Shown here: piece by piece, positions 1 to 64,000 of the stretch
Layout: each line of letters opens with the position of its first letter
Numbering within the stretch: position 1 is the stretch's first letter
From: Eukaryota sp. TZLM1-RC
Lineage: Eukaryota > Protista > Metamonada: BaSk clade
Reading direction: 5' to 3'
Length of the DNA: 64,000 bases
Assembly: GCA_040285825.1 (NCBI GenBank)
Contig: JAUPSS010000007.1
Location: forward strand, 2,950,689 to 3,014,688
Program-made: the position numbers and the translations under genes
Notes under the pieces: model-generated
Told to the model about the DNA's origin: nothing
Databases searched by the model: none
Seen by the model: the letters and a program-made list of their open reading frames with translations, nothing else

Positions 1-635
1 TTACAAACCAAAACAGAGAAAAGCTAATTCATCTTTTCAAGCAAGAAAATTGTTTTTGAGAGGTAGATATGGAAGCGGATTAAAAAATATTTTTTCGGGA
101 AAACTGGCTGATAACAATCTCGAAACTGTTGAAAAATTGAAATCCCTCCATCCAACTGAAAATTTTTGCCCCAGTAAGCCTTCTATTTGTCAATATTGGC
201 TCGAAAATCCATTTCAGGCTCAAGAAGTATTGAATGCCGTTGCTAAATTACCAAAAGGAAAAGCTGCTGGTCCTTCAGGCATTTCCTTTGATTTGTTGAA
301 AACTTTCTGTAAAAATGCTCCTGAAATTTGTGAGGATCTTGCTTCCTATTTTCAAAATTTAATGTGTTTGAATTGTGTTCCTCCGCATGAATTGACTGCT
401 GCCCGTTTAGTTGCTTTAGTTAAACCTGGTAAAGGTGACAAACCTGATGGAGTTAGACCAATTGCTATTGGAGAGTCATTAACCAGATTGCTTTCTTCAC
501 TTATTTTTAACAGAATTTCTACTAAAGCAAGGGACTATTTGAAGCCTTTCCAATTTGGTATAAAAACTGTTGAAGGTGCTTCTGTTGCTTCAATGACTTC
601 AGATGTTTTTTTCAATAGTCAACAACATCAATATA
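1..635 (+). mobile_element. Family B non-LTR retrotransposon fragment (N-terminal part of RT), cut by window edge
   Basis: ORF 50-667 LRGRYG...KAAGPSG...DGVRPIAIGE...FQFGIK, near-identical to the reverse complement of about 5500-6135. Confidence 0.9.
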
Positions 636-1384
636 TTCAAAATTTAAATTTTATTCAAAACCTATAAATCAACATCTAAAAAATCCATTTCTCCCAGAAC
701 AAAAACACTAGATGCAACTCTCTCATAGTGAGATCCAAGAGAAAGCAAAGCATCAGAAACCATCTTCAACATCCCCTTAAAAATAGAAAACACAATTATA
801 TTTTGCCAAAACAATCTGTTGAAATTTCTGCCAGTTCTTCTCTTTACAATCATTTCAAAATCATCCAAAAAACGTAAAGCAGTTGGTGCAAGTGAACCAA
901 AAAGGGAAAATACAAATGGATACAAATTGTATTTTGCATGCTGTAGACTGGCCAATTTGGACAAAGGTTCATTGTATTTTTTGAATTTAAAATTTTCAGC
1001 ATTTGAAAGGGGATTATGAATTTCAGAATTAACTAGCCTTTCATTTGAGGCATTACAAGGATCAACAGACATTACATCCAATAAAATGAAACTTCCATCT
1101 AATCCAGGTAATATAACATCACCTCTATTATTCTTAAGAAAATCATCTTCAGCATCAAACAGATTTGACAACAGAGGTTCCAAGAAGGATTCAATTCTAT
1201 GAGATTTACACATACAATATAACTGGTCTCTTACAGCATCATGAACCTTGCTTCTAAAAGTAATAAAATGTTTACAATTTAACAAATGAGTAGTTGTAAT
1301 TTCTCGAGAACATTTACAAATTAAATTATGAGGTAAATTATCAGGCCAGATAAAGGAACGAAATCTCATATTCAGAGTCCAAGC
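636..1384 (-). mobile_element. Family A 5'-truncated copy (CCHC + RLE, 3' end)
   Basis: ORF 662-1369 CKC...HLLNC, HDAVRD, RGDV, ends FLDVDL; AATAAA in the 3' UTR. Confidence 0.9.
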
Positions 1385-1809
1385 TTTTTTTTTACCAAAA
1401 TTTTAATTTTATTCAAAACCTATAAATCAACATCTAAAAAATCCATCTCTCACAGAACAAAAACACTAAATGCAACTCTCTCATAGTGAGATCCAAGAGA
1501 AAGCAAAGCATCAGAAACCATCTTCAACATCCCCTTAAAAATAGAAAACACAATTCTATTTTGCCAAAACAATCTGTTGAAATTTCTGCCAGTTGTTCTC
1601 TTTACAATCATTTCAAAATCATCCAAAAAACGTAAAGCAGTTGGTGCAAGTGAACCAAAAAGGGAAAATACAAATGGATACAAATTGTATTTTGCATGCT
1701 GTAGACTGGCTAATTTGGACAAAGGTTCATTGTATTTTTTGAATTTAAAATTTTCAGCATTTGAAAGGGTTATGAATTTCAGAATTAACTAGCCTTTCAT
1801 TTGAGGCAT
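1385..1809 (-). mobile_element. Family A short 3' fragment with poly(A)
   Basis: T-run from 1385, A-family 3' UTR and RLE C-terminus (ORF 1450-1722). Confidence 0.9.
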
Positions 1810-1874
1810 CAATCCTCAAGGATTTCCTCCTGAGTTGTCTGCGTCACGTTTAATTCCTCTCAGTAAGAAAAATA

Positions 1875-2022
1875 TTTCTGATTCACTATCTTCTTTTGGG
1901 AAATTTTCTGAATCTTTAGCGATTAATTGTTTTGATGTAGGGGAGGCAGGTTTTGAGGATGTGGAGTTTTAATTGTGTATTTCATATTTGTTGTTGAATA
2001 AAAATAAATAAGGTAAAAAAAA
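1875..2022 (+). mobile_element. Family B 3' tip inserted into G
   Basis: Encodes ...GFEDVEF*, then an A-tail; TSD AGTAAGAAAAATA at 1862-1874 and 2023-2035. Confidence 0.9.
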
Positions 2023-2207
2023 AGTAAGAAAAATAATGGAGTTAGACCTATTGCCATAGGTGAAGTTGTTTCACGATTATTGTCTTTGCTTGTGTTTTCT
2101 AGAATAAAAAATTGTGCCAAGGAATTTTTGAGGTCTTTTCAATTCGGTATCGGTACGTATGACGGTGCTAATTCCGCTGCTCTTGCTGTTGATCTTTTCA
2201 TGAATTT

Positions 2208-2704
2208 TTTTTTTAATTTCATTTTAATTTATTTTCAAAACCACAGTCTAAAAGTCAATATCTTCAAAACAAGCTTCCACACCATCAAACCTTACAGCAG
2301 CAATGTTTTCATAATGTGCACTGACAGACATTAAAGCTTTCGAAATCATTTTAGGAATTGATTTGAAAATAGTAAAAACAATACGATTTAGCCACAAGCC
2401 ACGATCAAAACGCTTATTCATTCTTTTTTTCACAAGATTTTCAAAATCATCAATAAAATTCAAAGCAGTTTTTGAAAGACGACCATACAACGATATAGCA
2501 AATGGGCAAATTTGGTAATCTACATGGCGAACATGTTTCAATTCTTTTAAAGGATTTGCATACTTTTTCCGTTTGTACAATTCGGAGTCATCAAGGGGGG
2601 ATACTTCGGATTGAGCATTTTTCAAGGCATTTTTCTTGCATACATCCACTGTTACGACATCAACAACATTCATGACATCATCAAACGAGGGCACAACAAC
2701 AACA
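2208..2704 (-). mobile_element. Family C 3' fragment inserted into G
   Basis: ORF 2248-2694 ends FEDIDF; TSD TTTCATGAATTT at 2196-2207 and 2705-2716. Confidence 0.9.
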
Positions 2705-3522
2705 TTTCATGAATTTGTCAATTGATAACATGGCAGTAATTTGTGATTTTAAAAATGCCTTCAATTCAGTTAAGCGCAATGCAATTCTTGAGTCTTTGAA
2801 AACGTCCCCTGTTCTGGCTGAAGTTGCCCCTCTGTTTGAGTTTTTGTATTCCAAACATTCGAATCTTGTTTTAGACACTGACTCTATTCCTTCATGCTCA
2901 GGTGTAAAGCAAGGTGATCCCATTGGTCCTTTTCTCTTTTGTGTTGCTCTACATCCTTTGTTTGAAAAGTTGAAGTCTCGGTTTCCTGATTTGGAAGTTG
3001 TTGCTTACATGGATGACGTATCCCTTATTGGTAATGCTTCTTTAGTACACGAAGCTGTTATTTATTTTGGTAAACTTGCACTGAATATTGGTCTAGAACT
3101 TAACGCTAGCAAGTGTCGAGTTCTTGGGCGTTCGTTTCATTCAATTGTGCTTAACGATGAAGAAAATCCTTTTGTGGATTATCAAAATGATTGTATTGAA
3201 TTACTGGGTACTTTCATTGGAAATGAATCAGCCATTAGTAGATCATTACATAAGGAAATTGAAAGTGCATCTGCTAAGTTGGATGAAATTCAGGCTTTGC
3301 CGTTGAAAAAACATATTAAATTCCATGTGGATAGGTTATGCTTCAGTTCTTAAGTAAATCACCTGATTCGCTCTATTCCACCGGATTTGACCACACCTGA
3401 AATCAAATTGTTTTTGTCTCGAAGAACCAACTTTTTGGTTGACTTACTTAGTGTTAAGAACATTAAGGATATTCCACTTCACTGTTTGAGGTCACATTCG
3501 TATGGTGGTGTTGGTTGAATTA

Positions 3523-6500
3523 CTTATTTTTATTCAACAACAAATATGAAATACACAATTAAAACTCCACATCCTCAAAACCTGCCTCCCCTACATCAAA
3601 ACAATTAATCGCTAAAGATTCAGAAAATTTCCCAAAAGAAGATAGTGAATCAGAAATTAGTGTTACCATTCCCTTAAAAATAGAAAATACAATCCTGTCT
3701 TGCCAGTAAACACGATTGAAAATTCTTCCAGTTCTTTCCTTTACAACTACAACAAAATCCTCAAGGAAAGCCATAGCAGCCTTACCTAGAGATCCAAGCA
3801 AAGAAAAAACAAATGGACATAAATTATATTGGGCATGAGAATTTTCATTAACCGAGGAAATGGGTTTCGCATATTTAGCAATTTTATATTTTTCGCCTGC
3901 AAGAAGAGGATTATTTACATCCGAGTTAATGAAATGTTCGTTAGAGGAATTACAAGGGTCAATAGACATGGCGTCCAAAATAGTAAAACTACCATTTAAA
4001 CCAGGAACAACTAGATCACCTCTAGTCAGACCCATAGAAGCTCTGTTGTAACGCGTACTATCAATATTGGGATCATCAAGAATTAATTTTGATAACAGCG
4101 GTTCTAAAAAGGAATCTACTCGATATGATTTGCACATTACATAAATTTGGTCCCTGACGTTATTATGCACTTTGCTTCTAAACGTAATGAAATGTTTACA
4201 GTTCAAAAGATGAGTAAACAAAAGAGGTTTACCACATTTACAAGTTAAATAATTGGGCAAATTGTTTGGCCACAGAAAACAACGAAAACGCATGTTTAGA
4301 AGCCATTCATTGTCTTTTAACAAAAGTCCATAAACAGAGGGAACTTGAGTTACTAAAGCAGCAGCTGAACTATCACGAATATCCTTTAAAAAATTACCGA
4401 AAGCGGGATTTTTAGTTTTGGCCAAGCCAAGTCTTACTTCATAATCCAAGCCTTCATATAATTTAACCAGATGGTGTTGAAGCTTTTTCAAGCAAAAACG
4501 TAAATTTGGAAGTGATCGAATGGGAATTTCTTGAACATTTTGAGGAAAACACTGAATCCAGATATCACTAGGCAAATTTCCTAATTCAAATTGCAGTTGA
4601 TTCAAGTAAAAATTTGATTCACCATTGATCAGATGAACATCAAAAGGGAACCTTTGGAAAAATTCAAAAACAAAATTTTTACCACCTCCCAAAAATGCTG
4701 CTTTACACAGAATCGAAGATTTCGTGAATCCAATTCCACCCAAATCTGCTGAACAAAATACATGACTTCGAATTAAAGATTCATTTACTTCTAATAAAGA
4801 AGAAAAAAATTTGACTCGAAGTTTGTTAAAAGATCAGCAAAAATTGAGAGATACAGATGGGGGAGTTGACCTTAAAATATGAGTGAATTTTCCAGAATAA
4901 CAAATTTTTAAAATAAAAAATTTGATGTGTTTCTCAATGTCACATTCAGCAATAAAACTAAGATCCTTGTCAAACTTCTCCAATAAATTGTTTAACTGGG
5001 AATAAATTTCATCCAAATTGCCAAGCCAACATCCAAGAAACTTAAAAGCTTGTTGGTCATAATTGATAAAAGGAATCTGAGCTCCACCAATCATCAAAGA
5101 TTGTTTTTCTCTACCAATCAAGAGACATTTAGATGGGTTCAAAGCTAAAGCAATTTCTTTGTATTTCGCCGCAATGTCTTCAGAAACCCTAGAAATGCTT
5201 TCAAAAGAACCAATAATAGAAATGTCATCCATATAGGCAACAATACGCAAATCAGGGAAATCTTGTTGTGTCATTTTAATAATATTATGAATAGCCAAAC
5301 AAAACAGCAAAGGGCCAAGAGGATCACCTTGTTTCACACCAGAAGAAGATTCAAGGGTAAAGGAGTCAAAAATTAAGTCTGATTTTTTTCCATAAAATAA
5401 ATAAAAATATGCAAAAAGTTCAGGAAAATCATGAAGAATCACATCAAAAATACAATTACGTTTCACAGAATTGAAAGCATTTTTGAAATCCAAATTGAAA
5501 ATATATTGATGTTGTTGACTATTGAAAAAAACATCTGAAGTCATTGAAGCAACAGAAGCACCTTCAACAGTTTTTATACCAAATTGGAAAGGCTTCAAAT
5601 AGTCCCTTGCTTTAGTAGAAATTCTGTTAAAAATAAGTGAAGAAAGCAATCTGGTTAATGACTCTCCAATAGCAATTGGTCTAACTCCATCAGGTTTGTC
5701 ACCTTTACCAGGTTTAACTAAAGCAACTAAACGGGCAGCAGTCAATTCATGCGGAGGAACATAATTCAAACACATTAAATTTTGAAAATAGGAAGCAAGA
5801 TCCTCACAAATTTCAGGAGCATTTTTACAGGCAGTTTTCAACAAATCAAAGGAAATGCCTGAAGGACCAGCAGCTTTTCCTTTTGGTAATTTAGCAACGG
5901 CATTCAATACTTCTTGAGCCTGAAATGGATTTTCGAGCCAATATTGACAAATAGAAGGCTTACTGGGGCAAAAATTTTCAGTTGGATGGAGGGATTTCAA
6001 TTTTTCAACAGTTTCGAGATTGTTATCAGCCAGTTTTCCCGAAAAAATATTTTTTAATCCGCTTCCATATCTACCTCTCAAAAACAATTTTCTTGCTTGA
6101 AAAGATGAATTAGCTTTTCTCTGTTTTGGTTTGTAATTAATTTTTTTCTTATTCTTTTTGGCAAAGAATTTCCAAAATCTTGTTATGTTCCATTTGTTCA
6201 ATTTCAATTGCGAAGAAAAAGAACGCATTTCCATTGACATAGGAACAGAACTGGCAGGACTCACCTCTACAGGAATTTTAACAGGTGCACGAAGAGAATC
6301 ACTTGTTTGACAGTCAAAACAAAACAAGAGAGGGCGACCATTAGAAGAATTAGAGAGGAACTTTTTGCAAAAAGGACAATTAAGTTTCAAGACATTATCC
6401 GTAGGATCAGGAGCAACAGTTTTTGGTAAATGAGTTTGATCAATATTTAAATCATAATTAACATCATCAGCAGAAACATTGGGAACAGGAGGAAGAATCA

Positions 6501-7184
6501 GTTCGGATGGCGTTTGCAAACTGTTAACAATAGAAATATTGGTTTTCAGTCTCATTTTTTCGGTAATAACATCAGGACATTTTCTAATGTTATGACCAAC
6601 CTTGCTACATTTGGAACAGGTATGTCTTCTTTTTTGCACTTTTTCAGGCGTAATATCAGGGGCATCACACAAAGGCAAAAAATCTGTTTTAAAAATTTTC
6701 AAATTTTTTTGAGAAGAATTTCGAGCATAGCTTGAAGGGTGGGGAGAGTGAAGAAGTGAAGGGGATGAGCTTGATCTGATGGATAGAATCTTTGCTTGGG
6801 CGTTCCAATCAGTATCAGAGTCACTATCAGTCAATGGCATCGTTTTGGCAAAGACACAGTACAACTTGGACGCCGTGACAGAAAGTGAAATATCAGAGGG
6901 TTGACCAGGGGAGGGAGAAAAACTTTTAAAATTCTTGATCAGAATTTTTTTTGTCCAAAAATGAAGAGAGAAGAGGTTGAGGAGGAGAGGTGGAAAGGAC
7001 GTCTTGAGCATCTTGTTGTCTATCGTTCTTTCTTTTGACTCCATTAGAATCAGAAACTGATTCAGGCATCAACAAGAAAGAATAGAAGCAATGATCGCGG
7101 TTCAGCCAGGTTTTAAGTTAAACGGTTATTTGTAGAGGAAGGACGAAAAGATGATAAACTATAAAATAAACTAAACTAAACTAC
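3523..7184 (-). mobile_element. Family B full-length element (5' UTR, single ORF, 3' UTR)
   Basis: Continuous sequence from the 5' UTR through knuckle, RT and RLE to the AATAAA 3' end. Confidence 0.9.
3559..7044 (-). CDS. Family B polyprotein (CCHC knuckle, C4 finger, RT, CCHC, restriction-like endonuclease) with one internal nonsense codon at 4834-4836
   Basis: ORFs 4834-7044 and 3559-4743 share a frame; TGA replaces the AGA seen in other copies (FCRSF). Motifs CSKCSKVGHNIRKC, CPFC...CFDC, QGDPLGP, AYMDD, CKCG...HLLNC, RGDL, EKYKIAKY. True start may be the ATG at 6840 (MPLTDSDSD). Confidence 0.85.
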
Positions 7185-7823
7185 TTGGTTCTTTTGAAAG
7201 CATTTCTAGGGTCTCTGAAGACATTGCGGCGAAATACAAAGAAATTGGATTAGCTTTGAACCCATCTAAATGTCTCTTGATTGGTAGAGAAAAACAATCT
7301 TTGATGATTGGTGGAGCTCAGATTCCTTTTATCAATTATGACCAACAAGCTTTTAAGTTTTTTGGATGTTGGCTTGGCAATTTGGATGAAATTTATTCCC
7401 AGTTAAACAATTTATTGGAGAAGTTTGACAAGGATCTTAGTTTTATTGCTGAATGTGACATTGAGAAACACATCAAATTTTTTTATTTCAAAAATTTGTT
7501 ATTCTGGAAAAATTCACTCATATTTTAAGGTCAACTCCCCCATCGGTATCTCTCAATTTTTGCAGATCTTTTAACAAACTTCGAGTCAAATTTTTTCTTC
7601 TTTATTAGAAGTAAATGAATCTTTAATTCGAAGTCATGTATTTTGTTCAGCAGATTTGGGTGGAATTGGATTCACCAAATCTTCGATTCTGTGTAAAGCA
7701 GCTTTTTTTAGGAGGTGGTAAAAATTTTTTTTGAATTTTTCCAAAGGTTCCCTTTTGATGTTCATCTCATCAATGGTGAATCAAAATTTTACTTGAATCA
7801 ACTGCAATTTGAATTAGAAAATT

Positions 7824-10800
7824 AAGTAAAATTTTTGAAGACAAATGCTTTGACAACAAATGGTCCAAGGCTTTGTCAGCTTTAAGTCCCGGAGTTAAAG
7901 CACCGAACAATGAAAATACAATAGATAAACTGAAAATACTTCATCCTTATGAAGACCCTATAATGGATCAAAATTTTTACGGCACATACTGGGAAAATTA
8001 TCCATTGATGCCATCAGAAGTTTTTTCGGTTATCAAAAAGAGACCTCGTGGTAAATCTGCCGGACTTTCTGGTATTACTATTGATCATGTAAAAGCCGCG
8101 ATTATTTCTTCAGAAGATTGCCTTGGTTTATTGACCAAATTTTTCAACCAAATATTATCTGGTCAACGCAAATACCCAGAAGAATTAAGAAGTTCTCGTT
8201 TGACTGCACTTGTCAAAAATTCAAAAATGGATGTTCGTCCTATTGCAATCTCTGAGAGCTTACACAATATTTTTTCTGCGTGTTGCTTAAGCAGGTTCAA
8301 TGAAAAAGCTAAAAAGATTTTATTACCCTTTCAATATGGTATAAATACTACAGATGGAGTCTCTTCAGCGATTTTTGCTACTGATGTCTTATTTCGTCAA
8401 AATGAATCCAATGTTTGCATGTCATTGGATTTTAGTAATGCTTTCAATTCACTAAGTCGTCGCAGTATCCATGGTGCTCTATTGCAATATATGCCGGAAT
8501 TAATACCATATTTTCAATCAACATATTGCACATATTCTAATTTACATTTTGGTAACAACATTTTGAGTTCATCAAGTGGCGTAAAGCAAGGAGATCCGTT
8601 AGGACCTCTTTTGTTTTGTTTGGCCATTCATCCTATTCTACTGCAAATTCAAGAGATGTTTCCTTCACTAAAAATGATTGCATATATGGATGATGTTGTG
8701 CTTATTGGTGATTTAAATATTGTGAAAAAAGCAACTGTATGTTTTAAAGAATTATTTACCAAAATTGGTCTCCGACTTAATTTACTTAAATGTGTTTTGT
8801 TATCGAATTCTCCAGTTTCCACAATAATTGATGATATTGAAATTCAAGCCAAATTATATTCAATTGATGCTATTCGTCATTTGGGTTCGTTTTTAGGAAA
8901 TAATGATGAAATTACCAAAAAATTGTTTGAAAAGTTGAACTCAATTTCTGACAAAATTGACCGAATGATGAATTTAGATATAAAAAAACACATCAAATTT
9001 ACCATTATAAGACTGTGTTTTAGTTCCAATTTTAATCATATATTTCGATCTACAAATCCTCTCGTCACTAGACCTTTGGCTCAAAAAGTTTAATGAGTTA
9101 CGTGCAAAAGTTCTGTCTCAATTACTGGGATGTAAAATGTTTCAAATTCCAGATCATGCTTACCTTAGTCCACATTATGGTGGTTTAGGGTGGACGAAGG
9201 CTTCTATTCTTACCTCGTGTGCTTTTTGTTGGTGGATGCAGAAATGCAATCTTTGAGTTTTCCGAAAGATTTGCAGATTGGGAAGATTTATTGATGACAA
9301 CGCAAAGTTCCACTGTTTTTGCATTAAATGAAGAAATTTCAAGAATTGATGTAGAAAAATGGGGTCGATGTTTTCCCCAATCATTCAATGGCAATATTCC
9401 AGAAAAAAATGTTTTAAATTTGAAGTACACTCTTCGAACATTACAGAAAAGATTGACTGGAATGTATGAAAAAGATCTTTATAATAATATTTGCAGCTCG
9501 GCTGTTTTAAATCAAGATCTTCACTCATTGTTATTGGCAAAGGGTGTTTGTGAAAACAAGGCGTCAGATTCTTCACTTTTTGTAACCATTGTACCACGAA
9601 GATTTGGATTGTGTGCCACTAATGAAGCATTTGTAACAAAAATGAGATTATATTTGAACATTCCCATTAACCAATTATTATCAAAAGAAAAATGTATTTG
9701 TTTTTTTTTAATTTAATTTTAATTTATTTTCAAAACCACAGTCTAAAAGTCAATATCTTCAAAACAAGCTTCCACACCATCAAACCTTACAGCAGCAATG
9801 TTTTCATAATGTGCACTGACAGACATTAAAGCTTTCGAAATCATTTTAGGAATCGATTTGAAAATAGTAAAAACAATACGATTTAGCCACAAGCGACGAT
9901 CAAAACGCTTATTCATTCTTTTTTTCACAAGATTTTCAAAATCATCAATAAAATTCAAAGAAGTTTTTCCAAGACGACCATACAACGATATAGCAAATGG
10001 GCAAATTTGGTAATCTACATGGCGAACATGTTTCAATTCTTTTAAAGGATTTGCATACTTTTTCCGTTTGTACAATTCGGAGTCATCAAGGGGGGATACT
10101 TCGGATTGAGCATTTTTCAAGGCATTTTTCTTGCATACATCCACTGTTACGACATCAACAACATTCATGACATCATCAAACGAGGGCACAACAACATCAG
10201 CACGTTGTTTTCCATATTCTGAATCTCTTACGCTTTCATTTATATCAAGAGACCTCAACAAAGGTTCTACAAAGGATTCAATATGATAGGAATTACACAT
10301 TGCATGGATTTGATCTCTGACTGCATCATGCAACGTAGAACGATAGGAAATATATCTATTACAATTAAATAAATGTGATAATGTCAAACCAGCTCCACAT
10401 TTACAAAACAAATCATTGGGCAAATTACAAGGCCATAAATAACAACGCATTCTCATAGCAGTGGTCCATTGGTCGTCATTCAAAAATAGACCATAAACCT
10501 GGGGAATTTGATTTATCAAAACTGCAGATGAACTGTCCTTCAAATCAATCAAAAAAATTGGCAAAAGCAGGATTTTTCTTTCTTAGCCGTGCTAAGTCGA
10601 ACAATAAAATCCTTGTTTTCAAAATTTTTCAAAAGATGTCGTTGGAGCTTTTTCAACGCAAATTTTAATGAATATAAACTTCTGTCTGGAATTTCTTGAA
10701 TGGATATGGGGAAACATGATTGCCATAAGTCGGGAGATAAACTGGATATTTCTTCTCTTAAGTTATCCAGGAATAGGCTATTTGTATTTTCAAGAAGATT

Positions 10801-12284
10801 TTCGGCAAAGGATATCTTCTAGAGAATTCAAATACAAAATTTTTTCCACCACCAATAAATGCAGCTTTGGTCAAATATTTTGATGAATTGAATCCAACAC
10901 CGCCAAGTTGAACATCAGAAAAAATATGATTTTTCAAAATTGATGGATCAACAGACATTAAATAAGCCAAAAATTGGGTACGTATTTTGTTAAATTGTCT
11001 ACAAAAATTGTAAGTTAGGGATGGAGGTAATGATCGCAGTAAATGAGTAATTTTTCCAGCATAACAAATTTTCAAAAGAAAAAACTTGAGATGTTTTTCC
11101 AATTCAAGAGTTTTTATGACTTCTAGCTCTTTTTTAATTGAATTTAAATAATTTTCAAGGCTGTCAAGTGTCTTTTCGGCGGAACCTAAATAGCAACCCA
11201 GAAAGCAGAAACTAGTTGAAGTATAATCAATATATGGAACTTCGAGGGAATTAATTATTAACTTAACATTTTTTCTAGAAATACAAAAACATTTTTGAAC
11301 ATTCAAGTCAAGACCCATGGATTGGTATAATGTAGCAGCTTCATTAGCAACCCTATTAATTGTACTTTCTGGACCAATACAAGAAATGTCATCCATGTAA
11401 GCTACCACTTGAAGGTCAGAATTTTCTTCTTTTAATTTTTCCAAAATTGGGTGAATTGCAAGACAAAAAAAGAAAGGACCTAAAGGGTCTCCTTGTTTAA
11501 CTCCTGATAAAGAATCCAGATTAAAAGAATTAAAAATTAAATCAGATGAATTACCATAAAACCTATAAAAAAAGGTTTCGAGATGTATTTGTTCGAATTC
11601 ACCTCGACTCACTTTGCGCCATGCTCTAAATTGCTCTAAATTGATAACTTATCGTTCTTCATTACATGATGCTGTTAGAGACACTGTTTTCAATATGGCA
11701 CAAACTGCAAGGATATCGTGTATCAAAGAGCCCCTGCTGAAGGAAACACTTTCTCTGAATAATTTTGGTTCTGATGATAGAGGTGATGTATACTGTGATT
11801 GGATTGATAATTCTGAAGCTATTGTTGACTTTGTCTCATGTAATGTTGCAAACGATACTTTGGTTCACAGAAGAAAACTTAATCCTGTGGCTGCTCTGGA
11901 TTTTAAAGCAAAAGAAAAACATAGAAAATATGATAAAGAAATTGAAGATGCAAATGTCGATAGAAATACACAGCTGGTTTTTATTGCTTTCCCATTTTCG
12001 ATAAATGGAAGATTATCAGTTGAAGCAGAAACTTTTTTTGGATGACTTCCAAAAAAATGGTGAAAGAAAAAACAATGAAAAAGATTTGATATTTTTCTAT
12101 GGCGTTCACGGATTCAATTTGCCATTATTAATAGATTACCGCGGTTTTTCAATCGAATTAGAGAAGCTTTAGCTAGACAGCAAGCAAATCAAGATTTTGT
12201 AGAGGAAATTTTGGTTTAATGATAGTCGTCCCATTAGTTATGATTTAATTTAATCAAGTGTGCAAATTCAATAAATACGATTAA
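7824..12284 (+). mobile_element. Family D element (RT + RLE) interrupted by C
   Basis: ORFs 7873-9093, 9219-9716 and 11614-12045; QGDPLGP, AYMDD, CICS...HALNC, RGDV. Confidence 0.9.
9703..11582 (-). mobile_element. Family C 5'-truncated insertion in D
   Basis: Poly(T) at 9701-9709; TSD ATGTATTTGTT at 9692-9702 and 11583-11593. Confidence 0.92.
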
Positions 12285-13125
12285 TAAAATTTGCCTAGTG
12301 ATATCTGGATTCAGTGTTTTCCTCAAAATGTTCAAGAAATTCCCACCCGATCACTTCCAAATTTACGTTTTTGCTTGAAAAAGCTTCAGCACCATCTGGT
12401 TAAATTATATGAAGGCTTGGATTATGAAGTAAGACTTGGCTTGGCCAAAACTAAAAATCCCGCTTTCGGTAATTTTTTAAAGGATATTCGTGATAAGTCA
12501 GCTGCTGCTTTAGTAACTCAAGTTCCCTCTGTTTATGGACTTTTGTTAAAAAACAATGAATGGCTTCTAAACATGCGTTTTCGTTGTTTTCTGTGGCCAA
12601 ACAATTTGCCCAATCATTTAACTTGTAAATGTGGTAAACCTCTTTTGTTTACTCATCTTTTGAACTGTAAACAATTCATTACGTTTAGAAGCAAAGTGAA
12701 TAATAACGTCAGGGACCAAATTTATGTAATGTGCAAATCATATCGAGTAGATTCTTTTTAGAACCGCTGTTATCAAAATTAATTCTTGATGATCCCAATA
12801 TTGATAGTACGCGTTACAACAGAGCTTCTATGGGTCTGACTAGAGGTGATCTAGTTGTTCCTGGTTTAAATGGTAGTTTTACTATTTTGGACGCCATGTC
12901 TATTGACCCTTGTAATTCCTCTCTAACGAACATCTCATTAACTCGGATGTAAATAATCCTCTTCTTGCAGGCGAAAAATATAAAATTGCTAAATATGCGA
13001 AACCCATTTCCTCGGTTAATGAAAATTCTCATGCCTAATATAATTTATGTCCATTTGTTTTTTCTTTGCTTGGATCTCTAGGTAAGGCTGCTATGGCTTT
13101 CCTTGAGGATTTTGTTGTCTCTGAA

Positions 13126-14559
13126 ATGCGGAGGAACACAATTCAAACACATTAAATTTTGAAAATAGGAAGCAAGATCCTCACAAATTTCAGGAGCATT
13201 TTTACAGAAAGTTTTCAACAAATCAAAGGAAATGCCTGAAGGATTAGCAGCTTTTCCTTTTGGTAATTTAGCAACGGCATTCAATACTTCTTGAGCCTGA
13301 AATGGATTTTCGAGCCAATATTGACAAATAGAAGGCTTACTGGGGCAAAAATTTTCAGTTGGATGGAGGGATTTCAATTTTTCAACAGTTTCGAGATTGT
13401 TATCAGCCAGTTTTCCCGAAAAAATATTTTTTAATCCGCTTCCATATCTACCTCTCAAAAACAATTTTCTTGCTTGAAAAGATGAATTAGCTTTTCTCTG
13501 TTTTGGTTTGTAATTAATTTTTTTCTTATTCTTTTTGGCAAAGAATTTCCAAAATCTTGTTATGTTCCATTTGTTCAATTTCAATTGCGAAGAAAAAGAA
13601 CGCATTTCCATTGACATAGGAACAGAACTGGCAGGACTCACCTCTACAGGAATTTTAACAGGTGCACGAAGAGAATCACTTGTTTGACAGTCAAAACAAA
13701 ACAAGAGAGGGCGACCATTAGAAGAATTAGAGAGGAACTTTTGCAAAAGGACAATTAAGTTTCAAGACATTATCCGTAGGATCAGGAGCAACAGTTTTTG
13801 GTAAATGAGTTTGATCAATATTTAAATCATAATTAACATCATCAGCAGAAACATTGGGAACAGGAGGAAGAATCAGTTCGGATGGCGTTTGCAAACTGTT
13901 AACAATAGAAATATTGGTTTTCAGTCTCATTTTTTCGGTAATAACATCAGGACATTTTCTAATGTTATGACCAACCTTGCTACATTTGGAACAGGTATGT
14001 CTTCTTTTTTGCACTTTTTCAGGCGTAATATCAGGGGCATCACACAAAGGCAAAAAATCTGTTTTAAAAATTTTCAAATTTTTTTGAGAAGAATTTCGAG
14101 CACAGCTTGAAGGGTGGGGAGAGTGAAGAAGTGAAGGGGATGAGCTTGATCTGATGGATAGAATCTTTGCTTGGGCGTTCCAATCAGTATCAGAGTCACT
14201 ATCAGTCAATGGCATCGTTTTGGCAAAGACACAGTACAACTTGGACGCCGTGACAGAAAGTGAAATATGAGAGGGTTGACCAGGGGAGGGAGAAAAACTT
14301 TTAAAATTCTTGATCAGAATTTTTTTTGTCCAAAAATGAAGAGAGAAGAGGTTGAGGAGGAGAGGTGGAAAGGACGTCTTGAGCATCTTGTTGTCTATCG
14401 TTCTTTCTTTTGACTCCATTAGAATCAGAAACTGATTCAGGCATCAACAAGAAAGAATAGAAGCAATGATCGCGGTTCAGCCAGGTTTTAAGTTAAACGG
14501 TTATTTGTAGAGGAAGGACGAAAAGATGATAAACTATAAAATAAACTAAACTAAACTAC
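13126..14559 (-). mobile_element. Family B 5' half (duplicated copy)
   Basis: ORFs 13727-14419 and 13078-13746 match 5749-7184. Confidence 0.9.
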
Positions 14560-17500
14560 TTGGTTCTTTTGAAAGCATTTCTAGGGTCTCTGAAGACATT
14601 GCGGCGAAATACAAAGAAATTGGATTAGCTTTGAACCCATCTAAATGTCTCTTGATTGGTAGAGAAAAACAATCTTTGATGATTGGTGGAGCTCAGATTC
14701 CTTTTATCAATTATGACCAACAAGCTTTTAAGTTTTTTGGATGTTGGCTTGGCAATTTGGATGAAATTTATTCCCAGTTAAACAATTTATTGGAGAAGTT
14801 TGACAAGGATCTTAGTTTTATTGCTGAATGTGACATTGAGAAACACATCAAATTTTTTATTTCAAAAATTTGTTATTCTGGAAAATTCACTCATATTTTA
14901 AGGTCAACTCCCCCATCGGTATCTCTCAATTTTTGCAGATCTTTTAACAAACTTCGAGTCAAATTTTTTTCTTCTTTATTAGAAGTAAATGAATCTTTAA
15001 TTCGAAGTCATGTATTTTGTTCAGCAGATTTGGGTGGAATTGGATTCACCAAATCTTCGATTCTGTGTAAAGCAGCTTTTTTAGGAGGTGGTAAAAATTT
15101 TTTTTTGAATTTTTCCAAAGGTTCCCTTTTGATGTTCATCTCATCAATGGTGAATCAAAATTTTACTTGAATCAACTGCAATTTGAATTAAAAAATTAAG
15201 TAAAATTTTTGAAGACAAATGCTTTGACAACAAATGGTCCAAGGCTTTGTCAGCTTTAAGTCCCGGAGTTAAAGCACCGAACAATGAAAATACAATAGAT
15301 AAACTGAAAATACTTCATCCTTATGAAGACCCTATAATGGATCAAAATTTTTACGGCACATACTGGGAAAATTATCCATTGATGCCATCAGAAGTTTTTT
15401 CGGTTATCAAAAAGAGACCTCGTGGTAAATCTGCCGGACTTTCTGGTATTACTATTGATCATGTAAAAGCCGCGATTATTTCTTCAGAAGATTGCCTTGG
15501 TTTATTGACCAAATTTTTCAACCAAATATTATCTGGTCAACGCAAATACCCAGAAGAATTAAGAAGTTCTCGTTTGACTGCACTTGTCAAAAATTCAAAA
15601 ATGGATGTTCGTCCTATTGCAATCTCTGAGAGCTTACACAATATTTTTTCTGCGTGTTGCTTAAGCAGGTTCAATGAAAAAGCTAAAAAGATTTTATTAC
15701 CCTTTCAATATGGTATAAATACTACAGATGGAGTCTCTTCAGCGATTTTTGCTACTGATGTCTTATTTCGTCAAAATGAATCCAATGTTTGCATGTCATT
15801 GGATTGTAGTAATGCTTTCAATTCACTAAGTCGTCGCAGTATCCATGGTGCTCTATTGCAATATATGCCGGAATTAATACCATATTTTCAATCAACATAT
15901 TGCACATATTCTAATTTACATTTTGGTAACAACATTTTGAGTTCATCAAGTGGCGTAAAGCAAGGAGATCCGTTAGGACCTCTTTTGTTTTGTTTGGCCA
16001 TTCATCCTATTCTACTGCAAATTCAAGAGATGTTTCCTTCACTAAAAATGATTGCATATATGGATGATGTTGTGCTTATTGGTGATTTAAATATTGTGAA
16101 AAAAGCAACTGTATGTTTTAAAGAATTATTTACCAAAATTGGTCTCCGACTTAATTTACTTAAATGTGTTTTGTTATCGAATTCTCCAGTTTCCACAATA
16201 ATTGATGATATTGAAATTCAAGCCAAATTATATTCAATTGATGCTATTCGTCATTTGGGTTCGTTTTTAGGAAATAATGATGAAATTACCAAAAAATTGT
16301 TTGAAAAGTTGAACTCAATTTCTGACAAAATTGACCGAATGATGAATTTAGATATAAAAAAACACATCAAATTTACCATTATAAGACTGTGTTTTAGTTC
16401 CAATTTTAATCATATATTTCGATCTACAAATCCTCTCGTCACTAGACCTTTGGCTCAAAAGTTTAATGAGTTACGTGCAAAAGTTCTGTCTCAATTACTG
16501 GGATGTAAAATGTTTCAAATTCCAGATCATGCTTACCTTAGTCCACATTATGGTGGTTTAGGGTGGACGAAGGCTTCTATTCTTACCTCGTGTGCTTTTT
16601 GTTGGTGGATGCAGAAATGCAATCTTTGAGTTTTCCGAAAGATTTGCAGATTGGGAAGATTTATTGATGACAACGCAAAGTTCCACTGTTTTTGCATTAA
16701 ATGAAGAAATTTCAAGAATTGATGTAGAAAAATGGGGTCGATGTTTTCCCCAATCATTCAATGGCAATATTCCAGAAAAAATGTTTTAAATTTGAAGTAC
16801 ACTCTTCGAACATTACAGAAAAGATTGACTGGAATGTATGAAAAAGATCTTTATAATAATATTTGCAGCTCGGCTGTTTTAAATCAAGATCTTCACTCAT
16901 TGTTATTGGCAAAGGGTGTTTGTGAAAACAAGGCGTCAGATTCTTCACTTTTTGTAACCATTGTACCACGAAGATTTGGATTGTGTGCCACTAATGAAGC
17001 ATTTGTAACAAAAATGAGATTATATTTGAACATTCCCATTAACCAATTATTATCAAAAGAAAAATGTATTTGTTTTTTTTTAATTTAATTTTAATTTATT
17101 TTCAAAACCACAGTCTAAAAGTCAATATCTTCAAAACAAGCTTCCACACCATCAAACCTTACAGCAGCAATGTTTTCATAATGTGCACTGACAGACATTA
17201 AAGCTTTCGAAATCATTTTAGGAATTGATTTGAAAATAGTAAAAACAATACGATTTAGCCACAAGCGACGATCAAAACGCTTATTCATTCTTTTTTTCAC
17301 AAGATTTTCAAAATCATCAATAAAATTCAAAGAAGTTTTTCCAAGACGACCATACAACGATATAGCAAATGGGCAAATTTGGTAATCTACATGGCGAACA
17401 TGTTTCAATTCTTTTAAAGGATTTGCATACTTTTTCCGTTTGTACAATTCGGAGTCATCAAGGGGGATACTTCGGATTGAGCATTTTTCAAGGCATTTTT

Positions 17501-20478
17501 CTTGCATACATCCACTGTTACGACATCAACAACATTCATGACATCATCAAACGAGGGCACAACAACATCAGCACGTTGTTTTCCATATTCTGAATCTCTT
17601 ACGCTTTCATTTATATCAAGAGACCTCAACAAAGGTTCTACAAAGGATTCAATATGATAGGAATTACACATTGCATGGATTTGATCTCTGACTGCATCAT
17701 GCAACGTAGAACGATAGGAAATATATCTATTACAATTAAATAAATGTGATAATGTCAAACCAGCTCCACATTTACAAAACAAATCATTGGGCAAATTACA
17801 AGGCCATAAATAACAACGCATTCTCATAGCAGTGGTCCATTGGTCGTCATTCAAAAATAGACCATAAACCTGGGGAATTTGATTTATCAAAACTGCAGAT
17901 GAACTGTCCTTCAAATCAATCAAAAAATTGGCAAAAGCAGGATTTTCTTTCTTAGCCGTGCTAAGTCGAACAATAAAATCCTTGTTTTCAAAATTTTCAA
18001 AAGATGTCGTTGGAGCTTTTTCAACGCAAATTTTAATGAATATAAACTTCTGTCTGGAATTTCTTGAATGGATATGGGGAAACATGATTGCCATAAGTCG
18101 GGAGATAAACTGGATATTTCTTCTCTTAAGTTATCCAGGAATAGGCTATTTGTATTTTCAAGAAGATTTTCGGCAAAGGATATCTTCTGGAGAATTCAAA
18201 TACAAAATTTTTCCACCACCAATAAATGCAGCTTTGGTCAAATATTTTGATGAATTGAATCCAACACCGCCAAGTTGAACATCAGAAAAAATATGATTTT
18301 TCAAAATTGATGGATCAACAGACATTAAATAAGCCAAAAATTGGGTACGTATTTTGTTAAATTGTCTACAAAAATTGTAAGTTAGGGATGGAGGTAATGA
18401 TCGCAGTAAATGAGTAATTTTTCCAGCATAACAAATTTTCAAAAGAAAAAACTTGAGATGTTTTTCCAATTCAAGAGTTTTTATGACTTCTAGCTCTTTT
18501 TAATTGAATTTAAATAATTTTCAAGGCTGTCAAGTGTCTTTTCGGCGGAACCTAAATAGCAACCCAGAAAGCAGAAACTAGTTGAAGTATAATCAATATA
18601 TGGAACTTCGAGGGAATTAATTATTAACTTAACATTTTTTCTAGAAATACAAAAACATTTTTGAACATTCAAGTCAAGACCCATGGATTGGTATAATGTA
18701 GCAGCTTCATTAGCAACCCTATTAATTGTACTTTCTGGACCAATACAAGAAATGTCATCCATGTAAGCTACCACTTGAAGGTCAGAATTTTCTTCTTTTA
18801 ATTTTTCCAAAATTGGGTGAATTGCAAGACAAAAAAGAAAGGACCTAAAGGGTCTCCTTGTTTAACTCCTGATAAAGAATCCAGATTAAAAGAATTAAAA
18901 ATTAAGTCAGATGAATTACCATAAAACCTATAAAAAAAGGTTTCGAGATGTATTTGTTCGAATTCACCTCGACTCACTTTGCGCCATGCTCTAAATTGCT
19001 CTAAATTGATAACTTATCGTTCTTCATTACATGATGCTGTTAGAGACACTGTTTTCAATATGGCACAAACTGCAAGGATATCGTGTATCAAAGAGCCCCT
19101 GCTGAAGGAAACACTTTCTCTGAATAATTTTGGTTCTGATGATAGAGGTGATGTATACTGTGATTGGATTGATAATTCTGAAGCTATTGTTGACTTTGTC
19201 TCATGTAATGTTGCAAACGATACTTTGGTTCACAGAAGAAAACTTAATCCTGTGGCTGCTCTGGATTTTAAAGCAAAAGAAAAACATAGAAAATATGATA
19301 AAGAAATTGAAGATGCAAATGTCGATAGAAATACACAGCTGGTTTTTATTGCTTTCCCATTTTCGATAAATGGAAGATTATCAGTTGAAGCAGAAACTTT
19401 TTTGGATGACTTCCAAAAAATGGTGAAAGAAAAAACAATGAAAAGATTTGATATTTTTCTATGGCGTTCACGGATTCAATTTGCCATTATTAATAGATTA
19501 CCGCGGTTTTTCAATCGAATTAGAGAAGCTTTAGCTAGACAGCAAGCAAATCAAGATTTTGTAGAGGAAATTTTGGTTTAATGATAGTCGTCCCATTAGT
19601 TATGATTTAATTTAATCAAGTGTGCAAATTCAATAAATACGATTAATAAAATTTGCCTTGTGATATCTGGATTCAGTGTTTTCCTCAAAATGTTCAAGAA
19701 ATTCCCACCCGATCACTTCCAAATTTACGTTTTTGCTTGAAAAAGCTTCAGCACCATCTGGTTAAATTATATGAAGGCTTGGATTATGAAGTAAGACTTG
19801 GCTTGGCCAAAACTAAAAATCCCGCTTTCGGTAATTTTTTAAAGGATATTCGTGATAAGTCAGCTGCTGCTTTAGTAACTCAAGTTCCCTCTGTTTATGG
19901 ACTTTTGTTAAAAAACAATGAATGGCTTCTAAACATGCGTTTTCGTTGTTTTCTGTGGCCAAACAATTTGCCCAATCATTTAACTTGTAAATGTGGTAAA
20001 CCTCTTTTGTTTACTCATCTTTTGAACTGTAAACAATTCATTACGTTTAGAAGCAAAGTGAATAATAACGTCAGGGACCAAATTTATGTAATGTGCAAAT
20101 CATATCGAGTAGATTCTTTTTAGAAGCGCTGTTATCAAAATTAATTCTTGATGATCCCAATATTGATAGTACGCGTTACAACAGAGCTTCTATGGGTCTG
20201 ACTAGAGGTGATCTAGTTGTTCCTGGTTTAAATGGTAGTTTTACTATTTTGGACGCCATGTCTATTGACCCTTGTAATTCCTCTAACGAACATCTCATTA
20301 ACTCGGATGTAAATAATCCTCTTCTTGCAGGCGAAAAATATAAAATTGCTAAATATGCGAAACCCATTTCCTCGGTTAATGAAAATTCTCATACCTAATA
20401 TAATTTATGTCCATTTGTTTTTTCTTTGCTTGGATCTCTAGGTAAGGCTGCTATGGCTTTCCTTGAGGATTTTGTTGT
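14560..20478 (+). mobile_element. Duplicate of the B > D > C(-) nest
   Basis: B 14560-~15198 and ~19647-20478, D ~15199-19646, C(-) ~17075-18947; same junctions as 7185-13120. Confidence 0.9.
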
Positions 20479-21060
20479 CTCTGAAAACATTGCGGCGAAA
20501 TACAAAGAAATTGGATTAGCTTTGAACCCATCTAAATGTCTCTTGATTGGTAGAGAAAAACAATCTTTGATGATTGGTGGAGCTCAGATTCTTTTTATCA
20601 ATTATGACCAACAAGCTTTTAAGTTTCTTGGATGTTGGCTTGGCAATTTGGATGAAATTTATTCCCAGTTAAACAATTTATTGGAGAAGTTTGACAAGGA
20701 TCTTAGTTTTATTGCTGAATGTGACATTGAGAAACACATCAAATTTTTTATTTTAAAAATTTGTTATTCTGGAAAATTCACTCATATTTTAAGGTCAACT
20801 CCCCCTTCGGTATCTCTCAATTTTTGCAGATCTTTTAACAAACTTCGAGTCAAATTTTTTTTTATCAGAAGTAAATGAATCTTTAATTCGAAGTCATGTA
20901 TTTTGTTCAGCAGATTTGGGTGGAATTGGATTCACCAAATCTTCGATTCTGTGTAAAGCAGCATTTTTGGGAGGTGGTAAAAATTTTGTTTTTGAATTTT
21001 TCCAAAGGTTCCCTTTTTTTGAAAAATTTTAATTTATTATTAAACTACAGTCTAAAAGTC

Positions 21061-22175
21061 TAGAAGATATCCTTTTGCCGAAAGTCTTCTTGAAAATACA
21101 AATAGCATATTCCTGGATAACTTAAGAGAAGAAATATCCAGTTTATCTCCCGACTTATGGCAATCATGTTTCCCCATATCCATTCAAGAAATTCCAGACA
21201 GAAGTTTATATTCATTAAAATTTGCGTTGAAAAAGCTCCAACGACATCTTTTGAAAAATTTTGAAAACAAGGATTTTATTGTTCGACTTAGCACGGCTAA
21301 GAAAGAAAATCCTGCTTTGCCAATTTTTGATTGATTTGAAGGACAGTTCATCTGCAGTTTTGATAAATCAAATTCACCAGATTTATGGTCTATTTTTGAA
21401 TGACGACCAATGGACCACTGCTATGAGAATGCGTTGTTATTTATGGCCTTGTAATTTGCCCAATGATTTGTTTTGTAAATGTGGAGCTGGTTTGACATTA
21501 TCACATTTATTTAATTGTAATAGATATATTTCCTATCGTTCTACGTTGCATGATGCAGTCAGAGATCAAATCCATGCAATGTGTAATTCCTATCATATTG
21601 AATCTTTTGTAGAACCTTTGTTGAGGTCTCTTGATATAAATGAAAGCGTAAGAGATTCAGAATATGGAAAACGACGTGCTGATGTTGTTGTGCCCTCGTT
21701 TGATGATGTCATGAATGTTGTTGATGTCGTAACAGTGGATGTTTGCAAGAAAAATGCCTTGAAAAATGCTCAATCCGAAGTATCCCCCTTGATGACTCCG
21801 AATTGTACAAACGGAAAAAGTATGCAAATCCTTTAAAAGAATTGAAACATGTTCGCCATGTAGATTACCAAATTTGCCCATTTGCTATATCGTTGTATGG
21901 TCGTCTTGGAAAAACTGCTTTGAATTTTATTGATGATTTTGAAAATCTTGTGAAAAAAAGAATGAATAAGCGTTTTGATCGTCGCTTGTGGCTAAATCGT
22001 ATTGTTTTTACTATTTTCAAATCAATTCCTAAAATGATTTCGAAAGCTTTAATGTCTGTCAGTGCACATTATGAAAACATTGCTGCTGTAAGGTTTGATG
22101 GTGTGGAAGCTTGTTTTGAAGATATTGACTTTTAGACTGTGGTTTTGAAAATAAATTAAAATTAAATTAAAAAAA
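21061..22175 (+). mobile_element. Family C(+) 5'-truncated insertion into the 3' end of C(-)
   Basis: TSD AGTCTAAAAGTC at 21049-21060 and 22176-22187; poly(A). Confidence 0.9.
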
Positions 22176-23089
22176 AGTCTAAAAGTCAATATCTTCAAAA
22201 TATCTTCTTAATATCTTCAAAACAAGCTTCCACACCATCAAACCTCACAACAGCAATTTCTTCGTAATGTGCACTGACAGACATCAAAGCTTTCGAAATC
22301 ATTTTGGGAATTGTTTTGAAAATAGTAAAAACAATACGATTTAGCCACAAGCGACGATCAAAACGTTTATTCATTCTTCTTTTCACAAGATTTTCAAAAT
22401 CATCAATAAAATTCATAGCAGTTTTTCCAAGACGACCATACAACGATATAGCAAATGGGCAAATTTGGTAATCTACATGGCGAACATGTTTCAATTCTTT
22501 TAAAGGATTTGCATACTTTTTCCGTTTGTACAATTCGGAGTCATCAAGGGGGGATACTTCGGATTGAGCATTTTTCAAGGCATTTTTCTTGCAAACATCC
22601 ACTGTTACGACATCAACAACATTCATGACATCATCAAACGAGGGCACAACAACATCAGCACGTCGTTTTCCATATTCTGAATCTCTTACGCTTTCATTTA
22701 TATCAAGAGACCTCAACAAAGGTTCTACAAAAGATTCAATATGATAGGAATTACACATTGCATGGATTTGATCTCTGACTGCATCATGCAACGTAGAACG
22801 ATAGGAAATAAATCTATTACAATTAAATAAATGTGATAATGTCAAACCAGCTCCACATTTGCAAAACAAATCATTGGGCAAATTACAAGGCCATAAATAA
22901 CAACGCATTCTCATAGCAGTGGTCCATTGGTCGTCATTCAAAAATAGACCATAAATCTGGGGAATTTGATTTATCAAAACTGCAGATGAACTGTCCTTCA
23001 AATCAATCAAAAAATTGGCAAAAGCAGGATTTTCTTTCTTAGCCGTGCTAAGTCGAACAATAAAATCCTTTCTTTCAAATTTTTTCAAA

Positions 23090-23166
23090 TTATTATGAGT
23101 GGTGTAGTGGCTACAGCAAAGCGTCCATTGAACGTTTTCTTAGGTTCGATTCTCACCGTGAATTTA
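23090..23166 (+). ncRNA. tRNA-like / SINE-head sequence with Pol III A and B boxes
   Basis: TGGTGTAGTGG (23100-23110) and GGTTCGATTC (23143-23152) at tRNA spacing; stem AAAGCGT/ACGTTTT with a 7-nt loop; acceptor and T stems pair poorly. Confidence 0.65.
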
Positions 23167-24224
23167 TGAAACCACTGCCATTAAAAGGTTCTAAAAAATG
23201 TTCTATTTGTGGTATCAGTGGTCATAATTCGAGAACGTGCCCTGAAAAACAAAAAAGAGAATTTGAATTAAAATCTGCTCAACAAATTCTCAAATGTTCT
23301 GTTCCAGCTGTTGCCGTTGTGAAAGGTGCTGAAAATAATGTTTCTGACGGTCAACAGTTAATTGCTTCTAGTGTTCCCTCTTCTTTCCCTTCTGAAAACA
23401 GTAATTTTTGTTGTCCATTTTGCAAAAAAGATGTTGCAGATTCACGAAATGGTCGAAAACTTCTGTTTTGTACGAATTGTAAAGCCGTTGATACCGTAAG
23501 ACCCCCGATCCGGATCCCAGTAGAAATAAGTCCCGCCAGCACAATCCCCTTCTCAATGGAAATGAGAAATTTTACTTCTGAATTGAAAAATAATAAGTGG
23601 AATATTTGATCCTTCTGGAAGTATTTTGCTAGAAAAAACAAAAATTGTTTTAAGAAAAAATTTGGAAATAGAAAAATTGTAAAATCAAGAATTTGCCGAA
23701 AATTGTGCTTACGTGGTCGTTATGGTGCCGCAAAGCAGTCTTTGTTTTCCTCTTCTTTGGCTGATGCAAACTCTGATACCCTTGAAAAACTTCAAAAGTT
23801 GCATCCTCAAGAAAATTTCAAGTGCAGCAAGCCTGATGTGTGTCCTTTTTGGATTGAAAATCCTATTACTGCAATTGAAGTTCTTAAAGCTATTCAAAAA
23901 TTACCTAAGGGGAAAGCAGCAGGCCCATCTGGAATTTCTTTTGATCTCTTAAAAATAGCGTGTTCCAGTGCTCCCGAAATTGCTGATGATCTAGCCCACT
24001 ATTTTCAACAATTAATTGTTTTGAAAATAAATCCTCCATTTGAATTACTCGCAGCACGTCTGATTGCTTTAGTAAAGCCTGGAAACGGAATCAAACCTGA
24101 TGGAATACGCCCAATTGCTGTTGGTGAATCTCTTTTTCGTTTGCTGGCATCAATTGTCTTCGATCGTGTCAAAGACAAAGCTTCTACATTTTTGAATCCT
24201 CATCAATTTGGAATCAAAACAATT

Positions 24225-25124
24225 TTATTGTTCGACTTAGCACGGCTAAGAAAGAAAATCCTGCTTTTGCCAATTTTTTGATTGATTTGAAGGACAGTTC
24301 ATCTGCAGTTTTGATAAATCAAATTCCCCAGATTTATGGTCTATTTTTGAATGACGACCAATGGACCACTGCTATGAGAATGCGTTGTTATTTATGGCCT
24401 TGTAATTTGCCCAATGATTTGTTTTGTAAATGTGGAGCTGGTTTGACATTATCACATTTATTTAATTGTAATAGATATATTTCCTATCGTTCTACGTTGC
24501 ATGATGCAGTCAGAGATCAAATCCATGCAATGTGTAATTCCTATCATATTGAATCTTTTGTAGAACCTTTGTTGAGGTCTCTTGATATAAATGAAAGCGT
24601 AAGAGATTCAGAATATGGAAAACGACGTGCTGATGTTGTTGTGCCCTCGTTTGATGATGTCATGAATGTTGTTGATGTCGTAACAGTGGATGTTTGCAAG
24701 AAAAATGCCTTGAAAAATGCTCAATCCGAAGTATCCCCCTTGATGACTCCGAATTGTACAAACGGAAAAAGTATGCAAATCCTTTAAAAGAATTGAAACA
24801 TGTTCGCCATGTAGATTACCAAATTTGCCCATTTGCTATATCGTTGTATGGTCGTCTTGGAAAAACTGCTTTGAATTTTATTGATGATTTTGAAAATCTT
24901 GTGAAAAAAAGAATGAATAAGCGTTTTGATCGTCGCTTGTGGCTAAATCGTATTGTTTTTACTATTTTCAAATCAATTCCTAAAATGATTTCGAAAGCTT
25001 TAATGTCTGTCAGTGCACATTATGAAAACATTGCTGCTGTAAGGTTTGATGGTGTGGAAGCTTGTTTTGAAGAAATTGACTTTTAGACTGTGGTTTTGAA
25101 AATAAATTAAAATTAAATTAAAAA
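24225..25124 (+). mobile_element. Family C 3' fragment in A
   Basis: TSD AAAACAATT at 24216-24224 and 25125-25133; empty site at about 44402. Confidence 0.9.
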
Positions 25125-26037
25125 AAAACAATTGATGGTGCTTCTGTTGCTGCTATTGCCTCTGATACCTTTTTTAATGCAGAGGAAAATAATTTTATTT
25201 TTAATCTCGACTTTAAAAATGCTTTTAATTCTGTAAAGCGAGAAGCAATTTTTGAAGTTATTAAATCTGATTTTCCTGAGCTATCGAGTTTTTTCTACCA
25301 TTTTTATGGTAAAGAATCAGATTTAATTTTTAATTCATTTGCTCTTAAATCATCTTCTGGAGTGAAGCAGGGAGATCCTTTAGGCCCATTATTGTTTTGT
25401 TTAGCTATTCACAAAACTTTAAATATCATTAAGCAAAAATACCCTTCTATAAAAATAGTTGCTTATATGGATGATATATCCTTGATTGGTTCATTTGATT
25501 TAATAGAATTGGTTGCTCAAGAAATTGCCGATTCATATGAAAATATTGGGCTTCATCTTAATGCCAGCAAATGCCTTCTGATTGGGTCTTCTGCTCAAGA
25601 CCTCGTGATAAACGATTCTATTGTTCCTTTTACTAATTATAGTAGTGATGCTTTTAAGTTCCTTGGTTGTTGGTTAGGAAATGTGCCTCAAATTCAGAAT
25701 GAATTGCAAGTTATTTTGGAAAAAATGAAAATTGAACTTGATTCAATTTCTTCTTTAGATATAGAAAAGCATATTAAATTTTTCATGCTTAAAATTTGCT
25801 ACACTGGGAGAATAACCCACATTTTGAGATCTTGTGCTCCTTCCATAGCATTAGATTTTTGTCGTTCATTCAATTCATTGAGAACAGAATTTTTTGCTGA
25901 TTTATTGGATGTAGAACCAGGAATGTTGAAAAGTCACTTATTTTCTTCAGCAAATTTGGGGGGTATTGGATTTACTAAATCTTCAATTTTGTGTCAATCA
26001 GCATTCTTGGGTGGTGGCAAAAATTTTATTTATGAAT

Positions 26038-26125
26038 CGGATATATTTATGTGTGGAAGCTTGTTTTGAAGATATTGACTTTTAGACTGTAGTTTAATAA
26101 TAAATTAAAATTTTTCAAAAAAAAA
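26038..26125 (+). mobile_element. 88-bp family C 3' tip in A
   Basis: TSD ATTTATGAAT at 26028-26037 and 26126-26135; 13-nt 5' filler; empty site at about 45305. Confidence 0.9.
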
Positions 26126-27308
26126 ATTTATGAATTTTCTCGTAGATTTCCTGATGATTCTCATCTGTTAGTTCCCAATTGCAGTCCCTATTTGTATGAG
26201 TTATCTTGTGAACTTGAAAAATTACCGCCACAAATTTGGACCAAATGTTTTCCTCAATCAATTCAAGAAATTCCAAACCGATCTCTATTTAATTTACAGT
26301 TTTGCTGTAAAAAGCTTCAACAAAAATTGTCAAAGATTTTTGAAAGCTTGGATTTTGATGTTAGACTTGGCTTGGCCAAGAAAAAGAATCCCGCTTTTGC
26401 AAATCTTTTACAAGATATGTGTGACAGTACTTCTTCTGCCTTAGTAACAACAATTCCACAAGTTTATGGTACTCTCTTATCCGATTCTGCTTGGACTCTG
26501 AATATGAGATTTCGTTCCTTTATCTGGCCTGATAATTTACCTCATAATTTAATTTGTAAATGTTCTCGAGAAATTACAACTACTCATTTGTTAAATTGTA
26601 AACATTTTATTACTTTTAGAAGCAAGGTTCATGATGCTGTAAGAGACCAGTTATATTGTATGTGTAAATCTCATAGAATTGAATCCTTCTTGGAACCTCT
26701 GTTGTCAAATCTGTTTGATGCTGAAAATGATTTTCATAAGAATAATAGAGGTGATGTCATATTACCTGGATTAGATGGAAGCTTCATTTTATTGGATGTA
26801 ATGTCTGTTGATCCTTGTAATGCCTCAAATGAAAGGCTTGTTAATTCTGAAATTCATAATCCCCTTTCAAATGCTGAAAATTTTAAATTCAAAAATACAA
26901 TGAACCTTTGTCCAAATTGGCCAGTCTACAGCATGCAAAATACAATTTGTATCCATTTGTATTTTCCCTTTTTGGTTCACTTGCACCAACTGCTTTACGT
27001 TTTTTGGATGATTTTGAAATGATTGTAAAGAGAAGAACTGGCAGAAATTTCAACAGATTGTTTTGGCAAAATAGAATTGTGTTTTCTATTTTTAAAGGGA
27101 TGTTGAAGATGGTTTCTGATGCTTTGCTTTCTCTTGGATCTCACTATGAGAGAGTTGCATCTAGTGTTTTTGTTTTGGGAGAGATCGATTTTTTAGATGT
27201 TGATTTATAGGTTTAGAATAAAAAGGTTTCGCTTAAAAAAAATTTTTTCAAAAGATGTCGTTGGAGCTTTTTCAACGCAAATTTTAATGAATACAAACTT
27301 CTGTCTGG

Positions 27309-29713
27309 CACATACTGGGAAAATTATCCATTGATGCCATCAGAAGTTTTTTCGGTTATCAAAAAGAGACCTCGTGGTAAGTCTGCCGGACTTTCTGGTA
27401 TTACTATTGATCATGTAAAAGCCGCGATTATTTCTTCAGAAGATTGCCTTGGTTTATTGACCAAATTTTTCAACCAAATATTATCTGGTCAACGCAAGTA
27501 CCCAGAAGAATTAAGAAGTTCTCGTTTGACTGCACTTGTCAAAAATTCAAAAATGGATGTTCGTCCTATTGCAGTCTCTGAGAGCTTACATAATATTTTT
27601 TCTGCGTGTTGCTTAAGCAGGTTCAATGAAAAAGCTAAAAAGATTTTATTACCCTTTCAATATGGTATTAATACTACAGATGGAGTCTCTTCAGCGATTT
27701 TTGCTACTGATGTCTTATTTCGTCAAAATGAATCCAATGTTTGCATGTCATTGGATTTTAGTAATGCTTTCAATTCGCTAAGTCGTCGCAGTATCCATGG
27801 TGCTCTATTGCAATATATGCCAGAATTAATACCATATTTTCAATCAACATATTGCACATATTCTTATTTACATTTTGGTAACAACATTTTGATTTCATCA
27901 AGTGGCGTAAAGCAAGGAGATCCGTTAGGACCTCTTTTGTTTTGTTTGGCCATTCATCCTATTCTACTGCAAATTCAAGAGATGTTTCCTTCACTAAAAA
28001 TGATTGCATATATGGATGATGTTGTGCTTATTGGTGAATTAAATATTGTGAAAAAAGCAACTGTATGTTTTAAAGAATTATTTACCAAAATTGGTCTCCG
28101 ACTTAATTTACTTAAATGTGTTTTGTTATCGAATTCTCCAGTTTCCACAATAATTGATGATATTGAAATTCAAGCCAAATTTTATTCAATTGATGCTATT
28201 CGTCATTTGGGTTCGTTTTTAGGAAATAATGATGAAATTACCAAAAAATTGTTTGAAAAGTTGAACTCAATTTCTGACAAAATTGACCGAATGATGAATT
28301 TAGATATAAAAAAACACATCAAATTTACCATTATAAGACTGTGTTTTAGTTCCAATTTTAATCATATATTTCGATCTACAAATCCTCTCGTCACTAGACC
28401 TTTGGCTCAAAAGTTTAATGAGTTACGTGCAAAAGTTCTGTCTCAATTACTGGGATGTAAAATGTTTCAAATTCCAGATCATGCTTACCTTAGTCCACAA
28501 TATGGTGGTTTAGGGTGGACGAAGGCTTCTATTCTTACCTCGTGTGCTTTTTGTTGGTGGATGCAGAAATGCAATCTTTGAGTTCTCCGAAAGATTTGCA
28601 GATTGGGAAGATTTATTGATGACAACGCAAAGTTCCACTGTTTTTGCATTAAATGAAGAAATTTCAAGAATTGATGTAGAAAAATGGGGTCGATGTTTTC
28701 CCCAATCATTCAATGGCAATATTCCAGAAAAAATGTTTTAAATTTGAAGTACACTCTTCGAACATTACAGAAAAGATTGACTGGAATGTATGAAAAAGAT
28801 CTTTATAATAATATTTGCAGCTCGGCTGTTTTAAATCAAGATCTTCACTCATTGTTATTGGAAAAGGGTGTTTGTGAAAACAAGGTGTCAGATTCTTCAC
28901 TTTTTGTAACCATTGTACCACGAAGATTTGGATTGTGTGCTACTAATGAAGCATTTGTAACAAAAATGAGATTATATTTGAACATCCCCATTAACCAATT
29001 ATTATCAAAAGAAAAATGTATTTGTTCGAATTCACCTCAACTCACTTTGCGCCATGCTCTAAATTGCTCTAAATTGATAACTTATCGTTCTTCATTACAT
29101 GATGCTGTTAGAGACACTGTTTTCAATATGGCACAAACTGCAAGGATATCGTGTATCAAAGAGCCCCTGCTGAAAGAAACACTTTCTCTGAATAATTTTA
29201 GTTCTGATGATAGAGGTGATGTATACTGTGATTGGATTGATAATTCTGAAGCTATTGTTGACTTTGTCTCATGTAATGTTGCAAACGATACTTTGGTTCA
29301 CAGAAGAAAACTTAATCCTGTGGCTGCTCTGGATTTTAAAGCAAAAGAAAAACATAGAAAATATGATAAAGAAATTGAAGATGCAAATATCGATAGAAAT
29401 ACACAGCTGGTTTTTATTGCTTTTCCATTTTCGATAAATGGAAGATTATCAGTTGAAGCAGAAACTTTTTTTGGATGACTTCCAAAAAAATGGTGAAAGA
29501 AAAAAACAATGAAAAGATTTGATATTTTTTTATGGCGTTCACGGATTCAATTTGCCATTATTAATAGATTACCGCGGTTTTTCAATCGAATTAGAGAAGC
29601 TTTAGCTAGACAGCAAGCAAATCAAGATTTTGTAGAGGAAATCTTGGTTTAATGATAGTCGTCCCATTAGTTATGATTTAATTTAATCAAGTGTGCAAAT
29701 TCAATAAATTAAT
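27309..29713 (+). mobile_element. Family D 5'-truncated insertion in C(-)
   Basis: TSD AAACTTCTGTCTGG at 27295-27308 and 29714-29727; empty site at about 47867. Confidence 0.92.
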
Positions 29714-32700
29714 AAACTTCTGTCTGGAATTTCTTGAATGGATATGGGGAAACATGATTGCCATAAGTCCGGAGATAAACTGGAAATTTCTTCTCTTAAG
29801 TTATCGAGGAATAGGCTATTTGTAGTTTCAAGAAGATTTTCGGCAAAAGGATATCTTCTGGAGAATTCAAATACAAAATTTTTTCCACCACCAATAAATG
29901 CAGCTTTGGTCAAATATTTTGATGAATTGAATCCAACACCGCCAAGTTGAACATCAGAAAAAATATGATTTTTCAAAATTGATGGATCAACAGACATTAA
30001 ATAAGCCAAAAATTGGGTACGTATTTTGTTAAATTGTCTACAAAAATTGTAAGTTAGGGATGGAGGTAATGATCTCAGTAAATGTGTAATTTTTCCAGCA
30101 TAACAAATTTTCAAAAGAAAAAACTTAAGATGTTTTTCCAATTCAAGAGTCTTTATGACTTCTAGCTCTTTTTTAATTGAATTTAAATAATTTTCAAGGC
30201 TATCAAGTGTTTTTTCGGCGGAACCTAAATAGCAACCAAGAAAGCAGAAACTAGTTGAAGTATAATCAATATATGGAACTTCAAGGGAATTAATTATTAA
30301 CTTTACATTTTTCCTAGAAATACAAAAACATTTTTGAACATTCAACTCAAGACCTATGGATTGGTATAATGTAGCAGCTTCATTAGCAACCCTATTAATT
30401 GTACTTTCTGGACCAATACAAAAAATGTCATCCATGTAGGCTACCACTTGAAGGTCAGAATTTTCTTCTTTTAATTTTTTCAAAATTGGGTGAATTGCAA
30501 GACAAAAAAAGAAAGGACCTAAAGGGTCTCCTTGTTTAACTCCTGATAAAGAATCAAGATTAAAAGAATTAAAAATTAAATCAGATGAATTACCATAAAA
30601 CCTATAAAAAAAGGTTCCCTTTTGATGTTCATCTGATCAATGGTGAATCAAATTTTTATTTGAATCAACTTCAAATCGAATTAGATAATTTGCCTAGTGA
30701 TATCTGGATTCAGTGTTTTCCTCAAAATGTTCAAGAAATTCCCACCCGATCACTTCCAAATTTACGTTTTTGCTTGAAAAAGCTTCAGCACCATCTGGTT
30801 AAATTATATGAAGGCTTGGATTATGAAGTAAGACTTGGCTTGGCCAAAACTAAAAATCCCGCTTTCGGTAATTTTTTAAAGGATATTCGTGATAAGTCAG
30901 CTGCTGCTTTAGTAACTCAAGTTCCCTCTGTTTATGGACTTTTGTTAAAAAACAATGAATGGCTTCTAAACATGCGTTTTCGTTGTTTTCTGTGGCCAAA
31001 CAATTTGCCCAATCATTTAACTTGTAAATGTGGTAAACCTCTTTTGTTTACTCATCTTTTGAACTGTAAACAATTCATTACGTTTAGAAGCAAAGTGCAT
31101 AATAACGTCAGGGACCAAATTTATGTAATGTGCAAATCATATCGAGTAGATTCTTTTTAGAACCGCTGTTATCAAAATTAATTCTTGATGATCCCAATAT
31201 TGATAGTACGCGTTACAACAGAGCTTCTATGGGTCTGACTAGAGGTGATCTAGTTGTTCCTGGTTTAAATGGTAGTTTTACTATTTTGGACGCCATGTCT
31301 ATTGACCCTTGTAATTCCTCTAACGAACATCTCATTAACTCGGATGTAAATAATCCTCTTCTTGCAGGCGAAAAATATAAAATTGCTAAATATGCGAAAC
31401 CCATTTCCTCGGTTAATGAAAATTCTCATGCCTAATATAATTTATGTCCATTTGTTTTTTCTTTGCTTGGATCTCTAGGTAAGGCTGCTATGGCTTTCCT
31501 TGAGGATTTTGTTGTCTCTGAAAACATTGCGGCGGAATACAAAGAAATTGGATTAGCTTTGAACCCATCTAAATGTCTCTTGATTGGTAGAGAAAAACAA
31601 TCTTTGATGATTGGTGGAGCTCAGATTCTTTTTATCAATTATGACCAACAAGCTTTTAAGTTTCTTGGATGTTGGCTTGGCAATTTGGATGAAATTTATT
31701 CCCAGTTAAACAATTTATTGGAGAAGTTTGACAAGGATCTTAGTTTTATTGCTGAATGTGACATTGAGAAACACATCAAATTTTTTATTTTAAAAATTTG
31801 TTATTCTGGAAAATTCACTCATATTTTAAGGTCAACTCCCCCTTCGGTATCTCTCAATTTTTGCAGATCTTTTAACAAACTTCGAGTCAAATTTTTTTTA
31901 TTAGAAGTAAATGAATCTTTAATTCGAAGTCATGTATTTTGTTCAGCAGATTTGGGTGGAATTGGATTCACCAAATCTTCGATTCTGTGTAAAGCAGCAT
32001 TTTTGGGAGGTGGTAAAAATTTTGTTTTTGAATTTTTCCAAAGGTTCCCTTTTGATGTTCATCTGATCAATGGTGAATCAAATTTTTATTTGAATCAACT
32101 TCAAATCGAATTAGATAATTTGCCTAGTGATATCTGGATTCAGTGTTTTCCTCAAAATGTTCAAGAAATTCCCACCCGATCACTTCCAAATTTACGTTTT
32201 TGTTTGAAAAAGCTTCAGCACCATCTGGTTAAATTATATGAAGGCTTGGATTATGAAGTAAGACTTGGCTTGGCCAAAACTAAAAATCCCGCTTTCGGTA
32301 ATTTTTTAAAGGATATTCGTGATAGTTCAGCTGCTGCTTTAGTAACTCAAGTTCCCTCTGTTTATGGACTTTTGTTAAAAAGACAATGAATGGCTTCTAA
32401 ACATGCGTTTTCGTTGTTTTCTGTGGCCAAACAATTTGCCCAATCATTTAACTTGTAAATGTGGTAAACCTCTTTTGTTTACTCATCTTTTGAACTGTAA
32501 ACATTTCATTACGTTTAGAAGCAAAGTGCATAATAACGTCAGGGACCAAATTTATGTAATGTGCAAATCATATCGAGTAGATTCCTTTTTAGAACCGCTG
32601 TTATCAAAATTAATTCTCGATGATCCCAATATTGATAGTACGCGTTACAACAGAGCTTCTATGGGTCTGCCTAGAGGTGATCTAGTTGTTCCTGGTTTAA

Positions 32701-32810
32701 ATGGTAGTTTTACTATTTTGGACGCCATGTCTATTGACCCTTGTAATTCCTCTAACGAACATTACATTAACTCGGATGTAAATAATCCTCTTCTTACAGG
32801 CGAAAAATAT

Positions 32811-33535
32811 TTTTTTTTGAAAAGTAATATTTATTTTCAAAACCACAGTCTAAAAGTCAATATCTTCAAAACAAGCTTCCACACCATCAAACCTTACAGC
32901 AGCAATGTTTTCATAATGTGCACTGACAGACATTAAAGCTTTCGAAATCATTTTAGGAATTGATTTGAAAATAGTAAAAACAATACGATTTAGCCACAAG
33001 CGACGATCAAAACGCTTATTCATTCTTTTTTTACAAGATTTTCAAAATCATCAATAAAATTCAAAGCAGTTTTTCCAAGACGACCATACAACGATATAGC
33101 AAATGGGCAAATTTGGTAATCTACATGGCGAACATGTTTCAATTCTTTTAAAGGATTTGCATACTTTTTCCGTTTGTACAATTCGGAGTCATCAAGGGGG
33201 GATACTTTGGATTGAGCATTTTTCAAGGCATTTTTCTTGCATACATCCACTGTTACGACATCAACAACATTCATGACATCATCAAACGAGGGCACAACAA
33301 CATCAGCACGTCGTTTTCCATATTCTGAATCTCTTACGCTTTCATTTATATCAAGAGACCTCAACAAAGGTTCTACAAAAGATTCAATATGATAGGAATT
33401 ACACATTGCATGGATTTGATCTCTGACTGCATCATGCAACGTAGAACGATAGGAAATATATCTATTGCAATTAAATAAATGTGATAATGTCAAACCAGCT
33501 CCACATTTACAAAACAAATCATTGGGCAAATTACA
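32811..33535 (-). mobile_element. Family C 3' fragment in B
   Basis: TSD AGGCGAAAAATAT at 32798-32810 and 33536-33548; empty site at about 56020. Confidence 0.92.
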
Positions 33536-33710
33536 AGGCGAAAAATATAAAATTGCTAAATATGTTTTTTTTTAATTTAATTTTATTCTAAACCTATAAA
33601 TCAACATCTAAAAAATCCATCTCTCCCAAAACAAAAACACTAGATGCAACTCTCTCATAGTGAGATCCAAGAGAAAGCAAAGCATCAGAAACCATCTTCA
33701 ACATCCCCTT

Positions 33711-35120
33711 TGAAGAAGAATTGATGGTTCTTTCAGATTTAAATATTGAAAAACATCTTAAATTTTTCTTCCTCAGAATTTGTTATTCAGGGAAATTTAC
33801 TCATATTTTACGATCAACATCACCATCTATTTCTCTCGAATTTTGCAGAATTTTTAATGAATTAAGAACAAAATTTTTGGCTAATTTGCTCGATATTGAT
33901 TCTTCTTTTTTACGTAGTCATATTTTTTGTAGCACAGAATTGGGAGGCCTGGATTTTCACAAATCAAAATATTTGTGTAAAGCCGCATTCATCGGTGGAG
34001 GAAAAAATTTCGTTTTTGAATTTTTGAAACGTTTTCCTGAAAACCAGCATTTGATAGAATGTTGTGTTAGTGACTATTTAGTGTCCTTGCAGAGTGAAAT
34101 TGAATGCATCTCTCCTCACATATGGTCCAAATGCTTTCCTGCTGATATTCAAGAAATTCCACCCAGGAGTTTGATTTCCTTGAAATTTGCATATGCTAAA
34201 TTGCAGAAAAAGATATTAAAAGTTTTTGAAAACTTGGATTTCACTGTTCGTCTTAGCTTGGCTAAAGAAAAGAATCCCGTTTTTGCAAACTTTTTAATTG
34301 ACCTCAAGGATAGTAGCTCAAGTTGTCTTATTTCCCAGATTCCAAATGTATATGGTCTATTATTAAATGATCATCAATGGACAACTGCCTTCAGGATGAG
34401 GTGTTTCCTGTGGCCATGTAGTGTGCCAAATGATTTGATTTGTCGTTGTGGTCAGCTCATTAATCTGAATCATTTATTTAATTGCAAATTTAATATTACA
34501 TATCGCTCAGTTGTTCACGATGCTGTTAGAGACCAACTATACGCTATGTGCAAAAGCCATCACATTGAAGCTTTTGTTGAACCACTTGTGCGAAGGTTGT
34601 CATCTGAAAATGAAAATGAAAATACTTTTGGGAAACGCCGTGCTGATTTAATTACCCCTGCGTCTGATGGTGTTATTAAAGTTGTTGATGTTGTCACTGT
34701 TGATGTTTGTAAAGACTCAGCAATTGACTTTGCTAAAAGAGATGAAACTCCACTTTGCTTTGCTGAAAAGAGCAAAATCAAAAAGTACAATGAACCCTTA
34801 TCTCAGCTAGGACGTGTTGAGCATGTTAAGTATCAGTTGGTTCCATTTGCTGTTTCTCTTTTTGGTAACATTGGAATATCTGGCATTAAATTTCTTGAAG
34901 GTTTCAGAAGTTTAATAAAAGAAAGAGCAGGAAAAGAATTGAACTTCAATTTCTGGCACAATAGAATTGTTTTCAGTATTCTTAAAGCAATTCCAGAAAT
35001 GTTGACCAAAGCACTGTTACAATTAGGAATAGAGTATGAAAATCGCGCGCTTAAAAGATTCTAGTTTTTTGTTTAATGTTTTGTTAGCGTTGAAAATAAA
35101 TTTATCCTATTTTAAAAAAA
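33711..35120 (+). mobile_element. Family E 5'-truncated element
   Basis: ORF 33721-35064 CRCG...HLFNC, RADL, AEKSKIKKY; TSD AACATCCCCTT at 33700-33710 and 35121-35131. Confidence 0.92.
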
Positions 35121-35164
35121 AACATCCCCTTAAAAATAGAAAACACAATTCTATTTTGCCAAAA

Positions 35165-37576
35165 TTTTTACGGCACATACTGGGAAAATTATCCATTGAT
35201 GCCATCAGAAGTTTTTTCGGTTATCAAAAAGAGACCTCGTGGTAAGTCTGCCGGACTTTCTGGTATTACTATTGATCATGTAAAAGCCGCGATTATTTCT
35301 TCAGAAGATTGCCTTGGTTTATTGACCAAATTTTTCAACCAAATATTATCTGGTCTACGCAAGTACCCAGAAGAATTAAGAAGTTCTCGTTTGACTGCAC
35401 TTGTCAAAAATTCAAAAATGGATGTTCGTCCTATTGCAGTCTCTGAGAGCTTACATAATATTTTTTCTGCGTGTTGCTTAAGCAGGTTCAATGAAAAAGC
35501 TAAAAAGATTTTATTACCCTTTCAATATGGTATAAATACTACAGATGGAGTCTCTTCAGCGATTTTTGCTACTGATGTCTTATTTCGTCAAAATGAATCC
35601 AATGTTTGCATGTCATTGGATTTTAGTAATGCTTTCAATTCGCTAAGTCGTCGCAGTATCCATGGTGCTCTATTGCAATATATGCCAGAATTAATACCAT
35701 ATTTTCAATCAACATATTGCACATATTCTAATTTACATTTTGGTAACAACATTTTGATTTCATCAAGTGGCGTAAAGCAAGGAGATCCGTTAGGACCTCT
35801 TTTTGTTTTGTTTGGCCATTCATCCTATTCTACTGCAAATTCAAGAGATGTTTCCTTCACTAAAAATGATTGCATATATGGATGATGTTGTGCTTATTGG
35901 TGAATTAAATATTGTGAAAAAAGCAACTGTATGTTTTAAAGAATTATTTACCAAAATTGGTCTCCGACTTAATTTACTTAAATGTGTTTTGTTATCGAAT
36001 TCTCCAGTTTCCACAATAATTGATGATATTGAAATTCAAGCCAAATTATATTCAATTGATGCTATTCGTCATTTGGGTTCGTTTTTAGGAAATAATGATG
36101 AAATTACCAAAAAATTGTTTGAAAAGTTGAACTCAATTTCTGACAAAATTGACCGAATGATGAATTTAGATATAAAAAAACACATCAAATTTACCATTAT
36201 AAGACTGTGTTTTAGTTCCAATTTTAATCATATATTTCGATCTACAAATCCTCTCGTCACTAGACCTTTGGCTCAAAAGTTTAATGAGTTACGTGCAAAA
36301 GTTCTGTCTCAATTACTGGGATGTAAAATGTTTCAAATTCCAGATCATGCTTACCTTAGTCCACAATATGGTGGTTTAGGGTGGACGAAGGCTTCTATTC
36401 TTACCTCGTGTGCTTTTGTTGGTGGATGCAGAAATGCAATCTTTGAGTTCTCCGAAAGATTTGCAGATTGGGAAGATTTATTGATGACAACGCAAAGTTC
36501 CACTGTTTTTGCATTAAATGAAGAAATTTCAAGAATTGATGTAGAAAAATGGGGTCGATGTTTTCCCCAATCATTCAATGGCAATATTCCAGAAAAAAAT
36601 GTTTTAAATTTGAAGTACACTCTTCGAACATTACAGAAAAGATTGACTGGAATGTATGAAAAAGATCTTTATAATAATATTTGCAGCTCGGCTGTTTTAA
36701 ATCAAGATCTTCACTCATTGTTATTGGAAAAGGGTGTTTGTGAAAACAAGGTGTCAGATTCTTCACTTTTTGTAACCATTGTACCACGAAGATTTGGATT
36801 GTGTGCTACTAATGAAGCATTTGTAACAAAAATGAGATTATATTTGAACATCCCCATTAACCAATTATTATCAAAAGAAAAATGTATTTGTTCGAATTCA
36901 CCTCAACTCACTTTGCGCCATGCTCTAAATTGCTCTAAATTGATAACTTATCGTTCTTCATTACATGATGCTGTTAGAGACACTGTTTTCAATATGGCAC
37001 AAACTGCAAGGATATCGTGTATCAAAGAGCCCCTGCTGAAAGAAACACTTTCTCTGAATAATTTTAGTTCTGATGATAGAGGTGATGTATACTGTGATTG
37101 GATTGATAATTCTGAAGCTATTGTTGACTTTGTCTCATGTAATGTTGCAAACGATACTTTGGTTCACAGAAGAAAACTTAATCCTGTGGCTGCTCTGGAT
37201 TTTAAAGCAAAAGAAAAACATAGAAAATATGATAAAGAAATTGAAGATGCAAATATCGATAGAAATACACAGCTGGTTTTTATTGCTTTTCCATTTTCGA
37301 TAAATGGAAGATTATCAGTTGAAGCAGAAACTTTTTTTGGATGACTTCCAAAAAAATGGTGAAAGAAAAAACAATGAAAAGATTTGATATTTTTTTATGG
37401 CGTTCACGGATTCAATTTGCCATTATTAATAGATTACCGCGGTTTTTCAATCGAATTAGAGAAGCTTTAGCTAGACAGCAAGCAAATCAAGACTTTGTAG
37501 AGGAAATCTTGGTTTAATGATAGTCGTCCCATTAGTTATGATTTAATTTAATCAAGTGTGCAAATTCAATAAATTA
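35165..37576 (+). mobile_element. Family D 5'-truncated insertion in A(-)
   Basis: ORFs 35196-35885 and 35803-37344; TSD ATTTTGCCAAAA at 35153-35164 and 37577-37588; empty site at about 57673. Confidence 0.92.
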
Positions 37577-38326
37577 ATTTTGCCAAAACAATCTGTTGAA
37601 ATTTCTGCCAGTTCTTCTCTTTACAATCATTTCAAAATCATCCAAAAAACGTAAAGCAGTTGGTGCAAGTGAACCAAAAAGGGAAAATACAAATGGATAC
37701 AAATTGTATTTTGCATGCTGTAGACTGGCCAATTTGGACAAAGGTTCATTGTATTTTTTGAATTTAAAATTTTCAGCATTTGAAAGGGGATTATGAATTT
37801 CAGAATTAACAAGCCTTTCATTTGAGGCATTACAAGGATCAACAGACATTACATCCAATAAAATGAAGCTTCCATCTAATCCAGGTAATATGACATCACC
37901 TCTATTATTCTTATGAAAATCATTTTCAGCATCAAACAAATTTGACAACAGAGGTTCCAAGAAGGATTCAATTCTATGAGATTTACACATACAATATAAC
38001 TGGTCTCTTACAGCATCATGAACCTTGCTTCTAAAAGTAATAAAATGTTTACAATTTAACAAATGAGTAGTTGTTGTAATTTCTCGAGAACATTTACAAA
38101 TTAAATTATGAGGTAAATTATCAGGCCAGATAAAGGAACGAAATCTCATATTCAGAGTCCAAGCAGAATCTGATAAGAGAGTACCATAAACTTGTGGAAT
38201 TGTTGTTACTAAGGCAGAAGAAGTACTGTCACACATATCTTGTAAAAGATTTGCAAAAGCGGGATTCTTTTTCTTGGCCAAGCCAAGTCTAACATCAAAA
38301 TCCAAGCTTTCAAAAATCTTTGACAA

Positions 38327-41300
38327 GAATTCCAAAAAATGTGAAAATTATCAAAATCCATCTACTTCTTATTCTGTAACTGCCGCTGCTGCTGAATTAA
38401 ATAATTTAGAATTTAATTTACCTCCCAAACATGAGTGCACTGCAGAAGACAATGATGCAGTGATGTTAGACATTTGTAGTGAAGCAGGTCAAATTGATAA
38501 TTGTGCTATTTGTAAAGAAAAAGCTGAAAGATATATTTTAAAAAATAATTTATATGTATGCCATGTTTGCTCCTCACTTGATACACTACGGCCTCCATGT
38601 AAGATTCCGAATGTTCTTAGTCCCAAGGCTTCCATTCCCTTTTCTGTTGCGTTTAGAACATTCAGTCTTGCTTTGAAAAAAGGAGAATGGGATGTTTTTT
38701 CTATTTGGAAATTCTTCCTTGAACAAAAATCAGGTTCTCGTCCCCAAAAGGTTTTCACTCCAAAAAAACAACCCAAGAATAAGACTGTACGAAAACTTTT
38801 GCTACGTGGGAGATATGGTTCAGGGAAAAACGCTCTGTTTTCATCTGATCTTGCTCCTGTGACTGATGAAACTGTAAATCAATTAGTAGATCTGCATCCA
38901 GCTGAATTTCTTAATTTGGATAATCCATCTGCTTCACAATTTTGGAAACAAAATCCACTTTCTGAAAAAGAAGTTGAAACTGCCATTTTTCGTCTTCCAT
39001 CTGGAAAAGCTCCAGGTCCATCTGGAATAACTTTTGATATGCTGAAATCTGTGTGCCGCCAAAATTCCTTTATTATTAAAGATTTATGTTCCTTTTTTCA
39101 AGATGTTTTGACAATGAAAATTGTTCCACCCAAAGAATTAAGTGCATCACGGTTAGTGGCTTTAACTAAACCTAATGGAAAAGTTCGCCCAATTGCTATA
39201 GGTGAAGCCATTTATCGCCTGATGTCTTCAGTAATTTTTAACCGAGTTTCAACAAAAGCTAAAGAATACTTTTCTCCATTCCAATATGGAATCAAAACCA
39301 TAGATGGAGCTTCAGTTGCGGCTTTGACATCTGATCTTTTTTTCAATTGTCACGAAAATAGTTGCATTTTTAATCTTGATTTCAAAAATGCTTTCAAGAT
39401 CAAATTTCAAGTCAGAGATCAAATCCATGCAATGTGTAATTCCTATCATATTGAATCTTTTGTAGAACCTTTGTTGAGGTCTCTTGATATAAATGAAAGC
39501 GTAAGAGATTCAGAATATGGAAAACGACGTGCTGATGTTGTTGTGCCCTCGTTTGATGATGTCATGAATGTTGTTGATGTCGTAACAGTGGATGTATGCA
39601 AGAAAAATGCCTTGAAAAATGCTCAATCCGAAGTATCCCCCCTTGATGACTCCGAATTGTACAAACGGAAAAAGTATGCAAATCCTTTAAAAGAATTGAA
39701 ACATGTTCGCCATGTAGATTACCAAATTTGCCCATTTGCTATATCGTTGTATGGTCGTCTTGGAAAAACTGCTTTGAATTTTATTTATGATTTTGAAAAT
39801 CTTGTGAAAAAAAGAATGAATAAGCGTTTTGATCGTGGCTTGTGGCTAAAGCGTATTGTTTTTACTATTTTCAAATCAATTCCTAAAATGATTTCGAAAG
39901 CTTTAATGTCTGTCAGTGCACATTATGAAAACATTGCTGCTGTAAGGTTTGATGGTGTGGAAGCTTGTTTTGAAGATATTGACTTTTAGACTGTGGTTTT
40001 GAAAATAAATTAAAATGAAATTAAAAAAAAAATGCTTTCAATTCAGTGAAAAGAGATTCAATTTGGAAAGAAATCAAATCAAATTTTCCTGAACTCGAAA
40101 CCTTTTTTTATAGGTTTTATGGTAATTCATCTGATTTAATTTTTAATTCTTATAATCTTGATTCTTTATCAGGAGTTAAACAAGGAGACCCTTTAGGTCC
40201 TTTTCTTTTTTTGTCTTGCAATTCACCCAATTTTGAAAAAAATTAAAAGAAGAAAATTCTGACCTTCAAGTGGTAGCCTACATGGATGACATTTCTTGTA
40301 TTGGTCCAGAAAGTACAATTAATAGGGTTGCTAATGAAGCTGCTACATTATACCAATCCATAGGTCTTGAGTTGAATGTTCAAAAATGTTTTTGTATTTC
40401 TAGGAAAAATGTAAAGTTAATAATTAATTCCCTTGAAGTTCCATATATTGATTATACTTCAACTAGTTTCTGCTTTCTTGGTTGCTATTTAGGTTCCGCC
40501 GAAAAAACACTTGATAGCCTTGAAAATTATTTAAATTCAATTAAAAAGAGCTAGAAGTCATAAAGACTCTTGAATTGGAAAAACATCTTAAGTTTTTTTC
40601 TTTTGAAAATTTGTTATGCTGGAAAAATTACACATTTACTGAGATCATTACCTCCATCCCTAACTTACAATTTTTGTAGACAATTTAACAAAATACGTAC
40701 CCAATTTTTGGCTTATTTAATTTCTGTTGATCCATCAATTTTGAAAAATCATATTTTTTCTGATGTTCAACTTGGCGGTGTTGGATTCAATTCATCAAAA
40801 TATTTGACCAAAGCTGCATTTATTGGTGGTGGAAAAAATTTTGTATTTGAATTCTCCAGAAGATATCCTTTTGCCGAAAATCTTCTTGAAACTACAAATA
40901 GCCTATTCCTCGATAACTTAAGAGAAGAAATTTCCAGTTTATCTCCGGACTTATGGCAATCATGTTTCCCCATATCCATTCAAGAAATTCCAGACAGAAG
41001 TTTGTATTCATTAAAATTTGCGTTGAAAAAGCTCCAACGACATCTTTTGAAAAAATTTGAAAGAAAGGATTTTATTGTTCGACTTAGCACGGCTAAGAAA
41101 GAAAATCCTGCTTTTGCCAATTTTTTGATTGATTTGAAGGACAGTTCATCTGCAGTTTTGATAAATCAAATTCCCCAGATTTATGGTCTATTTTTGAATG
41201 ACGACCAATGGACCACTGCTATGAGAATGCGTTGTTATTTATGGCCTTGTAATTTGCCCAATGATTTGTTTTGCAAATGTGGAGCTGGTTTGACATTATC

Positions 41301-41969
41301 ACATTTATTTAATTGTAATAGATTTATTTCCTATCGTTCTACGTTGCATGATGCAGTCAGAGATCAAATCCATGCAATGTGTAATTCCTATCATATTGAA
41401 TCTTTTGTAGAACCTTTGTTGAGGTCTCTTGATATAAATGAAAGCGTAAGAGATTCAGAATATGGAAAACGACGTGCTGATGTTGTTGTGCCCTCGTTTG
41501 ATGATGTCATGAATGTTGTTGATGTCGTAACAGTGGATGTTTGCAAGAAAAATGCCTTGAAAAATGCTCAATCCGAAGTATCCCCCTTGATGACTCCGAA
41601 TTGTACAAACGGAAAAAGTATGCAAATCCTTTAAAAAGAATTGAAACATGTTCGCCATGTAGATTACCAAATTTGCCCATTTGCTATATCGTTGTATGGT
41701 CGTCTTGGAAAAACTGCTATGAATTTTATTGATGATTTTGAAAATCTTGTGAAAAGAAGAATGAATAAGCGTTTTGATCGTCGCTTGTGGCTAAATCGTA
41801 TTGTTTTTACTATTTTCAAATCAATTCCCAAAATGATTTCGAAAGCTTTGATGTCTGTCAGTGCACATTACGAAGAAATTGCTGTTGTGAGGTTTGATGG
41901 TGTGGAAGCTTGTTTTGAAGATATTGACTTTTAGACTGTAGTTTAATAATAAATTAAAATTTTTCAAAA
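38327..41969 (+). mobile_element. Family C long (near-full-length) element with a nested C fragment
   Basis: C4 finger CAIC...CHVC, LRGRYG, RT, RLE; TSD AAAAATCTTTGACAA at 38312-38326 and 41970-41984. Confidence 0.9.
39398..40027 (+). mobile_element. Family C 3' fragment inserted in C
   Basis: TSD AAAAATGCTTTCAA at 39384-39397 and 40028-40041; empty site at about 59481. Confidence 0.92.
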
Positions 41970-42849
41970 AAAAATCTTTGACAATTTTTGTTGAAGCTTT
42001 TTACAGCAAAACTGTAAATTAAAAAGAGATCGGTTTGGAATTTCTTGAATTGATTGAGGAAAACATTTGGTCCAAATTTGTGGCGGCAATTTTTCAAGTT
42101 CACAAGATAACTCATACAAATAGGGACTGCAATTGGGAACTAACAGATGAGAATCATCAGGAAATCTACGAGAAAATTCATAAATTTTTTTTTGAAAAAT
42201 TTTAATTTATTATTAAACTACAGTCTAAAAGTCAATATCTTCAAAACAAGCTTCCACACATAAATATATCCGATTCATAAATAAAATTTTTGCCACCACC
42301 CAAGAATGCTGATTGACACAAAATTGAAGATTTAGTAAATCCAATACCCCCAAATTTGCTGAAGAAAATAAGTGACTTTTCAACATTCCTGGTTCTACAT
42401 CCAATAAATCAGCAAAAAATTCTGTTCTCAATGAATTGAATGAACGACAAAAATCTAATGCTATGGAAGGAGCACAAGATCTCAAAATGTGGGTTATTCT
42501 CCCAGTGTAGCAAATTTTAAGCATGAAAAATTTAATATGCTTTTCTATATCTAAAGAAGAAATTGAATCAAGTTCAATTTTCATTTTTTCCAAAATAACT
42601 TGCAATTCATTCTGAATTTGAGGCACATTTCCTAACCAACAACCAAGGAACTTAAAAGCATCACTACTATAATTAGTAAAAGGGACAATAGAATCGTTTA
42701 TCACGAGGTCTTGAGCAGAAGAGCCAATCAGAAGGCATTTGCTGGCATTAAGATGAAGCCCAATATTTTCATATGAATCGGCAATTTCTTGAGCAACCAA
42801 TTCTAGTAAATCAAATGAACCAATCAAGGATATATCATCCATATAAGCA

Positions 42850-44148
42850 TTGTCGCATTTTTAATGAACAAAGAACTAATTTTTTAGCAAAATTATTGGA
42901 AATTGATGCATCTCAGTTACGAAGCCACATTTTTTGTGGTACAAATTTTGGTGGTGTTGATTTTCATAAGTCAAGCTACCTTTGTAAAGCTGCCTTTATT
43001 GGAGGTGGAAAGAATTTTATTTATGAATTTGTGAATCGTTTTCCTGAAAAAATTCATCTCATTGAAAATTGTGGCAGCTCCTATCTTATTTCTTTGCAAC
43101 AGGAAATTGAAACTCTTTCACCCAATATTTGGGCTAAATGTTTCCCCTCTGATATTGTGGAACTTCCTTCAAGAAGCTTGCTCTCCTTACCATTGACTTT
43201 TGCAAAATTGCAGAAAAAAATTTTGAAAGTTTTAGAAAACTTGGATTATATTGTACGTCTTAGCTTGGCTAAGGAAAAAAATCCCGTTTTTGCAAACTTT
43301 TTGATTGATCTTGAAGACAGTTGCACAAGTTGCTTAATCTCCCAAATTCCCAACATTTACGGCCTTCTACTTAATGATCACCAATGGACCACTGCAATGA
43401 GATTGAGATGTTTTCTATGGCCTTGTTCATTGCCAAATGATTTAATTTGTCGATGCAAGAGTGTTGTTACGCTTTCCCATATTTTAAACTGTAAGTATTT
43501 CATAACTTATCGCTCACTTGTTCATGACTCAGTTCGTGATCAATTATATGCCATGTGCAAAAGTTTCAATATAGAGGCATTTATTGAGCCACTAGTACGT
43601 AAGCTGTCTTCAGATCAAACTGATGATTCCTTTGGTAAAAGAAGGGCAGATTTAGTAGCTCCAGGGATCGATGGTGTTCTCAATGTTGTAGACGTTGTCT
43701 CAGTGGATGTTTGCAAAAATTCTGCTGCTCGTTTAGTGTATTCCGCTGACTCGCCGTTATCTAACGCCGAAAAAAAGAAGATAAAAAAATATGAAGAACC
43801 TTTGGCACAGTTAGGTAGAGTGGAACATGTGAAATATCAGTTTGTGCCGTTTGCAATTTCTCTTTTTGGCAATATTGGACCTTCAGGCTTGCACTTTTGG
43901 AAAATTTTAAAAAGTGTTACTGAATAGGTCTGGTAAAACAATGAACTCCACTTTCTGGTTAAATAGAATTGTTTTTTGCATTTTCAAGTCTATTCCTACA
44001 ATGATTTCAAAGGCACTTTTAGCTATCGGTGTAGAATATGAACGTAATGCTGTGAGTAGGTTCAGCAATAGTGACGCTTGTTTGGAGGATATTGAATTCT
44101 AGATGGTTATTTTTTTATCTCAATAAATATTCCAGTTTTTTAAAAAAA
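42850..44148 (+). mobile_element. Family F 5'-truncated element
   Basis: ORFs 42773-43927 and 43914-44102 ending LEDIEF; TSD ATATAAGCA at 42841-42849 and 44149-44157. Confidence 0.9.
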
Positions 44149-45540
44149 ATATAAGCAACTATTTTTATAGAAGGGTATTTTTGCTTAATGATATTTAAAG
44201 TTTTGTGAATAGCTAAACAAAACAATAATGGACCTAAAGGGTCACCTTGCTTCACACCAGAAGATGATTTAAGACCAAATGAATTAAAAATTAAATCTGA
44301 TTCTTTCCCATTTATCTCTTTCTCGTTTGCTGGCATCAATTGTCTTCGATCGTGTCAAAGACAAAGCTTCTACATTTTTAAATCCTCATCAATTTGGAAT
44401 CAAAACAATTGATGGTGCTTCTGTTGCTGCTATTGCCTCTGATACCTTTTTTAATGCAGAGGAAAATAATTTTATTTTTAATCTCGACTTTAAAAATGCT
44501 TTTAATTCTGTAAAGCGAGAAGCAATTTTTGAAGTTATTAAATCTGATTTTCCTGAGCTATCGAGTTTTTTCTACCATTTTTATGGTAAAGAATCAGATT
44601 TAATTTTTAATTCATTTGCTCTTAAATCATCTTCTGGTGTGAAGCAAGGTGACCCTTTAGGTCCATTATTGTTTTGTTTAGCTATTCACAAAACTTTAAA
44701 TATCATTAAGCAAAAATACCCTTCTATAAAAATAGTTGCTTATATGGATGATATATCCTTGATTGGTTCATTTGATTTACTAGAATTGGTTGCTCAAGAA
44801 ATTGCCGATTCATATGAAAATATTGGGCTTCATCTTAATGCCAGCAAATGCCTTCTGATTGGCTCTTCTGCTCAAGACCTCGTGATAAACGATTCTATTG
44901 TCCCTTTTACTAATTATAGTAGTGATGCTTTTAAGTTCCTTGGTTGTTGGTTAGAAATGTGCCTCAAATTCAGAATGAATTGCAAGTTATTTTTGGAAAA
45001 AAATGAAAATTGAACTTGATTCAATTTCTTCTTTAGATATAGAAAAGCATATTAAATTTTTTATGCTTAAAATTTGCTACACTGGGAGAATAACCCACAT
45101 TTTGAGATCTTGTGCTCCTTCCATAGCATTAGATTTTTGTCGTTCTTTTAATTCATTGAGAACAGAATTTTTTGCTGATTTATTGGATGTAGAACCAGGA
45201 ATGTTGAAAAGCCATTTATTTTCTTCAGCAAATTTGGGGGTATTGGATTTACTAAATCTTCAATTTTGTGTCAATCAGCATTCTTGGGTGGTGGCAAAAA
45301 TTTTATTTATGAATTTTCTCGTAGATTTCCTGATGATTCCCATCTGTTAGTCCCCAATTGTAGTCCCTATTTGTATGAGTTATCTTGTGAACTTGAAAAA
45401 TTACCGCCACAAATTTGGACCAAATGCTTTCCTCAATCAATTCAAGAAATTCCAAACCGATCTCTATTTAATTTACAGTTTTGCTGTAAAAAGCTTCAAC
45501 AAAAATTGTCAAAGATTTTTGAAAGCTTGGATTTTGATGT

Positions 45541-46024
45541 CATATTACCTGGATTAGATGGAAGCTTCATTTTATTGGATGTAATGTCTGTTGATCCTTG
45601 TAATGCCTCAAATGAAAGGCTTGTTAATTCTGAAATTCATAATCCCCTTTCAAATGCTGAAAATTTTAAATTCAAAAAATACAATGAACCTTTGTCCAAA
45701 TTGGCCAGTCTACAGCATGCAAAATACAATTTGTATCCATTTGTATTTTCCCTTTTTGGTTCACTTGCACCAACTGCTTTACGTTTTTTGGATGATTTTG
45801 AAATGATTGTAAAGAGAAGAACTGGGAGAAATTTCAACAAATTGTTTTGGCAAAATAGAATTGTGTTTTCTATTTTTAAGGGGATGTTGAAGATGGTTTC
45901 TGATGCTTTGCTTTCTCTTGGATCTCACTATGAGAGAGTTGCATCTAGTGTTTTTGTTTTGGGAGAGATGGATTTTTTAGATGTTGATTTATAGGTTTTG
46001 AATAAAATTAAATTTAAAAAAAAA
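45541..46024 (+). mobile_element. Family A 3' fragment inserted in A
   Basis: TSD TGGATTTTGATGT at 45528-45540 and 46025-46037. Confidence 0.85.
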
Positions 46025-47812
46025 TGGATTTTGATGTTAGACTTGGCTTGGCCAAGAAAAAGAATCCCGCTTTTGCAAATCTTTTACAAGATATGTGTGA
46101 CAGTACTTCTTCTGCCTTAGTAACAACAATTCCACAAGTTTATGGTACTCTCTTATCCGATTCTGCTTGGACTCTGAATATGAGATTTCGTTCCTTTATC
46201 TGGCCTGATAATTTACCTCATAATTTAATTTGTAAATGTTCTCGAGAAATTACAACTACTCATTTGTTAAATTGTAAACATTTTATTACTTTTAGCAGCA
46301 AGGTTCATGATGCTGTAAGAGACCAGTTATATTGTATGTGTAAATCTCATAGAATTGAATCCTTCTTGGAACCTCTGTTGTCAAATCTGTTTGATGCTGA
46401 AAATGATTTTCATAAGAATAATAGAGGTGATGTCATATTACCTGGATTAGATGGAAGCTTCATTTTATTGGATGTAATGTCTGTTGATCCTTGTAATGCC
46501 TCAAATGAAAGGCTTGTTAATTCTGAAATTCATAATCCCCTTTCAAATGCTGAAAATTTTAAATTCAAAAAATACAATGAACCTTTGTCCAAATTGGCCA
46601 GTCTACAGCATGCAAAATACAATTTGTATCCATTTGTATTTTCCCTTTTTGGTTCACTTGCACCAACTGCTTTACGTTTTTTGGATGATTTTGAAATGAT
46701 TGTAAAGAGAAGAACTGGGAGAAATTTCAACAGATTGTTTTGGCAAAATAGAATTGTGTTTTCTATTTTTAAGGGGATGTTGAAGATGGTTTCTGATGCT
46801 TTGCTTTCTCTTGGATCTCACTATGAGAGAGTTGCATCTAGTGTTTTTGTTTTGGGAGAGATGGATTTTTTAGATGTTGATTTATAGGTTTTGAATAAAA
46901 TTAAATTTAAAAAAAAAATGGATTTTGATGTTAGACTTGGCTTGGCCAAGAAAAAGAATCCCGCTTTTGCAAATCTTTTACAAGATATGTGTGACAGTAC
47001 TTCTTCTGCCTTAGTAACAACAATTCCACAAGTTTATGGTACTCTCTTATCCGATTCTGCTTGGACTCTGAATATGAGATTTCGTTCCTTTATCTGGCCT
47101 GATAATTTACCTCATAATTTAATTTGTAAATGTTCTCGAGAAATTACAACTACTCATTTGTTAAATTGTAAACATTTTATTACTTTTAGCAGCAAGGTTC
47201 ATGATGCTGTAAGAGACCAGTTATATTGTATGTGTAAATCTCATAGAATTGAATCCTTCTTGGAACCTCTGTTGTCAAATCTGTTTGATGCTGAAAATGA
47301 TTTTCATAAGAATAATAGAGGTGATGTCATATTACCTGGATTAGATGGAAGCTTCATTTTATTGGATGTAATGTCTGTTGATCCTTGTAATGCCTCAAAT
47401 GAAAGGCTTGTTAATTCTGAAATTCATAATCCCCTTTCAAATGCTGAAAATTTTAAATTCAAAAAATACAATGAACCTTTGTCCAAATTGGCCAGTCTAC
47501 AGCATGCAAAATACAATTTGTATCCATTTGTATTTTCCCTTTTTGGTTCACTTGCACCAACTGCTTTACGTTTTTTGGATGATTTTGAAATGATTGTAAA
47601 GAGAAGAACTGGCAGAAATTTCAACAGATTGTTTTGGCAAAATAGAATTGTGTTTTCTATTTTTAAAGGGATGTTGAAGATGGTTTCTGATGCTTTGCTT
47701 TCTCTTGGATCTCACTATGAGAGAGTTGCATCTAGTGTTTTTGTTTTGGGAGAGATCGATTTTTTAGATGTTGATTTATAGGTTTAGAATAAAAAGGTTT
47801 CGCTTAAAAAAA
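46025..47812 (+). repeat. Tandem 894-bp duplication of the family A 3' portion
   Basis: ORFs 46024-46887 and 46891-47781; same poly(A)|TGGATTTTG junction; shared FSSKVH variant. Confidence 0.88.
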
Positions 47813-49408
47813 ATTTTTTTCAAAAGATGTCGTTGGAGCTTTTTCAACGCAAATTTTAATGAATACAAACTTCTGTCTGGAATTTCTTGAATGGATATGG
47901 GGAAACATGATTGCCATAAGTCCGGAGATAAACTGGAAATTTCTTCTCTTAAGTTATCGAGGAATAGGCTATTTGTAGTTTCAAGAAGATTTTCGGCAAA
48001 GGATATCTTCTGGAGAATTCAAATACAAAATTTTTCCACCACCAATAAATGCAGCTTTGGTCAAATATTTTGATGAATTGAATCCAACACCGCCAAGTTG
48101 AACATCAGAAAAAAATATGATTTTTCAAAATTGATGGATCAACAGACATTAAATAAGCCAAAAATTGGGTACGTATTTTGTTAAATTGTCTACAAAAATT
48201 GTAAGTTAGGGATGGAGGTAATGATCTCAGTAAATGTGTAATTTTTCCAGCATAACAAATTTTCAAAAGAAAAAACTTAAGATGTTTTTCCAATTCAAGA
48301 GTCTTTATGACTTCTAGCTCTTTTTTAATTGAATTTAAATAATTTTCAAGGCTATCAAGTGTTTTTTCGGCGGAACCTAAATAGCAACCAAGAAAGCAGA
48401 AACTAGTTGAAGTATAATCAATATATGGAACTTCAAGGGAATTAATTATTAACTTTACATTTTTCCTAGAAATACAAAAACATTTTTGAACATTCAACTC
48501 AAGACCTATGGATTGGTATAATGTAGCAGCTTCATTAGCAACCCTATTAATTGTACTTTCTGGACCTCTTCTGCTCAAGACCTCGTGATAAACGATTCTA
48601 TTGTCCCTTTTACTAATTATAGTAGTGATGCTTTTAAGTTCCTTGGTTGTTGGTTAGGAAATGTGCCTCAAATTCAGAATGAATTGCAAGTTATTTTGGA
48701 AAAAATGAAAATTGAACTTGATTCAATTTCTTCTTTAGATATAGAAAAGCATATTAAATTTTTTATGCTTAAAATTTGCTACACTGGGAGAATAACCCAC
48801 ATTTTGAGATCTTGTGCTCCTTCCATAGCATTAGATTTTTGTCGTTCTTTTAATTCATTGAGAACAGAATTTTTTTGCTGATTTATTGGATGTAGAACCA
48901 GGAATGTTGAAAAGCCATTTATTTTCTTCAGCAAATTTGGGGGTATTGGATTTACTAAATCTTCAATTTTGTGTCAATCAGCATTCTTGGGTGGTGGCAA
49001 AATTTTATTTATGAATTTTCTCGTAGATTTCCTGATGATTCTCATCTGTTAGTCCCCAATTGTAGTCCCTATTTGTATGAGTTATCTTGTGAACTTGAAA
49101 AATTACCGCCACAAATTTGGACCAAATGTTTTCCTCAATCAATTCAAGAAATTCCAAACCGATCTCTATTTAATTTACAGTTTTGCTGTAAAAAGCTTCA
49201 ACAAAAATTGTCAAAGATTTTTGAAAGCTTGGATTTTGATGTTAGACTTGGCTTGGCCAAGAAAAAGAATCCCGCTTTTTGCAAATCTTTTTACAAGATA
49301 TGTGTGACAGTACTTCTTCTGCCTTAGTAACAACAATTCCACAAGTTTATGGTACTCTCTTATCCGATTCTGCTTGGACTCTGAATATGAGATTTCGTTC
49401 CTTTATCT

Positions 49409-52400
49409 TTATTTTTTTTTTAAAATTTAATTTTATTCTAAACCTATAAATCAACATCTAAAAATCCATCTCTCCCAAAACAAAACACTAGATGCAACTC
49501 TCTCATAGTGAGATCCAAGAGAAAGCAAAGCATCAGAAACCATCTTCAACATCCCCTTAAAAATAGAAAACACAATTCTATTTTGCCAAAACAATCTGTT
49601 GAAATTTCTGCCAGTTCTTCTCTTTACAATCATTTCAAAATCATCCAAAAACGTAAAGCAGTTGGTGCAAGTGAACCAAAAGGGAAAATACAAATGGATA
49701 CAAATTGTATTTTGCATGCTGTAGACTGGCCAATTTGGACAATGGTTCATTGTATTTTTGAATTTAAAATTTTCAGCATTTGAAAGGGGATTATGAATTT
49801 CAGAATTAACAAGCCTTTCATTTGAGGCATTACAAGGATCAACAGACATTACATCCAATAAAATGAAGCTTCCATCTAATCCAGGTAATATGACATCACC
49901 TCTATTATTCTTATGAAAATCATTTTCAGCATCAAACAGATTTGACAACAAAGGTTCCAAGAAGGATTCAATTCTATGAGATTTACACATACAATATAAC
50001 TGGTCTCTTACAGCATCATGAACCTTGCTTCTAAAAGTAATAAAATGTTTACAATTTAACAAATGAGTAGTTGTAATTTCTTGAGAACATTTACAAATTA
50101 AATTATGAGGTAAATTATCAGGCCAGATAAAGGAACGAAATCTCATATTCAGAGTCCAAACAGAATCGGATAAGAGAGTACCATAAACTTGTGGAATTGT
50201 TGTTACTAAGGCAGAAGAAGTACTGTCACACATATCTTGTAAAAGATTTGCAAAAGCGGGATTCTTTTTCTTGGCCAAGCCAAGTCTAACATCAAAATCC
50301 AAGCTTTCAAAAATCTTTGACAATTTTTGTTGAAGCTTTTTACAGCAAAACTGTAAATTAAATAGAGATCGGTTTGGAATTTCTTGAATTGATTGAGGAA
50401 AACATTTGGTCCAAATTTGTGGCGGTAATTTTTCAAGTTCACAAGATAACTCATACAAATAGAGACTACAATTGGGGACTAACAGATGAGAATCATCAGG
50501 AAATCTACGAGAAAATTCATAAATAAAATTTTTGCCACCACCCAAGAATGCTGATTGACACAAAATTGAAGATTTAGTAAATCCAATACCACCCAAATTT
50601 GCTGAAGAAAATAAATGGCTTTTCAACATTCCTGGTTCTACATCCAATAAATCAGCAAAAAATTCTGTTCTCAATGAATTAAAAGAACGACAAAAATCTA
50701 ATGCTATGGAAGGTGCACAAGATCTCAAAATGTGGGTTATTCTCCCAGTGTAGCAAATTTTAAGCATGAAAAATTTAATATGCTTTTCTATATCTAAAGA
50801 AGAAATTGAATCAAGTTCAATTTTCATTTTTTCCAAAATAACTTGCAATTCATTCTGAATTTGAGGCACATTTCCTAACCAACAACCAAGGAACTTAAAA
50901 GCATCACTACTATAATTAGTAAAAGGGACAATAGAATCGTTTATCACGAGGTCTTGAGCAGAAGAGCCAATCAGAAGGCATTTGCTGGCATTAAGATGAA
51001 GCCCAATATTTTCATATGAATCGGCAATTTCTTGAGCAACCAATTCTAGTAAATCAAATGAACCAATCAAGGATATATCATCCATATAAGCAACTATTTT
51101 TTATAGAAGGGTATTTTTGCTTAATGATATTTAAAGTTTTGTGAATAGCTAAACAAAACAATAATGGGCCTAAAGGATCTCCCTGCTTCACTCCAGAAGA
51201 TGATTTAAGACCAAATGAATTAAAAATTAAATCTGATTCTTTCCCATAAAAATGGTAGAAAAAAACTCGATAGCTCAGGAAAGTCAGATTTAATAATTTC
51301 AAAAATTGCTTCTCGCTTTACAGAATTAAAAGCATTTTTAAAGTCGAGATTAAAAATAAAATTATTTTCCTCTGCATTAAAAAAGGTATCAGAGGCAATA
51401 GCAGCAACAGAAGCACCATCAATTGTTTTGATTCCAAATTGATGAGGATTCAAAAATGTAGAAGCTTTGTCTTTGACACGATCGAAGACAATTGATGCTA
51501 GCAAACGAGAAAGAGATTCACCAACAGCAATTGGGCGTATTCCATCAGGTTTGATTCCGTTTCCAGGCTTTACTAAAGCAATCAGACGTGCTGCGAGTAA
51601 TTCAAATGGAGGATTAATTTTCAAAACAATCAATTGTTGAAAATAGTGGGCTAGATCATCAGCAATTTCGGGAGCACTGGAACACGCTATTTTTAACAGA
51701 TCAAAAGAAATTCCAGATGGGCCTGCTGCTTTCCCCTTTGGCAATTTTTGAATAGCTTTAAGAACTTCAATTGCAGTAATAGGATTTTCAATCCAAAAAG
51801 GACACACTTCAGGCTTGCTGCACTTGAAATTTTCTTGAGGATGCAACTTTTGAAGTTTTTCAAGGGTATCAGAGTTTGCATCAGCCAAAGAAGAGGAAAA
51901 CAAAGACTGCTTTGCGGCACCATAACGACCACGTAAGCACAATTTACGGCAAATTTTTGATTTTACAATTTTTCTATTTCCAAATTTTTTTCTTAAAACA
52001 ATTTTTGTTTTTTCTAGCAAAATATTTCCAGAAGGATGAAATATTCCACTTATTATTTTTCAATTCAGAAGTAAAATTTCTCATTTCCATTGAGAAGGGG
52101 ATTGTGCTGGCGGGACTTATTTCTACTGGGATCCGGATCGGGGGTCTTACGGTATCAACGGCTTTACAATTCGTACAAAACAGAAGTTTTCGACCATTTC
52201 GTGAATCTGCAACATCTTTTTTGCAAAATGGACAACAAAAATTACTGTTTTCAGAAGGGGAAGAAGAGGGAACATTAGAAGCATTTAACTGTTGATCGTC
52301 AGAAACATTATTTTCAGCACCTTTCACAACGGCAACAGCTGGAACAGAACATTTGAGAATTTGTTGAGCAGATTTTAATTCAAATTCTCTTTTTTGTTTC

Positions 52401-52898
52401 TCAGGGCACGTTCTCGAATTATGACCACTGAAACCACAAATCGAACATTTTTTAGAACCTTTTAATGGCAGTGGTTTCAATTTTTCAGTTCTTTCAATTT
52501 TGTTAATTTGTGAGTTAAAAGTAGAAATAGACATTTGACTATTTGCAGTTTCAGCTGGAGAAAACAAATTTCGAGAAACGGAGTTGTTAATAGAACGCGC
52601 AACAGAACGCAAGGAACGTAATGGTGGTTTTTCTGTGTTTTTTCTGGTACAATGATCAGTTTTTGAATGAAAATTTTTTTGAGATGAATTTCGAGCATAG
52701 CTTGTATTGTGGGGAGAGTGGGGAAGTGGAGTGGATGAGCTTGATCTGACTGGTAGAATCTTTGCTTGGGCGTTCCAATCAGTATCAGAGTCACTATCAG
52801 CCAAAGGCATCGTTTTGACAGAGAAACAGTACGACTTTGACGCCTTGACAGAAAGTGAAATATGAAAGGGTTGACTAAGGGAGGGAGAAAAAAAAATA
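49409..52898 (-). mobile_element. Family A full-length element (about 3.5 kb)
   Basis: Poly(T) at left; TSD TTCCTTTATCT at 49398-49408 and 52899-52909. Confidence 0.92.
49444..52810 (-). CDS. Family A polyprotein (about 1120 aa: knuckle, C4 finger, RT, CCHC, RLE) with apparent frameshifts at homopolymer runs
   Basis: ORF pieces 51974-52810, 51220-52020, 51078-51302 and 49451-51085; CSICGFSGHNSRTC, CPFC...CTNC, QGDPLGP, YMDD, RGDV. Confidence 0.8.
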
Positions 52899-53833
52899 TT
52901 CCTTTATCTGGCCTGATAATTTACCTCATAATTTAATTTGTAAATGTTCTCGAGAAATTACAACTACTCATTTGTTAAATTGTAAACATTTTATTACTTT
53001 TAGAAGCAAGGTTCATGATGCTGTAAGAGACCAGTTATATTGTATGTGTAAATCTCATAGAATTGAATCCTTCTTGGAACCTTTGTTGTCAAATCTGTTT
53101 GATGCTGAAAATGATTTTCATAAGAATAATAGAGGTGATGTCATATTACCTGGATTAGATGGAAGCTTCATTTTATTGGATGTAATGTCTGTTGATCCTT
53201 GTAATGCCTCAAATGAAAGGCTTGTTAATTCTGAAATTCATAATCCCCTTTCAAATGCTGAAAATTTTAAATTCAAAAAAATACAATGAACCTTTGTCCA
53301 AATTGGCCAGTCTACAGCATGCAAAATACAATTTGTATCCATTTGTATTTTCCCTTTTGGTTCACTTGCACCAACTGCTTTACGTTTTTGGATGATTTTG
53401 AAATGATTGTAAAGAGAAGAACTGGCAGAAATTTCAACAGATTGTTTTGGCAAAAATAGAATTGTGTTTTCTATTTTTAAGGGGATGTTGAAGATGGTTT
53501 CTGATGCTTTGCTTTCTCTTGGATCTCACTATGAGAGAGTTGCATCTAGTGTTTTTGTTTTGGGAGAGATGGATTTTTTTAGATGTTGATTTATAGGTTT
53601 AGAATAAAATTAAATTTTAAAAAAAAAAATTCTGGACCAATACAAAAATGTCATCCATGTAGGCTACCACTTGAAGGTCAGAATTTTCTTCTTTTAATTT
53701 TTTTCAAAATTGGGTGAATTGCAAGACAAAAAAAGAAAGGACCTAAAGGGTCTCCTTGTTTAACTCCTGATAAAGAATCAAGATTAAAAGAATTAAAAAT
53801 TAAATCAGATGAATTACCATAAAACCTATAAAA

Positions 53834-56048
53834 AAAGGTTCCCTTTTGATGTTCATCTGATCAATGGTGAATCAAATTTTTATTTGAATCAACTTCAAAT
53901 CGAATTAGATAATTTGCCTAGTGATATCTGGATTCAGTGTTTTCCTCAAAATGTTCAAGAAATTCCCACCCGATCACTTCCAAATTTACGTTTTTGCTTG
54001 AAAAAGCTTCAGCACCATCTGGTTAAATTATATGAAGGCTTGGATTATGAAGTAAGACTTGGCTTGGCCAAAACTAAAAATCCCGCTTTCGGTAATTTTT
54101 TAAAGGATATTCGTGATAAGTCAGCTGCTGCTTTAGTAACTCAAGTTCCCTCTGTTTATGGACTTTTGTTAAAAAAACAATGAATGGCTTCTAAACATGC
54201 GTTTTCGTTGTTTTCTGTGGCCAAACAATTTGCCCAATCATTTAACTTGTAAATGTGGTAAACCTCTTTTGTTTACTCATCTTTTGAACTGTAAACAATT
54301 CATTACGTTTAGAAGCAAAGTGCATAATAACGTCAGGGACCAAATTTATGTAATGTGCAAATCATATCGAGTAGATTCTTTTTAGAACCGCTGTTATCAA
54401 AATTAATTCTTGATGATCCCAATATTGATAGTACGCGTTACAACAGAGCTTCTATGGGTCTGACTAGAGGTGATCTAGTTGTTCCTGGTTTAAATGGTAG
54501 TTTTACTATTTTGGACGCCATGTCTATTGACCCTTGTAATTCCTCTAACGAACATCTCATTAACTCGGATGTAAATAATCCTCTTTTTGCAGGCGAAAAA
54601 TATAAAATTGCTAAATATGCGAAACCCATTTCCTCGGTTAATGAAAATTCTCATGCCTAATATAATTTATGTCCATTTGTTTTTTCTTTGCTTGGATCTC
54701 TAGGTAAGGCTGCTATGGCTTTCCTTGAGGATTTTGTTGTCTCTGAAAACATTGCGGCGGAATACAAAGAAATTGGATTAGCTTTGAACCCATCTAAATG
54801 TCTCTTGATTGGTAGAGAAAAACAATCTTTGATGATTGGTGGAGCTCAGATTCTTTTTATCAATTATGACCAACAAGCTTTTAAGTTTCTTGGATGTTGG
54901 CTTGGCAATTTGGATGAAATTTATTCCCAGTTAAACAATTTATTGGAGAAGTTTGACAAGGATCTTAGTTTTATTGCTGAATGTGACATTGAGAAACACA
55001 TCAAATTTTTTTATTTTAAAATTTGTTATTCTGGAAAATTCACTCATATTTTAAGGTCAACTCCCCTTCGGTATCTCTCAATTTTTGCAGATCTTTTAAC
55101 AAACTTCGAGTCAAATTTTTTTATTAGAAGTAAATGAATCTTTAATTCGAAGTCATGTATTTTGTTCAGCAGATTTGGGTGGAATTGGATTCACCAAATC
55201 TTCGATTCTGTGTAAAGCAGCATTTTTGGGAGGTGGTAAAAATTTTGTTTTTGAATTTTTCCAAAGGTTCCCTTTTGATGTTCATCTGATCAATGGTGAA
55301 TCAAATTTTTATTTGAATCAACTTCAAATCGAATTAGATAATTTGCCTAGTGATATCTGGATTCAGTGTTTTCCTCAAAATGTTCAAGAAATTCCCACCC
55401 GATCACTTCCAAATTTACGTTTTTGTTTGAAAAAGCTTCAGCACCATCTGGTTAAATTATATGAAGGCTTGGATTATGAAGTAAGACTTGGCTTGGCCAA
55501 AACTAAAAATCCCGCTTTCGGTAATTTTTTAAAGGATATTCGTGATAGTTCAGCTGCTGCTTTAGTAACTCAAGTTCCCTCTGTTTATGGACTTTTGTTA
55601 AAAGACAATGAATGGCTTCTAAACATGCGTTTTCGTTGTTTTCTGTGGCCAAACAATTTGCCCAATCATTTAACTTGTAAATGTGGTAAACCTCTTTTGT
55701 TTACTCATCTTTTGAACTGTAAACATTTCATTACGTTTAGAAGCAAAGTGCATAATAACGTCAGGGACCAAATTTATGTAATGTGCAAATCATATCGAGT
55801 AGATTCCTTTTTAGAACCGCTGTTATCAAAATTAATTCTCGATGATCCCAATATTGATAGTACGCGTTACAACAGAGCTTCTATGGGTCTGCCTAGAGGT
55901 GATCTAGTTGTTCCTGGTTTAAATGGTAGTTTTACTATTTTGGACGCCATGTCTATTGACCCTTGTAATTCCTCTAACGAACATTACATTAACTCGGATG
56001 TAAATAATCCTCTTCTTACAGGCGAAAAATATAAAATTGCTAAATATG
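53834..56048 (+). mobile_element. Family B segments (paralog of 30610-33564 without the C insertion)
   Basis: ORFs 53809-54660, 54688-55137 and 55175-56074. Confidence 0.88.
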
Positions 56049-56193
56049 TTTTTTTTAATTTAATTTTATTCTAAACCTATAAATCAACATCTAAAAAATC
56101 CATCTCTCCCAAAACAAAAACACTAGATGCAACTCTCTCATAGTGAGATCCAAGAGAAAGCAAAGCATCAGAAACCATCTTCAACATCCCCTT

Positions 56194-57640
56194 TGAAGAA
56201 GAATTGATGGTTCTTTCAGATTTAAATATTGAAAAACATCTTAAATTTTTCTTCCTCAGAATTTGTTATTCAGGGAAATTTACTCATATTTTACGATCAA
56301 CATCACCATCTATTTCTCTCGAATTTTGCAGAATTTTTAATGAATTAAGAACAAAATTTTTGGCTAATTTGCTCGATATTGATTCTTCTTTTTACGTAGT
56401 CATATTTTTTTGTAGCACAGAATTGGGAGGCCTGGATTTTCACAAATCAAAATATTTGTGTAAAGCCGCATTCATCGGTGGAGGAAAAAAATTTCGTTTT
56501 TGAATTTTTGAAACGTTTTCCTGAAAACCAGCATTTGATAGAATGTTGTGTTAGTGACTATTTAGTGTCCTTGCAGAGTGAAATTGAATGCATCTCTCCT
56601 CACATATGGTCCAAATGCTTTCCTGCTGATATTCAAGAAATTCCACCCAGGAGTTTGATTTCCTTGAAATTTGCATATGCTAAATTGCAGAAAAAGATAT
56701 TAAAAGTTTTTGAAAACTTGGATTTCACTGTTCGTCTTAGCTTGGCTAAAGAAAAGAATCCCGTTTTTGCAAACTTTTTAATTGACCTCAAGGATAGTAG
56801 CTCAAGTTGTCTTATTTCCCAGATTCCAAATGTATATGGTCTATTATTAAATGATCATCAATGGACAACTGCCTTCAGGATGAGGTGTTTCCTGTGGCCA
56901 TGTAGTGTGCCAAATGATTTGATTTGTCGTTGTGGTCAGCTCATTAATCTGAATCATTTATTTAATTGCAAATTTAATATTACATATCGCTCAGTTGTTC
57001 ACGATGCTGTTAGAGACCAACTATACGCTATGTGCAAAAGCCATCACATTGAAGCTTTTGTTGAACCACTTGTGCGAAGGTTGTCATCTGAAAATGAAAA
57101 TGAAAATACTTTTGGGAAACGCCGTGCTGATTTAATTACCCCTGCGTCTGATGGTGTTATTAAAGTTGTTGATGTTGTCACTGTTGATGTTTGTAAAGAC
57201 TCAGCAATTGACTTTGCTAAAAGAGATGAAACTCCACTTTGCTTTGCTGAAAAGAGCAAAATCAAAAAGTACAATGAACCCTTATCTCAGCTAGGACGTG
57301 TTGAGCATGTTAAGTATCAGTTGGTTCCATTTGCTGTTTCTCTTTTTGGTAACATTGGAATATCTGGCATTAAATTTCTTGAAGGTTTCAGAAGTTTAAT
57401 AAAAGAAAGAGCAGGAAAAGAATTGAACTTCAATTTCTGGCACAATAGAATTGTTTTCAGTATTCTTAAAGCAATTCCAGAAATGTTGACCAAAGTACTG
57501 TTACAATTAGGAATAGAGTATGAAAATCGCGCGCTTAAAAGATTTGATGATGTTGATGCGTGTATTGAGGATATTGAGTTCTAGTTTTTTGTTTAATGTT
57601 TTGTTAGCGTTGAAAATAAATTTATCCTATTTTAAAAAAA
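56194..57640 (+). mobile_element. Family E element within A(-) (56049-58421), intact C-terminus
   Basis: ORF 56478-57584 ends DDVDACIEDIEF; same TSD as the copy at 33711. Confidence 0.9.
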
Positions 57641-58421
57641 AACATCCCCTTAAAAATAGAAAACACAATTCTATTTTGCCAAAACAATCTGTTGAAATTT
57701 CTGCCAGTTCTTCTCTTTACAATCATTTCAAAATCATCCAAAAAACGTAAAGCAGTTGGTGCAAGTGAACCAAAAGGGAAAATACAAATGGATACAAATT
57801 GTATTTTGCATGCTGTAGACTGGCCAATTTGGACAAAGGTTCATTGTATTTTTTGAATTTAAAATTTTCAGCATTTGAAAGGGGATTATGAATTTCAGAA
57901 TTAACAAGCCTTTCATTTGAGGCATTACAAGGATCAACAGACATTACATCCAATAAAATGAAGCTTCCATCTAATCCAGGTAATATGACATCACCTCTAT
58001 TATTCTTATGAAAATCATTTTCAGCATCAAACAAATTTGACAACAGAGGTTCCAAGAAGGATTCAATTCTATGAGATTTACACATACAATATAACTGGTC
58101 TCTTACAGCATCATGAACCTTGCTTCTAAAAGTAATAAAATGTTTACAATTTAACAAATGAGTAGTTGTTGTAATTTCTCGAGAACATTTACAAATTAAA
58201 TTATGAGGTAAATTATCAGGCCAGATAAAGGAACGAAATCTCATATTCAGAGTCCAAGCAGAATCTGATAAGAGAGTACCATAAACTTGTGGAATTGTTG
58301 TTACTAAGGCAGAAGAAGTACTGTCACACATATCTTGTAAAAGATTTGCAAAAGCGGGATTCTTTTTCTTGGCCAAGCCAAGTCTAACATCAAAATCCAA
58401 GCTTTCAAAAATCTTTGACAA

Positions 58422-61400
58422 GAATTCCAAAAAAATGTGAAAATTATCAAAATCCATCTACTTCTTATTCTGTAACTGCCGCTGCTGCTGAATTAAATAA
58501 TTTAGAATTTAATTTACCTCCCAAACATGAGTGCACTGCAGAAGACAATGATGCAGTGATGTTAGACATTTGTAGTGAAGCAGGTCAAATTGATAATTGT
58601 GCTATTTGTAAAGAAAAAGCTGAAAGATATATTTTAAAAAATAATTTATATGTATGCCATGTTTGCTCCTCACTTGATACACTACGGCCTCCATGTAAGA
58701 TTCCGAATGTTCTTAGTCCCAAGGCTTCCATTCCCTTTTCTGTTGCGTTTAGAACATTCAGTCTTGCTTTGAAAAAGGAGAATGGGATGTTTTTTTCTAT
58801 TTGGAAATTCTTCCTTGAACAAAAATCAGGTTCTCGTCCCCAAAAGGTTTTCACTCCAAAAAAACAACCCAAGAATAAGACTGTACGAAAACTTTTGCTA
58901 CGTGGGAGATATGGTTCAGGGAAAAACGCTCTGTTTTCATCTGATCTTGCTCCTGTGACTGATGAAACTGTAAATCAATTAGTAGATCTGCATCCAGCTG
59001 AATTTCTTAATTTGGATAATCCATCTGCTTCACAATTTTGGAAACAAAATCCACTTTCTGAAAAAGAAGTTGAAACTGCCATTTTTCGTCTTCCATCTGG
59101 AAAAGCTCCAGGTCCATCTGGAATAACTTTTGATATGCTGAAATCTGTGTGCCGCCAAAATTCCTTTATTATTAAAGATTTATGTTCCTTTTTTCAAGAT
59201 GTTTTGACAATGAAAATTGTTCCACCCAAAAGAATTAAGTGCATCACGGTTAGTGGCTTTAACTAAACCTAATGGAAAAGTTCGCCCAATTGCTATAGGT
59301 GAAGCCATTTATCGCCTGATGTCTTCAGTAATTTTTAACCGAGTTTCAACAAAAGCTAAAGAATACTTTTCTCCATTCCAATATGGAATCAAAACCATAG
59401 ATGGAGCTTCAGTTGCGGCTTTGACATCTGATCTTTTTTTCAATTGTCACGAAAATAGTTGCATTTTTAATCTTGATTTCAAAAATGCTTTCAATTCAGT
59501 GAAAAGAGATTCAATTTGGAAAGAAATCAAATCAAATTTTCCTGAACTCGAAACCTTTTTTTATAGGTTTTATGGTAATTCATCTGATTTAATTTTTAAT
59601 TCTTATAATCTTGATTCTTTATCAGGAGTTAAACAAGGAGACCCTTTAGGTCCTTTCTTTTTTTGTCTTGCAATTCACCCAATTTTGAAAAAATTAAAAG
59701 AAGAAAATTCTGACCTTCAAGTGGTAGCCTACATGGATGACATTTCTTGTATTGGTCCAGAAAGTACAATTAATAGGGTTGCTAATGAAGCTGCTACATT
59801 ATACCAATCCATAGGTCTTGAGTTGAATGTTCAAAAATGTTTTTGTATTTCTAGGAAAAATGTTTTTTTTTATTTTTTTAAAAAAACTGGAATATTTATT
59901 GAGATAAAAATAACCATCTAGAATTCAATATCCTCCAAACAAGCGTCACTATTACTGAACCTACTCACAGCATTACGTTCATATTCTACACCAATAGCTA
60001 AAAGTGCCTTTGAAATCATTGTTGGAATAGACTTGAAAATGCAAAAAACAATTCTATTTAACCAGAAAGTGGAGTTCATTGTTTTACCAGACCTATTCAG
60101 TAACACTTTTTTAAAATTTTCCAAAAAGTGCAAGCCTGAAGGTCCAATATTGCCAAAAAGAGAAATTGCAAACGGCACAAACTGATATTTCACATGTTCC
60201 ACTCTACCTAACTGTGCCAAAGGTTCTTCATATATTTTTATCTTCTTATTTTCGGCGTCAGATAACGGCGAGTCAGCGGAATACACTAAACGAGCAGCAG
60301 AATTTTTGCAAACATCCACTGAGACAACGTCTACAACATTGAGAACACCATCGATCCCTGGAGCTACTAAATCTGCCCTTCTTTTACCAAAGGAATCATC
60401 AGTTTGATCTGAAGACAGCTTACGTACTAGTGGCTCGATAAATGCCTCTATATTGAAACTTTTGCACATGGCATATAATTGATCACGAACTGAGTCATGA
60501 ACAAGTGAGCGATAAGTTATGAAATACTTACAGTTTAAAATATGGGAAAGCGTAACAACACTCTTGCAGCGACAAATTAAATCATTTGGCAATGAACAAG
60601 GCCATAGAAAACATCTCAATCTCATTGCAGTGGTCCATTGGTGATCATTAAGTAGAAGGCCGTAAATGTTGGGAATTTGGGAGATTAAGCAAATTGAGCA
60701 ACTGTCTTCAAGATCAATCAAAAAGTTTGCAAAAACGGGATTTTTTTCCTTAGCCAAGCTAAGACGTACAATATAATCCAAGTTTTCTAAAACTTTCAAA
60801 ATTTTTTCTGCAATTTTGCAAAAAGTCAATGGTAAGGAGAGCAAGCTTCTTGAAGGAAGTTCCACAATATCAGAGGGGAAACATTTAGCCCAAATATTGG
60901 GTGAAAGAGTTTCAATTTCCTGTTGCAAAGAAATAAGATAGGAGCTGCCACAATTTTCAATGAGATGAATTTTTTCAGGAAAACGATTCACAAATTCATA
61001 AATAAAATTCTTTCCACCTCCAATAAAAGCAGCTTTACAAAGGTAGCTTGACTTATGAAAATCAACACCACCAAAATTTGTACCACAAAAAATGTGAAGA
61101 AAAATGTAAAGTTAATAATTAATTCCCTTGAAGTTCCATATATTGATTATACTTCAACTAGTTTCTGCTTTCTTGGTTGCTATTTAGGTTCCGCCGAAAA
61201 AAACACTTGATAGCCTTGAAAATTATTTAAATTCAATTAAAAAGAGCTAGAAGTCATAAAGACTCTTGAATTGGAAAAACATCTTAAGTTTTTTTCTTTT
61301 GAAAATTTGTTATGCTGGAAAAATTACACATTTACTGAGATCATTACCTCCATCCCTAACTTACAATTTTTGTAGACAATTTAACAAAATACGTACCCAA

Positions 61401-62669
61401 TTTTTGGCTTATTTAATTTCTGTTGATCCATCAATTTTGAAAAATCATATTTTTCTGATGTTCAACTTGGCGGTGTTGGATTCAATTCATCAAAATATTT
61501 GACCAAAGCTGCATTTATTGGTGGTGGAAAAATTTTGTATTTGAATTCTCCAGAAGATATCCTTTTGCCGAAAATCTTCTTGAAACTACAAATAGCCTAT
61601 TCCTCGATAACTTAAGAGAAGAAATTTCCAGTTTATCTCCGGACTTATGGCAATCATGTTTCCCCATATCCATTCAAGAAATTCCAGACAGAAGTTTGTA
61701 TTCATTAAAATTTGCGTTGAAAAAGCTCCAACGACATCTTTTGAAAAAAATTTGAAAGAAAGGATTTTATTGTTCGACTTAGCACGGCTAAGAAAGAAAA
61801 TCCTGCTTTTGCCAATTTTTTGATTGATTTGAAGGACAGTTCATCTGCAGTTTTGATAAATCAAATTCCCCAGATTTATGGTCTATTTTTGAATGACGAC
61901 CAATGGACCACTGCTATGAGAATGCGTTGTTATTTATGGCCTTGTAATTTGCCCAATGATTTGTTTTGCAAATGTGGAGCTGGTTTGACATTATCACATT
62001 TATTTAATTGTAATAGATTTATTTCCTATCGTTCTACGTTGCATGATGCAGTCAGAGATCAAATCCATGCAATGTGTAATTCCTATCATATTGAATCTTT
62101 TGTAGAACCTTTGTTGAGGTCTCTTGATATAAATGAAAGCGTAAGAGATTCAGAATATGGAAAACGACATGCTGATGTTGTTGTGCCCTCGTTTGATGAT
62201 GTCATGAATGTTGTTGATGTCGTAACAGTGGCTGTTTGCAAGAAAAATGCCTTGAAAAATGCTCAATCCGAAGTATCCCCCCTTGATGACTCCGAATTGT
62301 ACAAACGGAAAAAGTATGCAAATCCTTTAAAAGAATTGAAACATGTTCGCCATGTAGATTACCAAATTTGCCCATTTGCTATATCGTTGTATGGTCGTCT
62401 TGGAAAAACTGCTATGAATTTTATTGATGATTTTGAAAATCTTGTGAAAAGAAGAATGAATAAGCGTTTTGATCGTCGCTTGTGGCTAAATCGTATTGTT
62501 TTTACTATTTTCAAATCAATTCCCAAAATGATTTCGAAAGCTTTGATGTCTGTCAGTGCACATTACGAAGAAATTGCTGTTGTGAGGTTTGATGGTGTGG
62601 AAGCTTGTTTTGAAGATATTGACTTTTAGACTGTAGTTTAATAATAAATTAAAATTTTTCAAAAAAAAA
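58422..62669 (+). mobile_element. Family C long element (paralog of 38327-41969) interrupted by F
   Basis: ORFs 58415-59266, 59217-59921, 61266-61502 and 61820-62629. Confidence 0.9.
59864..61098 (-). mobile_element. Family F 5'-truncated insertion in C
   Basis: ORF 59918-60991; TSD GAAAAATGT at 59855-59863 and 61099-61107; empty site at about 40404. Confidence 0.9.
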
Positions 62670-63623
62670 ACAATTCCGCAAGTATATGGTACTCTCTTAT
62701 CCGATTCTGCTTGGACTCTGAATATGAGATTTCGTTCCTTTATCTGGCCTGATAATTTACCTCATAATTTAATTTGTAAATGTTCTCGAGAAATTACAAC
62801 TACTCATTTGTTAAATTGTAAACATTTTATTACTTTTAGAAGCAAGGTTCATGATGCTGTAAGAGACCAGTTATATTGTATGTGTAAATCTCATAGAATT
62901 GAATCCTTCTTGGAACCTCTGTTGTCAAATCTGTTTGATGCTGAAAATGATTTTCATAAGAATAATAGAGGTGATGTCATATTACCTGGATTAGATGGAA
63001 GCTTTATTTTATTGGATGTAATGTCTGTTGATTTTTGTAATGCCTCAAATGAAAGGCTTGTTAATTCTGAAATTCATAATCCCCTTTCAAATGCTGAAAA
63101 TTTTAAATTCAAAAAATACAATGAACCTTTGTCCAAATTGGCCAGTCTACAGCATGCAAAATACAATTTGTATCCATTTGTATTTTCCCTTTTTGGTTCA
63201 CTTGCACCAACTGCTTTACGTTTTTTGGATGATTTTGAAATGATTGTAAAGAGAAGAACTGGCAGAAATTTCAACAGATTGTTTTGGCAAAATAGAATTG
63301 TGTTTTCTATTTTTAAGGGGATGTTGAAGATGGTTTCTGATGCTTTGCTTTCTCTTGGATCTCACTATGAGAGAGTTGCATCTAGTGTTTTTGTTTTGGG
63401 AGAGATGGATTTTTTTAGATGTTGATTTATAGGTTTAGAATAAAATTAAATTTTAAAAAAAAAGTTTTCTATTTTTAAGGGGATGTTGAAGATGGTTTCT
63501 GATGCTTTGCTTTCTCTTGGATCTCACTATGAGAGAGTTGCATCTAGTGTTTTTGTTTTGGGAGAGATGGATTTTTTTAGATGTTGATTTATAGGTTTAG
63601 AATAAAATTAATTTTTTAAAAAA
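62670..63623 (+). mobile_element. Two head-to-tail 5'-truncated family A copies (62670-~63462; ~63463-63623)
   Basis: ORF 62724-63425; each begins right after the previous poly(A), with no individual TSD. Confidence 0.88.
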
Positions 63624-64000
63624 GATTCTTTCCCATAAAAATGGTAGAAAAAACTTAATAGCTCAGGAAAATCAGATTTAATAACTTCAAAAATTGCTGC
63701 TCGCTTTACAGAATTAAAAGCATTTTTAAAGTCGAGATTAAAAATAAAATTATTTTCCTCTGCATTAAAAAAGGTATCAGAGGCAATAGCAGCAACAGAA
63801 GCACCATCAATTGTTTTGATTCCAAATTGATGAGGATTCAAAAATGTAGAAGCTTTGTCTTTGACACGATCGAAGACAATTGATGCTAGCAAACGAGAAA
63901 GAGATTCACCAACAGCAATTGGGCGTATTCCATCAGGTTTGATTCCGTTTCCAGGCTTTACTAAAGCAATCAGACGTGCTGCGAGTAATTCAAATGGAGT

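Follow-up and report, generated by a model that had tools for sequence, protein, structure and literature searches.

The source organism, Eukaryota sp. TZLM1-RC, is presumably Skoliomonas litria, a free-living metamonad. The DNA analysed here is a 64-kb window of contig JAUPSS010000007.1 (GCA_040285825.1), lying at about 2,950,689-3,014,688; all positions given below are those of the window. A draft genome of S. litria has been reported, with tRNAs and retroelements not analysed in the text (bioRxiv 10.1101/2023.05.03.539051). The window consists of nested non-LTR retrotransposons. At one locus, covered by gene model P9112_011722, a 5'-truncated LINE of family A carries a short tRNA-like segment, here called the head, at its 5' end, and both interrupt a LINE of family B (Table 1). 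Comparison of the window with itself leaves six stretches without a second copy, of which five are LINE-derived and the sole exception is the head. An earlier reading of the window, made from the sequence only, had proposed that the head is its single non-LINE sequence, and this holds: the head has no other match within the window, and the remaining stretches free of self-matches derive from LINEs.

Table 1. Features of the headed family-A LINE and its insertion site.
Feature	Positions	Strand	Remarks
Left target-site duplication, 13 bp	23077..23089	+	Native sequence of the interrupted family-B LINE (minus strand); empty-site match 128/128
tRNA-like head, 76 nt	23090..23165	+	Unique in the window and 12 fetched loci; 20/20 D-/T-arm positions
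A box, tRNA positions 8-19	23100..23110	+	
7-bp stem with 7-nt loop, at the position of the anticodon arm	23118..23138	+	
B box, tRNA positions 53-61; distance from the A box 44 nt	23144..23152	+	
Family-A LINE, 5'-truncated at native Met111	23166..24224	+	96-98% identical to most siblings
Nested family-B 3' fragment, later	24225..25133	+	Own 9-bp duplication (24216-24224, 25125-25133)
Family-A body, reverse transcriptase core (YMDD)	25134..26037	+	RVT_1 E 4e-18
Nested short LINE 3' end, later	26038..26135	+	10-bp duplication (26028-26037, 26126-26135)
Family-A 3' part: CCHC, restriction-like endonuclease motif, AATAAA, tail variant, poly(A)	26136..27239	+	
Right target-site duplication	27240..27252	+	Begins with three A that run on from the poly(A)

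The head and the LINE are enclosed by a single target-site duplication, the 13-mer at 23077-89 being repeated at 27240-52, and the flanks when joined give family-B sequence. The empty site rebuilt in this way matches positions 41118-40991 at 128 of 128 nucleotides and is intact in more than 10 other family-B copies, which verifies the 13-bp duplication previously proposed around both pieces. Duplications in the loci examined span 9-15 bp, counting clean cases only; the one 5-bp candidate belongs to a head-to-tail dimer. The last 5 nt of the head (23161-65) are identical to 27241-45, directly after the poly(A). It is likely that head and LINE were inserted as a single unit, and the 5-nt inner repeat also permits two successive insertions.

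The junction falls on a codon that is native to family A. Of 13 other DNA copies, 10 have ATG at the position corresponding to 23166 (AGG, ACG and TTG occur once each), and among 50 gene models 40 encode Met there. This residue is Met111 of the native family-A protein. Base 23166 therefore belongs to the LINE, which makes 23165 the last base of the head. The sequence-only reading had supposed that the head turned a native TTG into ATG; this arose from a comparison limited to the single native copy of the window, whose TTG at 52480 is a private variant. Nor does the accompanying idea of an in-frame fusion that created a start codon survive, as the ATG is the native Met111 and the 25-codon open frame of the head is unremarkable (it is also open in 21% of shuffles). 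The head stands for 423 nt of native sequence, in keeping with the suggestion that the 5' UTR and about 110 codons had been replaced, and the family-A body begins at position 424 of a 3.5-kb full-length copy, at an internal Met directly after an A6 run. Other family-A copies end at 243, 306, 313, 325, 384 and 554, so that a break at 424 is ordinary; each 3.5-kb element contains about 12-15 Met codons. Two further origins of the junction were rejected, namely trans-splicing, since the native sequence lacks an AG before the ATG, and twin priming, since the head is in sense orientation.

Judged from its translation, family A is an RLE-type non-LTR retrotransposon, with a single ORF in which reverse transcriptase is followed by CCHC and endonuclease motifs. 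The reverse transcriptase is supported by Pfam and PDB matches, with R2 proteins as the best solved relatives. The CCHC and restriction-like endonuclease motifs were read by eye, gave no profile match, and lean on established knowledge of RLE LINEs. A zinc knuckle is found in the headed copy at about 23196-23246 (Pfam zf-CCHC, weak). At the 3' end, AATAAA at 27217-22 and a rare 10-nt tail variant at 27225-34 are followed by poly(A); the AATAAA and poly(A) suggest transcription by Pol II. Private changes in the body of the headed copy number about 14 over 3,050 nt (9 within the first 1,059), and a C>G at 23608 yields a private TGA stop at 23607-23609. This stop had been noted beforehand together with later insertions, and both are confirmed, the insertions being two nested elements with duplications of 9 and 10 bp. 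They are not frameshifts of the homopolymer type; sibling copies have frameshifts, many in homopolymers, that are possibly assembly errors. T runs are numerous in the body, with 19 of T5 or more, five of T6 and none of 7 or longer, the first T5 lying at 23405, 240 nt past the junction. Runs of T5 or more are Pol III terminators, a threshold that may differ in metamonads.

The head consists of 3 extra nt and a tRNA-sized unit from 23093 that ends in TTT and lacks CCA, so placed that the ends of the head lie no more than 3 nt from tRNA positions 1 and 73. The A box, the B box and the stem-loop between them, all named in the sequence-only reading, are present (the stem-loop in the centroid fold). 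No other A/B-box pair at tRNA spacing occurs in the window, where 0.06 would be expected by chance per 64 kb, or about 7e-5 per 77 nt. The head satisfies 17 of 17 box constraints and is unique in this among about 640,000 positions (about 0.3 Mb), the runner-up reaching 15. It also satisfies all 20 conserved D-arm and T-arm positions in class I tRNA numbering. Anticodon-loop positions were left out of its tRNA score because they depend on register, and that register is ambiguous: CAT by spacing, ATT by pairing and TTG by loop consensus. With three registers possible, an attempt to name the parent tRNA failed.

The stems of the head are degenerate, with two of five T-stem pairs and the acceptor register broken and all promoter residues intact. 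Its folding is insignificant (RNAfold, z -0.2), its ARAGORN score of 91.9 lies under the cut-off of 100 and near the LINE noise of 90.5, and a sequence-only HMM gives an E of 1.1. The Rfam tRNA model did not match the head, nor did it when 83 nt were scanned, and a custom tRNA covariance model likewise gave no match, a model limited by its bacterial type, being made from 19 phage T5 tRNAs. A functional tRNA, or its direct retrocopy, was rejected because the cloverleaf fails the tRNA models (ARAGORN, Rfam, RNAfold and the custom model). The tRNA similarity thus stands for the residues and spacing of the boxes, which suggest the label tRNA-derived, and does not extend to the cloverleaf, which is insignificant and on which the covariance models are silent. 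Because private changes amount to less than 1% of the body, less than one would be expected in 76 nt, and at about 14 changes in 3,050 nt one would still identify a true tRNA that had been copied along with the LINE. The donor RNA was therefore probably degenerate before insertion, resembling a SINE head that had retained its promoter. The head was also considered as coding sequence of another element and rejected, its six translations having no match among the proteins compared. No donor gene for it was matched in the 321 kb examined, about 303 kb without overlaps.

The relatives of the headed copy carry native 5' DNA. Protein searches and cluster look-ups yielded 64 gene models that span this region of family A, and nine of them begin at Met111: the headed locus itself and eight others. 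Native upstream DNA is present in all six of the latter that were fetched, with P0136 and P0155 outside this sample; P0075, a candidate for a second headed gene, turned out to be the headed locus itself. Neither the window nor the 12 fetched loci (about 303 kb, a sample biased to called genes) contain a second headed copy. Three private amino-acid changes of the headed copy appear in none of 53 other models, and it groups with no sister in a tree built from 13 5' segments, where the closest relatives extending to the codon have native upstream sequence. Another copy, L003, shares the rare 3' tail variant; its 5' body is a close relative, and the sequence ahead of its Met111 codon is native. 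As for a tRNA-derived SINE, dispersed copies sharing head and body were not seen in the window and the 12 loci, and in place of a short, terminator-free body there are 3.1 kb with 19 runs of T5 or more. Of the two origins first proposed for the headed copy, a promoter-swapped subfamily lacks support, given the absence of a second headed copy in this sample, siblings with native 5' DNA and Pol III terminators throughout the body. The evidence does favour the other origin, in which a SINE-like or tRNA-derived RNA was captured once.

The arrangement is probably the result of a one-off template jump during reverse transcription, within a single TPRT event. After nicking a family-B copy, the family-A protein would have begun reverse transcription at the 3' end of a polyadenylated family-A RNA and halted after about 3.1 kb at the edge of the A6 run before Met111. 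A short tRNA-like Pol III transcript would have served as the next template, entered by a jump at its 3' oligo(U) end and copied as far as its 5' end, and second-strand synthesis would then have flanked both pieces with the 13-bp duplication. The donor was probably a degenerate tRNA-derived RNA with promoter boxes, a SINE head or similar, and not a working tRNA. The product would be a dead end, with Pol III transcription from the head terminating at the first T runs; the stop codon and two insertions would have been acquired afterwards. A jump is favoured by the shared sense orientation of head and LINE inside one duplication of ordinary length, by the unexceptional break at 424, and by head ends near tRNA positions 1 and 73 with TTT and no CCA, as in a Pol III primary transcript. 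Promoter residues intact beside broken stems, with decay older than the insertion, point the same way. The family-A reverse transcriptase is R2-like, and R2-type enzymes are known to jump between templates, aided by 1-2 non-templated bases with complementarity to the 3' end of the acceptor (PMC8857657). Small-RNA/LINE chimeras within one duplication are documented (PMC13174262, PMC4494074), and template switching is an accepted route for small-RNA heads (PMC4494074). Against a jump, the donor locus is absent from the roughly 0.3 Mb read, structure-aware tRNA models give the head no score, and the break exactly on an in-frame ATG is left to chance or to the adjacent A run. In addition, the identity of the last 5 nt of the head with the start of the duplication would be a coincidence of 1-2%, by a rough estimate.

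That same identity, the recurrence of 23161-65 immediately after the poly(A), lends weight to the main rival, a serious one that we consider unlikely. Here a tailless tRNA-like retrocopy would have inserted with a 12-bp duplication, its priming relying on a 5-base complementarity of the nicked target to the 3' end of the RNA, and a truncated family-A LINE would have followed later at the same nick with a 5-bp duplication. Tailless retropseudogenes primed by 2-18 nt of target complementarity provide a precedent (PMC5322556). Two insertions require, however, a second strike at the exact nucleotide, although more than 10 other family-B copies are empty there, and a duplication of 5 bp against the 9-15 bp of clean cases; moreover, about 0.3 Mb of LINE nests contain no stand-alone tRNA-like retrocopy. 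It is very unlikely that the join was made elsewhere, by insertion of a truncated LINE where a tRNA-like gene ends, the unit then being moved once through a read-through RNA or DNA-level copying. The 19 runs of T5 or more, five of them T6 and the first at 23405, speak against read-through, even if T runs in the body stay below 7, the head ends in three T only and Pol III termination in metamonads may differ. The head does start at a plausible Pol III start, and the 3' tail variant suggests a particular donor locus, but L003 combines this variant and a related 5' body with native upstream sequence, and no source locus was seen in the loci examined.

A propagating subfamily in which a Pol III head replaces the native 5' end seems highly improbable. 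Such an element would retain zinc knuckle, reverse transcriptase and endonuclease and start on an in-frame ATG, promoter replacement is frequent among non-LTR elements (PMC2881922), and tRNA heads on LINE pieces have founded SINE families (PMC4494074). This is outweighed by the native upstream DNA of six other Met111-start models, by private amino-acid changes in none of 53 other models, by the missing tree sister, and by an AATAAA and poly(A) end of Pol II type with many T runs. There is similarly little to commend the view that the head represents filler DNA, or part of some unsampled element, and resembles a tRNA by chance. Neither a covariance model nor the folding test supports a tRNA and the sequence-only HMM gives E 1.1, but a box pair expected at about 7e-5 per 77 nt, 17 of 17 constraints unique in 640,000 positions, ends that coincide with tRNA ends and six unmatched translations make chance a very poor explanation.

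The headed copy is thus real but ordinary, a product of LINE biology in a new lineage and a known kind of accident represented by one dead copy, which does not establish a new mode of LINE expression. Under the template-jump reading it would be a natural trace of an R2-like metamonad enzyme extending its own cDNA with a copy of a cellular Pol III RNA, the kind of step from which SINE families are believed to arise, and S. litria would transcribe a tRNA-like RNA that is not a tRNA. Quite improbably, the head may come from an undescribed Skoliomonas family of tRNA-derived SINEs or Pol III RNAs, with Met111 head-LINE fusions propagated at least once; if true, a metamonad would provide either an RLE element with a Pol III head or a SINE family seen at its birth.

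The closest known parallels are small-RNA/LINE chimeric retrocopies such as U6-L1, tRNA/L1 (PMC13174262) and U6 pseudogenes (PMC4476161). These share a 5' small RNA, here joined directly to the 5' end of the truncated LINE at 23165/23166, a 3' truncated LINE, one target duplication and, within the sampled loci, a single copy. The LINE at this locus differs from L1 in being an RLE-type element of a metamonad protist. Among human elements, 21 tRNA/L1 chimeras with duplications of 9-19 bp have been described, mostly antisense halves (PMC13174262), whereas the passenger here is of full tRNA length and sense; being degenerate, it follows more closely the logic of the sense Alu/L1 and U6/L1 chimeras. 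SINEs with a tRNA head on LINE parts (Bov-tA, SINE2-1_ACar; PMC4494074) likewise combine intact A and B boxes with decayed stems and a LINE-derived body or tail. The present body differs in its 3.1 kb and many T runs, with no second copy found in the sample, and the event is at most of the kind that founds a SINE, not a family. Tailless retropseudogenes (PMC5322556) are similar in that a small-RNA copy without its own poly(A) has its last 5 nt matching the start of the target, but they are mostly 3'-truncated at loops, and the headed copy has a LINE separating its small-RNA part from the right duplication. With RLE non-LTR retrotransposons (CRE, R2, R4 and related clades), family A shares the single ORF, the N-terminal zinc knuckle, reverse transcriptase, CCHC and endonuclease motif, and it differs from them in occupying many unrelated sites, with duplications of 9-15 bp and an AATAAA and poly(A) end.

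Comparison of the window with itself revealed a match, 99.7% identical, between 26349-27308, at the 3' end of the headed element (the 5'-truncated family-A LINE with a tRNA-like head), and a second segment further downstream (see table). Two variants otherwise private to the headed copy are common to both, and because of this the second segment is a local duplicate of the headed element's 3' region rather than a sister insertion. The rare 10-nt tail variant of the headed copy also occurs at L003, another locus of the same genome, where a family-A 3' end bearing it is fused to a copy whose truncation point is 306. Poly(A) is absent at the join, approximately 3 nt there are common to both partners, and a short piece with the same variant is placed after the element's end. 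One possibility is that template switching occurred a second time here, with the same lineage as donor.

Coordinates of family-A and additional LINE features
Feature	Locus	Positions	Content
Local duplicate	Window	46919-47880	Headed element's 3' end, tail variant, right duplication, family-B flank; head absent
Tail-variant sites	L003	10129-11932; 15879-15910	
Head-to-head family-A joins	Window	52899/52900	
	L004	6367/6369	
	L006	20016	
	L002	77-80	
Additional LINE family, pieces	Window	1810-1873; 2012-2196; 2705-3519	

Across the window and the 12 other fetched loci (L001-L012), the 5' truncation points of family A, six plus that of the headed copy, are grouped at 243-554 of 3,535 nt, alongside approximately eight full-length copies. 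At several loci a family-A 5' end directly adjoins an inverted 3' fragment, and these head-to-head joins suggest that the family often undergoes twin priming or inversion. The gene-model protein P0136 (P9112_013725) carries the family-A zinc-knuckle region (~197 aa) three times in tandem. The additional LINE family is scarce within the window, its pieces being 85-100% identical to proteins P0128 and P0132, both from a 664-kb contig. Well over 100 'hypothetical proteins' among the P9112_* GenBank gene models of this assembly are LINE fragments, and some, including that of the headed locus (P9112_011722), bridge nested insertions via false introns.

Follow-up and report, generated by a model that had tools for sequence, protein, structure and literature searches.

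The window, a 64,000-nucleotide stretch of DNA from the free-living metamonad protist Skoliomonas litria, lies in a retrotransposon nest, an array whose repeats are 96-99.9% identical (Table 1). The assembly that contains it (GCA_040285825.1) was built with ABruijn from Nanopore R9.4 reads at 41x and polished with Illumina reads. The elements of the nest have A-rich or poly(A) 3' ends, variable 5' truncation and target site duplications (TSDs), and at another locus they are inserted in gene-rich regions too. Their reverse transcriptase (RT) domain was recognized by Pfam RVT_1 (E = 1e-23 in family B and 1e-19 in family G), and its best PDB sequence matches were L1 ORF2p and R2 proteins. A CxC...H...C motif and an RGD...D...K pattern could be seen by eye in the C-termini of families A and B, a region with no sequence match in Pfam or PDB; they are candidates for the CCHC motif and the PD-(D/E)XK-type nuclease of R2/NeSL/CRE-like elements with a restriction-like endonuclease (RLE). 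When the A C-terminus was compared with PDB sequences, no useful match emerged, the domain searches of the element proteins gave no match to AP-endonuclease families, and the Rfam and tRNA scans of the window gave no ribozyme and no tRNA-like head.

Table 1. Coordinates of the interrupted host element, the two blocks and the insertions found in only one of them
Feature	Positions	Strand	Remarks
Host A(-), 3' and middle parts	33561-44311	-	A-reference 49410-51247
D, nested in host A(-)	33711-35164		
G2, nested in host A(-)	35165-37576		private to donor block
C, nested in host A(-), ending the donor block	38327-41969	+	TSD (A)TCTTTGACAA
88-bp C tail, nested in host A(-)	42184-42272		
E, nested in host A(-)	42850-44148		
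Left TSD copy, 13 bp	44299-44311		GATTCTTTCCCAT; in host A(-); flank alignment to 51235-51247
Left A piece (A2-left)	44312-45540	+	5'-truncated; other subfamily than the A1 of the donor; outside the young copy
794-bp A piece (A798)	62670-63463	+	A 3' end from A-reference 50201; abuts the C poly(A)
160-bp A tail (A160)	63464-63623	+	on the poly(A) of the 794-bp piece; from alignment
Right TSD copy, 13 bp	63624-63636		GATTCTTTCCCAT; flank alignment to 51235-51247
Host A(-), resumption	63624-64000	-	A-reference 51235-51611; runs past the window to 64087
Donor block (B1)	26349-41969	+	collinear chain with B2; 0.88-kb 3' end of full-length A1(+), C(-), rearranged B pieces, host A(-) 3' part with D, C(+) to poly(A)
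Block copy (B2)	46919-62669	+	9,461 bp in common with B1, 5 substitutions
G1, private to donor block	27309-29712		
C(-), private to donor block	32811-33530	-	
C fragment, private to donor block	39410-40032		
484-bp A	45541-46024	+	5'-truncated; 13-bp TSD TGGATTTTGATGT; inserted later than the block copy
894-bp hybrid A unit	46025-46918	+	5' 410 bp identical to 46919-47328; 3' 484 bp resembles the 484-bp A
1.55-kb A, private to block copy	48567-53629		with nested full-length A(-) at 49409-52898
E(-), private to block copy	59864-61098	-	

The host A(-) element is split into two parts. Its flanks, 44149-44311 and 63624-63999, both match a single uninterrupted A(-), at 51084-51247 and 51235-51611, and the two alignments overlap by exactly the 13 bp GATTCTTTCCCAT, a sequence present at 44299, 51235 and 63624 only. 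Because the flanks form one A(-) copy with a 13-bp overlap, positions 44312-63623 are a TSD-bounded interruption of an A(-) element. A sequence-only reading of the window had already proposed that the host breaks at 44299-44311 and resumes with the same 13-mer at 63624, and both the match and the continuity of the flanks bear it out. As for the 19.3-kb unit itself, comparison with other copies leads us to infer that an element inserted first and that a 9.5-kb copy of the adjoining block was added to it afterwards.

The young copy and its donor share 9,461 bp and diverge by 0.05%. This is less than the ~10.7 kb first estimated, and the paralogy does not begin near 24130 as had been thought, the left 1.2 kb belonging to another A subfamily. 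The right limit given by the same reading was exact: collinear paralogy stops at the poly(A) of family C, at 41969 and 62669, with 9 and 10 A respectively, and all C copies have tails of 8-10 A. Likewise, 41970-44311 has no counterpart after the second copy, as had been noticed. At the right junction of the block, poly(A) is followed by CAATTCC, much as poly(A) is followed by CAATTG at the ordinary C insertion junction at 25128, with a 2-nt A microhomology to the A target. On the left, A sequence of the other subfamily passes into A1-derived sequence by a switch within homology and not at the TSD, somewhere between 45427 and 47667. The copy lies ~2.3-5 kb downstream of its template. Independent site-specific insertions were considered as a source of the common junctions and rejected, since six of these share identical 5' truncation points and TSDs at 0.05% divergence. 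A search for the exact junction words in the 83 kb around the window and at two other loci returned the known sites only, with no third copy or donor; protein searches gave no third block and hundreds of related ORFs in the genome of Skoliomonas litria and its relatives.

All five substitutions between the blocks (47190, 54586, 57496, 62169 and 62232) are derived on the side of the copy and none on that of the donor (one-sided p = 0.03), and the five derived states were not found in any other family copy seen. Homopolymer indels between the young copies, at ~3 per kb, show an asymmetry of 16:4. As the consensus comes from Nanopore R9.4 reads at 41x, both the 5:0 and the 16:4 asymmetries could reflect uneven consensus quality.

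The A sequence on the left of the block has a different history. Positions 44314-45540 differ from their supposed donor (24128-26361) at 20 of 1225 sites (1.63%), and the contrast with the divergence of the block is highly significant (Fisher p = 4e-15). Unrelated A copies differ from the same piece by 1.39-1.68%, so the supposed donor is no closer than they are; the closest relative is an A copy in another array, at 0.41%. Moreover, the markers of the left piece are those of another subfamily, and the 80-bp C-tail insertion of the donor subfamily is missing from it. We rejected the idea that it is an old, unhomogenised part of the same duplication, because its differences from A1 are subfamily markers present in other copies and not private changes. 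After the block come two 5'-truncated A pieces of 794 and 160 bp, joined poly(A) to head without TSDs of their own, as reported before. The 794-bp piece has the GTATATGG variant of a full-length A in another array, and this same full-length A is the nearest relative of both the 794-bp and the left piece. Judging by these affinities, the 794-bp piece is probably the remainder of the older A copy to which the left piece belongs. An origin by fold-back of the inverted A flank of C was discarded, with 11 differences in 792 bp. More simply, then, the 13-bp TSD may be that of the older A insertion (left piece, 794-bp piece and 160-bp tail), the block having been added later. The locus shows that a single TSD enclosing a large composite is no proof of a single event.

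The sequence-only reading had instead proposed one target-primed event copying three RNAs, the last of more than 10 kb and reaching back to ~24130. According to this scenario, reverse transcription primed at GATTCTTTCCCAT would have copied the 160-bp tail, then the 794-bp piece, then a read-through RNA of the block, by end-to-end jumps. It has the merit of placing everything within one TSD and of accommodating the two joints without TSDs, from the C poly(A) to the 794-bp piece and from the poly(A) of the latter to the 160-bp tail, and R2-type RTs are known to jump between templates (PMC8857657). However, it also requires copy-choice onto a fourth RNA, that of an A of the other subfamily, as far as the 5' truncation at 44312. 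The scenario thus comes to four RNAs with three switches, one of the switches internal and homologous, unlike end-to-end jumping: the joints at 62669/70 and 63463/64 fit a 3'-to-5' connection, whereas the passage from the left piece into the block is a homologous switch. Furthermore, the left and 794-bp pieces look like a single copy of one subfamily cut in two, and the difficulties of proximity and RNA length described below weigh on this scenario as well. With the left 1.2 kb independent and the join a switch in homology, neither a 5' truncation nor an end-to-end jump, the three-RNA form is not supported, and we consider a single serial-jump event very improbable.

We lean, tentatively and without calling it probable, towards an RNA-templated copy of the block into the older A insertion. 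First, a 5'-truncated A of ~2.1 kb (the left and 794-bp pieces), with the 160-bp tail behind it, would have entered the A(-) host by target-primed reverse transcription, producing the 13-bp TSD GATTCTTTCCCAT; this structure is observed, and a single insertion event would account for it. Second, a transcript of the array would have passed the 3' end of A1 and been polyadenylated at the family C site at 41969. This read-through RNA would then have been reverse-transcribed from a nick within the older A, at AACAA/CAATTCC (A-reference 50201). Some 9.5 kb further on, the cDNA would have been in A sequence again, and its 5' end may have been resolved through pairing with the homologous A upstream in the target. 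Such a second step would leave the block without its own TSD and without a discrete left junction.

Several features argue for the RNA route. The right end of the block is exactly a sense-strand poly(A), matching the polyadenylation site of the donor locus as in a retrocopy, and the right junction is like that of ordinary C insertions. The five substitutions all fall on the copy, and their number in 9,461 bp compares with the 1.6-4.7 expected from RT error, counting cDNA errors and half of the second-strand errors at published non-LTR RT rates of 1.2e-4 to 5.7e-4 per base (PMC11331410). In contrast, a 7.4-kb tandem duplication in the same array, used as a control, is symmetric (10:10). The elements are themselves RT-bearing. 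R2-type RTs are established template jumpers (PMC8857657; 10.1101/2021.04.30.442027), and for L1 integration it has been proposed that cDNA pairs with homologous DNA close by (10.1101/2024.08.27.596794). On the other hand, the copy adjoins its donor, as one would expect if it arose at the DNA level but not if an RNA intermediate were involved; the RNA must be at least 8.7 kb long and continue past the 3' ends of A1 and D; and two other local block duplications are not bounded by poly(A). Unlike a retrocopy, moreover, the block itself lacks a TSD, the 13-bp TSD bracketing everything from the left piece to the 160-bp tail. The earlier proposal of copying through RNA keeps the exact poly(A) end and gains the five copy-side substitutions, loses its extent and its single-event form, and stands at roughly even chances.

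Homology-anchored recombination or repair at the DNA level, into the same older A insertion, is the main rival, and we regard it as possible, though somewhat less likely than the RNA-templated copy. Donor and copy are adjacent and co-oriented, and the left junction lies within homology. Rearrangements of this type have occurred nearby: besides the 894-bp hybrid, the array contains the 7.4-kb tandem duplication, which is older than the block, has both breakpoints inside coding sequence and carries no private insertions, and a 3.7-kb block recurs at a distance of 69 kb with neither poly(A) nor TSD at its ends. Block duplications with breakpoints away from poly(A) had been named in advance as evidence against amplification through RNA; these two are such cases, and they count in part against it. 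A plain unequal crossover does not fit, however: the left breakpoint falls within A homology, but at the right one the C poly(A) meets unrelated A sequence, and 41970-44311 is not duplicated.

Three variants can be envisaged. In the first, a short C 3' fragment would already have sat in the older A at A-reference 50201, and a break between A and C would have been repaired from the neighbouring A1 to C interval, or two unequal crossovers would have occurred, so that all the sequence from the first A to the first co-oriented C was copied. Short co-oriented C fragments within A copies are common, and two of the five substitutions private to the copy (62169 and 62232) fall within the final 500 bp of C, as in a hybrid with an independent C fragment. 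Yet there is no trace of such a fragment, and none of the 16 other A copies covering the site is interrupted there. In the second variant, unequal crossover between the older A and A1 would have been followed by a deletion beginning at the C poly(A), such as one set off by renewed cutting of the target site by the nuclease of the element; in the third, one-ended repair synthesis would have halted by chance at the poly(A) and been joined through the 2-nt microhomology. Both require a breakpoint that matches the poly(A) end to the base. Moreover, no DNA variant accounts for substitutions on the side of the copy only (p = 0.03, or 0.125 if two are given to the C fragment), and repair synthesis is far too accurate for five changes in 9.5 kb.

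Known systems offer partial parallels to both routes. In LINE-1 3' and 5' transduction, transcripts that read through or that initiate upstream are retrotransposed together with adjacent DNA. As here, the flank that is copied directly adjoins the donor and stops at a polyadenylation site further downstream; copying starts at poly(A) with a variable 5' end, as proposed here. The present case differs by its ~9.5 kb, five element families and both strands, by the putative enzyme, which would come from an RLE LINE and not from L1, by the absence of a TSD of its own and by the few kb that separate it from its source. Chimeric L1s are known, and R2 5' junctions can form through upstream 28S sequence. 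Homology-assisted 5' resolution as proposed for L1 (10.1101/2024.08.27.596794) resembles our left side, which merges into a pre-existing homologous element without junction or TSD, although purely DNA-level recombination would give the same picture. The two joints without TSDs inside one TSD recall end-to-end jumping of the R2 type, which is known mainly in vitro, but the left joint is internal and homologous; the joint between the 794-bp piece and the 160-bp tail may equally be a later tail insertion or have arisen as a duplication by slippage. In transposon nests, non-allelic homologous recombination gives segmental or tandem duplications; our locus resembles them in its adjacent co-oriented copies and in a left breakpoint that lies within a repeat common to both, and the array has other products of this kind, whereas here the right breakpoint is at a poly(A) outside shared sequence and the 2.3 kb between the repeats were not duplicated.

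Whether the 9.5-kb block was copied via RNA is, in our judgement, about evenly balanced. The fuller claim, that an RLE LINE reverse-transcribed a ~9.5-kb read-through RNA spanning five nested families, which landed a few kb away with a homology-resolved 5' end, we place slightly below an even chance. If true, this would be an unusually long multi-element transduction by an RLE-type LINE; nests may then expand through retro-copies of entire blocks, new copies may end up close to where they came from, and RT fidelity in vivo would be estimated from the five copy-side substitutions at ~5e-4 per base. If the DNA route is true, the block is an ordinary segmental duplication in a nest, and its poly(A) end would be explained by an earlier C insertion. 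Whichever route was taken, the locus is a record of very active, uncharacterised LINE families in Skoliomonas litria.

GilM and GilT of Giardia, tandemly organised non-LTR elements of the RLE type, resemble these families in their metamonad host, single-ORF RT, putative C-terminal nuclease-like region, poly(A) tails and arrays. Here, by contrast, the elements occur in both orientations, are nested, have TSDs of 9-17 bp at loosely AT-rich sites and are found in gene-rich DNA as well. GilM and GilT have been used as an outgroup (PMC4640811).

The two blocks kept changing after the copying, with eight insertions, one unequal crossover giving the 894-bp unit and a 36-bp deletion. The insertions occupy seven sites, not listed in the sequence-only reading, of which the donor has four and the copy three (45541, 48567 and 59864), and amount to eight events because the 1.55-kb A at 48567 itself later took up a full-length A. 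Each has its own TSD, of 9-17 bp, while at the corresponding position the other block has an empty site where the TSD sequence occurs once. These insertions bear on another explanation, a wrong assembly path through near-identical A, C and block repeats, by mis-threading or from variants in the culture. An R9.4 assembly at 41x of repeats that are 96-99.9% identical speaks for this explanation, as do the ~3 homopolymer indels per kb between the young copies, and eight private insertions at 0.05% divergence make an odd contrast with none in the older tandem duplication. Assemblers, however, do not invent non-homologous junctions such as 44311/12, 62669/70 and 63623/24, least of all at a poly(A) with a 13-bp TSD, and the TSDs and empty sites of the private insertions also speak against an artefact, which we consider improbable. 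Logan short-read contigs over 58001-64000, from one study, are pieces of family consensus, and 62669/70 and 63623/24 are unbridged among the contigs listed; they weigh neither for nor against the junctions. One Logan contig corresponds to an uninterrupted A site, which is expected equally from any other A copy. Finally, the 894-bp hybrid, to judge from its two halves, looks like the expected product of an unequal crossover.

The window (contig JAUPSS010000007.1, positions 2,950,689-3,014,688, assembly GCA_040285825.1; G+C 33%) comes from the free-living anaerobic metamonad Skoliomonas litria ('Eukaryota sp. TZLM1-RC'). Related non-LTR retrotransposon families, labelled A, B, C, D, E and G, are nested within it; in places their mutual identity is 72-77%. 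The elements contain RVT_1 domains, with zinc knuckles at the N-terminus and a CCHC plus a nuclease-like motif at the C-terminus, and the best solved relatives of their RT are L1 ORF2p and R2 proteins. They carry A8-A10 tails and TSDs of 9-17 bp, and are inserted into one another in both orientations. Related copies also occur in a second array (L001) and, as older A and B fragments, amid ordinary genes (L003), so the families are not restricted to arrays. The genome was assembled from Nanopore R9.4 reads at 41x with ABruijn and corrected with Illumina data (PMC11316075); locus L002 is window 36024-56887, base for base.

The outer structure described by the sequence-only reading was confirmed in the assembled sequence. 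The 13-mer GATTCTTTCCCAT occurs three times, and the flanks of the composite, 44149-44311 and 63624-63999, match 51084-51247 and 51235-51611 within an uninterrupted A(-); since these two stretches of one copy overlap, exactly 13 bp were duplicated when the host A(-) was interrupted. Also inserted in this host are D, G2, C, an 88-bp C tail and E. The stretch paralogous to the upstream region stops exactly at the C poly(A), which is followed by host sequence after 41969 and by an A(+) piece after 62669. After the latter position come two A tails in head-to-tail order, 794 and 160 bp long, and then the right TSD.

Coordinates of the host element, insertions and repeated blocks (window positions unless a locus is named)
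Feature	Position	Strand	Remarks
Host A(-), single long element	33561-64087	(-)	end lies past the window
C in host A(-)	38327-41969		own TSD (A)TCTTTGACAA
C insertion, TSD ATCTTTGACAA	38312-38326 / 41970-41979		
484-bp A, TSD TGGATTTTGATGT	45528-45540 / 46025-46037 / 46919-46931		
Tandem duplication, 7.4 kb	5749-13125 and 13126-20485		14-17 substitutions, ~19 homopolymer indels
Repeated multi-element block, 3.7 kb	-1686..2042 (L005) and 67702..71432 (L004)		69 kb apart, 99.2%
Rearranged B piece	30610-32810, 53834-56048, 12288-13125, 19650-21017		
Rearranged B piece	72280-73425	(-)	past the window
Older A and B fragments (92-97%)	L003:8311-11680 (JAUPSS010000004.1)		neighbours RCC1-like, mRNA triphosphatase, AMPK beta and Med10 genes

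The left extent had to be redrawn. The copy had been taken to begin at the TSD and to derive there from the A(+) copy A1 (24128-26361), yet 44314-45540 belongs to a different subfamily: it differs from A1 at 20 of 1225 sites, is as distant from A1 as from unrelated A copies, and carries as its differences subfamily markers common to other copies. It is devoid of an 80-bp C-tail insertion present in A1 and the host, and the copy closest to it (0.41%) is a full-length A of the other array. Further right, 46919-47801 differs from 26349-27230 at 1 of 882 sites, and the collinear chain linking the donor block (26349-41969) to its copy (46919-62669) holds only 5 true substitutions per 9,461 shared bp, the apparent substitution clusters being paired homopolymer length changes. 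The divergence of the left part departs from that of the block (p = 4e-15). The switch from the foreign A subfamily to A1-derived sequence falls within 45427-47667, inside homologous A sequence; therefore, the young copy measures about 9.5 kb and does not reach left to the TSD. As a separate observation, the 80-bp C tail occupies the same site in A1(+) (26046-26125) and in the host A(-) (42184-42264). Because these two elements have common subfamily SNPs and are nevertheless 1.4% apart, inheritance from a common master copy is more likely than recent gene conversion.

The right junction reads ...TTTTTC-A10\|CAATTCC..., and intact A copies have AACAA\|CAATTCC at the same site, so 2 nt of the A run could come from the target. 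Given this comparison and the pA\|CAATTG found at a second C insertion, the junction resembles that of an ordinary C-type insertion, here one into an A(+) copy at position 50201 of the A reference. The GTATATGG variant in the 794-bp tail is shared by those L001 copies to which the left piece is closest, and this fits the view that tail and left piece are parts of a single older copy; the likelihood ratio, at about 4, is low, since 2 of 9 sampled copies bear this marker.

The models weighed (RNA, DNA, single chain, mis-assembly) all yield an identical final sequence, and a share of the probability was given to none of them. Our tentative preference is for an RNA route into the older A copy. It would explain why the block ends exactly at the poly(A), why the right junction resembles an insertion, why the left side is homologous and why the substitutions lie on the side of the copy. 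For this, the read-through RNA would have to be 8.7 kb or longer and to have landed a few kb from its source. With other family copies as outgroups, the copy carries the derived state at all five substitutions between the blocks and the donor at none; these derived states were absent from every other family copy seen. Polarisable homopolymer indels are split 16 to 4 between copy and donor; the 7.4-kb tandem duplication served as a control, and its derived changes are split 10:10. An R2-type enzyme has a published error rate of 1.2e-4 per base, and L1 has rates of 2.2e-4 for cDNA and 5.7e-4 for the second strand (PMC11331410); counting cDNA plus half of second-strand errors, 1.6-4.7 substitutions are expected per 9,461 bp, against 5 observed. 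Together with the 5:0 polarity, this count gives the strongest indication that copying was error-prone. It is nevertheless a weak indication, because it concerns five sites (p = 0.03), because the indels are of a type that Nanopore assemblies get wrong (about 3 homopolymer indels per kb separate any young pair here, G1/G2 included) and because uneven consensus quality could imitate the asymmetry.

DNA-level routes are only slightly less probable. They account for the proximity and the homologous left side and have local precedents, but presuppose that a C fragment, not seen today, was already present there, that a deletion began precisely at the poly(A), or that copying happened to stop at that point, and they leave the substitution asymmetry to chance or artefact. 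The precedents bear on the sequence-only reading, which had set against itself any other block duplication with breakpoints unrelated to poly(A); two such pairs were found, which counts partly against that reading. Both breakpoints of the 7.4-kb tandem duplication lie within coding sequence of B-derived pieces, and it has no poly(A), TSD or private insertion. With 9 kb of flank per side included, the 3.7-kb block, composed of a C(-) part, a B(+) with two nested A tails and a B 3' end, stops on the left inside C(-) and on the right 19 nt beyond an A9 run; no TSD was seen. DNA-level block copying thus operates in the array. No third copy of the block junctions was found in 83 kb (window and flanks) plus two other loci.

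Mis-assembly appears improbable, as it cannot easily generate three junctions that are non-homologous and are accompanied by a matching TSD. Short-read contigs from a single study, aligned on 58001-64000, are family-consensus pieces; among the matches listed, none bridges the diagnostic junctions, and these contigs weigh in neither direction. Least probable of all is the single target-primed event copying three RNAs in series that was originally envisaged, since such a chain would take four RNAs as well as a switch inside homologous sequence.

Four known processes come closest, namely LINE transduction, homology-assisted 5' resolution of LINE insertions, R2-type template jumping and unequal recombination in transposon nests, and the composite was found to belong to none of them. 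Unlike in LINE transduction, the block is without a TSD of its own; unlike in unequal recombination, its right breakpoint lies outside any shared repeat. Under an RNA route, the composite would represent a new variant of transduction, very long, multi-family, made by an RLE-type LINE and landing locally; under a DNA route, it would be an ordinary duplication.

After block copying, the donor gained G1, C(-), G2 and a C fragment, and lost 36 bp from its D. The copy gained a 1.55-kb A (which then received a full-length A(-)), E(-) and a 484-bp A at TGGATTTTGATGT. Every private insertion has a TSD and an empty site in the opposite block. The 894-bp unit at 46025-46918 combines two sources: 410 bp at its start are identical to the A of the block, and the remainder is like the 484-bp copy, with that copy's longer tail. 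Such a hybrid matches the product expected from unequal crossover. The blocks underwent eight private insertion events at 0.05% divergence, whereas the older 7.4-kb pair (0.2%) underwent none in 14.8 kb; either insertion density varies greatly from one part of the array to another, or divergence does not measure time equally in both pairs.

Several minor observations concern individual families. The full-length A at 49409-52898(-), described as intact and very young, has its ORF split across three frames by about 3 frameshifts, which may be homopolymer errors of the Nanopore assembly and not real defects. Two independent insertions, the C with TSD ATCTTTGACAA and the 484-bp A, struck family A at sites at most about 35 bp apart, and several 5'-truncated A copies start near these sites (A reference 50289-50323); this may be a preferred cleavage region. 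A rearranged B piece, in which B sequence is fused at ...GTTGT\|CTCTGAA... to a B segment from further upstream, is present at least 5 times; the rearranged form has itself multiplied. The D copy at L004:11882-14495 (equivalent to window 64605-67218), 99.5-99.8% identical to the block's D, contains a nested C(-) and, at its 5' end, a short inverted D segment that resembles a twin-priming product. Finally, the G copies at 27309-29712 and 35165-37576, inserted after the block duplication and 5 substitutions apart, begin no more than 7 nt from a common 5' point, which an older copy at ~7961 shares with them; this suggests a 2.4-kb truncated master.
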